Source: Diplonema japonicum (Eukaryota; Protista; Euglenozoa: Diplonemea). Taken from it: a DNA stretch of 64,000 nucleotides. A program made the position numbers and the translations under genes. The notes beneath the pieces are model-generated. The model did not search any database and was not told the DNA's origin. It saw only the letters and a program-made list of their open reading frames with translations. Of the stretch, positions 1-64,000 are shown one piece after another. Location of the stretch: contig OZ025699.1 of NCBI GenBank assembly GCA_964019335.1, positions 124,001 to 188,000 of the forward strand, read 5' to 3'. Positions within the stretch are counted from its first letter, which is position 1, and each line of letters opens with the position of its first letter.

Positions 1-2761
1 GCACCGCCGCCTCCTGGTGAAGCCCAGCCAGGTCCTTCCTCCCGACATCATCGAGCCTGCTGTAGTAGACCCCCATGCAGTAGCGCAGCAGCGGGAGGAT
101 GTACGTAACGTAGAGAGACCGCAGAGTGTCCCTCTTGCTGCCCCAGGACGTGCCGGACAAGAGCTTCAGCACCCTCAGCCTTTTGCTGGCCCGCCGTAGG
201 ATGTCCTGTGCGTGTTCACCGAACGTGAGCCCAGAGTCCACCGTAACCCCAAGGTACCTCGCGTGTTCAGACAGAGGCAGGGGACGGGCCGCAACGTAGT
301 CCACGTCGGGCCGTCGCACGGCTGCATGCATGTCCCGCACGCAGCGGATCCGCACACCACCCGCCTCCACAACCTGAAGGCCCGCCAGCTCCTGGTCCCC
401 GGAGATCGTGCCATCGGCGTTCACCCCCAGGCCGAAGAGTGGGTTCTGGAAGGCACCTGGCTGAAGGGGGACTCGTGACGAAGTGAAGTAGACCCCGAGA
501 CGTTTCTGGGGGGGGACGCAGACTGCCTGCGTCTTGGACGTGCTCAGCAGCATGTCACGCTCCCTGCACCAGTCCTCAACCGCATCCACCACTGCCTGCG
601 CCTTCCGCTCCAGCCCAGCCACGTCCCCTTGTCCAGAGGAGATCACAACCGCCACGTCGTCGGCGTAGAGCACCGAGACGTCCGCCAGTCCCTCCAGTCT
701 CCTGGCGAGTTCGTCGACGTAGATGGTGTACAGGATGGGACCCAAGACAGAGCCCTGGGGGACACCCCGTCTCACCTTCGTCGTCGACCCCCTCGACCGT
801 CCAATCGTGACCGCAGCAGTACGGCCGCATAGAAAGGACCGCGTCCACTCCACGAAGGGTTCGGGGAGACCCTTCCCTCGCATCTTGTCCAGCAGGGCAC
901 CATGGGGCACCAGGTCGAAGGCAGAAGAGAAGTCGAACAGCAGAGCGGCCGAGAGACGTCGATCGTCTTTGTTCCTCGACATGCACTCAGTGAGGGTTGC
1001 CACCTGCTCCTCCGTGGAGCGGCCGCGTCTGAAACCAGCCTGGCTGTCGTGGAGTCCCTCGACTCCCGTCCCGTCCGCGTCAAGAAGAAACGAGAGCCTC
1101 TCCTCGATCATCCTCTCCAGCAGCTTGCAGAGGCAGCTGGTCAGGCAGATCGGCCGGTAGGAAGCCAAGAGAGTCGCATCTTTTCCAGGTTTCGGTACCG
1201 GGACGATCACTCCCTTCTTCCAGGCACCGGGGACGACACCCATCAGCCAGGAGCGATTGAGGAGTAGAAGGAGGACACCGAGGGAGTCCGAGTTCAGGTG
1301 TAGGAGCATCTCCGAGAAGATTCCGTCTTCCCCGGCCGCGCTGCGCGTCTTCATCCTTCTCAGGCCGCGGGTGAGGTCGTCCACGGTGAACGCTTGACAC
1401 CCGAGTCTGCTTGCAGAAGGAGCGGCGTCCTTCGAGTTCCCGTCACCACGCCTGCCGTAGAGCTTAGCGAAGTGCGCCCCCAGCCGGTCGGCCTTCGCCT
1501 TGTCCGACACAAATCTTCCCTCGAGTACAGGAAGGTGTGTCTTTCGGTGCCTGCCGTCCAGCTTCTTCACCGCTCTGAACGCAGCCCCGAGGTCCTTGCT
1601 CCGGCTGAGGTCGGCCGCCATCCTTCCCCATGCCTCACGCTTCGTCTCGTCAAGGAGTCGGTTGACTTCCTTCACCTTCGCCCTGTACTCCTCCACCACC
1701 ACGTCCGCCTCTTGAAGCAGGAGTTCGCGCAGGGTGTTCCGCTCTTCGAAGGCGTCCTCGAGCTCAGCAGTCCACCAGGGGGTCGGGCCACGTCGCATCC
1801 CACAGAGGGGAATGTGGTCGTTCGCCGCAGTCAAAAGGGCTTGTGTAAACCCCTTCGTGACAGAGTCAATCGGAGCCGCCGTGTCAACACCAGCAAGCAG
1901 GCGGGCAACAGCAGCAGTGTAGTCATCCCATCTGGCTTTTTTGAAATTCCAGGTGGGGAAGGGGCGCTCCGAACGGTAGACGTCCTCAAGAGGCAGGTGA
2001 AAGGATACGGGACTATGATCGGAGCCCCACGTGCCCAGCGTCTTCGGCTCAAGCTTCGCGCAGCGCCCCACAACCAGGTCCAGAACGTGTCGTGACGAGT
2101 CCCTCGTCGGTTCGTTGCGGTCGTTGTAGACGGTGTACCCGTGGGTGTCCAGCCAGTCCCTGACCACGTTCCCCCTCTCGTTCGGCGTCGTCACCGTGGC
2201 GTCCCAGGAGCTGTGGTGAGCATTGAAGTCACCCGCTATGACTGTGTTCTTCCCCATGGGAAGGCTGCCAGGCCGCAGGTACTCAGGGTCCCTCGTGCCT
2301 CTGCTCGCGCTTACCGGTGTAAGGTAAACGTTGGAGAGAGTGATCGGCTCACGCTTCTCGCAGGAGATCCTCACATCCAGTCTCTCAGTGACACAGTCCC
2401 CAGCCGGGAGTACGTGCGGAACCTCCTCCGAGGCAAGATCGTCGCGGACATACGTGACAATACCACCACCCCTCGTCGCAGTGCCGTCAGTCACCGGTGT
2501 CAACCGATCCCTCCTGTATGACCTGTACCCAGGCAGGTGTGGCGTGTCGTGCCCTTCCCTCAGGTGCGTCTCCTGTATCATGATGATGTCCAGCGACAAG
2601 AAGTCAGCATGGCGAGATACGACGGTCCATTTCGCAACGAGGCCGTTGCAGTTCCACGAGACAACCTTGAGACCCTTAGGCGACGGGGGCGGCAGCTTCT
2701 TGGGTGGGCCAGGGTTTGTTTCGACCAGCCCAAGCAGCCCCAGCAGGTCCCTGACGGACAT
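1..2761 (-). CDS. A1 ORF2 (partial): 2A-like peptide, APE endonuclease, reverse transcriptase
   Basis: ATG at 2761; matches ORF 34096-38244 (MSVRDLLGLLGLVETNPGP, GDFNAH, YADD); open to the window edge. Confidence 0.9.
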   Translation of the reverse strand, partial: MSVRDLLGLLGLVETNPGPPKKLPPPSPKGLKVVSWNCNGLVAKWTVVSRHADFLSLDIIMIQETHLREGHDTPHLPGYRSYRRDRLTPVTDGTATRGGGIVTYVRDDLASEEVPHVLPAGDCVTERLDVRISCEKREPITLSNVYLTPVSASRGTRDPEYLRPGSLPMGKNTVIAGDFNAHHSSWDATVTTPNERGNVVRDWLDTHGYTVYNDRNEPTRDSSRHVLDLVVGRCAKLEPKTLGTWGSDHSPVSFHLPLEDVYRSERPFPTWNFKKARWDDYTAAVARLLAGVDTAAPIDSVTKGFTQALLTAANDHIPLCGMRRGPTPWWTAELEDAFEERNTLRELLLQEADVVVEEYRAKVKEVNRLLDETKREAWGRMAADLSRSKDLGAAFRAVKKLDGRHRKTHLPVLEGRFVSDKAKADRLGAHFAKLYGRRGDGNSKDAAPSASRLGCQAFTVDDLTRGLRRMKTRSAAGEDGIFSEMLLHLNSDSLGVLLLLLNRSWLMGVVPGAWKKGVIVPVPKPGKDATLLASYRPICLTSCLCKLLERMIEERLSFLLDADGTGVEGLHDSQAGFRRGRSTEEQVATLTECMSRNKDDRRLSAALLFDFSSAFDLVPHGALLDKMRGKGLPEPFVEWTRSFLCGRTAAVTIGRSRGSTTKVRRGVPQGSVLGPILYTIYVDELARRLEGLADVSVLYADDVAVVISSGQGDVAGLERKAQAVVDAVEDWCRERDMLLSTSKTQAVCVPPQKRLGVYFTSSRVPLQPGAFQNPLFGLGVNADGTISGDQELAGLQVVEAGGVRIRCVRDMHAAVRRPDVDYVAARPLPLSEHARYLGVTVDSGLTFGEHAQDILRRASKRLRVLKLLSGTSWGSKRDTLRSLYVTYILPLLRYCMGVYYSRLDDVGRKDLAGLHQEAAV

Positions 2762-2902
2762 CCTCCCGAGTAGGGTGGGGATCAGTGCAGAAAAGTCGGT
2801 GAAGAAACAGAGAGGTAGGAGTCTCCTGGGGAGGATGCGAGGGAGACTAGGAGAGGGAGCATGGTCGTAGATCTGCTGCTCCCCCTGTTCTGCGGGGCCC
2901 CT

Positions 2903-5752
2903 TCAATTGGATGGACCCATGGAGGCAGAGCGCCCCTTGACCCCATTGGTGAAGAGATCTTTGGTCTCCGCGAACGACCTGGCCCGCCCCCTCGTACCCA
3001 GGTTCGTCACCGCAGCCTCAGAGGTCGTAGCGAGAGGAGGAGCCCCCTTCTTCCCCTTCCCCTTCCCTTTCCATACACTGTCGTGTGTCGTCGTCGCCCC
3101 CGGTGTAGGGTCCCGCGGCACTGCCGTTCCCGTCGTCAGCGTGGCCGCCTGCGGCAGGAGGAGGCGGAGCGTCGTCCGCAGATCGGAGATCATCTCCTGC
3201 TGAGAGTCGATCGTCCTCTGCAGCCCGACGATCGACTCCTTCAGCGTGGCGACGAGCTCAGTGAGAGCGGCGACCTCAGGCGACCCGGAAGGGACTCCCT
3301 CCTTGTTTCCCGCAGACACGTTGCGGGGCGGTGTAGGGGACGTCACAGTGTCGAGCTGGGGGGGAGCCACCGAGCTCGGTATGGACGCCCACGGGCTGGT
3401 GGGAGGAAGCCCAGTTGCTTTCACCGCAGGGCCAGTCTCCGAGGGTGTCGACGCCGATACAGGTGCCGGGTCAGGTACAGGTGTAGTAGGCGCAGGTGCA
3501 GGCACATGAGAAGATGTGGGTGCCGGGGTCGAGGACGTTGCAAGCGCAGGTGCAGATGCAGGTGTCGTCCTGTTGATGAGAGGGGGCGGCTTGACGGTCG
3601 GGTGGTCGTCCGCATCACGGAGGCAGACAAGGCGCCCCCCAAGGAGCCACGTCCTGGACTTCGGGGGCGGGCTGTCGACGACGATGAAGAACACGAGTTG
3701 CCTCGTGCCCTGGAACATCGTCTGCGTGCGTCGCAGGACGGAGGATGGTTTCCAACCGATGTGGTCCATCACTTCGTCGAAGGCCGCCCTGGTGATGGAC
3801 GGCGGGGCTCCGGTGAGCAAAAACTTGCGCTTCGTACGCAGTTTTGCGAGGGTTTCCCGGAGCCGCTGTTCCGTCTCCGGTAGGCACCGCACAGTCCATC
3901 CCTTACGGTGCGCCACCCCGAGAGACAACCCACCCAGCGTCCCCGCAATCCGATAGGCATCCGCCCTCCCTTCCGCCACGATGGGTACATAAGCGTACCC
4001 CCCGCGTCTCTCCGTCGTCCGCATTAAGCACCCGTCCCCGGACCGGCGCAGGACGGCGTGGACGTGTGCTGCTTGCAGGCGCAGTCCCACCTCGTGGGTC
4101 CAGTGCCTCGCCCGCGGTTCTTCCTCACCGAACTTCCTTGGGCGGAAGACCGCACGATCCTCCACCACCGCGCCCTGAGCCTTGGCGAGCTCCAGGACCC
4201 TGGCCTTCGCCTCCTTCAGGCTGTCTGCACTGACACAGACGTAGACGACCTCCGATCCGCTGTTGAAGGTGGAAGGCGGGGTGTAGGTGGGGGGGTCCAG
4301 CCCGAACGTGGAGACGTGGACCCTCCTGTTCACTGCGCGCGACCCAGAGACCATGACAATCTCGCTGGGGGTGGTGACACCGGGGACCTCTGTCATAAGG
4401 ACAAAGGTGATGGATGCCGTAGGTAACGCGGAGCACACGACCCCCATTTCGGAGGGATCGTCGAGCGCAATGACAGCGCGGGATGTTTCCGTCGGGGGGG
4501 ACACGTTGGTGTAGATCGGGGCGTCCCATGTGTCTGGCACCAGGTCCCATCGCGGGGTTGTGGAAGGGGCAGGGGCAGGGTCGTCCTCCATCTCCTCAGG
4601 GCCAGAGCTGGTGTCAGAGTCTGAGCTGAGGAGGAGCGTGCCTTGGTCTGTTGACGCGTTGGCGGAAGCGTTCGCGACTGCTTCGTCCTCGACCTTCTGG
4701 GCATCTGCCTTCTTGGCGGCCGCCAACCTCAAAGCTTCCTCCTTTTTGGCAGCGGCTGCGGCGGCTTCCTTTTCGGCGGCGGCGGTGGCTGCGACCTTCT
4801 TCTTCTCCTCGGCGGCGGCGGCTGCGGCTGCGGTCTCCTTCTCGGCGGCGGCGGCTGCAGCTTGCTTCCTGGCGGCGTCGGCTGCGGCCTTCCTCTCGGC
4901 GGCGGCGGCGGCAGCGGCTTTCTTCTCGGCGGCGGCCTTCTCCTCGGCGGCGGCGGCGGCTGCTGCTTTCTTCTCGGCGGCGGCTGCGGCTTTCTTCTTC
5001 TCGGCTGCAGCGGCTGCGGCTGTAGCCTTCTTCTCCTCGGCTGCTTTCATCTCGGCCGCAGCACGCGCAGCCTCCTTCTCCTCTGCCGCAAGTCGTGCAG
5101 TAGACCGCTCGCGCAGAGCCTTCTCCTCAGCCTCGACTGCTCTGCGAGCAGCCTCCACACCAGCCACGCGAGCAGCTTCCGTCTCGGCTGCCATTTTGAC
5201 AACAGCAGCATCAGCCACCTCCTGCGCAGCCTTCATCTTAGCAGCTATTTCTGCAGCTACCACGTCGGCCGACTCGCGTGCAGCTTCCAAATCAGCAGCG
5301 ATTCCCGCGAGTTCGACGTCGGCCGCAGTGCGTGCGGCTTCGAGGGGGTGTGTGGCGTCAGCTATGTGTGCGGCTTCGGCGGCAGCGTCAGCGCGCGCGG
5401 CTCTGGCGGCCTTCCTCCTAGCTTTTTTGCTGGAGGTCGGGGTGGCGACGCTGGCGTCAGGCGAAACCGGCCTTTTGACGGAGCCGGTCGGGGTGGAGGC
5501 GACAGGTGTCGCTGGGCCGGCTGTAGCGGCGGCGGCGTCGGGCGTGAGGAGGTCAATTACGGTGACCACCCCCGTCATCTTCTCCCGGTGCTCCGGCGTC
5601 AGGAGCTGCCCCAGCTCCCCGGCTGCTCCAGCGCTGCGGAGCATCCTCTCCACCCGCCGCTCCTCCCTGGCCTTGGACTGGGCCAGCTGCGTGCTGGCCC
5701 CGTTCCCTTCCGGCTTTGCCTTCTCCTTGTGCTTGTCTTTCTTCTTGCCCAT
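2903..5752 (-). CDS. A1 ORF1 (949 aa; Ala/Lys/Glu coiled-coil, central globular domain, Pro-rich region, C-terminal coiled-coil)
   Basis: ORF track; near-identical in four copies; lies upstream of the APE-RT ORF. Confidence 0.9.
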   Translation of the reverse strand: MGKKKDKHKEKAKPEGNGASTQLAQSKAREERRVERMLRSAGAAGELGQLLTPEHREKMTGVVTVIDLLTPDAAAATAGPATPVASTPTGSVKRPVSPDASVATPTSSKKARRKAARAARADAAAEAAHIADATHPLEAARTAADVELAGIAADLEAARESADVVAAEIAAKMKAAQEVADAAVVKMAAETEAARVAGVEAARRAVEAEEKALRERSTARLAAEEKEAARAAAEMKAAEEKKATAAAAAAEKKKAAAAAEKKAAAAAAAEEKAAAEKKAAAAAAAERKAAADAARKQAAAAAAEKETAAAAAAAEEKKKVAATAAAEKEAAAAAAKKEEALRLAAAKKADAQKVEDEAVANASANASTDQGTLLLSSDSDTSSGPEEMEDDPAPAPSTTPRWDLVPDTWDAPIYTNVSPPTETSRAVIALDDPSEMGVVCSALPTASITFVLMTEVPGVTTPSEIVMVSGSRAVNRRVHVSTFGLDPPTYTPPSTFNSGSEVVYVCVSADSLKEAKARVLELAKAQGAVVEDRAVFRPRKFGEEEPRARHWTHEVGLRLQAAHVHAVLRRSGDGCLMRTTERRGGYAYVPIVAEGRADAYRIAGTLGGLSLGVAHRKGWTVRCLPETEQRLRETLAKLRTKRKFLLTGAPPSITRAAFDEVMDHIGWKPSSVLRRTQTMFQGTRQLVFFIVVDSPPPKSRTWLLGGRLVCLRDADDHPTVKPPPLINRTTPASAPALATSSTPAPTSSHVPAPAPTTPVPDPAPVSASTPSETGPAVKATGLPPTSPWASIPSSVAPPQLDTVTSPTPPRNVSAGNKEGVPSGSPEVAALTELVATLKESIVGLQRTIDSQQEMISDLRTTLRLLLPQAATLTTGTAVPRDPTPGATTTHDSVWKGKGKGKKGAPPLATTSEAAVTNLGTRGRARSFAETKDLFTNGVKGRSASMGPSN

Positions 5753-5786
5753 TTTTCTTTTCTTTTCTTTTCTTTTCTTTTCTTTC

Positions 5787-5799
<13 letters not shown>

Positions 5800-5842
<43 letters not shown>

Positions 5843-5917
5843 ATAATAAATATTCCACTACCAGGCGGGAGGATCGAAGGGGAGTAGAGAAAACCAAAGG
5901 GAATGGGACATCACTTC
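5800..5917 (-). repeat. Family B 3' terminal ~80 nt plus (TTA)n/poly(A) tail
   Basis: Matches the reverse complement of about 23252-23360, including the same CCCATTCCCTTT variant. Confidence 0.9.
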
Positions 5918-8810
5918 GGAGGTCACGCCAGGGGGGGATCATGTGGTCTGCTTTAATGGGCGATGGGCCTACCGGGGTGCATTCCCTCTGCGGAGGGTCC
6001 AGGTTCTTTGCATCCCTCCTCATCCTCCCTGCCCAGGTGTCCTCGTCGAGCTCCTCAGCAAGTGCAGCAACACACCCCACTGTGTTGGACTTCCGTATGC
6101 ATTCCTCGTACAACAGCAGGGTGTCCGTCTTGACTACTGTGTCCAATTGTTGTAGTCCTGCCTCTACCACTGCTATATGTTTGGAGATCTTCCCAGGGAG
6201 CCCTGTGATAAATCTCGCCGCCGTTTCATGTAGTTCGTTCAGGTCGTCAAAAAGGTCCTTCCGCAGCGACTTGCCGTAGACCCCCAGGCCGTATCTTGTC
6301 AGTGGGAACACGTACGTTAGGTAGATCGCTCTGAGCATGTCCCTTCTCAACCCACCCTTCTTGCTGGACAGTCTGTACAAGTATCCCAAGCGCCTACGCG
6401 TCTTGTTTTTGACTTCACCCACGTGAGCCTCGAAGGACGCGTTAGCGTCTAGCGTGACCCCCAGGTACTTCGCCTTGTCTACCTGTTTCAATCCTGTCCC
6501 GTCTCCGAAAGATACCTTCAGTTTCCTCGAGACTCCGTTGCAAAGGATGTTCGATTTTTCGGGTGCCAGCTGCATCGACCACCTCTCAGCCCACTGTTCC
6601 ACCAAGTCAACAATCAGTTGTGCCTTTTTCTCGACCTCCTTGTCCTTCTTGCCTTCGACCACGACCATGATGTCATCTGCATACGTGCAAGCACGTATGC
6701 CTCGTTCTTCTAGCACTCTGGTCAGGTCATCCACATAGATGGTAAAGAGTAGAGGTGCCAGGACAGTTCCTTGAGGGACTCCCCCCTTAAACTCCCTGGA
6801 GACCCCTTGCGTGCCTTCCACCTCCACCGCCACTTTTCTCTTGCTGAGGTAGCTCTTTACCCATCTTGTGTATTCTTCGGGATATCCGTTATTCTCCATC
6901 TTTGCTATGAGTCCCTCATGCCACACCGTGTCGAAGGCCCCCTTAAGGTCCAGAAAGAGCAGACCTCCCCTTTTCCCCGTGTTGTTGTATTTGAAACCCT
7001 GTAGAGTTTTCGCAGCGAAGAGTATGTTCTCTGTGGTTGATCGGCCTCTCATGAAGCCGGATTGTGTCCAGTGTGGTGGGGTTACCTTCCTGGTCTCTTG
7101 AAGGTAGACCATCCTGCTTCTCACCACCCTCTCCATGGCTTTCGCGATGTTGCTCGTCAGGGATATGGGCCTGTAGGAGTCGGCTCTGCTCGGGTCTTTG
7201 TTGGGTTTCCTGAGTGGTCTGATTGTTGTTCTCTTCCACTCCGACGGGACCTTCCCTTCCTTCCAAGAGAGATTGAAGAGATGTTTCAGAACTTCCACTC
7301 CTTTTGGCCCCATTTTTTTGAGATATTCGTTGTAGATGCCGTCGGGTCCCGGGGCCTTTCGTTTCTTTAGCTTCGCGATCTCGCCCAGCACCTCACTCGT
7401 CGTGACTGCTTCTGCTTGTTCTTGCTGGGTCTCTCTCTTCACCTCGTTTTTTAGGGATTCCAGAGCTTCTCTAGAGGATTGTCCTATTTTCGGTGTACAT
7501 TTTGCTGCGTAGTGTTCGCACAAGGCTGTTGCTTTCGCCTTGTTACTTGCGTATCTTGTACCGTTCTCCCTGAGAACCGAGACTCCGGGTTTCGTTGCAC
7601 TCCCGTCAAGCTGCCTTATGAAAGCGAAAGTGTCTTTGGACGTTTTCTTCCTTCCCAGTTCATCCAGGAAATCTTCGTCCCTCTTTTGTTTAGAGGCTTG
7701 TATTAACTCCCTTGTCTCTTTCTGGAGTAACCTCACCTCCGCTAAGGCAACCGGATCGTCCTCGCCCTTGCTTACGTACTCCCTTAGTTTGGTGTTCCTT
7801 TCCTTTACCTTGCTGTCTATCTCAGGAGTCCACCACGCCTTAGCAGGTTTCGGCCCTTTTCTAGGTATGCTCTCCCTAGAAGCTGCCATGAGCAGGCCGA
7901 TGAGTCCCTTACTCACCACCTCCACGTCCTTGCTCTTTAGAAGGCATGATGTCCTCTCTTCTACGATAGTCCTGAATTTGCCCCAGTCAGCTTTTTCCCA
8001 TACCAGCTTCTGGGGCGGTTTTTTCCTTCCTTCCTTTTGTTGCTGTCCCACTTCCCATTCGTAGAACATGGGAAAGTGGTCGGAACCTATTGAGTCCAGT
8101 ACCCTCCACGAGCCTGGGTCATACCCCGCGTCCGTTATCATTATGTCGGTCGTGGTGAAGGTTCCTCTCGTTGAGAAGTGTGTGGGGCACTTTGGTCTGT
8201 TGAGTGGCAGCATGTTCGTCCTGACCATCCATTTCTCCAGTTCACCGCCCTTCAGGTCACTGTTCTTGGCGGTACTGTCCCACATGTCAGAGTGCGCGTT
8301 GAAATCACCCGATATCAGCACATCCTGACCAGAAGGGAGATTGGAGACTGCCAAGTCGCCTTTGACTTTCGTGGACGATGGGGGGCGGTAGATGTTGACC
8401 AAGAGCAGTTTTCTTGTTTCGGTGAGTTGTACGGATACGTCCAGTCTTTCCGTCCTGTCATCACGTTCTCCTATGAACGTCTGCTCAGCATCCAGGTCTC
8501 TCCTGACCGCCGTCACCAGACCACCTCCCCTCTTCACCTCCCCGTCCTCGTTTAGCACCACCCTGTCTCTCCTGAACAGGTTGAAGCCCGGTAGTTCGAT
8601 TTCATCCTCGGTTCTTAGCCATGATTCCTGTATCATAACCACATCAAGCTCGAGTTCTTCTATACTTTTCTCGAGCTCCACCATTTTCCCTCTCACCGAG
8701 TGTGCATTCACCGACAACACTCTCAGCTTCGGGTTGCGTGGCTGATCAGTCTTTATTTTCATGTTAGGACCGGGGTTACTCTCGACGTCTCCGCAGCTTA
8801 GGATATCCAT
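5918..8810 (-). CDS. C ORF2: 2A peptide, APE endonuclease, RT (truncated; ORF-track C-terminus is read-through into the B tail)
   Basis: MDILSCGDVESNPGP; IQESWL, GDFNAH, SDHFP; DLKGAFD, GVPQG, YADD, YLG. Confidence 0.9.
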
Positions 8811-8860
8811 CCATGTGGTCCTGTTCCTCCTCGTCGTCTGTTCGTGCTCTTGCTTGACTT

Positions 8861-9027
8861 ACCGTATTGGTCACCCCCGCACCCCGGGTTTCGGATGAAG
8901 GGTCGTACTACTTGGGGGGGGCCGGCCATAACTGACCTATCATCGCCGCCACTAACGCCTTGTCTCGCTTGGACACCCCCGTTCGGGGCCGGCCAGGATT
9001 TAGCCGCGTGTTGTAGCCAAGTAGTAC
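8861..9027 (-). promoter_or_regulatory. Conserved structured intergenic RNA (putative IRES), copy in C
   Basis: Closing stem GTACTACTTGG/CCAAGTAGTAC; homologous to 11862-12028 and 51405-51575 with compensatory changes. Confidence 0.7.
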
Positions 9028-9270
9028 CACGTCCTCGTCTTCGCTTTCTTCTTCCTTGCTTTCCGCCGTTGTTTCTCTTCGTTTATTGTTCACTTTTTTG
9101 TTTGTGGGGTTGCCTTTTCTTTTTCCCCTTTCTTGGGCTTTGGCTTTTTTTTTTTTTTAAAATCTTTTTTTTGCCCTTTTCTTTTAAGTTCTTTTGGTTG
9201 ATGCGACACTTTCTTTTTTTTTTAATCTTTTTATTTAGTTTTCTGACCTTCACTAAAATCAGGTCTTTCG

Positions 9271-10089
9271 TTAATGAGAGACTTTCTTCTTGGCGTTCAG
9301 GGGGGCTGACGGGTTTGAATGAGAGGGAGTAGTGGCCATGGTGGCTTGGCGCGAGGTCGCGTTTCCCACCTTTCTCACAGGTGTGGAGGGGAGTTCAGTT
9401 TGGGTGGGTGAGTAGTCGATGCCGGACTGAGATTCGTCCGGTCTCTCGTGGCAGTGCGGTGGTGGCTCGGGGCTTGACTCTTCTTCTTCCTCCATCCTAT
9501 TGCCTCCTGTTGTCAGGAGGAGGAGGATTTTATTATACTGGCTCGCACCAGTCTCCGTCAGCCTCCTCTCCATGGCCACCAGCCGCTCCATCTGCACTGT
9601 CGCCATTCTCTCGATGGCTTGTGCCAGGGTACCAACCTGACCTTCGACCGCTTCCACCTTACCCTGTACCTTCCCCATCTCCTCTTCCTGGGTCTCCATT
9701 CTTGACTCCAGGTGCCTCAACATCATTTCCTCTTCCTCCCCCTTCTCTTCCTTCTCCGCTAGTTTCCTCTCCATCACCTCCAGTCTCTCCATCAGCGCCT
9801 TCAGCTGCTCCCCGCTTTCTCCGTCTGTCGCCTTTTTTTCTTCCTTATCCTTCTTTCTCTTTTCCTTTTTCTCTTCCTCTTTCTGTTTTATGTCCCTGTC
9901 CCTGACACCAGCCGCACACCACAGTTCCCACCAGACACTGTTTCCGAAGAACCTACGGAACTCTATCGCCGTAGCCTTCCTCTTTGTCTTGCCCCCCGGC
10001 AAGGACCTCCTGTAGTCCAGCAGACCCCCCGTTTGCACAAGGAGGTGCACAGTCTGCTCGATCTCACCCAGCTTCACTTCCAACTTCAC
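9271..10089 (-). CDS. C ORF1 (coiled-coil; 5' part degenerate)
   Basis: FRRFFGNSVWWELWC resembles FLAHYGEKTGWSLYK and FLEFYGRSVGWQLYC of the B ORF1s; followed by an E/K-rich coiled-coil. Confidence 0.7.
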   Translation of the reverse strand: MKLEVKLGEIEQTVHLLVQTGGLLDYRRSLPGGKTKRKATAIEFRRFFGNSVWWELWCAAGVRDRDIKQKEEEKKEKRKKDKEEKKATDGESGEQLKALMERLEVMERKLAEKEEKGEEEEMMLRHLESRMETQEEEMGKVQGKVEAVEGQVGTLAQAIERMATVQMERLVAMERRLTETGASQYNKILLLLTTGGNRMEEEEESSPEPPPHCHERPDESQSGIDYSPTQTELPSTPVRKVGNATSRQATMATTPSHSNPSAPLNAKKKVSH

Positions 10090-10405
10090 AGAGGGGGGAG
10101 GGGCTTCAGCTCTGTTGGCACCAATGGTGCCGTCAAACCTTAAAAGCTTCCCCCATCTGATCTCGCTGAGAATTGAAGCTACCAGCTACAGGATGGGGAC
10201 ACAGCTACGTCTACATAGAGGCATTTAGTTCTTGTCGTCGGGGTCGGTGGCGTGGGGTCAAGTGTCAGGGTTATCGGGGGCTGGTCTTCGCCGGCGCCTT
10301 TCGCGCCGCCCAGTGGGGACCTCGTGGAGGTGCCAGCTTCCTTCTGCTTATCAGACATTTCTTTTTTTTTTTTTTATTGTCGTGTAAGCGTTCCCACCTT
10401 AAACC

Positions 10406-10628
10406 TTTTTTTTTAATAATAATAATAATAAATATTCCACTACCAGGCGGGAGGATCGAAGGGGAGTAGAGAAAACCATTCAAGGGAAAGGGAAAGGGAA
10501 AGGGAAAGGGACATCACTTCAAACCAAGAGAGGTGTTTGAAAGTGATTCGTGAAAAGCAGTCTCTGTTACTGAGCCATTGGTCGAGGGGTCCTGGTCCGC
10601 TGCTCCCTGTTGTAAATTACTTGGACCC
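10406..10628 (-). repeat. 5'-truncated family B 3'-tail fragment with poly(A)
   Basis: Matches about 46590-46795; homology stops at 10628. Confidence 0.9.
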
Positions 10629-11499
10629 GGTAGATGGATTCTTAGCCCACTACGGGGAAAAGACGGGGTGGAGCCTCTACAAGGAGGCTGTCGAGGACTG
10701 GAAACAGAGAAGGGCTCCACCTCCTCCTTCCGCCCTAAAGTCGAGAGATCCTCAACAACAGCAGAGCCCAGAACACTTAAAGGTTCTGGAAGAGCTACGG
10801 GGACAGCAGCAGGTGCTGCAACAACAACTGCAGATGCAACAGCAACAGCTGCAGCTCCAACACCAGCACCAACAGCAACAACCTCCGGACCAAGACAAAA
10901 TCCTGGAAATACTGAAGGGGCAGCAGCTACAACACCAGCAGCAGCAGCAACAACACCAGGAGCAGGTGCAACAATTCCAGCAGCAGCTACAAAAACAACA
11001 ACAACAACACCAGGAGCAGGTGCAGCAATTCCAACAACAGCTGCAGAATCAGCAGCAGCAGCTACAAAAACAGCAGCAGCAACATCAGGAACAGCTACAG
11101 CAACAGCAAGTAGCACACCAGGAGACGGTGAAGGGTCTCCTGGAGCTGGTAAAACAAAGCCAGCAGCAGCTGAAAAAGGACACCTCGGTGATCCAAAAGA
11201 CGCTGCACCAGTTATCACTGGGAAAAAAAAAAAGAAAAACCGCCACAGACCCCGACCAGCCCACGGTAGCCCTGCAGGACCACCCCCTCTCTCTTACGGA
11301 GTCGGAGACCGAGCAGGAGGAAACCCCATTAGGGGCGAGAAGGAGGAGGGTGCCCGAGATGCTAGAGCATCAATCGTCGAGGGAGACCCCCTACAAAACG
11401 CCGGAGGGCAGGGGTTCGGCAGGTACTGCCGAAAAGACAATCATGTCTACGAACGGGAGGAAGAAAGGCGGGAAAGGTTCCAAAGGTGTAAAGAAATAG
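10629..11499 (+). CDS. B1 ORF1 (5'-truncated; Gln-rich coiled-coil)
   Basis: FLAHYGEKTGWSLYKEAVEDWKQRR is homologous to the B2 ORF1; polyQ repeats. Confidence 0.75.
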
Positions 11500-11861
11500 T
11501 GTTAGTAAAAAACAAAAAAAAAAGAAAGTGTTTTCCCTTCCCTTTACAAATTCACAAAGCCCCACCCCCCCATTACGTCATACCCCATAAAAAAAAAATA
11601 AAAAAAATAAAAAAAAAATAAAAAAACAACATAAAAAAAAAAAAAAATTAAAAAAAAAAACAAACAAAAAAAAAAACATAAAGAACATAAACGAGCTAAA
11701 AAAAAAAAAAAAAACAACAACAAAAAAAAAAAAGAAAAACCAAAAGAAAAAAAGTTGTCAAAAGAAAAAAGGAGGACAACAACAGCAACAAAAACAACAA
11801 CAACAACAACAACAACAAGAGGTCTGCAGAACAACACAAGCACTTTGCACAAGAGAAGTAT

Positions 11862-12028
11862 GTACGACTTGGCTACTTCCCGCGGTCGAATCCTGGCCGG
11901 CCCCAACCGAGGGTGTCCACGGGGGACAAGGCGTTAGTGGTGGCGACGAGAGGTCTGTTAGGGCCGGCCCCCCCCAAGTCGTACAACCCTATCTTCGAAG
12001 ACCTGAAGGTAGGGGTGACCACATAGGC
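11862..12028 (+). promoter_or_regulatory. Conserved structured intergenic RNA (putative IRES), copy in B1
   Basis: GTACGACTTGG...CCAAGTCGTAC stem, multibranch core, 3' hairpin CCCTATCTTC/GAAGGTAGGG. Confidence 0.7.
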
Positions 12029-12100
12029 AGTGCGTTGTTCTTGCAGTACCGACCTTCGACGGCCGCTTCAATGAAGAAGAGAAGATCCGGACCACATGGG

Positions 12101-12148
12101 ATGGATATCTTGAGATGCGGCGACGTCGAACAAAACCCGGGGCCAGCC
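12101..12148 (+). other. 2A (StopGo) peptide at the start of B1 ORF2
   Basis: Translates MDILRCGDVEQNPGPA, fitting the D(V/I)ExNPGP consensus. Confidence 0.85.
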
Positions 12149-12150
12149 GT

Positions 12151-15100
12151 TGGTGGGGTGACTGAAATGGTTTTAAGTTAGGATGAAGAAGCGAAGAAAT
12201 AGATAAAAAGGGGTGGGAAAGAATAAATACTGCATACGAAAACAGAGAGTCGAGTAAAAAAGGGAAAAGGTGACTGACATCCTCAAGAGGAGCCTCCCAC
12301 GTACCAGGAATTAAGCAGAGGTTGCTTCCATGGCCCGTATCAGTCTATCGCCAGAAAGAATAATGAAAATAACATAACAAAGAGAAGGGGAGAAGAAACG
12401 GAAAAAGACGGCTTGGTCATCAGAGAATGTTGACCCAAATGTGTCGGCGGACGCAGTTTAACGTCATACCCGGGACGGAAACCATGTTGGGAAAGCAGAA
12501 GGGAAGTTAAGAGTCAAGAAGTGGAAAAGGAAAAGGTGGAAACTAAAATCATAGGGTGCGAGGTCTGTGAGACCCTGCATAGCCTATCGCCCTCGTAGCA
12601 CGCCGGGCCGGCACTCCTACATTGCGTAGGGTCGTCTCCAGTAGTTCCTAGTTGTAGGAGTTCAGCACAGTCGACCACTGTGACTCGCTGTAGTAGAGGG
12701 TCCCTGCCCCCACGAAGTCAGCGAGTAGGGCTGCCACAGTCGGATACGACTTGTCCTTGAACCCTTGGGTCTGCAACCGAAAGCCCTGTTCCTGGCGGGA
12801 AGCGTAGAGCCACGTCGAGTCATAACAGACCAGCAGACACGGGATCGCGACGCGTGTGTCGAGGGGGACCGTGACCATGGGGGTCTCACCCAGGAAGTGT
12901 GTGCAAGCCCTGGACATGCAGCTGAGGTCAAAGACGGCCTCGCCCTGGGAAAGGAAGCCCAGGTGTCGAAGCTCATCCAGGTCCTCAGGGCCGTCGACGT
13001 CTGCTTCCCTGGTGAGCCTCTTAAGGGCGACAAGTCCAGTGACTCTGGTGTTCGGCCTCGTCGCGGCGAGATCCCGTTTGGCCGCGGGAAGGGCGGGGCC
13101 GTCTTCGGGTTCCGGGCGTTTGTTCCTCTCCCCGTTGTAGGTGAGCAGGAGAGGGGTCCTCCCTGGAGTCCTAGTCTCGTCACCTCTTGGGGCCTCGGAA
13201 CCGAAGAGTGGGTGTTTCCAGCCGCCTTGGGCGAAGAACTCCGACCACCACTGTTGCTGTACCGCGGTGTTCAGCCCCGAGTGCCATTCGTGAGACAACC
13301 GAAGACGTTCGGTGGTAGGCAACGCCTTGTGCGCAATCAGAAGAAGCTGTTCCTGGTTGGCGACGGTTGCCTGTTGGTCGGCAGTTCTATCCGTGTCACG
13401 GGCCTCGAGCAGCAGTTGATGTGGAGAGGTGTCCAGGTGCATCGGGAGGGGACCGACCGACAGGAGCTGACGCTGGTGTTCGTCCAAGAGCTCCGGGTGT
13501 CGCCGGAAGTAGACCAAGAGACTGAGGTATCGATCCATCCGTCTCTGGAGGGCCCTTCGGTTGAGGGCTTCCTGATCAAAACCCTGTGACTGCTCGCGCA
13601 GGATGAGAAGATCCCCATCGCCTGTGGAGGAACTCTTACCACGACGGCTTTCGTGCTCGTAAGCAGTGCCGTCGTGCTTCTTCTTGCGCGAGGGTCTGTC
13701 CGGGGAGTCCTGCGTGAGGTCGATCATTTCTAAACCACCATCCGCCTGGTGAGGGTCTAGGGGAGCGTCTGCCTCGGCTCGGGCCACGGGCGGCTCCAGG
13801 GTCAGCGTCGTGTCTCTCTGGGCGTTGACCACCGGTTGAAGCGTCGCGTGTCCCATGGCGGGAGCCATCGGCGTATCCATCCCGAGTCCGATGTTCTCAT
13901 GGACGGACTGGATGCAAGGAGTGAGCTGTACCTGGCGGGCGCCGAGGGGGGCGTCTGCCAGAACGGGCGTTGTCACGGCTCGGGCGAGCGATGACTCCGC
14001 AGCCGACGTTGTCACAATCTGGGAGCCGACCACTGGTTGGAGTGTCGCGTGTCCCATGGTAGACGACGGCATCGGTGTGTCACTCCCGTGTCCGGTGTCC
14101 CGACGGGTGGACTGAGTGCAGGCCGCGAGCTGGGTGGATGACACGTCCGTTGGCGGTGGAAGGCATGGTGTCAACCGAGGCTCAGTAACCAGCCGCCTCG
14201 ACAGGGTCGCGCGGGGCGTCGGAATTTCGACAGACTTCGTAAGTCTGACCGCCGCGGCCGAGGGCGACCCCAGTCCGGCGTCCATCGGGGGCAGTCTACT
14301 GCTGGGAGGATCCGTCTGGAGCGTCGATGATATCGAGAACAGTACAGGTGCTGTGACACGGTCCGTCTGACAGGTTGCGACTGCTGTCTGTGGTGTAGAC
14401 TTGTGCAGACTCGAGACCTTCAGGAAGAGCGGGACAGTTCCGACCACGTTAGTCTGGCTTGCCGTAGACGTGGTGGTGACAGAGCATCCGGTGTGCACGG
14501 CTCGCGCGGCCACGGCGGCAGCTAGGGCTACGATGGCGGTGGCGACGGGCCGCCCGAAGTGAGCGGTGTGCGCATCCACACCTGATGCGGCGACTCCTGT
14601 GTCGAGCCGTCGGGTGCGTGCGGCATATGCAGCTATAGCTGCAGCTAGGGTGACATAAGTTAGGAGGGTGCGATCTTCCGGGGTGTTGAGAGCGGTCTCA
14701 GTCTTTCGCGCGCTCGAGTCGCTTACCTGGGGTGCCGCCGGGGTGATGACCGGCTCAAACTGGCGAAACTCAGCCTCAGGGTCTAGAACACGTGTGTTGT
14801 GTTTCCTGCCTGGGGTTGTCCTGGCCCACACATCGTCTGGGATGCAGAGGATGTTGTGTTCGGAGTATGTCGCGCAGATGTGTTTGAAGCTCTGGAGCCT
14901 TAGCCGTACGTCGGTGTCTTTGACCATGTACCTTCCCTTCTTCCTGAGAGCGATGAACCAGTGGCCGCTGAGACTTCGTTTCAAGGGACCAACGATCAAG
15001 CAGGGGCTTTCTTTCATGCCCGCACGGAAGACCTCCAAGTTTGCACCAACGACCATGAGGCAAGCACGTGACAAGGTCGAGCGGGAAAAGTTGCCAAGAG

Positions 15101-18100
15101 GATCGGGCGCTTCATCAGTGCTGGAAGGGGAGATGAGTCGTGAGAAGCCGTGGTACATCTCCTGGATCTCCTGCATTGTAGAGAAGGGGATGCGGTCCAC
15201 ACCAGCATAGTCCGCCAACCAGTTTATGACGGCCCAGCCGCATTCCAGGCCCAGGCGACCTTCCCCGCTGTTGGTGTGCAGGTTGATGGGGGGCGAAAAA
15301 ACCTGGTCCGTGACACCAGATGGTGAGACCACGGAGGCTGCTCGGGGTTGTGACGGTTCGACAAGACCTGAAGAGCTGTCCGAGGAACTGTCCGAGGGCT
15401 CGTCTGAGGGGCCCCCCGAGAAGGCGACTGAGGAGACGACTGAGGAGTCAGCTGAGGAGTCGTCCGAGGAGTCGTCCGTGGGAAGCGCACGGGGTTTCTT
15501 GGGGCCTATGTACGTTTTTTCCGGCAACCAAGAATCTACCGGGGCTTTGGCGTCGTATCGGTGGAGGACTTGCGTGAAGAAGGCCAGCAGGTTGCTTTTC
15601 TCCATGGCGAAGCGTCGATCCACGCGTTCGATAAGGAAGGCGTTGTACGCTTTCCGCAGGCCGCCCTTGTCGTGACCGCGATCTAGGAGCAGGTAGATCA
15701 CTGAAGCGATCTCCCGTTTGAGGTCCGCGATGTTGTTGGTCAGGGCGCAGGCACGGATGACCATGCCCTTGAAGATGCCTGGTCCCTGGGTGGTGGGCGC
15801 CGCGGTGTGCCCGTGGGTGAACCGCGTAGGCCGGAAGCGCCAGTTCTGCGCCTTATCGTTAATGCTAAGTCTAATATAGTTGTGCTTAGCTTGTTCGTGG
15901 CGCTCTATCCGGATGCGAATCCCGATAAAGGGGACGTCGCATGGGTCTGAAGAGGTCTTTACATAAGCCATGCCATAAAGCTCCTCCGGGGGTGGCGCAG
16001 TGCTCCACAACAGGAAGTCGTCGATGTAGCGACACGCGTTGCAGTAGCGTTTCAAGGTCTCCCAGTCCTCTTCGGCGAGGAGCTTGTCGATGTATGCGGC
16101 CTCCACGGCGTAGCAGAACAGGTTCGCCAGGTCGGGGGAGGCGTTCCCACCCATGGGGATACCCTTTACTTGACGAACGGCGCGGCCACCCTGCACAACA
16201 TAGGTGTTGTCAACGACGAGGTCCAGGAGCTTATGGATCCGTTCCGGGGTGTAGACATCGTCCTCGTCGGCATCTGTGAAGGAGCTCCCGTCCTTGCCAC
16301 GGGTGAGGTTCTTGCCGGTGAAGTCGAACGCTTCTTGGACTGCTTTACGAACCCCCTCTTTCAGACGCCCTTGGTCGAGGTTGGTGTACATGTCCCGGAA
16401 GTCGTACGTGGCAGGGGACAGGCTTTTGTAAGCCGTGTACTGCTGCTTGATATCCGCAGCTACGTTCTCGGCCGAGTCGACGATCCAGTACCGCTTTAGT
16501 CGGATACCGTCGGGACCGTGGGTCTTGGACCTGCCCTCCAGATCCTTGTCCAGCAGCGCGCGTTGGACAGCCTTCAGGAGGGAAGACAGTTCTAGATGGA
16601 GGGCCGTGGTGGCAGCTGTGGGTTTCTTAGCTTTATTGCCCGTTGTATCGCCGCCTGCTGCGACCAAGTTCTCCATAATTTCCTGCGTGCTGACCGCTGC
16701 TGGTTGGTCCACAGGGGGTGCATCAGTGGAGGAGACACCAGAGATCCACCTGACGCCCACTTTGTCTTTGTGTAGCTTCAGGGTACCGTACAGGTATGGC
16801 ATGCGACGTGTGGAATCGAGGTTGAAGGTCTTGGCTTGATCAGCTATTTCGGAGAAGATCGAGTCCAAGGGCTTCGAGACCGGCTCGAAAGCTTGGCTAT
16901 CAAGCTGTTGGTGCAGGATCCTGAGGTAGTGATCCTTGCAACAGACGCCAATGTCGTGGGTGCTTTTGTCTATGGGGAGGAAAACGTAGACCTCCTGAAG
17001 TTTACGGAGCTTTGTCTTGATGAACTCCGGGACTGAGGGGTCGAAGACCGGAGACTGAGTGTGGGGGTGGAGAAGGTTCTGTGCCTTGGCGAGGAGGACC
17101 TTCCGGAAGGAATCCTTTTTCACTGCAGGGGATCTCCGAAAGTTCTGAGTGATGAACCCGTTGATGTCCTCCTCGAGACTTTGGGAAGAGAGGAGGGCGT
17201 GTGTTGAGAGGCGGAACTTCATGCCTCTGTTCAGAACCTCCTTCACTTCGTCGTCATCGATGACCTCTGCTGCTAGTCCGCAGGCGTGTCCCTCATGTGT
17301 GTGTGAGGTCTTGCGCTTCGAGCAAGGGCAGTTTGTTGTAGGCTCGGCCGCTTCTGGACGCGGGGTCTCGATGCTGAGCTTCGTCACATTGCACACTGTG
17401 GCCTTGAGGGTTTGACCAAGCTTGTTGCACATGTGTACTCTGCGAAGGAGGGCTGGCTTGGGGCATGCCGCAATTACCTCCTTGTCCTCGAAGACCTTAC
17501 GCCAGAGGATCATCTCCTTGGCCTTGTGGTCAAAACTCGTTTTGAACCACACGAAGCCTTCGTCTCGGCGGACCACCTTTTTCAAGAGGGCAGGGCTGAG
17601 GCGGTTGGTGAGGCCTCGTTCGATAGCCGCGATCTTGGCGGTGAAGAAGTTCCCGACGAAGTAACGTCTCAGGAAGTTCAGGTACCTGAAGACGGTCTTG
17701 GGGGCCCAGGTAGTGAAGTCGTAGTTCAGCACATCGGGGTGTGCACACATCGCGGTGATCTTCATACACAGGGACTTGTAGTTGGACCCAGTAGCCTGGA
17801 TCGACAGCTCCCCGTCGTCGTTCAGCCGTATCGAGGGAGCGGTAGATCTGGTGGGGGTGTTGTTGGGGTTCGAAGGGGACGTAGTAGTGTTGCTGCTGGG
17901 GTCCTGTTTGGCATTCGAGCGCCCCTGGTGTTGGTGTCGCTGCTGTTGCTGCTCGCGTACCGTCTTAGGTTTACGTTTCGTGTTGCGGCGGCGACGGGTC
18001 TGCGTCTTAGCAAACCTACCACGCATGTTAAGGGAGCAAGCCAGCCTATTGATGTACTGGTTCTCCCTGGGGATCGCAACACGACGGAAGGACTTGGCGT

Positions 18101-18607
18101 CGTCGAAGAACTTGGGGTTGATCGATTCGACGGGGAAAGCGAATAACGGGCCCCCGTTTTCCCTGAGGGCCTTGTGAAAGCGGGTGTCGTTGCTTTCAGC
18201 GTTCTCTCTGTGCGATCTGGCGCTGCTCCAGTGGCCCTGCATACGACGACGTAAGGTGTTAAACGTCTGCCCTGCGTACACAGGTTCACCGTGTTTGTCG
18301 ACAGCGAGGTAGATGATACCTGCTGCGTCCTGTTCGGGGGCCTTTCCTTGGCGCATGTTCTTTACGATGCGGCTGTACTTGGCCATGAACTTGGCGGCTG
18401 CGTCCTGGCTGAGAGACTCCCAGAGGGCCCAGTCAATGCTGCCGTTGTTTCGTTTGCAGCTGACCGGGCTAGGCTTGGAGAAGTCCCGCGACTTCTTGAC
18501 TTGGTCCTTTGCCATTGTGCTAAGGAAGAAGTCCTTGCGGATCTCGTACCTGTTTTGATCTTTGCCCCAGCGGTTATCGTAGGCAGGTTGGTATCCGTGA
18601 CGATAAG
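12151..18607 (-). mobile_element. Penelope-like retroelement with N-terminal GIY-YIG (Chlamys/Naiad-type domain order), 5'-truncated
   Basis: Splits B1 ORF2 between NPGPA and VRNGWLKIVSLN; CGT on both flanks. Confidence 0.88.
12648..18515 (-). CDS. PLE polyprotein: GIY-YIG endonuclease, CxC..H linker, PLE-type RT, Josephin-like domains
   Basis: GIIYL..VYAGQT..LRRRMQGH; CPC..EGHAC; PIDKS, YGTLKLHK, YDFRDMYTNL, GIPMGGNASP, RYIDD; frame stays open upstream to the junction. Confidence 0.9.
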   Translation of the reverse strand: MAKDQVKKSRDFSKPSPVSCKRNNGSIDWALWESLSQDAAAKFMAKYSRIVKNMRQGKAPEQDAAGIIYLAVDKHGEPVYAGQTFNTLRRRMQGHWSSARSHRENAESNDTRFHKALRENGGPLFAFPVESINPKFFDDAKSFRRVAIPRENQYINRLACSLNMRGRFAKTQTRRRRNTKRKPKTVREQQQQRHQHQGRSNAKQDPSSNTTTSPSNPNNTPTRSTAPSIRLNDDGELSIQATGSNYKSLCMKITAMCAHPDVLNYDFTTWAPKTVFRYLNFLRRYFVGNFFTAKIAAIERGLTNRLSPALLKKVVRRDEGFVWFKTSFDHKAKEMILWRKVFEDKEVIAACPKPALLRRVHMCNKLGQTLKATVCNVTKLSIETPRPEAAEPTTNCPCSKRKTSHTHEGHACGLAAEVIDDDEVKEVLNRGMKFRLSTHALLSSQSLEEDINGFITQNFRRSPAVKKDSFRKVLLAKAQNLLHPHTQSPVFDPSVPEFIKTKLRKLQEVYVFLPIDKSTHDIGVCCKDHYLRILHQQLDSQAFEPVSKPLDSIFSEIADQAKTFNLDSTRRMPYLYGTLKLHKDKVGVRWISGVSSTDAPPVDQPAAVSTQEIMENLVAAGGDTTGNKAKKPTAATTALHLELSSLLKAVQRALLDKDLEGRSKTHGPDGIRLKRYWIVDSAENVAADIKQQYTAYKSLSPATYDFRDMYTNLDQGRLKEGVRKAVQEAFDFTGKNLTRGKDGSSFTDADEDDVYTPERIHKLLDLVVDNTYVVQGGRAVRQVKGIPMGGNASPDLANLFCYAVEAAYIDKLLAEEDWETLKRYCNACRYIDDFLLWSTAPPPEELYGMAYVKTSSDPCDVPFIGIRIRIERHEQAKHNYIRLSINDKAQNWRFRPTRFTHGHTAAPTTQGPGIFKGMVIRACALTNNIADLKREIASVIYLLLDRGHDKGGLRKAYNAFLIERVDRRFAMEKSNLLAFFTQVLHRYDAKAPVDSWLPEKTYIGPKKPRALPTDDSSDDSSADSSVVSSVAFSGGPSDEPSDSSSDSSSGLVEPSQPRAASVVSPSGVTDQVFSPPINLHTNSGEGRLGLECGWAVINWLADYAGVDRIPFSTMQEIQEMYHGFSRLISPSSTDEAPDPLGNFSRSTLSRACLMVVGANLEVFRAGMKESPCLIVGPLKRSLSGHWFIALRKKGRYMVKDTDVRLRLQSFKHICATYSEHNILCIPDDVWARTTPGRKHNTRVLDPEAEFRQFEPVITPAAPQVSDSSARKTETALNTPEDRTLLTYVTLAAAIAAYAARTRRLDTGVAASGVDAHTAHFGRPVATAIVALAAAVAARAVHTGCSVTTTSTASQTNVVGTVPLFLKVSSLHKSTPQTAVATCQTDRVTAPVLFSISSTLQTDPPSSRLPPMDAGLGSPSAAAVRLTKSVEIPTPRATLSRRLVTEPRLTPCLPPPTDVSSTQLAACTQSTRRDTGHGSDTPMPSSTMGHATLQPVVGSQIVTTSAAESSLARAVTTPVLADAPLGARQVQLTPCIQSVHENIGLGMDTPMAPAMGHATLQPVVNAQRDTTLTLEPPVARAEADAPLDPHQADGGLEMIDLTQDSPDRPSRKKKHDGTAYEHESRRGKSSSTGDGDLLILREQSQGFDQEALNRRALQRRMDRYLSLLVYFRRHPELLDEHQRQLLSVGPLPMHLDTSPHQLLLEARDTDRTADQQATVANQEQLLLIAHKALPTTERLRLSHEWHSGLNTAVQQQWWSEFFAQGGWKHPLFGSEAPRGDETRTPGRTPLLLTYNGERNKRPEPEDGPALPAAKRDLAATRPNTRVTGLVALKRLTREADVDGPEDLDELRHLGFLSQGEAVFDLSCMSRACTHFLGETPMVTVPLDTRVAIPCLLVCYDSTWLYASRQEQGFRLQTQGFKDKSYPTVAALLADFVGAGTLYYSESQWSTVLNSYN

Positions 18608-18608
18608 C

Positions 18609-21600
18609 GTGAGGAACGGGTGGCTCAAGATAGTCTCACTCAACGTAAGGTCCCTCAGAGCTAGGAAGGCCGAAATAGAGAGGGCTATCGATGAAATGGC
18701 GCCGGACATCCTGTGTCTCCAAGAGACACACCTTACATCAGACGATGACATGCATGGATGGTTCGACGGGTACAAAGCCTTTCGGAGGGACAGGACGAGG
18801 CCGAGAAGAAGAGGATTCCCCATTAAGGGCGGCGGCTTGTTGACACTCGTGAAGGAAGGCATCAGCGCCAGCAGGGTTTCAGCGAAGGAGAGCAGGGACG
18901 TGACAGAGAGGCTGGACGTGAAGATCTACCCACCGGGACAGAAAGAGATTCTCCTAGTGAACATTTACCTCCCACCGACATCACCGTCAGATCCCAGCGA
19001 TGACAGACCTGCCATCGACTCATACTTCAACCCGTACTCACTTCCTACTGGAGACAATACCCTGATCATGGGGGACTTCAACGCCCATCACCCACTGTGG
19101 GATGGAAGGAAGAAAAAAGAAGACCCTATAGGAAGCAAAATCGCAGCGTGGATGGTCGATAAAGGGATGAGACCCTGGAACGACAGATATAAGCCCACAC
19201 TCCTTAACACAAGAGGGACACTATCCTCGCCAGACTTGGTTATAAGCGGACCTGACATGGAATCTACATCCTGGACAACCCTAGAGTCATGGGGTTCCGA
19301 CCACATTCCCATGTCCATCGAAATCAGAACCAAGTTTGAAGTCAAGACGACAGAAAGGAGATTCTGCTTCAAAAAAGCGGATTGGGCTGGCTTCAGGGAT
19401 TATCTTGAGCACGCCCTAAGGCACCTGCAGAGAACAGGTGACCCCGTGAAATTGAACAAACAGTTCACGAACGCGATCAAAGAAGCCGCCAGGCTCTTCA
19501 TACCGAGAGGTGGAGCAAGAGGTGGGAAAGCGTGGTGGACAGAAGAACTAACGCAGTTAGTTGCTCAGCGGAACGCTCTGAAAAAGGAGATAATGTCAGA
19601 CATTGGCATCCCCTCGACTGAACAGTGCGAAAGACTCGGAGAAATCAGCCGACAAGTGCAGGAACAAATCGTCGTAGGAAAGAAAAGAGCGTGGGCTGAG
19701 TACACGAAGGAATTGTCACAGAAGAAAGACCTGGGGCATGCTTTCAGGACGATAAAGACGCTCGATGGTAGGAAGGGCAAAGAACCTGTGGCGCCGCTGA
19801 TGGCTGGTGAAAGATTACACACCACAGCGACAGAGAAGGCAGACGCACTGGTGGACCACTACGCGGAGGCATTTGCACCGCAACTGAACAAGGACACCAA
19901 GAGAATGCTGGAAAGAGTAGAACGACTAACCAAGGAAAACGGTGGTCGGAATAACAGGACCGAGTGCCCCGATATAAGCATCGACGAATTGAAGTACGCA
20001 CTGAGGCAACTTAAAAAGGGGAAGTCCCCAGGCCCTGACGGTGTGTACAACGAGATGTTAAAGCACCTCGGGGAAACGGCCCTGGACGCGATGCTGCATC
20101 TCTTCAATATGTCGTGGGAGAAGGGTGTAGTTCCGTCGGATTGGAAATACACACACATCGTCCCGCTCTTCAAAGGCAAAGGAAAGCTGAAGAGCGAACC
20201 GGCATCGTACAGGCCGATCTCATTAACCTCGGGAATTTCAAAGACAATGGAGAGGATAGTGAAGATCAGGATCGACTACCACCAAGACGTGGGCGATGTA
20301 AAGAAGGTTCACAAAATGCAGTCAGGTTTCAGGAAGGGGCGTTCCACTGAAGAGAACGTCTTGCAGGTTACAACGAAACTAGATCGCATCAGAGGAGACG
20401 AGTTCTGCGGGGGTCTCCTGCTCTTTGACCTGAAAGGGGCTTTTGATACAGTCTGGCATAAAGGCCTGAACGCAAAGCTGAGATACAGCAAGTACCCGCA
20501 GAGGATAACGAACTGGGTCGCTGCCTTCCTGGACCAAAGGGTTGCAGCCGTCAAGGTGGACGGCAAGATAGGGAAACAAAGGCAGATAAAAGGAGGGGTT
20601 CCACAGGGGACGATCCTGGCTCCGACCCTCTTCTCATTATATATGGACGACCTGTCAGCGATTTTCGCAAAGGAGGGAATTGACGCTGTGATGTACGCAG
20701 ACGACATCGCGGTGGTGGTTCATGAGAAAGATGTTGAGAAACTGAACGAGAAGCTGTCGAGGGTCCTGAGGATCGTGGAGACTTGGTGTTCCTGGAACTC
20801 GATGGTGATATCAAAAGACAAGACAGAGTTCTTGCCAGTAGCGGGCATCTCATATCCCCAAAGGACCCTAAAAGGGAAGATATCGGCAACCTTTGCGGGG
20901 GGGGAAGAGCTCAGGGTAGTTGAAAAAACAAAGCTGCTCGGAGTCACGTTTGAGGAAGACATGTTTTTCGCCGCACATACGGCAGACGTCTTGAGAAGGG
21001 CGGAAAGCAGAGTCAGGCTACTGAGAAGACTGGCAGGGACGAAGTGGGGTTGCAAGAAAGTGGTAATGAGGGCACTCTACCTCACGTACGTACAGCCAGT
21101 TTTCCGTTACTGTCTGGGGGCGTACGGACCTTTCGTGATAGGCGGGAGGGGCACGTACCACGAAGGAATCCAGAAGCTGCAGTACCGGGCAGCTTTAACG
21201 ATCACAGGATGTGTAGCGACATCAGAGACATTCGCTACACTAAACGAGGCTGGCTTGTGGACACTCGATGCGCTGATCGAACACGACAGTTTACTGCTGT
21301 ACGAGTCCATCATTAGGAAGGAGAACACAGCTGCCTTTCAAGCTACACAACCCCTGAAGGATCTGACCAGATACGAGGTACTGTTCCCGAAGAAAACATG
21401 GTCAGATCGACAAAGGGAAGCAGCCAGGGCCTACAAGCTCCCAGAGAGAGCGGCAACACCATTCTCAGGTTATGCCTTTGAGAAGAAGTACAGAGTTACA
21501 CCTTGGCAGAGATTCGAGGGTAAACTGATACTGGCCCCCTTCCTCGACATACATGTGAAGAGATCGGACACCAGTGAAGTCAGAAGGAAAGCAACAGAGG

Positions 21601-22481
21601 ACACTCTGAACGGGCTTATCGAGAAGCACGGAAAAGCCTTCTGCATGATCTTCACAGACGGGTCATTGAAGGACGGCAGGAACGGAGGAGCTGCTGCGAT
21701 ACTGTTGCGAGGGGAGAGAAAAGCTTCGTATGGGGTCAGCGGTGGATCCTATACGTCATCCTACAGGTGCGAGCAAAGGGCCATAGAGCTGGGGCTGCAC
21801 CTCGCGACAAACCTCTCGAAGAGAGTGGGCACGAGCCAAGAGATGGTCCTTATTTGCACTGATTCGCAGTCGGTAATAAGGAGGATGTGCCAGGGGCACC
21901 TGTCCGCTGTCTCTGCAGACGAGTACAAACTGTGGCACGAGGTAGCGGGACTTGTAAAGAGAGGCCACAAAGTGGTCATACAGTACGTACCAAGTCACTG
22001 CGGATTCAAATGGAACGAGATGGCGGACAAGAAGGCGAAGGAGACCTGCCGGGCAGTTGCCCACGAACAGAAGACCAGCATAGACATCGTGAAGTCACTG
22101 GTGAGAAAAAAGGTACTGGCGAACCACCTCCTCTTCTGGAAAAAAACGGGTGTCAAGGAGACATACCGAGAGCTTTTCGCAGGGAATTTCGAGAAGTTTG
22201 AAGAGTTAAACAGGGAACAAGAAGTTGCGATCATGAGGCTGAGAGTGGGGAAGAGCCCCCTCATAAGCGGGTATCTACTCAATCCCCCGGCCGATGTGGT
22301 CACATGCCACCTTTGTTCGATGCCTCAGACGCTGAGCCACCTCCTGAAAGAATGCCAGGACGATGGTAGAGCTGACCAGAGAAGTCAGATCTTCGGTTCC
22401 TCCCTTCCTTCGCTCAAGGCCCTACTGTCAACTGACGCCGGGAAAACCGTACAATTCCTGGAACAGCAGGGCCTGTTGTGA
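18609..22481 (+). CDS. B1 ORF2: APE endonuclease, RT, RNase H, C-terminal CCHC motif
   Basis: CLQETH, GDFNAH, SDH; DLKGAFD, GVPQG, YADD; FTDGS, CTDSQS, VPSHCG..NEMAD; CHLC..H..C. Confidence 0.95.
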   Translation: MRNGWLKIVSLNVRSLRARKAEIERAIDEMAPDILCLQETHLTSDDDMHGWFDGYKAFRRDRTRPRRRGFPIKGGGLLTLVKEGISASRVSAKESRDVTERLDVKIYPPGQKEILLVNIYLPPTSPSDPSDDRPAIDSYFNPYSLPTGDNTLIMGDFNAHHPLWDGRKKKEDPIGSKIAAWMVDKGMRPWNDRYKPTLLNTRGTLSSPDLVISGPDMESTSWTTLESWGSDHIPMSIEIRTKFEVKTTERRFCFKKADWAGFRDYLEHALRHLQRTGDPVKLNKQFTNAIKEAARLFIPRGGARGGKAWWTEELTQLVAQRNALKKEIMSDIGIPSTEQCERLGEISRQVQEQIVVGKKRAWAEYTKELSQKKDLGHAFRTIKTLDGRKGKEPVAPLMAGERLHTTATEKADALVDHYAEAFAPQLNKDTKRMLERVERLTKENGGRNNRTECPDISIDELKYALRQLKKGKSPGPDGVYNEMLKHLGETALDAMLHLFNMSWEKGVVPSDWKYTHIVPLFKGKGKLKSEPASYRPISLTSGISKTMERIVKIRIDYHQDVGDVKKVHKMQSGFRKGRSTEENVLQVTTKLDRIRGDEFCGGLLLFDLKGAFDTVWHKGLNAKLRYSKYPQRITNWVAAFLDQRVAAVKVDGKIGKQRQIKGGVPQGTILAPTLFSLYMDDLSAIFAKEGIDAVMYADDIAVVVHEKDVEKLNEKLSRVLRIVETWCSWNSMVISKDKTEFLPVAGISYPQRTLKGKISATFAGGEELRVVEKTKLLGVTFEEDMFFAAHTADVLRRAESRVRLLRRLAGTKWGCKKVVMRALYLTYVQPVFRYCLGAYGPFVIGGRGTYHEGIQKLQYRAALTITGCVATSETFATLNEAGLWTLDALIEHDSLLLYESIIRKENTAAFQATQPLKDLTRYEVLFPKKTWSDRQREAARAYKLPERAATPFSGYAFEKKYRVTPWQRFEGKLILAPFLDIHVKRSDTSEVRRKATEDTLNGLIEKHGKAFCMIFTDGSLKDGRNGGAAAILLRGERKASYGVSGGSYTSSYRCEQRAIELGLHLATNLSKRVGTSQEMVLICTDSQSVIRRMCQGHLSAVSADEYKLWHEVAGLVKRGHKVVIQYVPSHCGFKWNEMADKKAKETCRAVAHEQKTSIDIVKSLVRKKVLANHLLFWKKTGVKETYRELFAGNFEKFEELNREQEVAIMRLRVGKSPLISGYLLNPPADVVTCHLCSMPQTLSHLLKECQDDGRADQRSQIFGSSLPSLKALLSTDAGKTVQFLEQQGLL

Positions 22482-23326
22482 CCGACCGTGAGATATAATC
22501 CCCTTTATAAATTATATTATAAACTAAACTTTACTTAAATACTTTTCTCTCAAATTATCCTGAGTTTGAAGCTGTACTGTTGTTATACGACTTCAGACAG
22601 CAATTGTTTCTAACTCAATCTCTCGACTCTGGCTTCACTCCTATCCTTTCTTTTCACCTCCCTCCCCAGTGTCTTCCCTTATTTTCCATTACCAGGCCCC
22701 TGACCCCCGCCCCCAGTGTTATTCAAAATTTTCACTCACCTTTCATATAGAAAGAAAAAAGAAAAAAAAAAAGAAAAAAAGAAGGACAGATGATTCAAGC
22801 TTCGGTGTACACGATCGAGCTTGATTTGAATTCCTTTATTTTTGAGAAAAAAAAAAAAAAAGAAAAAAAAAAAAAAAGAAGAATATATATAAAAAAAAAA
22901 AAAAAGAACTGTAGAACGAAACTTAATTGAATTGAATTTATTGGCTCCCGAAAGCCCAACAAGTCCAGCAGACGGTGGAGTTTCACAGTCAGCTGGTTAG
23001 TTTTTCACAATTGAAACTCCTCCAAAGTTCTTAAAGTCTGGGAGGTCGTCTCTTGTTACTAGAGGCGGCTAATGCCTCGAGACCCAGGTGCTGCCTGGTG
23101 GGTGGGATCGGTTTTATTTTATTATGAAAAGAGCGTGGTGAGGGGGTCCAAGTAATTTACAACAGGGAGCAGCGGACCAGGACCCCTCGACCAATGGCTC
23201 AGTAACAGAGACTGCTTTTCACGAATCACTTTCAAACACCTCTCTTGGTTTGAAGTGATGTCCCATTCCCTTTGGTTTTCTCTACTCCCCTTCGATCCTC
23301 CCGCCTGGTAGTGGAATATTTATTAT

Positions 23327-23381
<55 letters not shown>

Positions 23382-23416
23382 GGAAAGAAAAGAAAAGAAA
23401 AGAAAAGAAAAGAAAA

Positions 23417-26308
23417 ATGGGCAAGAAGAAAGACAAGCACAAGGAGAAGGCAAAGCCGGAAGGGAACGGGGCCAGCACGCAGCTGGCCCAGTCCAAGGCC
23501 AGGGAGGAGCGGCGGGTGGAGAGGATGCTCCGCAGCGCTGGAGCAGCCGGGGAGCTGGGGCAGCTCCTGACGCCGGAGCACCGGGAGAAGATGACGGGGG
23601 TGGTCACCGTAATTGACCTCCTCACGCCCGACGCCGCCGCCGCTACAGCCGGCCCAGCGACACCTGTCGCCTCCACCCCGACCGGCTCCGTCAAAAGGCC
23701 GGTTTCGCCTGACGCCAGCGTCGCCACCCCGACCTCCAGCAAAAAAGCTAGGAGGAAGGCCGCCAGAGCCGCGCGCGCTGACGCTGCCGCCGAAGCCGCA
23801 CACAAAGCTGACGCCACACACCCCCTCGAAGCCGCACACATAGCTGACGCCACACACCCCCTCGAAGCCGCACGCACTGCGGCCGACGTCGAACTCGCGG
23901 GAATCGCTGCTGATTTGGAAGCTGCACGCGAGTCGGCCGACGTGGTAGCTGCAGAAATAGCTGCTAAGGTGAAGGCTGCGCAGGAGGTGGCTGATGCTGC
24001 TGTTGTCAAAATGGCAGCCGAGACGGAAGCTGCACGCGTGGCTGGTGTGGAGGCTGCTCGCAGAGCAGTCGAGGCTGAGGAGAAGGCTCTGCGCGAGCGG
24101 TCTACTGCACGACTTGCGGCAGAGGAGAAGGAGGCTGCGCGTGCTGCGGCCGAGACGAAAGCAGCCGAGGAGAAGAAGGCTACAGCCGCAGCCGCTGCAG
24201 CCGAGAAGAAGAAAGCCGCAGCCGCCGCCGCCGCCGAGAAGAAAGCAGCAGCCGCCGCCGCCGCCGAGGAGAAGGCCGCCGCCGAGAAGAAAGCCGCTGC
24301 CGCCGCCGCCGCCGAGAGGAAGGCCGCAGCCGACGCCGCCAGGAAGCAAGCTGCAGCCGCCGCCGCCGAGAAGGAGACCGCAGCCGCAGCCGCCGCCGCC
24401 GAGGAGAAGAAGAAGGTCGCAGCCACCGCCGCCGCCGAAAAGGAAGCCGCCGCAGCCGCTGCCAAAAAGGAGGAAGCTTTGAGGTTGGCGGCCGCCAAGA
24501 AGGCAGATGCCCAGAAGGTCGAGGACGAAGCAGTCGCGAACGCTTCCGCCAACGCGTCAACAGACCAAGGCACGCTCCTCCTCAGCTCAGACTCTGACAC
24601 CAGCTCTGGCCCTGAGGAGATGGAGGACGACCCTGCCCCTGCCCCTTCCACAACCCCGCGCTGGGACCTGGTGCCAGACACATGGGACGCCCCGATCTAC
24701 ACCAACGTGTCCCCCCCGACGGAAACATCCCGCGCTGTCATTGCGCTCGACGATCCCTCCGGAATGGGGGTCGTGTGCTCCGCGTTACCTACGGCATCCA
24801 TCACCTTTGTCCTTATGACAGAGGTCCCCGGTGTCACCACCCCCAGCGAGATTGTCATGGTCTCTGGGTCGCGCGCAGTGAACAGGAGGGTCCACGTCTC
24901 CACGTTCGGGCTGGACCCCCCCACCTACACCCCGCCTTCCACCTTCAACAGCGGATCGGAGGTCGTCTACGTCTGTGTCAGTGCAGACAGCCTGAAGGAG
25001 GCGAAGGCCAGGGTCCTGGAGCTCGCCAAGGCTCAGGGCGCGGTGGTGGAGGATCGTGCGGTCTTCCGCCCAAGGAAGTTCGGTGAGGAGGAACCGCGGG
25101 CGAGGCACTGGACCCACGAGGTGGGACTGCGCCTGCAAGCAGCACACGTCCACGCCGTCCTGCGCCGGTCCGGGGACGGGTGCATGATCCGGACGACGGA
25201 GAGACGCGGGGGGTACGCTTATGTACCCATCGTGGCGGAAGGGAGGGCGGATGCCTTTCGGATTGCGGGGACGCTGGGTGGGTTGTCTCTCGGGGTGGCG
25301 CACCGTAAGGGATGGACTGTGCGGTGCCTCCCGGAGACGGAACAGCGGCTCCGGGAAACCCTCGCAAAACTGCGTACGAAGCGCAAGTTTTTGCTCACCG
25401 GGGCCCCGCCGTCCATCACCAGGGCGGCCTTCGACGAAGTGATGGACCACATCGGTTGGAAACCATCCTCCGTCCTGCGACGCACGCAGACGATGTTCCA
25501 GGGCACGAGGCAACTCGTGTTCTTCATCGTCGTCGACAGCCCGCCCCCGAAGTCCAGGACGTGGCTCCTTGGGGGGCGCCTTGTCTGCCTCCGTGATGCG
25601 GACGACCACCCGACCGTCAAGCCGCCCCCTCTCATCAACAGGACGACACCTGCATCTGCACCTGCGCTTGCAACGTCCTCGACCCCGGCACCCACATCTT
25701 CTCATGTGCCTGCACCTGCGCCTACTACACCTGTACCTGACCCGGCACCTGTATCGGCGTCGACACCCTCGGAGACTGGCCCTGCGGTGAAAGCAACTGG
25801 GCTTCCTCCCACCAGCCCGTGGGCGTCCATACCGAGCTCGGTGGCTCCCCCCCAGCTCGACACTGTGACGTCCCCTACACCGCCCCGCAACGTGTCTGCG
25901 GGAAACAAGGAGGGAGTCCCTTCCGGGTCGCCTGAGGTCGCCGCTCTCACTGAGCTCGTCGCCACGCTGAAGGAGTCGATCGTCGGGCTGCAGAGGACGA
26001 TCGACTCTCAGCAGGAGATGATCTCCGATCTGCGGACGACGCTCCGCCTCCTCCTGCCGCAGGCGGCCACGCTGACGACGGGAACGGCAGTGCCGCGGGA
26101 CCCTACACCGGGGGCGACGACGACACACGACAGTGTATGGAAAGGGAAGGGGAAGGGGAAGAAGGGGGCTCCTCCTCTCGCTACGACCTCTGAGGCTGCG
26201 GTGACGAACCTGGGTACGAGGGGGCGGGCCAGGTCGTTCGCGGAGACCAAAGATCTCTTCACCAATGGGGTCAGGGGGCGCTCTGCCTCCATGGGTCCAT
26301 CCAATTGA
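23417..26308 (+). CDS. A2 ORF1 (963 aa)
   Basis: ORF track; carries an extra 12-aa duplication (EAAHKADATHPL). Confidence 0.9.
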   Translation: MGKKKDKHKEKAKPEGNGASTQLAQSKAREERRVERMLRSAGAAGELGQLLTPEHREKMTGVVTVIDLLTPDAAAATAGPATPVASTPTGSVKRPVSPDASVATPTSSKKARRKAARAARADAAAEAAHKADATHPLEAAHIADATHPLEAARTAADVELAGIAADLEAARESADVVAAEIAAKVKAAQEVADAAVVKMAAETEAARVAGVEAARRAVEAEEKALRERSTARLAAEEKEAARAAAETKAAEEKKATAAAAAAEKKKAAAAAAAEKKAAAAAAAEEKAAAEKKAAAAAAAERKAAADAARKQAAAAAAEKETAAAAAAAEEKKKVAATAAAEKEAAAAAAKKEEALRLAAAKKADAQKVEDEAVANASANASTDQGTLLLSSDSDTSSGPEEMEDDPAPAPSTTPRWDLVPDTWDAPIYTNVSPPTETSRAVIALDDPSGMGVVCSALPTASITFVLMTEVPGVTTPSEIVMVSGSRAVNRRVHVSTFGLDPPTYTPPSTFNSGSEVVYVCVSADSLKEAKARVLELAKAQGAVVEDRAVFRPRKFGEEEPRARHWTHEVGLRLQAAHVHAVLRRSGDGCMIRTTERRGGYAYVPIVAEGRADAFRIAGTLGGLSLGVAHRKGWTVRCLPETEQRLRETLAKLRTKRKFLLTGAPPSITRAAFDEVMDHIGWKPSSVLRRTQTMFQGTRQLVFFIVVDSPPPKSRTWLLGGRLVCLRDADDHPTVKPPPLINRTTPASAPALATSSTPAPTSSHVPAPAPTTPVPDPAPVSASTPSETGPAVKATGLPPTSPWASIPSSVAPPQLDTVTSPTPPRNVSAGNKEGVPSGSPEVAALTELVATLKESIVGLQRTIDSQQEMISDLRTTLRLLLPQAATLTTGTAVPRDPTPGATTTHDSVWKGKGKGKKGAPPLATTSEAAVTNLGTRGRARSFAETKDLFTNGVRGRSASMGPSN

Positions 26309-26449
26309 AGGGGCCCCGCAGAACAGGGGGAGCAGCAGATCCACGACCATGCTCCCTCTCCTAGTCTCCCTCGCATCCTCCCAAGGAGACTCCTACCTCT
26401 CTGTTTCTTCACCGACTTTTCTGCACTGATCCCCACCCTACTCGGGAGG

Positions 26450-29400
26450 ATGTCCGTCAGGGACCTGCTGGGGCTGCTTGGGCTGGTCGAAACAAACCCT
26501 GGCCCACCCAAGAAGCTGCCGCCCCCGTCGCCTAAGGGTCTCAAGGTTGTCTCGTGGAACTGCAACGGCCTCGTTGCGAAATGGACCGTCGTATCTCGCC
26601 ATGCTGACTTCTTGTCGCTGGACATCATCATGATACAGGAGACGCACCTGAGGGAAGGGCACGACACGCCACACCTGCCTGGGTACAGGTCATACAGGAG
26701 GGATCGGTTGACACCGGTGACTGACGGCACTGCGACGAGGGGTGGTGGTATTGTCACGTATGTCCGCGACGATCTTGCCTCGGAGGAGGTTCCGCACGTA
26801 CTCCCGGCTGGGGACTGTGTCACTGAGAGACTGGATGTGAGGATCTCCTGCGAGAAGCGTGAGCCGATCACTCTCTCCAACGTTTACCTTACACCGGTAA
26901 GCGCGAGCAGAGGCACGAGGGACCCTGAGTACCTGCGGCCTGGCAGCCTTCCCATGGGGAAGAACACAGTCATAGCGGGTGACTTCAATGCTCACCACAG
27001 CTCCTGGGACGCCACGGTGACGACGCCGAACGAGAGGGGGAACGTGGTCAGGGACTGGCTGGACACCCACGGGTACTCCGTCTACAACGACCGCAACGAA
27101 CCGACGAGGGACTCGTCACGACACGTTCTGGACCTGGTTGTGGGGCGCTGCGCGAAGCTTGAGCCGAAGACGCTGGGCACGTGGGGCTCCGATCATAGTC
27201 CCGTATCCTTTCACCTGCCTCTTGAGGACGTCTACCGTTCGGAGCGCCCCTTCCCCACCTGGAATTTCAAAAAAGCCAGATGGGATGACTACACTGCTGC
27301 TGTTGCCCGCCTGCTTGCTGGTGTTGACACGGCGGCTCCGATTGACTCTGTCACGAAGGGGTTTACACAAGCCCTTTTGACTGCGGCGAACGACCACATT
27401 CCCCTCTGTGGGATGCGACGTGGCCCGACCCCCTGGTGGACTGCTGAGCTCGAGGACGCCTTCGAAGAGCGGAACACCCTGCGCGAACTCCTGCTTCAAG
27501 AGGCGGACGTGGTGGAGGAGTACAGGGCGAAGGTGAAGGAAGTCAACCGACTCCTTGACGAGACGAAGCGTGAGGCATGGGGAAGGATGGCGGCCGACCT
27601 CAGCCGGAGCAAGGACCTCGGGGCTGCGTTCAGAGCGGTGAAGAAGCTGGACGGCAGGCACCGAAAGACACACCTTCCTGTACTCGAGGGAAGATTTGTG
27701 TCGGACAAGGCGAAGGCCGACCGGCTGGGGGCGCACTTCGCTAAGCTCTACGGCAGGCGTGGTGACGGGAACTCGAAGGACGCCGCTCCTTCTGCAAGCA
27801 GACTCGGGTGTCAAGCGTTCACCGTGGACGACCTCACCCGCGGCCTGAGAAGGATGAAGACGCGCAGCGCGGCCGGGGAAGACGGAATCTTCTCGGAGAT
27901 GCTCCTACACCTGAACTCGGACTCCCTCGGTGTCCTCCTTCTACTCCTCAATCGCTCCTGGCTGATGGGTGTCGTCCCCGGTGCCTGGAAGAAGGGAGTG
28001 ATCGTCCCGGTACCGAAACCTGGAAAAGATGCGACTCTCTTGGCTTCCTACCGGCCGATCTGCCTGACCAGCTGCCTCTGCAAGCTGCTGGAGAGGATGA
28101 TCGAGGAGAGGCTCACGTTTCTTCTTGACGCGGACGGGACGGGAGTCGAGGGACTCCACGACAGCCAGGCTGGTTTCAGACGCGGCCGCTCCACGGAGGA
28201 GCAGGTGGCAACCCTCACTGAGTGCATGTCGAGGAACAAAGACGATCGACGTCTCTCGGCCGCTCTGCTGTTCGACTTCTCTTCTGCCTTCGACCTGGTG
28301 CCCCATGGTGCCCTGCTGGACAAGATGCGAGGGAAGGGTCTCCCCGAACCCTTCGTGGAGTGGACGCGGTCCTTTCTATGCGGCCGTACTGCTGCGGTCA
28401 CGATTGGACGGTCGAGGGGGTCGACGACGAAGGTGCGACGGGGTGTCCCCCAGGGCTCTGTCTTGGGTCCCATCCTGTACACCATCTACGTCGACGAACT
28501 CGCCAGGAGACTGGAGGGACTGGCGGACGTCTCGGTGCTCTACGCCGACGACGTGGCGGTTGTGATCTCCTCTGGACAAGGGGACGTGGCTGGGCTGGAG
28601 CGGAAGGCGCAGGCAGTGGTGGATGCGGTTGAGGACTGGTGCAGGGAGCGTGACATGCTGCTGAGCACGTCCAAGACGCAGGCAGTCTGCGTCCCCCCCC
28701 AGAAACGTCTCGGGGTCTACTTCACTTCGTCACGAGTCCCCCTTCAGCCAGGTGCCTTCCAGAACCCACTCTTCGGCCTGGGGGTGAACGCCGATGGCAC
28801 GATCTCCGGGGACCAGGAGCTGGCGGGCCTTCAGGTTGTGGAGGCGGGTGGTGTGCGGATCCGCTGCGTGCGGGACATGCATGCAGCCGTGCGACGGCCC
28901 GACGTGGACTACGTTGCGGCCCGTCCCCTGCCTCTGTCTGAACACGCGAGGTACCTTGGGGTTACGGTGGACTCTGGGCTCACGTTCGGTGAACACGCAC
29001 AGGACATCCTACGGCGGGCCAGCAAAAGGCTGAGGGTGCTGAAGCTCTTGTCTGGCACGTCCTGGGGCAGCAAGAGGGACACTCTGCGGTCTCTCTACGT
29101 TACGTACATCCTCCCGCTGCTGCGCTACTGCATGGGGGTCTACTACAGCAGGCTCGATGATGTCGGGAGGAAGGACCTGGCTGGGCTTCACCAGGAGGCG
29201 GCGGTGCTGATCACGGGCTGCTGGAGTGGCTCCGGAGGGTACAAGCTCCTAGCAGAGGCAGGACTGCTTCCCCTCGAAAGAATGGCTGAGGGTGCTGCGG
29301 CGACGATGACGGCGAAGGCCTTCTGCTGGCAGTCTTCCCCGGTTCACAGGGAGACGGTCAAGCTGAAGCAGGCGAACAGGCTGGGGTGTGGGTGGCTGCG

Positions 29401-30597
29401 CTCTGGCTACCAAGCACTGCGTCGATGCGGGTTGGAACCAAAGGTGCACTTCGAGTACCTGTCGGCTACGCCCCTGGCGGCCCCGTGGCAGACAGGCATG
29501 GTCGACTTCAGGACTGACCTCCCCGGCGGGGTCACGCGATCGTCGCAGACGCGGACAGGCGGAAGGCGGCCGAGGCTGCTCTTGCGGCTCTCCCCCCGGG
29601 CATCCATGCCTACACGGATGGCTCGGTTGTACAGGTCGGACAGAAGGCGAAAGGTGGCTCTGGGGTTTATCTGCAGCTGCCTCCCCCCCTGACCCCTGTG
29701 TCTGTGTGCCATGGCGTCAACGACTTCTGTTCATCTTTTCGGGCAGAGGGCATGGCTGTGAAAACGGCGCTGGATATGGTGGCTACCCTTCGAAAAACAC
29801 ACCCTTCGCTGGCGAAGTCCCCGCTGTCGATCTGCACCGACTCCCTCTCCCTCGTCGAGCAGCTGCGAGCTGGCCCAACGCGACAGAGGGAGAAGCTCGA
29901 CCACCAGACGTGGAGCCGGCTGGTGTCCGCGGCGCGCACGCAGGGGACACCGGTGGTCCTCCAGTTTGTGCCCTCCCACTGTGGGGTGGACGGGAACGAG
30001 AAGGCTGACGCTCTGGCCGTGGAGGGAACGAAGCGGAAGCAGGACAGGCCCTCCCTTGACTACCGATCAGTGAGGGCCCTGGTGCGACGGTGGGTGGTGC
30101 GGAGGTCCGCGGAGCTCATAACATCCCTCGCCCACAACTACGCGGTGGCGACCGAGCTTCGGTCCGCGCACTTCCCCCTTGGCTTCCCCAGACAAGCTGA
30201 AACGGTCATCTCGCGGCTGCGGATTGGTCACTCGGCTCTCTTCTTCGGCTTCCTGCAGACTGCTGGCCCGAACAGGAAGCACAAGGGTGTGCTCCGGTGC
30301 CCAGCCTGCCACGCAGCACCGATGTCCAGGGAGCATGTTGTCGGTGGGTGCCCTGTGATCGGGAGGGGGGCGATCGACACTCCTGCTGGTACTCCCTCCC
30401 TAGCCTTCTCCCTGTCGAGACGCGTGACCCAGATCTACGACCTCGTTGTTGAGTCTGGCCTGCTCGCCTGGTCACGCTCCGGACTGTTCACCTCGCCATC
30501 ATCCCTGGCGTCTACAGACGTCACTGCACCTTCAAACGTGCCGCCTCCTCCTCCGGTCTCTCTTGACGCCGGTCCCGCGGCCCCCGTGCTGCGCTAA
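26450..30597 (+). pseudogene. A2 ORF2 (2A-like, APE, RT, RNH) with a 1-nt frameshift near 29546
   Basis: CGTCGCAGAC here versus CGTCGCCAGAC in A3/A4; RNase H continues in another frame. Confidence 0.88.
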
Positions 30598-31101
30598 GGG
30601 ATCGCCCCGTGTGTGTGTGTTAAATGGAATGTTGTGTTTCCCACTTTCCTTTCCCTTCCTTCTCCTTCCTCTCACTGTTTCCCATTTCCCCTTTTATTTC
30701 ACACTCACCAATGATTCGCTCAATAGGAGCAATACCTCCCTGGGGGGCTTTCCGCCGGAGGTTCCAGCCAAAGAAGGACATCCAGCTGGAAGGTAGGCCC
30801 CCGTTTTTCTCTCACTTGACTGAGGGAATAATGTAATTCAGCCCTCTTCGGCTGTCCCAAAGCAGAGCACGGGTTGGTGGGGGACCAGGGCTCCTCCTGC
30901 TTGCAGAAGCCTGGTCCTTTGCCCTCCCTATTTCCCCATGGTTTCCCTTCACCTTTTTTTTTCCCTTTTCTCAGGTGTTGCTCTCCATGGCGGCCCTGCA
31001 TTGGTATTTTGGAAAAAAAAAAAAAAAAATGTATGAAAGAAAGAAAGAAAGAAAAGAAAAAAAATGTAAGAAAGAAAGAAAGAAAAGAAAAGAAAAGAAA
31101 A

Positions 31102-33954
31102 ATGGGCAAGAAGAAAGACAAGCACAAGGAGAAGGCAAAGCCGGAAGGGAACGGGGCCAGCACGCAGCTGGCCCAGTCCAAGGCCAGGGAGGAGCGGCGG
31201 GTGGAGAGGATGCTCCGCAGCGCTGGAGCAGCCGGGGAGCTGGGGCAGCTCCTGACGCCGGAGCACCGGGAGAAGATGACGGGGGTGGTCACCGTAATTG
31301 ACCTCCTCACGCCCGACGCCGCCGCCGCTACAGCCGGCCCAGCGACACCTGTCGCCTCCACCCCGACCGGCTCCGTCAAAAGGCCGGTTTCGCCTGACGC
31401 CAGCGTCGCCACCCCGACCTCCAGCAAAAAAGCTAGGAGGAAGGCCGCCAGAGCCGCGCGCGCTGACGCTGCCGCCGAAGCCGCACACATAGCTGACGCC
31501 ACACACCCCCTCGAAGCCGCACGCACTGCGGCCGACGTCGAACTCGCGGGAATCGCTGCTGATTTGGAAGCTGCACGCGAGTCGGCCGACGTGGTAGCTG
31601 CAGAAATAGCTGCTAAGATGAAGGCTGCGCAGGAGGTGGCTGATGCTGCTGTTGTCAAAATGGCAGCCGAGACGGAAGCTGCTCGCGTGGCTGGTGTGGA
31701 GGCTGCTCGCAGAGCAGTCGAGGCTGAGGAGAAGGCTCTGCGCGAGCGGTCTACTGCACGACTTGCGGCAGAGGAGAAGGAGGCTGCGCGTGCTGCGGCC
31801 GAGATGAAAGCAGCCGAGGAGAAGAAGGCTACAGCCGCAGCCGCTGCAGCCGAGAAGAAGAAAGCCGCAGCCGCCGCCGCCGCCGAGAAGAAAGCAGCAG
31901 CCGCCGCCGCCGCCGAGGAGAAGGCCGCCGCCGAGAAGAAAGCCGCTGCCGCCGCCGCCGCCGAGAGGAAGGCCGCAGCCGACGCCGCCAGGAAGCAAGC
32001 TGCAGCCGCCGCCGCCGAGAAGGAGACCGCAGCCGCAGCCGCCGCCGCCGAGGAGAAGAAGAAGGTCGCAGCCACCGCCGCCGCCGAAAAGGAAGCCGCC
32101 GCAGCCGCTGCCAAAAAGGAGGAAGCTTTGAGGTTGGCGGCCGCCAAGAAGGCAGATGCCCAGAAGGTCGAGGACGAAGCAGTCGCGAACGCTTCCGCCA
32201 ACGCGTCAACAGACCAAGGCACGCTCCTCCTCAGCTCAGACTCTGACACCAGCTCTGGCCCTGAGGAGATGGAGGACGACCCTGCCCCTGCCCCTTCCAC
32301 AACCCCGCGATGGGACCTGGTGCCAGACACATGGGACGCCCCGATCTACACCAACGTGTCCCCCCCGACGGAAACATCCCGCGCTGTCATTGCGCTCGAC
32401 GATCCCTCCGGAATGGGGGTCGTGTGCTCCGCGTTACCTACGGCATCCATCACCTTTGTCCTTATGACAGAGGTCCCCGGTGTCACCACCCCCAGCGAGA
32501 TTGTCATGGTCTCTGGGTCGCGCGCAGTGAACAGGAGGGTCCACGTCTCCACGTTCGGGCTGGACCCCCCCACCTACACCCCGCCTTCCACCTTCAACAG
32601 CGGATCGGAGGTCGTCTACGTCTGTGTCAGTGCAGACAGCCTGAAGGAGGCGAAGGCCAGGGTCCTGGAGCTCGCCAAGGCTCAGGGCGCGGTGGTGGAG
32701 GATCGTGCGGTCTTCCGCCCAAGGAAGTTCGGTGAGGAGGAACCGCGGGCGAGGCACTGGACCCACGAGGTGGGACTGCGCCTGCAAGCAGCACACGTCC
32801 ACGCCGTCCTGCGCCGGTCCGGGGACGGGTGCTTAATGCGGACGACGGAGAGACGCGGGGGGTACGCTTATGTACCCATCGTGGCGGAAGGGAGGGCGGA
32901 TGCCTTTCGGATTGCGGGGACGCTGGGTGGGTTGTCTCTCGGGGTGGCGCACCGTAAGGGATGGACTGTGCGGTGCCTACCGGAGACGGAACAGCGGCTC
33001 CGGGAAACCCTCGCAAAACTGCGTACGAAGCGCAAGTTTTTGCTCACCGGGGCCCCGCCGTCCATCACCAGGGCGGCCTTCGACGAAGTGATGGACCACA
33101 TCGGTTGGAAACCATCCTCCGTCCTGCGACGCACGCAGACGATGTTCCAGGGCACGAGGCAACTCGTGTTCTTCATCGTCGTCGACAGCCCGCCCCCGAA
33201 GTCCAGGACGTGGCTCCTTGGGGGGCGCCTTGTCTGTCTCCGTGATGCGGACGACCACCCGACCGTCAAGCCGCCCCCTCTCATCAACAGGACGACACCT
33301 GCATCTGCACCTGCGCTTGCAACGTCCTCGACCCCGGCACCCACATCTTCTCATGTACCTGCACCTGCGCCTACACCTGTACCTGACCCGGCACCTGTAT
33401 CGGCGTCGACACCCTCGGAGACTGGCCCTGCGGTGAAAGCAACTGGGCTTCCTCCCACCAGCCCGTGGGCGTCCATACCGAGCTCGGTGGCTCCCCCCCA
33501 GCTCGACACTGTGACGTCCCCTACACCGCCCCGCAACGTGTCTGCGGGAAACAAGGAGGGAGTCCCTTCCGGGTCGCCTGAGGTCGCCGCTCTCACTGAG
33601 CTCGTCGCCACGCTGAAGGAGTCGATCGTCGGGCTGCAGAGGACGATCGACTCTCAGCAGGAGATGATCTCCGATCTGCGGACGACGCTCCGCCTCCTCC
33701 TGCCGCAGGCGGCCACGCTGACGACGGGAACGGCAGTGCCGCGGGACCCTACACCGGGGGCGACGACGACACACGACAGTGTCTGGAAAGGGAAGGGGAA
33801 GGGGAAGAAGGGGGCTCCTCCTCTCGCTACGACCTCTGAGGCTGCGGTGACGAACCTGGGTACGAGGGGGCGGGCCAGGTCGTTCGCGGAGACCAAAGAT
33901 CTCTTCACCAATGGGGTCAAGGGGCGCTCTGCCTCCATGGGTCCATCCAATTGA
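31102..33954 (+). CDS. A3 ORF1
   Basis: Starts MGKKKDKHK as in the other copies. Confidence 0.9.
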   Translation: MGKKKDKHKEKAKPEGNGASTQLAQSKAREERRVERMLRSAGAAGELGQLLTPEHREKMTGVVTVIDLLTPDAAAATAGPATPVASTPTGSVKRPVSPDASVATPTSSKKARRKAARAARADAAAEAAHIADATHPLEAARTAADVELAGIAADLEAARESADVVAAEIAAKMKAAQEVADAAVVKMAAETEAARVAGVEAARRAVEAEEKALRERSTARLAAEEKEAARAAAEMKAAEEKKATAAAAAAEKKKAAAAAAAEKKAAAAAAAEEKAAAEKKAAAAAAAERKAAADAARKQAAAAAAEKETAAAAAAAEEKKKVAATAAAEKEAAAAAAKKEEALRLAAAKKADAQKVEDEAVANASANASTDQGTLLLSSDSDTSSGPEEMEDDPAPAPSTTPRWDLVPDTWDAPIYTNVSPPTETSRAVIALDDPSGMGVVCSALPTASITFVLMTEVPGVTTPSEIVMVSGSRAVNRRVHVSTFGLDPPTYTPPSTFNSGSEVVYVCVSADSLKEAKARVLELAKAQGAVVEDRAVFRPRKFGEEEPRARHWTHEVGLRLQAAHVHAVLRRSGDGCLMRTTERRGGYAYVPIVAEGRADAFRIAGTLGGLSLGVAHRKGWTVRCLPETEQRLRETLAKLRTKRKFLLTGAPPSITRAAFDEVMDHIGWKPSSVLRRTQTMFQGTRQLVFFIVVDSPPPKSRTWLLGGRLVCLRDADDHPTVKPPPLINRTTPASAPALATSSTPAPTSSHVPAPAPTPVPDPAPVSASTPSETGPAVKATGLPPTSPWASIPSSVAPPQLDTVTSPTPPRNVSAGNKEGVPSGSPEVAALTELVATLKESIVGLQRTIDSQQEMISDLRTTLRLLLPQAATLTTGTAVPRDPTPGATTTHDSVWKGKGKGKKGAPPLATTSEAAVTNLGTRGRARSFAETKDLFTNGVKGRSASMGPSN

Positions 33955-34095
33955 AGGGGCCCCGCAGAACAGGGGGAGCAGCAGATCCACGACCATGCTC
34001 CCTCTCCTAGTCTCCCTCGCATCCTCCCCAGGAGACTCCTACCTCTCTGTTTCTTCACCGACTTTTCTGCACTGATCCCCACCCTACTCGGGAGG

Positions 34096-37000
34096 ATGTC
34101 CGTCAGGGACCTGCTGGGGCTGCTTGGGCTGGTCGAAACAAACCCTGGCCCACCCAAGAAGCTGCCGCCCCCGTCGCCTAAGGGTCTCAAGGTTGTCTCG
34201 TGGAACTGCAACGGCCTCGTTGCGAAATGGACCGTCGTATCTCGCCATGCTGACTTCTTGTCGCTGGACATCATCATGATACAGGAGACGCACCTGAGGG
34301 AAGGGCACGACACGCCACACCTGCCTGGGTACAGGTCATACAGGAGGGATCGGTTGACACCGGTGACTGACGGCACTGCGACGAGGGGTGGTGGTATTGT
34401 CACGTATGTCCGCGACGATCTTGCCTCGGAGGAGGTTCCGCACGTACTCCCGGCTGGGGACTGTGTCACTGAGAGACTGGATGTGAGGATCTCCTGCGAG
34501 AAGCGTGAGCCGATCACTCTCTCCAACGTTTACCTTACACCGGTAAGCGCGAGCAGAGGCACGAGGGACCCTGAGTACCTGCGGCCTGGCAGCCTTCCCA
34601 TGGGGAAGAACACAGTCATAGCGGGTGACTTCAATGCTCACCACAGCTCCTGGGACGCCACGGTGACGACGCCGAACGAGAGGGGGAACGTGGTCAGGGA
34701 CTGGCTGGACACCCACGGGTACACCGTCTACAACGACCGCAACGAACCGACGAGGGACTCGTCACGACACGTTCTGGACCTGGTTGTGGGGCGCTGCGCG
34801 AAGCTTGAGCCGAAGACGCTGGGCACGTGGGGCTCCGATCATAGTCCCGTATCCTTTCACCTGCCTCTTGAGGACGTCTACCGTTCGGAGCGCCCCTTCC
34901 CCACCTGGAATTTCAAAAAAGCCAGATGGGATGACTACACTGCTGCTGTTGCCCGCCTGCTTGCTGGTGTTGACACGGCGGCTCCGATTGACTCTGTCAC
35001 GAAGGGGTTTACACAAGCCCTTTTGACTGCGGCGAACGACCACATTCCCCTCTGTGGGATGCGACGTGGCCCGACCCCCTGGTGGACTGCTGAGCTCGAG
35101 GACGCCTTCGAAGAGCGGAACACCCTGCGCGAACTCCTGCTTCAAGAGGCGGACGTGGTGGAGGAGTACAGGGCGAAGGTGAAGGAAGTCAACCGACTCC
35201 TTGACGAGACGAAGCGTGAGGCATGGGGAAGGATGGCGGCCGACCTCAGCCGGAGCAAGGACCTCGGGGCTGCGTTCAGAGCGGTGAAGAAGCTGGACGG
35301 CAGGCACCGAAAGACACACCTTCCTGTACTCGAGGGAAGATTTGTGTCGGACAAGGCGAAGGCCGACCGGCTGGGGGCGCACTTCGCTAAGCTCTACGGC
35401 AGGCGTGGTGACGGGAACTCGAAGGACGCCGCTCCTTCTGCAAGCAGACTCGGGTGTCAAGCGTTCACCGTGGACGACCTCACCCGCGGCCTGAGAAGGA
35501 TGAAGACGCGCAGCGCGGCCGGGGAAGACGGAATCTTCTCGGAGATGCTCCTACACCTGAACTCGGACTCCCTCGGTGTCCTCCTTCTACTCCTCAATCG
35601 CTCCTGGCTGATGGGTGTCGTCCCCGGTGCCTGGAAGAAGGGAGTGATCGTCCCGGTACCGAAACCTGGAAAAGATGCGACTCTCTTGGCTTCCTACCGG
35701 CCGATCTGCCTGACCAGCTGCCTCTGCAAGCTGCTGGAGAGGATGATCGAGGAGAGGCTCACGTTTCTTCTTGACGCGGACGGGACGGGAGTCGAGGGAC
35801 TCCACGACAGCCAGGCTGGTTTCAGACGCGGCCGCTCCACGGAGGAGCAGGTGGCAACCCTCACTGAGTGCATGTCGAGGAACAAAGACGATCGACGTCT
35901 CTCGGCCGCTCTGCTGTTCGACTTCTCTTCTGCCTTCGACCTGGTGCCCCATGGTGCCCTGCTGGACAAGATGCGAGGGAAGGGTCTCCCCGAACCCTTC
36001 GTGGAGTGGACGCGGTCCTTTCTATGCGGCCGTACTGCTGCGGTCACGATTGGACGGTCGAGGGGGTCGACGACGAAGGTGCGACGGGGTGTCCCCCAGG
36101 GCTCTGTCTTGGGTCCCATCCTGTACACCATCTACGTCGACGAACTCGCCAGGAGACTGGAGGGACTGGCGGACGTCTCGGTGCTCTACGCCGACGACGT
36201 GGCGGTTGTGATCTCCTCTGGACAAGGGGACGTGGCTGGGCTGGAGCGGAAGGCGCAGGCAGTGGTGGATGCGGTTGAGGACTGGTGCAGGGAGCGTGAC
36301 ATGCTGCTGAGCACGTCCAAGACGCAGGCAGTCTGCGTCCCCCCCCAGAAACGTCTCGGGGTCTACTTCACTTCGTCACGAGTCCCCCTTCAGCCAGGTG
36401 CCTTCCAGAACCCACTCTTCGGCCTGGGGGTGAACGCCGATGGCACGATCTCCGGGGACCAGGAGCTGGCGGGCCTTCAGGTTGTGGAGGCGGGTGGTGT
36501 GCGGATCCGCTGCGTGCGGGACATGCATGCAGCCGTGCGACGGCCCGACGTGGACTACGTTGCGGCCCGTCCCCTGCCTCTGTCTGAACACGCGAGGTAC
36601 CTTGGGGTTACGGTGGACTCTGGGCTCACGTTCGGTGAACACGCACAGGACATCCTACGGCGGGCCAGCAAAAGGCTGAGGGTGCTGAAGCTCTTGTCCG
36701 GCACGTCCTGGGGCAGCAAGAGGGACACTCTGCGGTCTCTCTACGTTACGTACATCCTCCCGCTGCTGCGCTACTGCATGGGGGTCTACTACAGCAGGCT
36801 CGATGATGTCGGGAGGAAGGACCTGGCTGGGCTTCACCAGGAGGCGGCGGTGCTGATCACGGGCTGCTGGAGTGGCTCCGGAGGGTACAAGCTCCTAGCT
36901 GAGGCAGGACTGCTTCCCCTCGAAAGAATGGCGGAGGGTGCTGCGGCGACGATGACGGCGAAGGCCTTCTGCTGGCAGTCTTCCCCGGTTCACAGGGAGA

Positions 37001-38244
37001 CGGTCAAGCTGAAGCAGGCGAACAGGCTGGGGTGTGGGTGGCTGCGCTCTGGCTACCAAGCACTGCGTCGATGCGGGTTGGAACCAAAGGTGCACTTCGA
37101 GTACCTGTCGGCTACGCCCCTGGCGGCCCCGTGGCAGACAGGCATGGTCGACTTCAGGACTGACCTCCCCGGCGGGGTCACGCGATCGTCGCCAGACGCG
37201 GACAGGCGGAAGGCGGCCGAGGCTGCTCTTGCGGCTCTCCCCCCGGGCATCCATGCCTACACGGATGGCTCGGTTGTACAGGTCGGACAGAAGGCGAAAG
37301 GTGGCTCTGGGGTTTATCTGCAGCTGCCTCCCCCCCTGACCCCTGTGTCTGTGTGCCATGGCGTCAACGACTTCTGTTCATCTTTTCGGGCAGAGGGCAT
37401 GGCTGTGAAAACGGCGCTGGATATGGTGGCTACCCTCCGAAAAACACACCCTTCGCTGGCGAAGTCCCCGCTGTCGATCTGCACCGACTCCCTCTCCCTC
37501 GTCGAGCAGCTGCGAGCTGGCCCAACGCGACAGAGGGAGAAGCTCGACCACCAGACGTGGAGCCGGCTGGTGTCCGCGGCGCGCACGCAGGGGACACCGG
37601 TGGTCCTCCAGTTTGTGCCCTCCCACTGTGGGGTGGACGGGAACGAGAAGGCTGACGCTCTGGCCGGGGAGGGAACGAAGCGGAAGCAGGACAGGCCCTC
37701 CCTTGACTACCGATCAGTGAGGGCCCTGGTGCGACGGTGGGTGGTGCGGAGGTCCGCGGAGCTCATAACATCCCTCGCCCACAACTACGCGGTGGCGACC
37801 GAGCTTCGGTCTGCGCACTTCCCCCTTGGCTTCCCCAGACAAGCTGAAACGGTCATCTCGCGGCTGCGGATTGGTCACTCGGCTCTCTTCTTCGGCTTCC
37901 TGCAGACTGCTGGCCCGAACAGGAAGCACAAGGGTGTGCTCCGGTGCCCAGCCTGCCACGCAGCACCGATGTCCAGGGAGCATGTTGTCGGTGGGTGCCC
38001 TGTGATCGGGAGGGGGGCGATCGACACTCCTGCTGGTACTCCCTCCCTAGCGTTCTCCCTGTCGAGACGCGTGACCCAGATCTACGACCTCATTGTTGAG
38101 TCTGGCCTGCTCGCCTGGTCACGCTCCGGACTGTTCACCTCGCCATCATCCCTGGCGTCTACAGACGTCACTGCACCTTCGAACGTGCCGCCCCCTCCTC
38201 CGGTCTCTCTTGACGCCGGTCCCGCGGCCCCCGTGCTGCGCTAA
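34096..38244 (+). CDS. A3 ORF2: 2A-like, APE, RT, RNase H, CCHC (1382 aa)
   Basis: VETNPGP; SWNCNG, IQETH, GDFNAH; DFSSAFD, GVPQG, YADD; YTDGS, CTDS, PSHCGVDGNEKAD; CPAC..H..C. Confidence 0.95.
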   Translation: MSVRDLLGLLGLVETNPGPPKKLPPPSPKGLKVVSWNCNGLVAKWTVVSRHADFLSLDIIMIQETHLREGHDTPHLPGYRSYRRDRLTPVTDGTATRGGGIVTYVRDDLASEEVPHVLPAGDCVTERLDVRISCEKREPITLSNVYLTPVSASRGTRDPEYLRPGSLPMGKNTVIAGDFNAHHSSWDATVTTPNERGNVVRDWLDTHGYTVYNDRNEPTRDSSRHVLDLVVGRCAKLEPKTLGTWGSDHSPVSFHLPLEDVYRSERPFPTWNFKKARWDDYTAAVARLLAGVDTAAPIDSVTKGFTQALLTAANDHIPLCGMRRGPTPWWTAELEDAFEERNTLRELLLQEADVVEEYRAKVKEVNRLLDETKREAWGRMAADLSRSKDLGAAFRAVKKLDGRHRKTHLPVLEGRFVSDKAKADRLGAHFAKLYGRRGDGNSKDAAPSASRLGCQAFTVDDLTRGLRRMKTRSAAGEDGIFSEMLLHLNSDSLGVLLLLLNRSWLMGVVPGAWKKGVIVPVPKPGKDATLLASYRPICLTSCLCKLLERMIEERLTFLLDADGTGVEGLHDSQAGFRRGRSTEEQVATLTECMSRNKDDRRLSAALLFDFSSAFDLVPHGALLDKMRGKGLPEPFVEWTRSFLCGRTAAVTIGRSRGSTTKVRRGVPQGSVLGPILYTIYVDELARRLEGLADVSVLYADDVAVVISSGQGDVAGLERKAQAVVDAVEDWCRERDMLLSTSKTQAVCVPPQKRLGVYFTSSRVPLQPGAFQNPLFGLGVNADGTISGDQELAGLQVVEAGGVRIRCVRDMHAAVRRPDVDYVAARPLPLSEHARYLGVTVDSGLTFGEHAQDILRRASKRLRVLKLLSGTSWGSKRDTLRSLYVTYILPLLRYCMGVYYSRLDDVGRKDLAGLHQEAAVLITGCWSGSGGYKLLAEAGLLPLERMAEGAAATMTAKAFCWQSSPVHRETVKLKQANRLGCGWLRSGYQALRRCGLEPKVHFEYLSATPLAAPWQTGMVDFRTDLPGGVTRSSPDADRRKAAEAALAALPPGIHAYTDGSVVQVGQKAKGGSGVYLQLPPPLTPVSVCHGVNDFCSSFRAEGMAVKTALDMVATLRKTHPSLAKSPLSICTDSLSLVEQLRAGPTRQREKLDHQTWSRLVSAARTQGTPVVLQFVPSHCGVDGNEKADALAGEGTKRKQDRPSLDYRSVRALVRRWVVRRSAELITSLAHNYAVATELRSAHFPLGFPRQAETVISRLRIGHSALFFGFLQTAGPNRKHKGVLRCPACHAAPMSREHVVGGCPVIGRGAIDTPAGTPSLAFSLSRRVTQIYDLIVESGLLAWSRSGLFTSPSSLASTDVTAPSNVPPPPPVSLDAGPAAPVLR

Positions 38245-38756
38245 GGGATCGCCCGCGTGTGTGTAAAGTGAAATGTTGTGTTTTCCACTTTCCTTTCCCT
38301 TCCTTTCCCTTCCTTCACCTTCCTCTCACTGTTTCCCATTTCCCCTTTTTTTTTTATTTTCACACTCACCAATGATTCGCTCAATAGGAGCAATACCTCC
38401 CTGGGGGGCTTTCCGCCGGAGGTTCCAGCCAAAGAAGGACATCCAGCTGGAAGGTAGGCCCCCGTTTTTCTCTCACTTGACTGAGGGAATAATGTAATTC
38501 AGCCCTCTTCGGCTGTCCCAAAGCAGAGCACGGGTTGGTGGGGGACCAGGGCTCCTCCTGCTTGCAGAAGCCTGGTCCTTTGCCCTCCCTATTTCCCCAT
38601 GGTTTCCCTTCACCTTTTTTTCCCTTTTCTCAGGTGTTGCTCTCCATGGCGGCCCTGCATTGGTATTTTGAAAAAAAAAAAAAAAAAAAAAAAAAAAGCA
38701 GGTCAGCTAAAGAAAAGAAAAGAAAAGAAAAGAAAAGAAAAGAAAAGAAAAGAAAA

Positions 38757-39650
38757 ATGGGCAAGAAGAAAGACAAGCACAAGGAGAAGGCAAAGCCGGA
38801 AGGGAACGGGGCCAGCACGCAGCTGGCCCAGTCCAAGGCCAGGGAGGAGCGGCGGGTGGAGAGGATGCTCCGCAGCGCGGGAGCAGCCGGGGAGCTGGGG
38901 CAGCTCCTGACACCGGAGCACCGGGAGAAGATGACGGGGGTGGTCACCGTAATTGACCTCCTCACGCCCGACGCCGCCGCCGCTACAGCCGGCCCAGCGA
39001 CACCTGTCGCCTCCACCCCGACCGGCTCCGTCAAAAGGCCGGTTTCGCCTGACGCCAGCGTCGCCACCCCGACCTCCAGCAAAAAAGCTAGGAGGAAGGC
39101 CGCCAGAGCCGCGCGCGCTGACGCTGCCGCCGAAGCCGCACACATAGCTGACGCCACACACCCCCTCGAAGCCGCACGCACTGCGGCCGACGTCGAACTC
39201 GCGGGAATCGCTGCTGATTTGGAAGCTGCACGCGAGTCGGCCGACGTGGTAGCTGCAGAAATAGCAGCTAAGATGAAGGCTGCGCAGGAGGTGGCTGATG
39301 CTGCTGTTGTCAAAATGGCAGCCGAGACGGAAGCTGCACGCGTGGCTGGTGTGGAGGCTGCTCGCAGAGCAGTCGAGGCAGAGGAGAAGGCTCTGCGCGA
39401 GCGGTCTACTGCACGACTTGCGGCAGAGGAGAAGGAGGCTGCGCGTGCTGCGGCCGAGATGAAAGCAGCCGAGGAGAAGAAGGCTACAGCCGCAGCCGCT
39501 GCAGCCGAGAAGAAGAAAGCCGCAGCCGCCGCCGCCGCCGAGAAGAAGGCCGACGCCGAGAAGAAAGCAGCAGCCGCCGCCGCCGCCGAGAAGAAGGCCG
39601 CAGCCGCCGCCGCCGCCGAGGAGAAGGCCGCCGCCGAGAAGAAAGCCGCA

Positions 39651-39681
<31 letters not shown>

Positions 39682-41618
39682 AGAAGGAGACCGCAGCCGC
39701 AGCCGCCGCCGCCGAGGAGAAGAAGAAGGTCGCAGCCACCGCCGCCGCCGAAAAGGAAGCCGCCGCAGCCGCTGCCAAAAAGGAGGAAGCTTTGAGGTTG
39801 GCGGCCGCCAAGAAGGCAGATGCCCAGAAGGTCGAGGACGAAGCAGTCGCGAACGCTTCCGCCAACGCGTCAACAGACCAAGGCACGCTCCTCCTCAGCT
39901 CAGACTCTGACACCAGCTCTGGCCCTGAGGAGATGGAGGACGACCCTGCCCCTGCCCCTTCCACAACCCCGCGATGGGACCTGGTGCCAGACACATGGGA
40001 CGCCCCGATCTACACTAACGTGTCCCCCCCGACGGAAACATCCCGCGCTGTCATTGCGCTCGACGATCCCTCCGGAATGGGGGTCGTGTGCTCCGCGTTA
40101 CCTACGGCATCCATCACCTTTGTCCTTATGACAGAGGTCCCCGGTGTCACCACCCCCAGCGAGATTGTCATGGTCTCTGGGTCGCGCGCAGTGAACAGGA
40201 GGGTCCACGTCTCCACGTTCGGGCTGGACCCCCCCACCTACACCCCGCCTTCCACCTTCAACAGCGGATCGGAGGTCGTCTACGTCTGTGTCAGTGCAGA
40301 CAGCCTGAAGGAGGCGAAGGCCAGGGTCCTGGAGCTCGCCAAGGCTCAGGGCGCGGTGGTGGAGGATCGTGCGGTCTTCCGCCCAAGGAAGTTCGGTGAG
40401 GAGGAACCGCGGGCGAGGCACTGGACCCACGAGGTGGGGCTGCGCCTGCAAGCATCACACGTCCACGCCGTCCTGCGCCGGTCCGGGGACGGGTGCATGA
40501 TCCGGACGACGGAGAGACGCGGGGGGTACGCTTATGTACCCATCGTGGCGGAAGGGAGGGCGGATGCCTTTCGGATTGCGGGGACGCTGGGTGGGTTGTC
40601 TCTCGGGGTGGCGCACCGTAAGGGATGGACTGTGCGGTGCCTACCGGAGACGGAACAGCGGCTCCGGGAAACCCTCGCAAAACTGCGTACGAAGCGCAAG
40701 TTTTTGCTCACCGGGGCCCCGCCGTCCATCACCAGGGCGGCCTTCGATGAAATGATGGACCACATCGGCTGGAAACCATCCTCCGTCCTGCGGCGCACGC
40801 AGACGATGTTCCAGGGCACGAGGCAACTCGTGTTCTTCATCGTCGTCGACAGCCCGCCCCCGAAGTCCAGGACGTGGCTCCTTGGGGGGCGCCTTGTCTG
40901 CCTCCGTGATGCGGACGACCACCCGACCGTCAAGCCGCCCCCTCTCATCAACAGGACGACACCTGCATCTGCACCTGCGCTTGCAACGTCCTCGACCCCG
41001 GCACCCACATCTTCTCATGTACCTGCACCTGCGCCTACACCTGTACCTGACCCGGCACCTGTATCGGCGTCGACACCCTCGGGGACTGACCCTGCGGTGA
41101 AAGCAACTGGGCTTCCTCCCACCAGCCCGTGGGCGTCCATACCGAGCTCGGTGGCTCCCCCCCAGCTCGACACTGTGACGTCCCCTACACCGCCCCGCAA
41201 CGTGTCTGGGGGAAACAAGGAGGGGGTCCCTTCCGGGTCGCCTGAGGTCGCCGCTCTCACTGAGCTCGTCGCCACGCTGAAGGAGTCGATCGTCGGGCTG
41301 CAGAGGACGATCGACTCTCAGCAGGAGATGATCTCCGATCTGCGGACGACGCTCCGCCTCCTCCTGCCGCAGGCGGCCACGCTGACGACGGGAACGGCAG
41401 TGCCGCGGGACCCTACACCGGGGGCGACGACGACACACGACAGTGTCTGGAAAGGGAAGGGGAAGGGGAAGAAGGGGGCTCCTCCTCTCGCTACGACCTC
41501 TGAGGCTGCGGTGACGAACCTGGGTACGAGGGGGCGGGCCAGGTCGTTCGCGGAGACCAAAGATCTCTTCACCAATGGGGTCAAGGGGCGCTCTGCCTCC
41601 ATGGGTCCATCCAATTGA
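38757..41618 (+). CDS. A4 ORF1
   Basis: Same protein with a rearranged Ala-repeat block. Confidence 0.9.
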
Positions 41619-41759
41619 AGGGGCCCCGCAGAACAGGGGGAGCAGCAGATCTACGACCATGCTCCCTCTCCTAGTCTCCCTCGCATCCTCCCCAGGAGAC
41701 TCCTACCTCTCTGTTTCTTCACCGACTTTTCTGCACTGATCCCCACCCTACTCGGGAGG

Positions 41760-44700
41760 ATGTCCGTCAGGGACCTGCTGGGGCTGCTTGGGCTGGTCGA
41801 AACAAACCCTGGCCCACCCAAGAAGCTGCCGCCCCCGTCGCCTAAGGGTCTCAAGGTTGTCTCGTGGAACTGCAACGGCCTCGTTGCGAAATGGACCGTC
41901 GTATCTCGCCATGCTGACTTCTTGTCGCTGGACATCATCATGATACAGGAGACGCACCTGAGGGAAGGGCACGACACGCCACACCTGCCTGGGTACAGGT
42001 CATACAGGAGGGATCGGTTGACACCGGTGACTGACGGCACTGCGACGAGGGGTGGTGGTATTGTCACGTATGTCCGCGACGATCTTGCCTCGGAGGAGGT
42101 TCCGCACGTACTCCCGGCTGGGGACTGTGTCACTGAGAGACTGGATGTGAGGATCTCCTGCGAGAAGCGTGAGCCGATCACTCTCTCCAACGTTTACCTT
42201 ACACCGGTAAGCGCGAGCAGAGGCACGAGGGACCCTGAGTACCTGCGGCCTGGCAGCCTTCCCATGGGGAAGAACACAGTCATAGCGGGTGACTTCAATG
42301 CTCATCACAGCTCCTGGGACGCCACGGTGACGACGCCGAACGAGAGGGGGAACGTGGTCAGGGACTGGCTGGACACCCACGGGTACACCGTCTACAACGA
42401 CCGCAACGAACCGACGAGGGACTCGTCACGACACGTTCTGGACCTGGTTGTGGGGCGCTGCGCGAAGCTTGAGCCGAAGACGCTGGGCACGTGGGGCTCC
42501 GATCATAGTCCCGTATCCTTTCACCTGCCTCTTGAGGACGTCTACCGTTCGGAGCGCCCCTTCCCCACCTGGAATTTTAAAAAAGCCAGATGGGATGACT
42601 ACACTGCTGCTGTTGCCCGCCTGCTTGCTGGTGTTGACACGGCGGCTCCGATTGACTCTGTCACGAAGGGGTTTACACAAGCCCTTTTGACTGCGGCGAA
42701 CGACCACATTCCCCTCTGTGGGATGCGACGTGGCCCGACCCCCTGGTGGACTGCTGAGCTCGAGGACGCCTTCGAAGAGCGGAACACCCTGCGCGAACTC
42801 CTGCTTCAAGAGGCGGACGTGGTGGAGGAGTACAGGGCGAAGGTGAAGGAAGTCAACCGACTCCTTGACGAGACGAAGCGTGAGGCATGGGGAAGGATGG
42901 CGGCCGACCTCAGCCGGAGCAAGGACCTCGGGGCTGCGTTCAGAGCGGTGAAGAAGCTGGACGGCAGGCACCGAAAGACACACCTTCCTGTACTCGAGGG
43001 AAGATTTGTGTCGGACAAGGCGAAGGCCGACCGGCTGGGGGCGCACTTCGCTAAGCTCTACGGCAGGCGTGGTGACGGGAACTCGAAGGACGCCGCTCCT
43101 TCTGCAAGCAGACTCGGGTGTCAAGCGTTCACCGTGGACGACCTCACCCGCGGCCTGAGAAGGATGAAGACGCGCAGCGCGGCCGGGGAAGACGGAATCT
43201 TCTCGGAGATGCTCCTACACCTGAACACGGACTCTCTCGGTGTCCTCCTTCTACTCCTCAATCGCTCCTGGCTGATGGGTGTCGTCCCCGGTGCCTGGAA
43301 GAAGGGAGTGATCGTCCCGGTACCGAAACCTGGAAAAGATGCGACTCTCTTGGCTTCCTACCGGCCGATCTGCCTGACCAGCTGCCTCTGCAAGCTGCTG
43401 GAGAGGATGATCGAGGAGAGGCTCACGTTTCTTCTTGACGCGGACGGGACGGGAGTCGAGGGACTCCACGACAGCCAGGCTGGTTTCAGACGCGGCCGCT
43501 CCACGGAGGAGCAGGTGGCAACCCTCACTGAGTGCATGTCGAGGAACAAAGACGATCGACGTCTCTCGGCCGCTCTGCTGTTCGACTTCTCTTCTGCCTT
43601 CGACCTGGTGCCCCATGGTGCCCTGCTGGACAAGATGCGAGGGAAGGGTCTCCCCGAACCCTTCGTGGAGTGGACGCGGTCCTTTCTATGCGGCCGTACT
43701 GCTGCGGTCACGATTGGACGGTCGAGGGGGTCGACGACGAAGGTGCGACGGGGTGTCCCCCAGGGCTCTGTCTTGGGTCCCATCCTGTACACCATCTACG
43801 TCGACGAACTCGCCAGGAGACTGGAGGGACTGGCGGACGTCTCGGTGCTCTACGCCGACGACGTGGCGGTTGTGATCTCCTCTGGACAAGGGGACGTGGC
43901 TGGGCTGGAGCGGAAGGCGCAGGCAGTGGTGGATGCGGTTGAGGACTGGTGCAGGGAGCGTGACATGCTGCTGAGCACGTCCAAGACGCAGGCAGTCTGC
44001 GTCCCCCCCCAGAAACGTCTCGGGGTCTACTTCACTTCGTCACGAGTCCCCCTTCAGCCAGGTGCCTTCCAGAACCCACTCTTCGGCCTGGGGGTGAACG
44101 CCGATGGCACGATCTCCGGGGACCAGGAGCTGGCGGGCCTTCAGGTTGTGGAGGCGGGTGGTGTGCGGATCCGCTGCGTGCGGGACATGCATGCAGCCGT
44201 GCGACGGCCCGACGTGGACTACGTTGCGGCCCGTCCCCTGCCTCTGTCTGAACACGCGAGGTACCTTGGGGTTACGGTGGACTCTGGGCTCACGTTCGGT
44301 GAACACGCACAGGACATCCTACGGCGGGCCAGCAAAAGGCTGAGGGTGCTGAAGCTCTTGTCCGGCACGTCCTGGGGCAGCAAGAGGGACACTCTGCGGT
44401 CTCTCTACGTTACGTACATCCTCCCGCTGCTGCGCTACTGCATGGGGGTCTACTACAGCAGGCTCGATGATGTCGGGAGGAAGGACCTGGCTGGGCTTCA
44501 CCAGGAGGCGGCGGTGCTGATCACGGGCTGCTGGAGTGGCTCCGGAGGGTACAAGCTCCTAGCTGAGGCAGGACTGCTTCCCCTCGAAAGAATGGCGGAG
44601 GGTGCTGCGGCGACGATGACGGCGAAGGCCTTCTGCTGGCAGTCTTCCCCGGTTCACAGGGAGACGGTCAAGCTGAAGCAGGCGAACAGGCTGGGGTGTG

Positions 44701-45908
44701 GGTGGCTGCGCTCTGGCTACCAAGCACTGCGTCGATGCGGGTTGGAACCAAAGGTGCACTTCGAGTACCTGTCGGCTACGCCCCTGGCGGCCCCGTGGCA
44801 GACAGGCATGGTCGACTTCAGGACTGACCTCCCCGGCGGGGTCACGCGATCGTCGCCAGACGCGGACAGGCGGAAGGCGGCCGAGGCTGCTCTTGCGGCT
44901 CTCCCCCCGGGCATCCATGCCTACACGGATGGCTCGGTTGTACAGGTCGGACAGAAGGCGAAAGGTGGCTCTGGGGTTTATCTACAGCTGCCTCCCCCCC
45001 TGACCCCTGTGTCTGTGTGCCATGGCGTCAACGACTTCTGTTCATCTTTTCGGGCAGAGGGCATGGCTGTGAAAACGGCGCTGGATATGGTGGCTACCCT
45101 CCGAAAAACACACCCTTCGCTGGCGAAGTCCCCGCTGTCGATCTGCACCGACTCCCTCTCCCTCGTCGAGCAGCTGCGAGCTGGCCCAACGCGACAGAGG
45201 GAGAAGCTCGACCACCAGACGTGGAGCCGGCTGGTGACCGCGGCGCGCACGCAGGGGACACCGGTGGTCCTCCAGTTTGTGCCCTCCCACTGTGGGGTGG
45301 ACGGGAACGAGAAGGCTGACGCTCTGGCCGGGGAGGGAACGAAGCGGAAGCAGGACAGGCCCTCCCTTGACTACCGATCAGTGAGGGCCCTGGTGCGACG
45401 GTGGGTGGTGCGGAGGTCCACGGAGCTCATAACATCCCTCGCCCACAACTACGCGGTGGCGACCGAGCTTCGGTCTGCGCACTTCCCCCTTGGCTTCCCC
45501 AGACAAGCTGAAACGGTCATCTCGCGGCTGCGGATTGGTCACTCGGCTCTCTTCTTCGGCTTCCTGCAGACTGCTGGCCCGAACAGGAAGCACAAGGGTG
45601 TGCTCCGGTGCCCAGCCTGCCACGCAGCACCGATGTCCAGGGAGCATGTTGTCGGTGGGTGCCCTGTGATCGGGAGGGGGGCGATCGACACTCCTGCTGG
45701 TACTCCCTCCCTAGCGTTCTCCCTGTCGAGACGCGTGACCCAGATCTACGACCTCATTGTTGAGTCTGGCCTGCTCGCCTGGTCACGCTCCGGACTGTTC
45801 ACCTCGCCATCATCCCTGGCGTCTACAGACGTCACTGCACCTTCAAACGTGCCGCCTCCTCCTCCGGTCTCTCTTGACGCCGGTCCCGCGGCCCCCGTGC
45901 TGCGCTAA
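41760..45908 (+). CDS. A4 ORF2: 2A-like, APE, RT, RNase H, CCHC
   Basis: Only a few substitutions relative to A3 ORF2. Confidence 0.95.
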   Translation: MSVRDLLGLLGLVETNPGPPKKLPPPSPKGLKVVSWNCNGLVAKWTVVSRHADFLSLDIIMIQETHLREGHDTPHLPGYRSYRRDRLTPVTDGTATRGGGIVTYVRDDLASEEVPHVLPAGDCVTERLDVRISCEKREPITLSNVYLTPVSASRGTRDPEYLRPGSLPMGKNTVIAGDFNAHHSSWDATVTTPNERGNVVRDWLDTHGYTVYNDRNEPTRDSSRHVLDLVVGRCAKLEPKTLGTWGSDHSPVSFHLPLEDVYRSERPFPTWNFKKARWDDYTAAVARLLAGVDTAAPIDSVTKGFTQALLTAANDHIPLCGMRRGPTPWWTAELEDAFEERNTLRELLLQEADVVEEYRAKVKEVNRLLDETKREAWGRMAADLSRSKDLGAAFRAVKKLDGRHRKTHLPVLEGRFVSDKAKADRLGAHFAKLYGRRGDGNSKDAAPSASRLGCQAFTVDDLTRGLRRMKTRSAAGEDGIFSEMLLHLNTDSLGVLLLLLNRSWLMGVVPGAWKKGVIVPVPKPGKDATLLASYRPICLTSCLCKLLERMIEERLTFLLDADGTGVEGLHDSQAGFRRGRSTEEQVATLTECMSRNKDDRRLSAALLFDFSSAFDLVPHGALLDKMRGKGLPEPFVEWTRSFLCGRTAAVTIGRSRGSTTKVRRGVPQGSVLGPILYTIYVDELARRLEGLADVSVLYADDVAVVISSGQGDVAGLERKAQAVVDAVEDWCRERDMLLSTSKTQAVCVPPQKRLGVYFTSSRVPLQPGAFQNPLFGLGVNADGTISGDQELAGLQVVEAGGVRIRCVRDMHAAVRRPDVDYVAARPLPLSEHARYLGVTVDSGLTFGEHAQDILRRASKRLRVLKLLSGTSWGSKRDTLRSLYVTYILPLLRYCMGVYYSRLDDVGRKDLAGLHQEAAVLITGCWSGSGGYKLLAEAGLLPLERMAEGAAATMTAKAFCWQSSPVHRETVKLKQANRLGCGWLRSGYQALRRCGLEPKVHFEYLSATPLAAPWQTGMVDFRTDLPGGVTRSSPDADRRKAAEAALAALPPGIHAYTDGSVVQVGQKAKGGSGVYLQLPPPLTPVSVCHGVNDFCSSFRAEGMAVKTALDMVATLRKTHPSLAKSPLSICTDSLSLVEQLRAGPTRQREKLDHQTWSRLVTAARTQGTPVVLQFVPSHCGVDGNEKADALAGEGTKRKQDRPSLDYRSVRALVRRWVVRRSTELITSLAHNYAVATELRSAHFPLGFPRQAETVISRLRIGHSALFFGFLQTAGPNRKHKGVLRCPACHAAPMSREHVVGGCPVIGRGAIDTPAGTPSLAFSLSRRVTQIYDLIVESGLLAWSRSGLFTSPSSLASTDVTAPSNVPPPPPVSLDAGPAAPVLR

Positions 45909-46391
45909 GGGATCGCCCCGTGTGTGTGTGTTAAATGGAATGTTGTGTTTCCCACTTTCCTTTCCCTTCCCTTCCTTTCCCTTCCCTTCCCTTCCTTTCC
46001 CTTCCTTCTCCTTCCTCTCACTGTTTCCCATTTCCCCTTTTTTTTCACACTCACCAATGATTCGCTCAATAGGAGCAATACCTCCCTGGGGGGCTTTCCG
46101 CCGGAGGTTCCAGCCAAAGAAGGACATCCAGCTGGAAGGTAGGCCCCCGTTTTTCTCTCACTTGACTGAGGGAATAATGTAATTCAGCCCTCTTCGGCTG
46201 TCCCAAAGCAGAGCACGGGTTGGTGGGGGACCAGGGCTCCTCCTGCTTGCAGAAGCCTGGTCCTTTGCCCTCCCTATTTCCCCATGGTTTCCCTTCACCT
46301 TTTTTTTTCCCTTTTCTCAGGTGTTGCTCTCCATGGCGGCCCTGCATTGGTATTTTGAAAAAAAAAAAAAAAAAAAAAAAGCAGGTCAGCT

Positions 46392-46464
46392 TCCCCCTTG
46401 GCGCAGTCGGTAGCGCGTCAGGCTGTTAACCTGCAGGTCGTTGGTTCGAACCCAACAGGGGGAG
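46392..46464 (+). tRNA. tRNA-Asn(GTT)
   Basis: Acceptor TCCCCCT/AGGGGGA, D-arm GCGC/GCGC, anticodon loop CTGTTAA, GGTTCGAACCC T-arm, downstream T5. Confidence 0.95.
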
Positions 46465-46513
46465 TATTTTTAGATGCACGTCTCGAGACGTGCACCAAGT
46501 TCTTTGAAAAGAA

Positions 46514-46585
46514 TTCCCCGGCCGGGAATTGAACCCGGGTCATCCGCGTGACAGGCGGATATACTGACCTCTATACTACCGAGGA
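46514..46585 (-). tRNA. tRNA-Asp(GTC)
   Basis: Minus strand TCCTCGGTAGTATAG...CCGCCTGTCACGCGG...GGTTCAATTCCCGGCCGGGGA; T4 downstream. Confidence 0.95.
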
Positions 46586-47052
46586 GATGTTTTTTTTTTA
46601 ATAATAATAAATATTCCACTACCAGGCGGGAGGATCGAAGGGGAGTAGAGAAAACCATTCAAGGGAAAGGGAAAGGGACATCACTTCAAACCAAGAGAGG
46701 TGTTTGAAAGTGATTCGTGAAAAGCAGTCTCTGTTACTGAGCCATTGGTCGAGGGGTCCTGGTCCGCTGCTCCCTGTAGTAAATTACTTGGACCCCCTCA
46801 CCACGCTCTTTTCATAATAAAATAAAACCGATCCCACCCACCAGGCAGCACCTGGGTCTCGAGGCATTAGCCGCCTCTAGTAACAAGAGACGACCTCCCA
46901 GATTTTAAGAACTTTGGAGGAGTTTCAATTGTGAATAATTAACCAGCTGACTGTGAAACTCCACCGTCTGCTGGACTTGTTGGGCTTTCGGGAGCCAATA
47001 AATTCAATTCAATTAAGTTTCGTTCTTCAGTTTTTTTTTTTTTTTTTTTTTT

Positions 47053-47085
<33 letters not shown>

Positions 47086-47408
47086 TTCTCAAAATAAAGG
47101 AATTCAAATCAAGCTCGATTGTGTACACCGAAGCTTGAATCATCTGTCCTTCTTTTTTTTCTTTTTTTTTTTTTCTTTTTTCTTTCTATATGAAAGGTGA
47201 GTGAAAAATTTGAATAACACTGGGGGCGGGGGACAGGGGCCTGGTAATGGAAAATAAGGGAAGACACTGGGGAGGGAGGTGAAAAGAAAGGATAGGAGTG
47301 AAGCCAGAGTCGAGAGATTGAGTTAGAAACAATTGCTGTCTGAAGTCGTTTAACAACTTCAGACCTCAATGTTTGGAGAGTATAACATATTATAATTTAT
47401 AAGTTTTT

Positions 47409-50400
47409 TCACAATGTTCCCTGCCGCTCCAAGAGCTGGGCGGTCTTACAGGCGTCGGTGGACAGGAGGACTTTGAGGGAAGGAAGGGAGCTACCGAAGA
47501 TCTGACTCCTTTGGTCGATCCTCTTTCCGTCTTGGCATTCCCGTAGGAGGTGGCTTAGAGTCTGGGGTTGCGAACATAGATGGCACGGGACCTCCTCGAC
47601 TGGGGGTATGAGTAGGTATCCGCAAGTGAGTGGGCTCTTCCCCACCCTCAGCCTCATGATCGCCACTTCTTTCTTTCTGTCCAGCTCCTCGAACTTCTCG
47701 TAACTTCCGGCAAACTGCTCCCTGTACGTCTTTGTGACGCCAGTATCCTTCCATAGGCGGAGGTGGCTTCTGATGACATGCTTCCTCACCAGAGTTTTAA
47801 CCACCTCAATGTCTGTCTCACGGGTGTGGGCCAGTCTTTCGCTCGCCTCTTTTGCCTTCTGGTCCGCCTTCTCGTTCCACTTGTACCCGCAGTGACTCGG
47901 GACGTATTGAACGATTAGCTTGTGGCCTCTGCCTGTCAAGCTCGCGACCTCCTGCCAGAGTTCGAAGTCATCTTTGGAGGCTGCCGACATGTGTCCCTGG
48001 CACATCTTCCGTATCACCGACTGCGAATCTGTGCATATCAGAACCATCCCTTGGCTTGCAAGCTTCCTCTCTGAGAGTCTTGTCGCCAGTCGGATCCCTA
48101 GCCTCAGGGCCCTGAGTTCGCATTTGTAGGATGTCGAATACAGTCCACCGCTGATCCCGTAGGCAGCATCGGACCCGTTGTGCAGCAGGATGGCGGCCGA
48201 GCCTCCGTTTTTCCCATCCTTTACGGACCCGTCTGTGAACACCATGCAGAATGCCCGGCCGTGTTTCTCGCATAACCTGTTCAGGGTGTTCGTTGTTGCC
48301 TCTTTCCTGACCTCTTTTGGGTCCGTCCTTTTCACCTGCGTGTCTAGGAAGGGGGAGAGCACGAGTTGCCCCTCGAATCTTTGCCAGGGTGCAACCGCGA
48401 GTCTCCTCATGAAGACGGCGCCCGAGTGAGGTGTGCCCGTCCTCTCTGGGAGTTTGTAGGCTTTCGATGCCTCTCTCTGTTTGTCAGACCAAGTCCTCCT
48501 TGGTAGGAGCTTCTCGTACCTGGTCAGATCCTCCAGAGGCTGAGTCGCCTGGTATGCGGCGGTGTCCACTTTTCTCATCAGTGACTCGTAGAGCAACAGG
48601 CTGTCGTGTTCGATCAGCGCATCCAGGGTCCACAGCCCCGCTTCGTTCAGTGTCGCGAATGTCTCTGATGACGCGATGCAGCCTGTGATCTTCACCGCTG
48701 CCCTGTATTGAAGCTTCTTGATGCCTTCGTGGGGCGTGTTCCTCCCGCTCGGGAGAAATGACCCGTACACGCCCAAGCAGTATCTGAAGACTGGTTGCAC
48801 ATATGTGAGGTATAGAGCCCTCAACACCACCTTCTTGCAACCCCATCTCGTTCCCGCAAGGCAGCTCAGCAGCCTGACCCTGCTTTCACCTCTTTCCAAG
48901 ACGTCTCTGGAGTGTTCGGAGAAAAGCATGTCCTCCTCGAAGGTGACTCCGAGCAGCTTTGTTTTTTCGACCACCTCGAGTTCTTCGCCGGTCTTGAAAG
49001 TTGCTCTGATCTTCCCCTTCAGTGTTCTCTGCGGATAGGAGATGCCAGCAACGGGAAGGAACTCTGTCTTTCCCTTGGAGATCACCATCGAGTTTCTCGA
49101 GCACCAGCTCTCCACAACCCTCAGGATCTTCATCAGTTTTCCATTCAAGCTGTCCAGGTCTTTTTCGTGCAGCACCACCGCAATGTCGTCTGCGTACATC
49201 ACGGCATCAATGCCCTCCTTTTCGAACGTCTCTGAGAGGTCGTCCATGTAGATCGAGAAGAGGGTTGGGGCAAGGATGGTTCCCTGTGGAACCCCACCCG
49301 TTATGTGTTCGTGCTTCCCTGTTTCGCCACTCACCTTGACGGCAGCGATCCTCTGGTCTAGGAAAGCGGCCACCCAGTCCGTAATTCTTTGCGGGTAGCC
49401 ATTACTCCTCATTTTCGCATTTAGACCCTTGTGCCACACTGTGTCGAAGGCTCCTTTCAGGTCGAAGAGCAAAAGTCCGCCGCAGAACTCATCGTCTCTG
49501 ATGCGGTTCAGTTTCGTGGTCACTTGCAGGACGTTCTCTTCTGTGGAGCGCCCTTTCCTGAAACCTGACTGCATTTTGTGCACCCTCTTCACATCTCCCA
49601 CGTCTTGGTGGTAGTCGACCCTTATCTTTACTATCCTCTCCATTGTCTTTGAAATGTTGGAGGTTAGCGATATCGGTCTGTACGATGCCGGATCACTTCT
49701 TGACTTGCCCTTTCCTTTGTAAAGTGGGATTATGTGCGTGAACCTCCAGTCTGATGGTACCACTCCCTTCTCCCATGACATATTGAACAGATGGAGTAAT
49801 GTGTCCATGGCCGTCCCCCCCAGGTGTTTCAGCATCTCGTTGTAGACACCGTCTGGGCCCGGGGATTTCCCCTTCTTCAACTGCCTCAGCGCGTGCTTCA
49901 GTTCCTCCATGCTTATCCCTGGGCAAGTGACCCTGTCCCTCAAGTCCTTGATCACTTTGGACTTCCTGTTTTCACCGTCCAGCATCTTCTTTGTGTCCTT
50001 GTTAAGGTGGGGTGCAAAAGCCTTTGCGTAGTGCTCCACAAGGACGTCTGCTTTTTGCTTCGCCGATGTGTGTAGCTTGCCGCCTGCCATTAGTGGTGCT
50101 ACTGGATCTTTGTCCTTCCTGCCATCGAGCGTTTTTATCGTCCTGAAAGCGTGTCCCAAGTCCTTTTTCTGAGACAGCTCCTTCATGTAGTCGGCCCACG
50201 CTCTTTTCTTCCCTTCATCGATCTGTTTCTGCACTTGCCTGCTGATTTCACCAAGCCTCTCGCATTGTTCTATCGATGGGATGCCGATGTCCGACATAAT
50301 CTCCTTCTTCAGAGCGTTTCTTCTTCCAACCAGTTGCGTCAGCTCTTCAGTCCACCACGCTTTCCCGCCTCTCGCTCCCCCTCTTGGGATGAAGAGCCTG

Positions 50401-51401
50401 GCGGCCTCCTTGACGGCTTCAGTGAACTGCTTGTTTAACCTGACCGGGTCTCCTGTTCTCTGCAGGTGCCTCAGGGTGTACTCCAGATGATTCCTGTACC
50501 CCTCCCAGTCAGCTTTTTTGAAGCTGAATTTCTTAATGGTTGGTCCGGTTTCGTATTTCGTTCTTATCCGGATGGACATGGGTATGTGGTCAGACCCCCA
50601 TGAATCGAGGGTTGTCCAGGATCTAGAGTCCATGTCTGGCCCGCTTATCACCAGGTCCGGTGATGATAAGGAACCTCTTGTGTTCAATAGTGTCGGTGTG
50701 GCTTTGTCATTCCAGGGTCGCATCCCTTTCTCGATCATCCACTTTGCGACTTTGTCACCTATGAGGTCCTCTTTCTTTCTTCTCCCGTCCCACAGAGGGT
50801 GGTGGGCGTTGAAATCCCCCATGATTAAGGTTCTGTCCCCTGTCGGGAGTGTGTTCGGGTTGAAGTAGGTGTCGATGCTCGGTCTGTCATCGCTCGGATC
50901 TGACGGCGATGTTGGTGGAAGGTAGATGTTCACCAGGAGGATCTCCTTTTGACCTGGCGGGTATATCTTGACGTCCAGTCTTTCCGTCACGTCATTTTTC
51001 TTCTCCTTCCTTTCGACACCGCTAGCGTTGATGCCTTCTTTCACGAGAGTCAGTAAGCCGCCCCCTTTTATGGGGAAATTCCTCCTTCTCGGTCGCGTCC
51101 TGTCTCTTCGGAAAGCTCTGTACCCTTCGAACCAGCCGTGGATCGCATCGTCTGATGTTAGGTGTGTCTCTTGGAGACACAGGATGTCCGGCGCTGTTTC
51201 TTCGATAGCCTTCTCGATTTCGGCCTTCCTAGCTCTGAGGGACCTCACGTTCAGCGAGACTATCTTCAGCCATCCGTCTTTCGCGGCTGGCCCCGGGTTC
51301 TGCTCGACGTCACCGCACGCCAAGATGTCCATATCATGTGGTCCGCAACCTTTGCGCATCTTTCTCGGTGTGGTCGAGGGTCGTTTCAGCATGTATGTCA
51401 C
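47409..51401 (-). CDS. B2 ORF2: 2A, APE, RT, RNase H, CCHC
   Basis: MDILACGDVEQNPGP; YADD; FTDGS..CTDSQS..VPSHCG; CHLC. Confidence 0.95.
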   Translation of the reverse strand: MTYMLKRPSTTPRKMRKGCGPHDMDILACGDVEQNPGPAAKDGWLKIVSLNVRSLRARKAEIEKAIEETAPDILCLQETHLTSDDAIHGWFEGYRAFRRDRTRPRRRNFPIKGGGLLTLVKEGINASGVERKEKKNDVTERLDVKIYPPGQKEILLVNIYLPPTSPSDPSDDRPSIDTYFNPNTLPTGDRTLIMGDFNAHHPLWDGRRKKEDLIGDKVAKWMIEKGMRPWNDKATPTLLNTRGSLSSPDLVISGPDMDSRSWTTLDSWGSDHIPMSIRIRTKYETGPTIKKFSFKKADWEGYRNHLEYTLRHLQRTGDPVRLNKQFTEAVKEAARLFIPRGGARGGKAWWTEELTQLVGRRNALKKEIMSDIGIPSIEQCERLGEISRQVQKQIDEGKKRAWADYMKELSQKKDLGHAFRTIKTLDGRKDKDPVAPLMAGGKLHTSAKQKADVLVEHYAKAFAPHLNKDTKKMLDGENRKSKVIKDLRDRVTCPGISMEELKHALRQLKKGKSPGPDGVYNEMLKHLGGTAMDTLLHLFNMSWEKGVVPSDWRFTHIIPLYKGKGKSRSDPASYRPISLTSNISKTMERIVKIRVDYHQDVGDVKRVHKMQSGFRKGRSTEENVLQVTTKLNRIRDDEFCGGLLLFDLKGAFDTVWHKGLNAKMRSNGYPQRITDWVAAFLDQRIAAVKVSGETGKHEHITGGVPQGTILAPTLFSIYMDDLSETFEKEGIDAVMYADDIAVVLHEKDLDSLNGKLMKILRVVESWCSRNSMVISKGKTEFLPVAGISYPQRTLKGKIRATFKTGEELEVVEKTKLLGVTFEEDMLFSEHSRDVLERGESRVRLLSCLAGTRWGCKKVVLRALYLTYVQPVFRYCLGVYGSFLPSGRNTPHEGIKKLQYRAAVKITGCIASSETFATLNEAGLWTLDALIEHDSLLLYESLMRKVDTAAYQATQPLEDLTRYEKLLPRRTWSDKQREASKAYKLPERTGTPHSGAVFMRRLAVAPWQRFEGQLVLSPFLDTQVKRTDPKEVRKEATTNTLNRLCEKHGRAFCMVFTDGSVKDGKNGGSAAILLHNGSDAAYGISGGLYSTSYKCELRALRLGIRLATRLSERKLASQGMVLICTDSQSVIRKMCQGHMSAASKDDFELWQEVASLTGRGHKLIVQYVPSHCGYKWNEKADQKAKEASERLAHTRETDIEVVKTLVRKHVIRSHLRLWKDTGVTKTYREQFAGSYEKFEELDRKKEVAIMRLRVGKSPLTCGYLLIPPVEEVPCHLCSQPQTLSHLLRECQDGKRIDQRSQIFGSSLPSLKVLLSTDACKTAQLLERQGTL

Positions 51402-51404
51402 TCT

Positions 51405-51575
51405 GCCTTTGTGGTCACCCCTACCTTCAGGTCTTCGAAGATAGGGTTGTACGACTTGGGGGGGGCCGGCCCTAACAGACCTTACGTCGCCACCACTAAC
51501 GCCTTGTCCCGTTTGGACACCCCTATACGTGCGGGGCCGGCCAGGATTTAGCCGCGAGTTGTAGCCAAGTCGTAC
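51405..51575 (-). promoter_or_regulatory. Conserved structured intergenic RNA (putative IRES), copy in B2
   Basis: Homologous to 11862-12028; stems conserved, loops variable. Confidence 0.7.
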
Positions 51576-51815
51576 GAGCTTCCTTCGCGCAGAGAGATGA
51601 CATTGCTGTGACCCGTTGTCGTCGTCGTCGTCGTCGTCGTGTATTATTTTTTTTTTATTTTTATATTTTTTTTTTGTTGTTTTTTTTTTTTTTCTCTTGT
51701 TCTTTTATTTTCTTTATGTTTTTTTTTTTGTTTTTGTTTTTTTTTTTATGGTTTTTTTTTTTTTTTTTTTTTTTTATTATTTTTTTTTTTGTAGACGAAT
51801 TGGGGGGTTGGGGGC

Positions 51816-52713
51816 TTAATAGGGAAACACTTTCTTTTTTCTTTTTTTTTTCTGCAGGGGTTGGATGCTGGTCTGGACGGCTGCCAGTCCTTCCCCCTGC
51901 TTCAGCACCGCCTCCCCTTGCGCACTGACCTGTTTCTGCAGGGCCGGGTAACTGGACTGTGCTTCTGCCAGAGACGTCCTCTGTCTCTGCAGTTCCTCTC
52001 TCTGCGCGGTGATCTCCTGTCTCTGCGCCGAGAGTTCGGCCCTCTGTGCCGCAACTTCTTGATGCAGATTCTGCATCTGGGCTACCATATCTGGCGAGAT
52101 TGTTGCCTGTTGTTGCTGTTGTTGGGGGGGCTCCTGTGTGTTTTTTTGGGGTGTGGCGGTCCTCTTCCTCCACTCTTCTACTGCCTTGCAGTAGAGCTGC
52201 CACCCTACCGACCGGCCGTAGAATTCCAGAAATTCTTCTGGGCTGTACCTGTCTTGGTGGACTTTTGTTCTTTTTTTTTTTTCTTCCCCCTTCCTCGACC
52301 ACTTCTTCCCTCCTGCAGCCCTGGACTCCAGGGGGTCGGCCACCTTTATCGCCGGCAGGACTTCTGCCGTGGCGCCGTTCACCTTGATGCAGGTGTGGTG
52401 GGGGGGGGTGCGTGCGGTGTAGAGGAGGAAGGACGCGCCGCGCCTTCCGTCGTCAGGATACGACCTTCTCGGTCTGCTCTGAGACCGTTGCTGCGAGAAT
52501 CGCAGCTGCGCCCTTCTCCTCCACTCCCTTCGGCAGCGGACCGATGATCCAGTTGCCCTTCCGCACCTCGTCCTTCTTCTCCTTCTTCTTCTCTTCCTCT
52601 TCTTCGAATACCAGATTTAACTCTGGCATCGCCGCGGCTTCTTCGTCCACCTGCATCTGCAGGCTGTCCAGTGGGGGCCTCGTGGAGGCGTCCGCGCTGG
52701 TCTGCTGATCCAT
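51816..52713 (-). pseudogene. B2 ORF1, frameshifted (52453-52713 plus 51816-52382), C-terminus shortened
   Basis: FLEFYGRSVGWQLYCKAVEEWRKR motif followed by a Q-rich coiled-coil. Confidence 0.65.
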
Positions 52714-52776
52714 TTTTATAAATTTTTATTAAAATTTATTATGTGATAGTGTATCAGACCCCCCACCAAAAGTTTA

Positions 52777-52882
52777 GAGGATACAGCACCAGGGCTTCCC
52801 ACGTGATCACTCACCGCAGTACTAACCTGGCCTGCTGGTGCTTAACTTCCCAAATCAGGCGGGATGGGGGGCATTCACCAGA
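52777..52882 (-). rRNA. 5S rRNA, lacking about the first 13 nt (probable pseudogene)
   Basis: Minus strand GAATGC..ATCCCG..GATTT..GAAGTTAAGC..GGCC..GTTAGTAC..GTGAT..GGGAAG..GTGCTGTATCCT; resembles euglenozoan 5S; T4 downstream. Confidence 0.88.
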
Positions 52883-52883
52883 C

Positions 52884-52930
52884 CAGCATTCATTATTATA
52901 CCGGCGCATCCGGTATAATAATGAATGCTG
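52884..52930. repeat. Perfect inverted repeat with 21-bp arms and 5-nt spacer
   Basis: CAGCATTCATTATTATACCGG-CGCAT-CCGGTATAATAATGAATGCTG. Confidence 0.95.
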
Positions 52931-53319
52931 TAAAATGAAAATAATAGGGTACCTAAAAGGCGGCCCTGCTTGTTGTGGCTCTCAACAAAATTCGTAGAAA
53001 CGATCAAGCTGGTGATTAACTTCGAATGCTACACAAGTGGAAAAAAAGTTCTGGGTTACCGTGGAAAAAAAAGAGTTCGAACGTACATGGTGTAGTGGAA
53101 ATAAGATTAGGTTGGATGGCAGTCGCTTTTTATTCCCACTTGCAATATCATTTCAGTCACCTTTATTCTCCTTTTTATTCGACTTTCTGTTTTCGTATGC
53201 AGTATTTATCCCTTTTCACCTGTTGTTTACTTTTTCGCTTTTTATTCCCACTTGCAATATCATTTTAGTTACCGAAATAGATCCGATTTTCATTTTGGTG
53301 GCTTGTTTAACTCGTTGAT

Positions 53320-54018
53320 GTTGCTTCGCTCGTGAAGTCATATTCCCACTCGTTAAACCACTGCCACCACGCGTGAAAATCATACGATCTTATTTTCACT
53401 AAATAAATAGTTTTATATAACTCGAGCCGGGTTTTCAAGGGTGGGAGTGAAAATATTTTACTTTATGTCACTCCCAGCTTTATTTTCACTCCCAGTTACC
53501 TTGAAATTAGGCCCAGGAGTGAAATAATGTTCGAGCGTGAAATAATGTAACATTATTTCACTCCTGGGCCTAATTTCACCTATTCCACCTAGGTCAGCAA
53601 GATCAACGCCATCATCCAACGAAACTTCGGTAAAAAAATGCAGAGCTTTCCCGGGGTTGCACTTCTTTTGAAGAAGGCTATGAGGCAAAAAAAAGCTTCG
53701 GTATTTAGTCAGGAACAAATGAAAGAGTATCTGGCAATGAAATTCAGCGACTCCTACAACATGTGTCAGGCATATGCAGCTTGCATGTTTGCAAGTGGGA
53801 TGAGGACAAAAGAGTCGCACAAACTGAAATTTAGCGACGTTGTATCTCCCAACACTAACCCAAATCCCACTTTTCACTTGTTGTAACCCTGTAACCTCCC
53901 ACCCTTTCAAACCCGGCTCTTGTTAAATAAAACAACGTATTAGTGAAAATAAGAGCATTATTCCACTTGTGGTGGCAGGTTTAACTCGTAGCTTTTTACT
54001 TCACGAGCGCAGCGAAAC
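53320..54018 (+). mobile_element. Non-autonomous tyrosine-recombinase (Crypton-like) element with ~130-bp imperfect inverted ends
   Basis: About 53320-53448 is inverted at 53894-54018; internal YR fragment. Confidence 0.55.
53638..53886 (+). pseudogene. Tyrosine recombinase fragment (box I)
   Basis: KKASVFSQEQMKEYL...FASGMRTKESHKLKFSDV fits the G-x-R-x-x-E-x-x-x-L motif. Confidence 0.65.
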
Positions 54019-54165
54019 GGGATATTTAGTTCACTTGCTTCGCTCGTGAACTAAGATCCCTACTCGTTAAACCCCCTGCCACCACGCGTGAAATAATGCT
54101 ATCTTGTTTTCACTTACTAAATAGCTAATTATTTATTTCTTCATGTTTTCTTTAGAACTTTACCA

Positions 54166-54310
54166 TGGGACGCAAGGCAAAGTGTAGGGTGCCGTGAAGC
54201 AAAAAGCCAAAAAGGAAATCCTCAGGGAATCCATAGCCTCAACAAGAACCAGTGACGTGTACGCCAAGGAGTGGACTGCGTTCAAGGAATTCTGTGATAT
54301 CAAGCGCTGA
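54166..54310 (+). pseudogene. Possible N-terminal core-binding fragment of a second YR copy
   Basis: ILRESIASTRTSDVYAKEWTAFKEFC, following a direct copy (54033-54124) of the left-end repeat. Confidence 0.45.
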
Positions 54311-54446
54311 AAGCCCAAAGAAGATGGTGCAAAACGGGACGGGGGGCTATCTGCCTCTTCTCTGTGGTCGCTTTACTCGTGCCTCAATGAAAAATAGAGC
54401 ACGGGGAGAGGCACCAATCGTACCCGCGAATTACTACGCTTTATTG

Positions 54447-54625
54447 GGAAGGGAAGGGACGGGAAGGGAAGGGACCCCCCCCTGAAGGGAAGGGAAGGGA
54501 AGGGAAGGGAAGGGAAGGGAAGGGAAGGGAAGGGAAGGGAAGGGAAGGGAAGGGAAGGGAAGGGAAGGGAAGGGAAGGGAAGGGAAGGGAAGGGAAGGGA
54601 AGGGAAGGGAAGGGAAGGGAAGGGA
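54447..54625. repeat. (GGGAA)n/(TTCCC)n microsatellite at the 3' end of element D
   Basis: Long pentamer run; GACCCCCCCCTGA occurs twice, around the main run. Confidence 0.95.
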
Positions 54626-54722
54626 CCCCCCCCTGACCTACAGCAACCCGCCCCCTAAAAGAAAACTCAAAGTACAGGACAAGCCCCCCGCTAGAGGGCC
54701 GCCCTATGGGAGGGGGGGGGGT

Positions 54723-57700
54723 CTATCTGTTAATACTCCCCTTCTGGAGCATTGCTTTCATCCCGATTGAGGCCGTGAGCGTCTTGCGGAGTCGTGTGAT
54801 GCGGTCCCGCTTGTAGGCGGCTTTCAATTCCATCAGCTTGTCGTGCGTGGAGCGGGTGGCGAAAATAGGCCTCCTGGAGAAACCAATAGCTGCCTTTCCT
54901 CCAATGGCGATGAGGGACTTCACTCTTTTTCTCTCGTCCGCTGGGAAGGGGCGTCGCTTCTTCCGTGCCCTGCATGCTGTGTTTATCTTTACGATGAGAG
55001 CTTTGATTCTGCGCGCCCTATCTTCCAGCAGGCCTCCCAAAGACTTTCCGGTCGTCCATTCGAAGTCAATGGCCAGTTCCACCGCCGACACCTCCGAGGT
55101 GGTGTCCTTCTCTACCCAGCGCAGTTGTGACAACCATTGTAGCAGCGGGTTCAGGTACTGGGACAGGACCCCGCTCACTCCTTCGAGCTCGCCAGCTATC
55201 GGAACGGGGCATCTCTTACCTACCACATTTCGAATCCACGGCAGCGGCTGTGTGTTGACATCCTCCTTCTGCATGAGCTCTACGTCTCGTTTCTCAACCA
55301 CCACGGCTAAGTATCGTTGCAGCTTCTCTAGGTACGCAAAGTCATGTCCTCTCGGCAGAATCGCGTGCAATTCCAGACACAGGGGCCATCCTGTCCTGTT
55401 GCGCAGTGGTTCCAAGCCGTCCTGTGCTAGCTCTTCCTGTGCGCAGGCGCATTCGTAGAGTTGATGGCGGAGTAGGGTAACCGTGTCCGGGTACGGTGAT
55501 TCGCACAGGTCGCACCTGAACCCTTGTGTGCGTGGTACTGTCGTTGCTGGGACTTGGCTTATGCTCTCTTCGACTTCTTCGGTGTCGTCACCTTCTGGTG
55601 CCAGGGGGACGCTTCTTTGGTTCGTTCCTGCATGCGGGCTAAGGTAGGGGACCCCTCCGGTGATAACCCGTCTCAGGCAGTAGGACATGAGCGGGTCTTT
55701 GGCTGTTTTCCATAGTTGGTTGGTTTTGGGATCCGCTCCCGCCTCCATCCCTCTCACTGTGTTCCTCTCGTTCGCCAGCGACCTGCTCCGGGCTTTCCTC
55801 ACCGCGTCCCTAAAGACGTGTCCGCGTTCGGCCCAGGGTTTGTTCCCACAGTCTAGCAATTGCGCCCAGCTCCATCCTATATAGGGGAGCCACCGACAGA
55901 CCAGGTTGCCTACTGGTCCCATCGGGGTGGACCCCGTGCCGTACCCCGCAGCGATCTGCATGCATCTCTGTCGTAGTCGTTCGTCGTCGAGCGCTCCGGA
56001 CACTACCTTCAGGGAGTGGTATATCACATAGGAGAGGGGATCGTTGGTATGCCCCTTCAAGAGGACTGTGTTCACTGCGGTTGGAGAGCGTCCACGGTGG
56101 TGAGGGCCCCATAGGTTGCACGTTACCCTTGTCGACAATTTCTTGAGCGTCTCGTCACATGGGGGGGAGAACGGTCCGCTGTAGAGGCATGACGGAAGAA
56201 TCGTCGTGCTGACCATGTGTGCTTTCGTTTCGAAGGCTAACCTCGTGCAACCCAGCCGGTCTAGCGAGTCAAGCGCATCCGTGGTCGGTTTGTTCCATTT
56301 CGTCCCTGTCCTGCGCGTGTTGATTTTCACGCCAAGCCCTTTGAGGTCCGACACCGTCTTGTATGGTACAGGTACTTCCGAGCCTTTCCTCATCGCCGTT
56401 CGGTCTCCCACGACTCTCGACTTGAACCCTTCCGCGGTGCCAAAGCCCACCGTCTTTTCCTTGTTGACCTGCATCCCCGTCAGGTCGCAAAACTCTAGAG
56501 TCCCTTCGACCGCTGCCTGCAGTGAGTCCCGCAGCTTCGCTAACAGGTAAGCGTCGTCGGCATATGCTAGCACCTCGGCGTCCGGCGCTACCTGCTCGAC
56601 GGCCCGTATCATGATGGACAGCAAGGCGTTGATGATGATGACCGACAGCGGGCACCCCTGGAGGATACCGTTTGTGGCCTCAAACGTGTCACCAACTCCT
56701 ATGGGGCACTTGAACCTCCTCGTGATCTGGGAGTACATCCCTTGGAGTGCTCTTCCTATAGATTCGTCCATCCCCAGGGCGCTCATGAGGTCAAGGGACA
56801 ACTGTTGTGGTACCAGGTCGAAGCACTTTCTAAAATCCAGGGCTAGTCCCTCCAGCGGTTCCCCATCCACCAAAGCCAGCTCCAGCTTGGTACACAGTTC
56901 CATGAGGGCTGTCGTCGTACTGTGCTTGGGCCTAAACCCGTGCTGTCTCGGCGTGATCCAACGTTCCTGCCAGTCAAGGACACCCTTCAGCCTCGTACAC
57001 GCCCACAAGCGGTAGATGGTGCTGGTCACCGTGATGGGTCGGTGGTTCAGAGGGGCTGACCCTTCACCCTTTGGAATCAGTGACACCAGGGCTGTCGTGA
57101 TCTGTCTCGGCCACTGGCCTGTCTCCTCAATCAGGTTGAAGAGGTCTGCGAAGGCTCTCAGGATGCTCACCGGAAGACGTTTCAGCTCACTCATCCGCCA
57201 ACCGTCCACGCCACAGGCCCCTTTGTCTGGCTTCTTCTTGATCACCTCCCTCAGCTGTTCCGCTGTGATCGAAGTACGCGACATTAGGGTTTTCTTGATC
57301 ATGTTCCCGTAGCGCTGTGCAAATCGTTCGTACTGTGGCTCGTCCTCTGGTGCCCGTGCAGAAAAGACGCCCGACCAAGCGTCTCGCATCACCTCGTCCA
57401 TCTTCCGTAGGTTTGCGGTCACTCCACCATCTGCCGTCTCAACCACATCTGTCCTTTGGTTTGGGTGGTCTTTGATCCAGGCTGTGATGTGTCTGCGCTC
57501 CTTCCCAAAATCAGAGCGTATTGAACGTTCGTATGCTTTCGCCTGCATGTTCTTGCGGCATAGGAGCAGCTCCGACAACATTCCCTGGGAGTAGTCCTCA
57601 GCTATTTCAAGCTCCCCCCTGATGCTATCAATACTCCCTGTCGCGTCGATCTTGCAGAACTCGACCTTCAGCTCTTCCCCTAGCGTCGTTATGTTTCTGA

Positions 57701-59012
57701 GCGCGTTCCGTATCTCCACCGGGAGCGGCCCGCAGTGTCCACCCTCATAGAGTTTCAACATTTGCTGTTTTGCACTTCGAATTTTGAGCTTCAACTTCTC
57801 AAGCCGCTGTTGTCGATTTGTTGCCGCCCCGACTGCCGACTCCGTTGACCTCGCACTCAGCTCTGACCTCGTAGGCTCCCGTACCTTGCCCCTTCCGGTG
57901 TATACGTTGCGTACCGGTCCCACGTACCCATGTAGTAGGTATTGTTCCGCAAGGTCTGATATCTCTGAGAAAGCTTCGGTTGGCCTCTGTGCTGCAATGA
58001 ACTCACGGTACCTCGACTTCTGCATCAGTGTCTCCGCTATTCCGACTGGCGCCTTCTTGGTCTTTGGTATCTCCTGCGGGACGGTGTATCTTAGGACTTC
58101 TTGTCGAAAGGCTGGGATGTTGAGTGTTACCGACAGGCATCGGTGGTCCGACCCGGAGATAGCCTCGCTTACTCCGCAATGCTCGAGCCCCTGGGCCGCG
58201 ATGTTGTTCAACAGTACCCTATCAACCCGCGTGTTGCAATTGGTTCTGACAAGTGTGCTCTCTACCTGTACTCCATCCCTCCGAGCACAGAACGCAGCGG
58301 CGTCTATCCAGTCCGTTTGTAAAGCCCTCCTTAGTGTGGCGGATCGGGTTTCGTCCGTGTTGAAGTCCCCCACTACTGCCACCGGCACGTCTCCCAGCTC
58401 GAACTTGAGTCGGTGTAGTAGGTAATGGAGAAGCTCTTCACGGTACTTTGCCTTCGTCGGGTCTTGGCCTGAGTGGCAGTATACATTCACCAGGTGGAGC
58501 CATCGCTTGTTCCCATCAAGTGAGATCTTTACGTGTGACCATCTGTCTTTATGTGGCCCAGTCGTTTCACAGATCACTGCTGTCCGTGGTTTCTTCACAA
58601 AGGTCCCCAATCCGCCCCGCTTCGCTATCGTCAGAGACGTGACACCTTTGGTCTCCCTCCCTGGTTGAGGTTTGCTCCAGAATCTGGTGTACCGTCTGCC
58701 CCAAACATCATCTCTCAGCACGTGCTCGATCTCCAGCTGCGTCTGTGCCGTGAGGGCAGTTTCTTGGATGCAGAATGCGTCCGGGAGGACAGTAGAGTAC
58801 TCACCCAGCCGGTTGTTCAGTGCTGAGCCGTTGTGTGTGAGAATGGTGAAACTCTCTCGACCTGGCCCGGGGTGGGGTTCGACACCCTGTTCGATGAGGC
58901 GCTCAAACTTCTTGTCAGATAGACGTATCGGGTCGTATTTGGACGGACGGGAATGGGAATGGAGTGGAGGGAATGGGTTTGAGGGGTGGGTTTGGGGGGA
59001 GTTCTCCTGGAG
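54723..59012 (-). CDS. D ORF2: 2A-like (IEQGVEPHPGP), APE, RT, C-terminal Zn motif; no AUG before the APE domain
   Basis: Frame is open upstream of 58721 (TILTHN, FCIQET) to TGA at 59013-59015; GDFN, SDH, DFRKCFD, GILQGCPLS, YADD, CDLC..H..C. Confidence 0.9.
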   Translation of the reverse strand, partial: LQENSPQTHPSNPFPPLHSHSRPSKYDPIRLSDKKFERLIEQGVEPHPGPGRESFTILTHNGSALNNRLGEYSTVLPDAFCIQETALTAQTQLEIEHVLRDDVWGRRYTRFWSKPQPGRETKGVTSLTIAKRGGLGTFVKKPRTAVICETTGPHKDRWSHVKISLDGNKRWLHLVNVYCHSGQDPTKAKYREELLHYLLHRLKFELGDVPVAVVGDFNTDETRSATLRRALQTDWIDAAAFCARRDGVQVESTLVRTNCNTRVDRVLLNNIAAQGLEHCGVSEAISGSDHRCLSVTLNIPAFRQEVLRYTVPQEIPKTKKAPVGIAETLMQKSRYREFIAAQRPTEAFSEISDLAEQYLLHGYVGPVRNVYTGRGKVREPTRSELSARSTESAVGAATNRQQRLEKLKLKIRSAKQQMLKLYEGGHCGPLPVEIRNALRNITTLGEELKVEFCKIDATGSIDSIRGELEIAEDYSQGMLSELLLCRKNMQAKAYERSIRSDFGKERRHITAWIKDHPNQRTDVVETADGGVTANLRKMDEVMRDAWSGVFSARAPEDEPQYERFAQRYGNMIKKTLMSRTSITAEQLREVIKKKPDKGACGVDGWRMSELKRLPVSILRAFADLFNLIEETGQWPRQITTALVSLIPKGEGSAPLNHRPITVTSTIYRLWACTRLKGVLDWQERWITPRQHGFRPKHSTTTALMELCTKLELALVDGEPLEGLALDFRKCFDLVPQQLSLDLMSALGMDESIGRALQGMYSQITRRFKCPIGVGDTFEATNGILQGCPLSVIIINALLSIMIRAVEQVAPDAEVLAYADDAYLLAKLRDSLQAAVEGTLEFCDLTGMQVNKEKTVGFGTAEGFKSRVVGDRTAMRKGSEVPVPYKTVSDLKGLGVKINTRRTGTKWNKPTTDALDSLDRLGCTRLAFETKAHMVSTTILPSCLYSGPFSPPCDETLKKLSTRVTCNLWGPHHRGRSPTAVNTVLLKGHTNDPLSYVIYHSLKVVSGALDDERLRQRCMQIAAGYGTGSTPMGPVGNLVCRWLPYIGWSWAQLLDCGNKPWAERGHVFRDAVRKARSRSLANERNTVRGMEAGADPKTNQLWKTAKDPLMSYCLRRVITGGVPYLSPHAGTNQRSVPLAPEGDDTEEVEESISQVPATTVPRTQGFRCDLCESPYPDTVTLLRHQLYECACAQEELAQDGLEPLRNRTGWPLCLELHAILPRGHDFAYLEKLQRYLAVVVEKRDVELMQKEDVNTQPLPWIRNVVGKRCPVPIAGELEGVSGVLSQYLNPLLQWLSQLRWVEKDTTSEVSAVELAIDFEWTTGKSLGGLLEDRARRIKALIVKINTACRARKKRRPFPADERKRVKSLIAIGGKAAIGFSRRPIFATRSTHDKLMELKAAYKRDRITRLRKTLTASIGMKAMLQKGSINR

Positions 59013-61224
59013 TCACTGCTCGCATTGCTCGCATCCGCGGCACTTTACCCTCTTGCAGTTCGGTATTATGCAGGTCTGCGCTGGGTTGCTTTTCGTGATG
59101 TTCCCGTCACAGTAGTGGCACACCCCCTTCCAGTTTTGGTACGTCCCGTTGTAGACGTGGCATACGCCCCTGCCCAGGCAGTCGTTGATGTCGGGGCCCT
59201 CGTCCAGGTCGATGTCGGTGTCATCGTCAGTTGGGGGGGACCTAAGTCATCTTCCGTCTCCATGTCATCGTTTTCTCCCCCCTCGGCTAGCGGGGCTCGT
59301 CTCTGTCCAGTCTCGAAACCGTCGCTCCCGTGAGAGCCTTTATCTGCTCGGTGAGAACCGTCATCTGGGCGCGCATCTGCTGGACCTCCCCTCGCAGCTG
59401 CGCGTTCTCTCTCCGTAGCTCGACCACTTCCGTTGATGGCTCATCCCTGCTCGGTTCCCCCGCCAGCTTGCGGATCGCATTTTCAATGGCCGTAAGGCGG
59501 TCCTCAACAGCCGGGGTACCTGCCTTTCTCGTCGTGGTGGACGTCTTTTCGGACTTCGGAGGGGCGACCTTTTTCGGGGGGGCAACATTCTTCTCTGTAG
59601 CAGGAGGCTTGTGGCCTGGCTGGGTGGACCCCGTCACTGCACCAAGGTAGGACTTGCCTGTGGCTGCGACCCCTGTCTTCGGTCTTCCCCATGACTGTGC
59701 AGTTGGTATCTTCTTAATGGGCGGGCCTCCCACGTCGGGTGCTATCCTGCAGTGGAGAATCTGTCCTGTCGGGGATGTGATCCTCAGCGTCGTGGTTGGG
59801 GGTTTGCCTCCTCGGATGTACCAACACCTCAGGTTGTTGTTCCAACCCCCGTGTAGAGGAACGGCCTCCCACTTCATGCTACGGAGTATTAACTCCACGT
59901 GCTCTACGCCGCATTGCCCGTACAGGCCCGTCAGTCGCCACCTCGGCTCCCCATGCTGTCCGCGCTGTCGTTCATCTTCGCCCAACACCTTGTCAAGGAG
60001 CGCGGTCTTCTTCTCCTCAGACGTCCTCACACCGAGGCGGCAGTCCGACTCACGAAGTGCTAGCCCCTGCTTTTCCGCCTCTGCCAGCTCTAGCGCTTCC
60101 TTCAATGTGGTCTCCTTCGGGAGCCAGGCGACGGGGGACCTCGGCACGTCCTTCGGCTTGACAAAGACACCTCCCCTCCCGGACGTGTCCACGAACCTGT
60201 CGAGGCTGGCTCTTGGGATCGTCGCGAGTACGTCTATTCTCGGGGTCGGTCCTTCCATGATCCTGTCGATCCTGTGGACCGTCTTGCAGCCCAAGCCCTG
60301 GAGGAGCTTTCGGGGTTCGGAGGTCACCTTCTCCCACCTCTGGGTTGAGGTGTGTGTCTTCGAGAAGACGATCGCTACACGTGTGAACCTTGCGCCCAGG
60401 TCGATGTCCACTGTGTCCTTCGATGCGCACATGGAAATCTTCCCGCTCACTACGAACAAGAACATCTTTCTGTTGGTGAACTCACCGTCTGCCTTGAGTA
60501 CGATGTCGTAGTCGTGTCGTTCTGTGCCGCGGCGCTTGAGGATGAGCGCCTTGTTCCCGTCCCATCCCATCTCCTTGGCCTCTCTTGCGTTTTCTTCGGT
60601 TGCGATGGCAACCCCGTCCTTCCCCGCCACCAGCTCTTCCCACGACACGAAGGGCTGGTCAAACTGCCCCTGCTCCAGCGACCAGCGTTTCGCTGCTTGT
60701 GGTTCTTTCTGCGGCGGCTTGCTGTTTGGTCCTCTCCAGGATCTCGCCTCACCGTCCGAAATCGGAATGTCTACTCGCGGCAGTTTGAACTGCTGTACTG
60801 CTTTTTTCAGAACGTTTACGTTGAACGGTTCTGACGCGTTGAGATAAGCCCGACCGTCGAAGGCGATGTGGATGGGCAGCTTTTTGGACTCTCCCGAGAT
60901 AGGGGAGACTGCGAGGGCGCCGTTATCGACCGTCAACAAGCGGATGTCGACCTTCCATGCGCGGGCAGTGGCCTGGATGGTAACCAGGTCGGCGGCGGTA
61001 CCTTCCTTCGCGTGCTGGGTGCAGTAGGTGTCGTAGCTCCCGGTGACGTTCATTTGGTATTCTTCGCTTCCTCGCAACTCCTGTATCATGCGGCGTCTAA
61101 TGTCGCTCCCCTTCTTCCCTAGCTTCTCTCCGACCACTCCGTAGAAGGAGTTCCCGTTCCCGTTCCCGTACGCCTTTCTGTGCGCCGTCATCCCGAAGCC
61201 CTTCATAGCTTTTAAAATGTCCAT
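59013..61224 (-). CDS. D ORF1: pseudo-OTU domain, central domain, coiled-coil; probable acidic and Cys-rich tail reached through two frameshifts
   Basis: ORF 59287-61224, then ..ENDDMETEDD.. and ..CHYCDG..CIIPNC..CRGCEQC* in shifted frames at short G and C runs. Confidence 0.75.
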
Positions 61225-61505
61225 GGTTGACGTGGACCGTTGATGCTGAAATTGATGCTGTTGATGTGTTGTTTGCGCTCTCCTCTCCTTCCCTTCCTTG
61301 CACTAACTTAGAAACCTTTACCCTTCCTAAACTTATACACTTCCGTTGACCCTTACACTTCTGTTTCCTTTTATTTCCGTTACACTTTTACACTTCCTCT
61401 AAATCTTTATACTCCGTTGAACCTTGATATCGCGTTCTTACTTCCAATATTTGTATTTTCTTTTCAAACCGTTGCTGTGTGAACTTTATTGGCACGGTCG
61501 GACAC

Positions 61506-61544
61506 CAATAAAGTACAGAAACTGTAGCTTTAGAATCGTTGGTA
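61506..61544 (-). ncRNA. Spliced-leader (mini-exon) sequence, diplonemid type
   Basis: tACCAACGATTCTAAAGCTACAGTTTCTGTACTTTATTG, 39 nt, ending in the conserved euglenozoan CAGTTTCTGTACTTTATTG. Confidence 0.9.
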
Positions 61545-61882
61545 GAAAAAAATAGGCGGCAAGCAGTCGAACGCTGCGTGTGTGGTGTTGCTGTGTGGGT
61601 TGTCGGTGCTGTGCTGCTGCTGTGCGCGCTGTCCGGTGTTTTTCTCCTTCCTCCCACCCCCAAGTCCCGGCGCTCAGCTCCACCAGTGTCTCACATCAGA
61701 CGCCAGCTGAGCAGCCTCACCCCCGGCCCCCTACTCCAGGCCGCGAAAAGCCCGACACAACTGCGTTGACCCCTGACAACTTCGGTCAAGTCAAAGTCGG
61801 CAAACCCCCTTTAGAAAAAAAAAAAAAAAAAAAAACTATTCTTTTAAGGTATGCGTTTTTGCGCTCACCGGCCGCGCTGCGC

Positions 61883-64000
61883 TTAGTCCCCGTTGTCCCC
61901 GTTCTGGGGGCTCTGGCGGGTTCCTACTGCGGTGGTCATGCTGCGGGGCAGCCTTGTCGGTGTCTGCGACAGGTACCTGTCCCGCAAGCCTTCGATGCTA
62001 CTCATGGTTCGTTCCGGGAGTACTCGGGAGGCCTCCTGTCATACCCGTGTGTGGTCGGTCCTCCGATACAGCGTAGGGAGTTGACGCGCTCCACTCGCGC
62101 CGCTGGGAACGCTACCCCTCTGCCATCAGCGTGGTACAGGTCCTGGACTCGTCTCAGCACATACCGTAGCCTCCTTGCCTTGACGCCCAGGTCCTCCACC
62201 TTGCCCACTTCCCCGCCGTCGTCCAGCGGCAGCTCCATCTCCCTCTCGAAGTCGAGGGCCAGCTCTAACGTCGTCACCGCCGTGTGCCGACCAGGCGCGT
62301 CATCCCACAGCAGGCCTCCCAACCACCTCAGCACCGGCCTCAGCAGCTTGTCCATCACTGTTCCTGACGCCCCCAGCCTTCGTAGTTCAGACACCGTCGG
62401 CGTCGGGTGCGCCCTCCCCGTCACGACCGCCCGCCACGGGTAAGCTTGTGTCTGCAGTGCGCGGTTCGCTTCCACCGCTGCATCCCTCCGCGTGACTACC
62501 TCCAGCAGGTACTTCTGCACCAGTAAGGCCCTTGGCTTGTCTTGGCAGCCTCTGGGCACCACCCCATGGAGCCTCGTCGCCTTCGGCATAGCTGCCGGGT
62601 CCAGGTTCGCGTACTCCACCTTGCTCCGCACCGCGACACCCGGCTCGCATCGCCAGAGGGCGTGCTCCAGCACCTCCGTGTAGCTGCCGAACCGTTCCTC
62701 ACACACGTCGCAGAGGTGCTGCAGCGGGTTGTTCGGTTCCTGCGCCACGCCCCGCGCTCCCGGGTAGACCGCAAACACCGCTCCTGCAATCAGCCTCCTC
62801 AGTCGGTACGCCGCCACTGGGTTGCCCGAGAGTGACCTCCACCACACGTTCGTGTCCGGGTCGGCTCCCTCCGGCATGCCGTCGTAGGAGTCCCTCCCTT
62901 CTGCTAGCTCGGCTGCCGTCATGGCCCTCGCCACCCGCCGGATCTCGTGCTTGCGCTCGCGTTCCGGCATGGCACCCAGCCCCACCACGAAATTCCAGCC
63001 TTTCCCGATCGCCGGCAGCCATCTTCTCATCAGGGTCCCCACTGGCCCCAGGGCTTCAATATCGCACTCCCGGTACAGGGCGGCACACCTCCCCATCCGG
63101 TCCCACAGCTCCGTATCCGACCCGCCTACCTTCACTACTGTGCACAGCAGTCGGTAAAGTGTCACCACCAGCGGGTCCGTCGTGTGCCCTGGCAGCAAGA
63201 CGTTCGCAACAGCACACGGCGAGCGCATCTTGAACTTCGGTCCCCAGAGGCACGTCGCAACACTCGCTCGGATTGTACCCGCATCCATTTTCGAGGGGGG
63301 TGCATAGGCAACACCGTAGAGGCAGGAGGGGAGAATGGAGCTGGTGAGGATCCTCGCCTTCTGTGTGAACCCCAGCGGCATGGCGGCCAGTCTCCCGCAA
63401 GCGCGTCCCATCGCCTCAAGGGGCTTCGCCCTGTGCTCGCCGTCCATACATACCCGGACTCCCAGGACGTTGATCTCCTTTTTGGCCGTGAGCACCTCAC
63501 GTCCGCACTTCACCGTTCCGTGTTCTGCCGTTGTGAACAGGTCTGTCTTCCTCAGGTTGAGGTTCATCCCTGTCAGCAGAGAGAACTCGCACACCCCCGC
63601 TGCCGCCTTCTCCAGGGCGCTGAGCAGAGCTGCTATCAAGTAGACGTCGTCCGCGTATGACAGGGAATCAGCGCCGGGCACCTCCGCCATGATGGCCTTC
63701 ACCATCACCCCTACCAGCGCGTTCACCATCACCACCGAGATCGGGCACCCCTGCAGGATGCCGTTCGACGTAGCAAATTCGTCACCCACCCCTGTCGGGT
63801 ACTTGAACCTCCGTCTGAGGGATTCGTACATCGTCTCCAGAGGGCGCAGTATGTTCTGATGCAGTCCCAGGTCCCCCATTAGCCCGAGCGCCACTTCCCG
63901 CGGGATTCGGTCGAAGCACTTGACAAAGTCTAGCGCGAGCCCGTGCATCGGCGTTCCCGATAGCAGAGCTTCTTCGAGCTGCGTCGTCAGTTCCAGCAGT
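61883..64000 (-). CDS. Family E LINE ORF2, C-terminal part (RT and Zn motif; same clade as D); 5' part outside the window
   Basis: DFVKCFD, GILQGCPIS, YADD, CDVC..H..C; frameshift near 62020, D-like tail ends at TAA 61883. Confidence 0.88.

Follow-up and report, generated by a model that had tools for sequence, protein, structure and literature searches.

Three diverged LINEs of Diplonema japonicum carry, between their two open reading frames, an RNA of about 167 nucleotides (nt) that is genuine, uncatalogued, unusually conserved and predicted to fold, and that sits in one Diplonema LINE family. Our preferred reading, to which we assign a probability of roughly 0.35, is that this RNA may be an AUG-based initiation element, or switch, for ORF2. 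It would set the site and frequency of ORF2 initiation, probably using an AUG that lies 40-75 bases downstream and not a pseudoknot that mimics tRNA. The three copies lie in a window of 64 kb, by which we mean the whole stretch of DNA analysed (contig OZ025699.1, positions 124,001 to 188,000), and it is densely filled with retrotransposons. The host elements, here called B1, B2 and C, are organised alike: ORF1 is followed by an A-rich spacer, the RNA, a linker of 51-73 nt and a frame encoding 2A, APE, RT and, in B1 and B2, RNase H. In B1 and B2 one frame carries APE, RT and RNase H behind an N-terminal 2A; C is cut short ahead of RNase H. A preliminary description had placed the RNA in these three elements, and all three copies are confirmed there, with the following parts.

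10629..11499, plus strand: B1 ORF1, in which a reversed fragment from the 3' end of a B-type element (10406-10628) takes the place of the 5' part
11500..11861, plus strand: B1 A-rich spacer
11862..12027, plus strand: B1 RNA, with closing stem 11862-11872/11974-11984, a multi-hairpin core, a 3' hairpin from 11987 and a candidate 3-bp pseudoknot ending at 12027
about 12150-18615/18635, minus strand: insertion directly behind the B1 2A codons, with a 1,995-codon frame and weak GIY-YIG and RT matches (Penelope-like)
18616..22481, plus strand: remainder of B1 ORF2 (APE, RT, RNase H), severed from its own 2A by the insertion
9271..10358, minus strand: C ORF1, with a frame break near 10185; its AUG is preceded by an A-tract and AG
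9028-9270, minus strand: C A-rich spacer
8862..9027, minus strand: C RNA, the most diverged copy and the source of all double changes
5919..8810, minus strand: C ORF2 (APE, RT), its 3' end truncated where other elements begin
47409-52713, minus strand: B2 element, with intact ORF2
51816..52713, minus strand: B2 ORF1, with a frame break in the window
51576-51815, minus strand: B2 A-rich spacer
51406..51575, minus strand: B2 RNA, with a 4-nt insertion in one hairpin loop
47409..51332, minus strand: B2 ORF2, intact (2A, APE, RT, RNase H)

The three elements are related throughout. Their ORF1s are homologous (E 4e-9 and 5e-5); that of B1 carries a short motif common to all three, followed by a Q/E/K-rich stretch. 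ORF1 has no Pfam match at the curated cut-off and no usable Atlas match. The RT regions form one clade with support of 99/99 in a tree of 15 rows, from which 8 of the 23 chosen rows were dropped when a motif search did not find the active site, and which takes in no named ingi/L1Tc sequence. ORF2 proteins are 77% identical between B1 and B2 and 36-38% identical between the B elements and C. The N-terminal 420 residues of B2 ORF2 are identical to a EukProt Diplonema japonicum transcript protein, and a near-identical transcript protein reads through the B2 ORF1 frame break. A protein search with the corresponding 420 residues of C returned five distant proteins and no C-type transcript.

The RNA is sharply set off from its surroundings. 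A 20-nt core pattern matches three times in the window against 0.01 expected, and a covariance-model scan of the window found no fourth copy, the next match scoring 10.5 bits (E 0.1). The copies are 166-170 nt long and agree pairwise at 130, 151 and 138 of 167 positions; B1 and B2 are 90% identical, and identity is still 78-83% where the ORF2 proteins have fallen below 40%. Of the 171 columns of the RNA, 127 are invariant; the count is 9 of 45 in the sequence upstream of it, 9 of 61 for the linker and 31 of 50 for the 2A codons. The Rfam search proposed in the preliminary description was run: nothing appeared at the RNA in a whole-window scan to E 1, and local scans of each copy gave nothing better than E 3.9, so the RNA matches no Rfam family. 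An rRNA fragment, a tRNA, a snoRNA or another known RNA was rejected, having no Rfam support. Pattern scans for distant copies gave three matches in viral contigs and three in metagenome contigs, all six in unrelated coding sequence, and protein-led searches of viral and prokaryote contigs yielded no locus. A related 2A-bearing element in the window, A0, is without the RNA. We found no published description of it in a literature search that covered few subscription papers. The earlier proposal of a conserved, structured cis-element that is absent from Rfam and placed to act on ORF2 is thus supported.

The predicted fold is recovered in part. The 11-bp closing stem given in the preliminary description has pairing probabilities of 0.96-0.98 and one double change, and the 3' hairpin shows two double and three single changes. 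The GGCCGGCC inner stem proposed alongside it can form in all three copies, but its eight pairs never vary and its probability is 0.81, 0.00 and 0.26. In an alternative core fold, each half of this stem pairs locally instead; of the hairpins so formed, one shows three one-sided changes and another a double change. The two core folds are mutually exclusive and both fit all three copies; they lie 3-7 kcal/mol apart, and their rank changes between copies. Two overlapping folds of this kind would explain why many paired bases are invariant. On the sense strand, the local-hairpin structure has double changes in 5 of 52 pairs with 98.7% of cells pairing, a result reached by none of 500 shuffles, although the structure was drawn from the same three sequences used to test it. 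Because B1 and B2 are alike, all double changes stem from one split, and shuffle counts are not to be read as probabilities. Folding stability is unexceptional (z -1.1, -1.3 and -2.0). A fold of the antisense strand was rejected: the sense strand is better in all three copies (by 3.5, 13.8 and 7.9 kcal/mol), and G-U pairs favour it. A MITE-like inverted repeat was also rejected, as the inner helices and the 3' hairpin covary too and the position is fixed.

Downstream of the RNA, the three copies converge on a start codon and a 2A-like motif, and a strand of the RNA core is able to pair over that codon.

11910..11919, plus strand: B1 core strand able to pair over the shared AUG
12071, plus strand: B1 upstream in-frame AUG
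12089..12110, plus strand: B1 invariant block of 10 nt that includes an out-of-frame AUG, followed by the shared in-frame AUG at 12101
12122..12145, plus strand: B1 2A-like motif DVExNPGP
8970-8979, minus strand: C core strand able to pair over the shared AUG
8810, minus strand: C shared in-frame AUG, with no in-frame AUG upstream of it
8766-8789, minus strand: C 2A-like motif
51514-51523, minus strand: B2 core strand able to pair over the shared AUG
51359 and 51392, minus strand: B2 upstream in-frame AUGs
51332, minus strand: B2 shared in-frame AUG
51288-51311, minus strand: B2 2A-like motif

The RPST, GPH and D-V-E-x-NPGP peptides read by the preliminary description are all present, and the DxExNPGP core of 2A is found in 3/3 copies. 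The shared ORF2 AUG lies 51-73 nt behind the RNA in each copy. It does encode the single shared Met, as claimed, but in-frame AUGs upstream of it in B1 and B2 had been overlooked. Counted to the 2A skip site, the shared AUG gives 14 residues, and the upstream AUGs give 24 in B1 and 23 or 34 in B2; 2A is reported to span 18-23 residues (bioRxiv 10.64898/2026.06.17.732966). A non-AUG start is not needed in B1 and B2, since these in-frame AUGs give full-length 2A peptides. The GPH codons are nucleotide-identical in all three copies (10/10 columns), including C, where they are out of frame, which makes an RNA or DNA motif likelier than a peptide; the block looks like a nucleotide motif preceding the AUG.

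The 10-bp helix between the core strand and the bases of the shared AUG is the longest RNA-to-downstream helix (127 columns) that can form in all copies, and it contains three one-sided changes. It was noticed first, in a list of helices formable in all copies, and tested afterwards, when none of 300 column shuffles and a single one of 300 block shuffles reached it. Among downstream positions the AUG site ranks 8 of 592, 2 of 551 and 6 of 595, in the top 1.4% in each copy. By a rough estimate the helix has a net energy close to zero (+4.5, +3.1 and -2.6 kcal/mol). ViennaRNA cannot predict the helix alongside the closing stem because the helix would cross that stem. The GGCCGGCC fold partly releases the core strand and the local-hairpin fold engages it, an arrangement that suggests a switch at the start codon.

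In an AUG-based mechanism, ribosomes ending ORF1 would not easily cross 240-360 A-rich bases and the fold, and the RNA would recruit ribosomes for ORF2 on a two-ORF RNA. The local-hairpin fold would leave the AUG region free; in the GGCCGGCC-stem fold the released core strand would pair over the shared AUG and close the start. The 2A peptide would then strip a short, variable leader, and the endonuclease domain would always start at the same proline. Several observations point this way. All copies stand at 51-73 nt from the shared AUG, in one clade that has kept homologous ORF1s, and the RNA is far more invariant than the linker behind it. Sense-strand covariation with two near-equal folds, the AUG helix, and the invariance of the 10 nt ahead of the AUG also fit, as do in-frame AUGs that yield peptides of 23-34 residues, within or above the 2A range. 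The start of LINE ORF2 past long spacers has been called open, with a suggested internal ribosome entry site (IRES) (PMC3894237). On the other side, three sequences provide one informative split, and the structure comes from the same data; the AUG helix is post hoc and close to energetically neutral. C is without an upstream in-frame AUG, and the 14 residues from the shared AUG alone fall short of a typical 2A. The ORF1 and ORF2 proteins belong to separate Trinity clusters, a plain initiation element does not predict the read-depth peak described below, and A0, related and 2A-bearing, does without the RNA. Termination-reinitiation at the ORF1 stop was rejected, given spacer stops in the relevant frames and a gap of 460-600 nt. 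A bolder version is improbable in our estimate: that the RNA represents a new class of internal-ribosome-entry RNA in a cellular retrotransposon, with direct ribosome binding, a fold switch or a +1 AUG-free start, coupling to 2A, and a stable RNA that builds up to levels far exceeding those of its host transcript.

The preliminary description had modelled the RNA on a dicistrovirus-type intergenic (IGR) IRES, in which a 3' pseudoknot would mimic an anticodon-codon pair, ORF2 would start without an AUG, and 2A would trim the leader. In dicistroviruses this pseudoknot, PKI, has about 5 bp, and Rfam includes a cripavirus IRES model. The 3-bp H-type pseudoknot proposed here is present and contains one double change, but it is equalled in 2-6% of 2000 column shuffles. 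The ORF2 frame is indeed open and indel-free from the pseudoknot to 2A in B1 and B2 (a chance of about 0.3 each), but it is the +1 frame of the pseudoknot; in C the 0 frame opens on UAA, and the apparent 1-nt slip noted earlier is present. In type 6 IRESs, PKI mimics an anticodon-codon pair with the first codon right behind it, PKII involves L1.1 motifs, type 6d members measure 161-168 nt, and +1-frame starts are possible at a lower level (PMC10275262). An IGR-type start would gain from the length of our RNA, which resembles type 6d, from the double change and the open frames, and from the tolerance of +1 starts, since restoring one base in C would put all three copies in +1; 2A is moreover too short from the shared AUG alone. 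Against it stand the brevity of the pseudoknot and a 0 frame that is not ORF2 in B1 or B2 and is stopped in C. The helix list of the three copies holds no supported nested PKII/PKIII of type 6 layout; by eye, L1.1b-type motifs are absent and a single L1.1a-like 5-mer lies only 3' of the last hairpin. The ORF1 stop is 240-360 nt upstream of the RNA, and B1 and B2 possess in-frame AUGs. With a short pseudoknot out of register with ORF2, no domain-1 loop motifs and AUGs at hand, a tRNA-mimic, AUG-free start is poorly supported, and we regard it as very unlikely.

The RNA and the viral IGR IRES are alike in lying between two ORFs, in length, in a 3' hairpin with a possible pseudoknot, and in the open frame behind it. 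The Diplonema RNA differs in its 3-bp pseudoknot, in an ORF2 that is off the 0 frame, in having no domain 1/2 pseudoknots or loop motifs, and in its available AUGs and the long spacer in front. The predicted order of its parts (basal stem, arm with a three-hairpin junction, side hairpin, pseudoknot, AUG) resembles domain III of HCV-like IRESs. Hallmarks of these type 4 IRESs are a GGG apical loop in IIId, a GAYA tetraloop in IIIe and an AUG close behind the pseudoknot. In contrast, our RNA is without a GGG apical or GAYA loop (its side-hairpin loop is GUUA), its AUG is 51-73 nt from the pseudoknot, and it has no Rfam match. A dicistrovirus-like IGR IRES in LINEs was raised as a possibility in 2013, with no example given (PMC3894237).

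Two further sets of data bear on how ORF2 is expressed. As the preliminary description stated, A-rich spacers separate ORF1 from the RNA; they measure 243-362 nt and are 56-63% A, with an AG 30-32 nt ahead of the RNA in all three copies. In contig data from four sequencing runs, summed depth over B2 in run X5 is 186,603 in the RNA bin, 1,101-16,536 in ORF2, about 1,400-2,500 in ORF1 and 113,540 in the 5S bin. Run X13 gives 86.6 in the RNA bin against 0-23.8 in ORF2 bins, and X2 gives 130 against 29-62 in ORF2 and about 82 in ORF1. Depth in X1 is flat (3.7 at the RNA against 4.2-5.0), and a single contig of 4,592 nt spans the RNA. A peak on the RNA, seen in 3/4 runs for B2, the one element covered, is a weak hint, as summed contig depth is a poor measure that cannot rank the parts of a gene; the runs were retrieved with a stretch that includes the RNA, and none of those listed is on record as RNA. 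If X1 is DNA and the others RNA, as the depth profiles would have it, this hints weakly that the level of the RNA lies well above that of its host transcript. The transcript proteins of B2-type ORF1 and ORF2 fall in different Trinity clusters, which says little because the low-complexity spacer would break assembly anyway. Excision of the RNA as an intron or circle has no support, there being no joint across it among the 8 listed in the contig data, although contigs cannot demonstrate that such joints are absent.

ORF2 may instead be translated from its own spliced-leader-capped mRNA, with the spacer as splice-acceptor and polyadenylation signal and the RNA as a 5' leader that damps translation or limits cutting of the full-length RNA. 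A trans-spliced ORF2 mRNA was the refuting case named in the preliminary description, and it gains weight because A-rich tracts precede D. japonicum 3' splice sites: the base found most often ahead of the 3' splice sites of introns in this species is A (PMC12621601), and in D. papillatum essentially all mRNAs carry the spliced leader (PMC10161547). With such tracts ahead of its putative acceptors, ORF2 might own a capped mRNA and need no internal entry, which counts against an AUG-based entry element. The AG before the RNA fits this account, as does the A-tract plus AG that the ORF1 AUGs of C and A0 follow. However, the published tract concerns cis introns and not trans-splice sites, AG is frequent in purine-rich spacers, and C is there without CAG or UAG. 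Contigs from three runs match the genome straight through the B2 CAG at 51606-51608, and no leader-like loose end was seen among 24 of 165, judged by eye against the leader sequence and with the upstream repeat masked. On balance we consider a separate capped mRNA the main rival, though unlikely.

The depth peak would be better explained if the RNA were the counterpart of Pr77 of L1Tc/ingi, that is, an internal promoter, an end-forming structure (self-cleaving or nuclease-blocking), or both, which yields an abundant short or subgenomic RNA; ORF1 would then have been added upstream of an ingi-like unit. By analogy, the ingi order is kept (conserved hallmark, short leader, 2A, APE-RT-RNase H), and Pr77 RNA is described as abundant, poorly translated and unspliced (PMC3383444). 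The peaks in X5, X13 and X2 agree with this, and so highly conserved a primary sequence is in keeping with catalysis or protein binding. Yet there is neither an Rfam ribozyme match nor a hammerhead core, and a relaxed descriptor of the HDV-like ribozyme, a nested double pseudoknot (P1-P4) with a catalytic C, matches the sense strand once in B1, never in C and once in B2, at different places. ORF1 is upstream in 3/3 copies, which counts against efficient mid-element cleavage because cleavage would tend to lose it, and the depth evidence is subject to the flat X1 profile and the retrieval by a stretch that includes the RNA. We therefore hold a Pr77-like role to be unlikely. Still less probable is a role in which the RNA serves to bind the ORF1 or ORF2 protein of its own element, for particle assembly, cis preference or second-strand steps, and does not act directly on initiation. 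Its confinement to one clade would fit, and R2 protein is reported to bind a pseudoknotted RNA (PMC12222951). However, an RNA 78-83% identical beside proteins only 36-38% identical is more readily reconciled with a conserved host partner or catalysis than with a protein that co-evolves, and the invariant block and the AUG pairing would be left unexplained.

The AUG-based reading has parallels in other LINEs. Mammalian L1 and silkworm SART1 are alike in that RNA features govern the ORF2 start on a two-ORF RNA. The Diplonema elements differ in their gap of 460-600 nt, a discrete conserved fold, and 2A. An IRES of mouse L1 is reportedly the subject of a published paper. For ORF2 of L1 and SART1, reinitiation has been proposed, at short or overlapping stop-start junctions (PMC5972666). 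L1Tc/ingi are likewise euglenozoan LINEs, in which a conserved structured RNA lies a short way ahead of a frame for 2A, APE, RT and RNase H. Pr77, however, is 77 nt long, HDV-like and at the 5' end of the element, whereas the Diplonema RNA is 167 nt long, not HDV-like, and inside the element behind ORF1. An IRES with a tRNA-like fold has been proposed for L1Tc (PMC3383444), and ingi anatomy has been described (PMC12278014). According to PMC3894237, 2A within LINE ORF2 is an established finding, Ingi-clade elements reportedly have no ORF1, few LINEs are reported to combine ORF1 with 2A, and it is not settled how two-ORF LINEs translate their second gene when a long spacer intervenes. Were the bolder version, a new class of internal-ribosome-entry RNA, to hold, LINE ORF2 initiation behind long spacers would become directly testable. 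The RNA is compact and sharply bounded and surpasses in conservation the enzyme encoded behind it; in this lineage, trans-splicing normally makes nearly all mRNAs monocistronic. Whether it proves to be an IRES, a start switch, a leader attenuator or an end-forming RNA, it would in every case be an uncatalogued structured RNA family.

The neighbourhood offers further observations on these elements. C has a perfect 5' splice-site hexamer, GUAAGU, at 8857-8862 (minus strand) that overlaps the end of the pseudoknot, and about 20 nt behind the pseudoknot of B1 there are a pyrimidine-rich run and CAG; each feature is unique to its copy. B2 sits between a 5S rRNA gene (46392-46585) and two tRNA genes (52778-52891; anticodons read Asp and Asn); targeting of Pol III genes is possible. 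The window contains four occurrences of the B-family 3' end (5839-5917, 10406-10628, 23144-23330 and 46590-46795), each with a terminal (ATT)n-poly(A) tail and often with another element directly behind. At 53496-53584 there is a near-perfect inverted repeat of about 33 bp in an AT-rich repeated region; its MIR1523 match is far below the cut-off.

A0-type LINEs occur as tandem copies at 30832-38244, 23333-30597 and 38493-45908 (plus strand) and at 576-5836 (minus strand). Their ORF1 stops at UGA, and ORF2 continues in the same frame for 58 codons before a non-canonical 2A-like GLVETNPGP, with an AUG 10 codons ahead of that motif; readthrough or reinitiation is possible. P0002, a D. ambulator protein that groups with A0 in the RT tree (92/74), has two tandem 2A-like motifs with a Met six residues ahead of each core, and the start of its endonuclease domain is duplicated. 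In a further element, D (54723-59270, minus strand), a Cys-rich frame runs into UGA and is followed by 42 in-frame codons without an AUG, GVEPHPGP and APE-RT. With no AUG between the stop and APE, expression would call for readthrough or initiation at a non-AUG codon, unless the UGA arose by mutation. A homopolymer near 59237 that has slipped by 1 nt suggests that errors of this kind occur in the assembly.

Follow-up and report, generated by a model that had tools for sequence, protein, structure and literature searches.

A 64,000-nt stretch of the Diplonema japonicum genome (contig OZ025699.1, positions 124,001 to 188,000; hereafter the window) carries LINEs of families whose 3' ends, here and in public-run contigs, lie at fixed distances from several tRNA genes with unrelated flanks, albeit in small numbers. 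Judging by the junction sequences, position-based homing to tRNA genes, at 11 or about 4 bases and beside unlike flanks, is likely. With moderate confidence, we interpret the elements as young LINEs of a diplonemid clade that place their 3' ends at fixed short distances before tRNA genes and appear to be tethered to the Pol III complex.

Element ends at two tRNA genes of the window

The locus comprises two tail-to-tail tRNA genes with one LINE upstream of each (elements A4 and B2):

38698..38708, + strand: 5' copy of the 11-bp target-site duplication (TSD) of A4; element A3 has it as its 3' flank
38709..46380, + strand: LINE A4, full length, with an A23 tail at 46358-46380
38709 onwards, + strand: A4 leader, 48 nt of (AAAAG)n, then ORF1 at 38757-41618
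41619-45908, + strand: A4 ORF2, in frame with ORF1 (2A-like motif, APE, RT, RNase H, CCHC), then 3' UTR
46381..46391, + strand: 3' TSD copy, positions -11 to -1 of tRNA-Asn
46392..46464, + strand: tRNA-Asn(GTT), intact (Rfam)
46475..46494, no strand: perfect 20-bp palindrome between the two tRNA genes
46514..46585, - strand: tRNA-Asp(GTC), intact (Rfam and ARAGORN)
46586..46589, - strand: 4-nt spacer from B2 poly(A) to tRNA-Asp +1
46590..52740, - strand: LINE B2, apparently full length, with an inferred 5' end and an A10 tail; in order, a 27-nt A/T leader, an ORF1 region from 52713 that is not one intact frame, an A-rich tract, a structured RNA and a 2A peptide
51704-47409, - strand: B2 ORF2 frame (APE, RT, RNase H, CCHC), then 3' UTR
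51420..51575, - strand: conserved structured RNA ahead of the 2A peptide in B2, common to elements C and F
52778..52891, - strand: 5S rRNA gene copy, damaged at its 5' end; 37 nt lie between where it ends and the inferred 5' end of B2

We found GCAGGTCAGCT on both sides of A4, its 3' copy being exactly positions -11 to -1 of tRNA-Asn, as an earlier note on this DNA had claimed. The 11-mer occurs only twice in the 64 kb (38698-38708 and 46381-46391), each time directly after poly(A) (A27 and A23, respectively). ARAGORN bounds the tRNA-Asn at 46391-46465, and by Rfam the acceptor stem begins at 46392. On the other strand, the poly(A) of B2 (T10 at 46590-46599) ends 4 nt before the tRNA-Asp +1 at 46585, again as described previously, and 46587-46590 recurs at 52741-52744 as a candidate 4-bp TSD. 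A4 is co-oriented with tRNA-Asn and B2 with tRNA-Asp, and both genes are intact with their A and B boxes kept. The view that the two sites share no target sequence holds for the flanks but not for the genes, both of which begin with TCC and have the usual A box.

Among the six A and B poly(A) ends at hand in the window, two (A4 and B2) touch a tRNA gene and that of A3 touches the TSD. The chance of a co-oriented element end within 15 nt of one tRNA gene is ~1e-3, and of both ~1e-6, as estimated from a hand count of nine element 3' ends in the window and without correction for the choice of window. Two other origins of A4 were rejected: a LINE-to-pre-tRNA retro-chimera, because the 11-mer is present on both sides, and a tandem duplicate of A3, from which A4 differs at 44 of 7544 sites plus indels.

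With the inferred 5' end of B2 37 nt below the 5S copy, the site without B2 would be a cluster of 5S and tRNA genes; among the public-run matches listed there is no empty 5S-tRNA-Asp allele. Element D was rejected as a 5S-adjacent insertion (it ends ~1.5 kb from the 5S copy). The structured RNA of B, C and F has a z-score of -1.2, and an HDV-type fold was rejected for it by eye, the helix order being unfitting.

The window is packed with retroelements. Further A and B copies are as follows:

1..5917, - strand: LINE A1, running off the window; before it lie a 79-nt B tail and A36, fused to a truncated element C
10406..10628, - strand: isolated B 3' tail with poly(A), then 30 nt, then the A-rich leader of element C, with no tRNA
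18616..23361, + strand: LINE B1, its 5' part lost to a Penelope-like element, with poly(A) at 23331-23361
23362..31029, + strand: LINE A2, with one ORF2 frameshift, its 5' end directly adjoining the B1 poly(A)
31030..31070, + strand: A2/A3 junction, where non-A words (31030-31035 and 31065-31070) flank a duplicated purine leader, with no tRNA-Asn flank
31071..38697, + strand: LINE A3, both ORFs open, with the 11-mer at its 3' end and not at its 5' junction

The A3 poly(A) does adjoin the 11-mer, as noted earlier. The reading that the site was used twice needs qualifying: this is the same physical copy as the 5' TSD of A4, its left edge is not placeable inside the poly(A), and the 11-mer is missing from the 5' junction of A3 as well as from that of A2. 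The tandem array was not built wholly in place, because the B1/A2 and A2/A3 junctions lack the tRNA-Asn flank; so does B-tail/C. At B1/A2, B-tail/A1 and B-tail/C a poly(A) is joined to the leader of another element, and B-tail/A1 is the same junction as B1/A2. The worry that the array is one collapsed copy is answered by the 0.4-0.65% difference plus indels among A2-A4; over the copies as a whole the divergence is 0.17-0.68%, with indels, and site patterns are mutually incompatible. ORF1 of family A (953 codons) lies upstream of ORF2. For its middle region there is no Pfam family, Atlas hits score below 0.8, and representatives yield only itself and one weak match; the structure model (mean pLDDT 33.7) is too low and was left unused.

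Junctions in public-run contigs and readings of the register

The earlier proposal of position-specific insertion before tRNA genes gains from a second gene at which the 11-nt register recurs with another flank. In contigs of runs X10 and X11 (rows 46587), a family-A 3' end with a 15-A tail lies exactly 11 nt before another tRNA-Asp copy, whose 11-mer agrees with that of the window at 4 of 11 positions. Both runs belong to one study, as two samples, and if they are RNA libraries a template switch may account for these junctions. A further X11 row (46599) joins an A 3' end to tRNA-Asp in the short register of B2, ~4 nt. In X3 (row 46586 and record 29), the B-type tail, from a diverged subfamily, is followed by a ~5-nt spacer and a tRNA-like 5' half (7 nt ahead of a stretch resembling an A box and a D stem). 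In X11 row 46607, a B tail, A7, 11 nt and 7 nt lead to a TRGY start that corresponds to positions 8-11 of a tRNA (per-position background 0.011); these two tRNA-like halves were judged on 30 letters each. Altogether the junctions involve three or more different tRNA 5' ends, and families A and B each occur in both registers. The three 11-nt spacers have the same bases at -11 and -6, and the duplicated flanks share only 3-5 of 11 positions pairwise.

Among the matches listed, seven rows contain B tails: two lead to tRNA-like sequence, one to an A-type leader and one to an apparent start codon, one is unplaced and two are mixed consensuses. Row 46591 of X10 holds a B-to-A junction resembling B1/A2. 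A-family contigs are visible only where they overlap a tRNA, the A poly(A) having been masked in the contig search. X1 record 7 covers both tRNAs of the window plus 33 letters upstream, and X11 has depth over 46373-46392; depth over the palindromic spacer is zero in each of the 4 runs of one public-run contig comparison, and parts without contig cover were not taken as absence. In metagenome contigs, scanning for exact motifs of the two families' 3' ends (A and B) returned 0 stretches, and the one genome-contig match was discarded, being a 20-mer of a bacterial MAG that matched by chance and had no tail. In viral contigs, 0 of 80 candidates from a related-locus search were confirmed, and a 19-letter motif of the X3 tRNA-like flank gave 0 matches.

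One could expect such a register if ORF2 itself read the tRNA 5' end or A box and nicked a fixed distance upstream with no host tether, in the manner of sequence-specific APE LINEs. The TCC start of both A targets and the bases common to the spacers at -11 and -6 are in line with this, the register, precise to one base, is narrower than the 44-54 bp range of the Dictyostelium element TRE5, and a direct-recognition class of non-LTR elements has been described (PMC3706591). However, the duplicated flanks otherwise match poorly, and the variety of tRNA 5' ends, with two families in two registers, also speaks against direct reading, which we consider unlikely. Still less credible to us is a loose preference of LINEs for poly(A) tails and A-rich leaders in repeat islands with tRNA genes, followed by nesting and unequal recombination. 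The poly(A)-leader junctions of the window and of X10 fit such a preference, as do the abundance of retroelements and five other tRNA flanks that are without an element among the matches listed, but tail-to-leader junctions are also predicted by stacking at a tRNA gene. Moreover, such a preference leaves unexplained why the 11-nt register is exact at two tRNA genes whose flanks are non-A; with 10 to 10,000 copies in a genome assumed to be 250 Mb, the chance of this is 2e-8 to 2e-5 per tRNA. Finally, a misassembled array combined with library chimeras (poly(A) RNA joined to pre-tRNA leaders in public runs) is highly improbable: although assembly of 7.6-kb repeats with >99% identity is difficult, none of the contigs extends across a whole element and the inter-tRNA spacer is covered only in X1, maybe the window's own source, the copies bear private substitutions and indels, A4 has its 11-mer on both sides, unlike a chimera, and the same A/tRNA-Asp junction is found in two samples.

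Affiliation of the elements and comparison with known systems

APE, RT and RNase H lie in one protein (Pfam on ORF2 of A3, A4, B1 and B2, with catalytic motifs aligned), which bears out the earlier description of these LINEs as RNase H-bearing. The elements fall in a diplonemid RT clade (SH-aLRT 99 in two trees, 100/98 in a third). As sister of this clade, AU tests gave P-values of 0.34 for a Leishmania/Leptomonas group, 0.15 for a wider group and 0.25 for a tick/insect group; assignment of the Leishmania/Leptomonas rows to INGI is by elimination, ingi and L1Tc themselves being absent from the tree. The 2A motif DVExNPGP is present in B2, C and F and, in degenerate form, in A1-A4; among homologs it occurs in 3 of 22 from the diplonemid clade, 7 of 19 from the trypanosomatid group and 0 of 15 others, where predicted starts may have cut it off.

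INGI elements (ingi, L1Tc) combine APE-RT-RNase H, poly(A), TSDs and a 2A-like peptide ahead of APE with one ORF, a 77-nt 5' promoter/ribozyme and, in L1Tc, C2H2 fingers (PMC12278014, PMC5814959). The window elements share the first four traits and a euglenozoan host; unlike INGI, they have an ORF1 (family A) or an ORF1-like region upstream (B2, C and F), short A-rich leaders and one CCHC motif. Judged by length and make-up, the leaders (48 nt of AAAAG repeats in A4, 27 nt of A/T in B2) stand in place of a 77-nt Pr77 promoter/HDV-like ribozyme, and Rfam scans found no ribozyme family. With the 2A-APE-RT-RNase H module shared, two defining features of ingi absent and a tree compatible with more than one sister group, the label 'Ingi-like' is no more than a possible one. 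In the passages of PMC12278014 and PMC5814959 drawn on here no tRNA targeting is reported for INGI, and 'tRNA' occurs 0 times in PMC5814959.

The nearest precedent, overlooked in the earlier note, is Dp_NLTR-A of Dictyostelium purpureum, a non-LTR element of ~7.4 kb with RNase H after RT (PMC5006619, PMC5911963), which is found 2-6 bp ahead of where the mature tRNA starts (16 of 28 copies listed with distance; PMC5006619) and whose orientation, TSD and stacking are not stated in the passages drawn on here. B2, at 4 nt, is within this range, whereas A4, at 11 nt, is outside it. Dp_NLTR-A belongs to another eukaryotic supergroup and family A has its 11-nt register; the comparison is by description, Dp_NLTR-A being absent from the tree and no dictyostelid-named sequence occurring among the homologs listed. 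In D. discoideum, TRE5 integrates upstream of tRNA genes, with opposite orientation, at the distance given above, and TRE3 downstream (PMC5911963); ORF1 of TRE5-A binds TFIIIB subunits, and box B is needed (PMC5911963). Like the window elements, TRE5-A/B/C and TRE3 are non-LTR, have an ORF1 and an APE/RT ORF2, and are placed by position relative to tRNA genes. The window elements differ from TRE5 in being co-oriented with the tRNA, their poly(A) end turned towards it and 4-11 nt away, and RNase H is not listed for TRE5-A. Ty3 and DGLT-A, whose insertions lie close to the Pol III start, ~15 bp upstream of the mature tRNA, and of which Ty3 has been shown to contact TFIIIB (PMC5006619), are integrase-based LTR elements and do not use target-primed reverse transcription.

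Proposed mechanism and meaning

Trypanosomatids have TBP, Brf1, Bdp1 and TFIIIC (PMC11894013), and both ORFs of A3 and A4 and the ORF2 of B2 are intact. Under tethering to the Pol III complex, the ribonucleoprotein would bind TFIIIC, TFIIIB or Pol III on a tRNA gene. The APE would then nick the bottom strand at a point 11 nt (or 4-5 nt) upstream of where the mature tRNA starts, perhaps where transcription begins, and reverse transcription would be primed there on the poly(A); a top-strand cut at about -1/+1 would yield the TSD. The A and B boxes are internal, and hence gene and target would survive insertion and the next copy could stack. The newest copy would land between the last one and the tRNA, so that co-oriented stacks would grow with the newest nearest the gene, and recombination between 99%-identical copies would later reshuffle older junctions. 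With a leader of only 27-48 A-rich nt, the elements would rely on transcription reading through into them, as their co-oriented position would provide for. A more specific version is put forward tentatively, and we hold it to be somewhat doubtful: a diplonemid RNase H-LINE clade, unrelated to the dictyostelid elements, would dock with single-base precision on the Pol III initiation complex, nick at the tRNA transcription start and the mature 5' boundary, rebuild its target and exploit its co-orientation as a promoter-free landing pad, several families thus queuing head-to-tail before tRNA genes.

Such a case would matter for tools that insert at safe harbours and for charting the Pol III start complex in diplonemids. 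Intact young copies and a transformable diplonemid model make it testable whether the base-level precision of an APE-type LINE comes from a host complex or from reading DNA. The geometry suggested here, in which the poly(A) end points at the gene, the TSD stops where the mature tRNA begins and the target is restored, is not given for the known cases. In the literature searched, position-specific tRNA-gene targeting by non-LTR elements is described in dictyostelids only, and a case in the Euglenozoa would represent a further, probably independent origin.

LINE insertions beside the tRNA genes

In the 64-kb window a retroelement island surrounds a 5S copy and a pair of tRNA genes arranged tail to tail. 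The features of this region and of the other elements are:

46392 (start), + strand: tRNA-Asn (Rfam)
46585 (start), - strand: tRNA-Asp (Rfam)
52713, - strand: first ATG of the family B copy B2, preceded by a 27-nt A/T leader
12648-18635, - strand: Penelope-like ORF of 1995 codons; weak matches to GIY-YIG (N-terminal) and to RT; long extension at the C-terminus
54420-61400 and 62002-64000, both - strand: two LINEs of another lineage, with no RNase H match
61556-61835, + strand: short non-coding stretch with A21 at its end, lying between LINEs D and E; may be a SINE-like insertion

We found that GCAGGTCAGCT occurs twice in the window, once on each side of the family A copy A4, and that the occurrence 3' of A4 is positions -11 to -1 of tRNA-Asn. 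On the other strand, the poly(A) end of B2 lies 4 nt upstream of the start of tRNA-Asp. Both observations had been made in the earlier note and are confirmed; its interpretation is partly supported. The 5S copy ends 37 nt further upstream of the B2 leader, and the same four letters at both B2 ends form a candidate target-site duplication (TSD). If this repeat is a TSD, the empty site would be a cluster of 5S and tRNA-Asp lying 38 nt apart. The chance of tRNA-adjacent 3' ends is ~1e-3 per tRNA and ~1e-6 for both (9 element 3' ends counted by hand; values uncorrected for the choice of the window). A perfect 20-bp palindrome (46475-46494) separates the two tRNA terminators, and this spacer has zero depth in contigs of four public runs (X10, X11, X12, X3). 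The 5S copy is damaged at its 5' end, where an inverted repeat with 21-bp arms (52884-52934) overlaps it. Elsewhere, the Penelope-like element truncates B1 at its 5' part, and element D ends in (CCCTT)n-type repeats. The stretch that opens D ORF1 resembles an OTU protease motif, for which Pfam gave no match.

History of the array

Pairwise divergence among the copies A1-A4 is 0.17-0.68% in substitutions, with private indels in addition, and A4 is the most distant. This rules out both a fresh duplication and a single collapsed repeat as the source of the A copies, the latter an objection that the earlier note had itself raised. Variable sites group A3 with A1 near 40497-40502, A3 with A4 near 41021-41447, and A4 with A1 at 41652; such incompatible groupings point to recombination among copies. 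A single contig of run X1, possibly the window's own source, covers both tRNAs and 33 letters upstream. In X11 there is depth over 46373-46392; in X10, X12 and X3 it begins no earlier than the first tRNA base.

A stack B1-A2-A3-A4 grown wholly at tRNA-Asn would be expected to leave part of its flank at every junction. We found no such flank at the B1/A2 junction, and other short words stand in its place at A2/A3. A1 shares its B-tail junction with A2, yet by sequence A1 is closest to A3. At an X11 B-tail junction the final five spacer letters equal the word at 31065-31069; as a post hoc lead, the junction with this word may derive from another tRNA locus. The likeliest history is that copies stacked up at several tRNA genes and later exchanged sequence with one another. 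Separately, a B tail (-) and LINE F (+) are joined back to back at 10628/10629. Elements left of this point all face leftward and the B1-A4 stack faces rightward, orientations that suggest a second stack ending beyond window position 1.

Other loci and a proposed targeting mechanism

Contigs from 5 of 22 listed runs (library type not given for any) were compared with the window in two sets. The first (X1, X10, X11, X12) gave 20 of 79 loose ends, with family-A poly(A) masked; the second (X10, X11, X12, X3) gave 22 of 35, each forming one row. Upstream sequence of tRNA-Asn or tRNA-Asp-like genes is visible in 8 of these 22 rows, representing 7 distinct contexts, two of which contain a family-A 3' end. 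In the first, seen in both X10 and X11 (two samples from a single study), it lies exactly 11 nt upstream of a tRNA-Asp copy, and the intervening 11-mer has 4 positions in common with that of the window. In the second, from X11, the distance to tRNA-Asp is ~4 nt, as would fit an A copy inserted in front of a B copy. The remaining five contexts show 30 upstream letters without poly(A). As family-A evidence was selected for tRNA overlap, it informs on precision and not on frequency.

Sequence beyond a B tail is visible in 7/22 rows. A diverged B subfamily in X3 is followed, after ~5 nt (at most 15, with two unplaced mismatches), by the 5' half of a tRNA-like sequence that includes a D stem and a stretch resembling an A box. 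An X11 tail is followed by exactly 11 nt, then 7 nt and a TRGY start (TRGY background 0.011 per position). One row leads to an A-type leader (X10) and one to an apparent start codon (X12); of the last three, two are mixed consensuses and the third is unplaced. The final 7 of the 22 rows represent either 3' flanks of tRNAs or internal variants. In X10 row 46600, 12 nt separate a B tail that lacks poly(A) from sequence that may resemble the start of a selenocysteine tRNA.

Overall, tRNA-directed insertion is likely for family A and somewhat more likely than not for family B. The position-specific targeting proposed earlier gains from the exact 11-nt register at a second tRNA; the tether is suggested by the unlike flanks and by the precedents of TRE5-A (Dictyostelium discoideum) and Ty3 (yeast). 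The main rival is that the LINEs recognise the tRNA 5' end in the DNA itself, with no tether; the unlike flanks speak against it. We lean towards target-primed reverse transcription tethered at tRNA genes. The first nick would fall at -11 or -4/-5 from the tRNA start, with a second one near -1/+1. Insertion would leave the internal promoter intact, so that the target would be rebuilt and the newest copy would adjoin the gene.

LINE architecture and kinship

ORF2 of families A and B carries APE, RT and RNase H (Pfam) with catalytic motifs in place, one CCHC motif, and a 2A-like peptide upstream of APE. A ORF1 yielded no usable homolog and no usable predicted fold. It shares one frame with ORF2, a single TGA intervening, and no further stop interrupts the frame before the first ATG at 41760 (41616-41760, +); read-through or re-initiation are candidate routes to A ORF2 translation. 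Between ORF1 and the 2A peptide, three diverged LINE families conserve a ~130-160-nt RNA structure (80-82% identity):

51420-51575, - strand: conserved RNA structure, B2 copy
8868-9027, - strand: conserved RNA structure
11862-12021, + strand: conserved RNA structure

Its 11-bp closing helix has one compensatory change, as have 4 of 52 predicted pairs, and the B2 copy has no match in Rfam. Candidate identities are an element for internal ribosome entry and a ribozyme of a type not yet described. B1 and B2 (18618-23330 versus 46600-51290) are 67-83% identical in ORF2 and 92-99% in the final 800 nt, and the diverged X3 element has only its final 45 nt in common with B; 3' tails appear to have been exchanged between LINE families. 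In the A 3' UTR, a long pyrimidine tract followed by AG (46270-46322, +) resembles a trans-splice acceptor, which might act in RNA processing of the next copy in the stack. One X10 contig connects 46062 directly to 46321.

The closest homolog of A ORF2 is a Diplonema ambulator transcript (44% identity); family B matches D. ambulator, D. papillatum and proteins labelled Rhum (29-41%). From these matches, the host is probably a diplonemid distinct from the sequenced D. papillatum. In a quick-search RT-region tree of 71 rows, hand-chosen from 379 database proteins and supplemented by the window's own, and in a 39-row subset, A, B and LINE C fall within a well-supported diplonemid clade, A and B as separate lineages. 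AU tests rejected neither the trypanosomatid (P = 0.34) nor the tick/insect group (P = 0.25) as its sister. "Ingi-like", as these LINEs had been called, is apt for the domain set, which does not in itself make them members of Ingi.

Passages of the cited sources describe Dp_NLTR-A and Pp_NLTR-B (PMC5006619), review TRE elements (PMC5911963), define L1Tc and INGI (PMC5814959, PMC12278014), distinguish sequence-specific from tethered targeting, with Dewa given for a tRNA-Leu spacer (PMC3706591), treat trypanosomatid Pol III factors (PMC11894013), and support polycistronic transcription in diplonemids (bioRxiv 10.64898/2026.07.29.740908). For D. papillatum, passages of PMC10161547 report LINE ORFs and 211 tRNA genes; these passages and seven supplements, the repeat section of Additional file 1 lying outside this scope, contained no targeting analysis. 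The passages of PMC12171722 held no transposon text. A search by title and abstract start, with most subscription journals and Repbase outside its scope, returned no report of tRNA-targeting LINEs in Euglenozoa. The tRNA-directed insertion proposed here would be a variant of a kind already described for Dp_NLTR-A (Dictyostelium purpureum) and TRE5-A.
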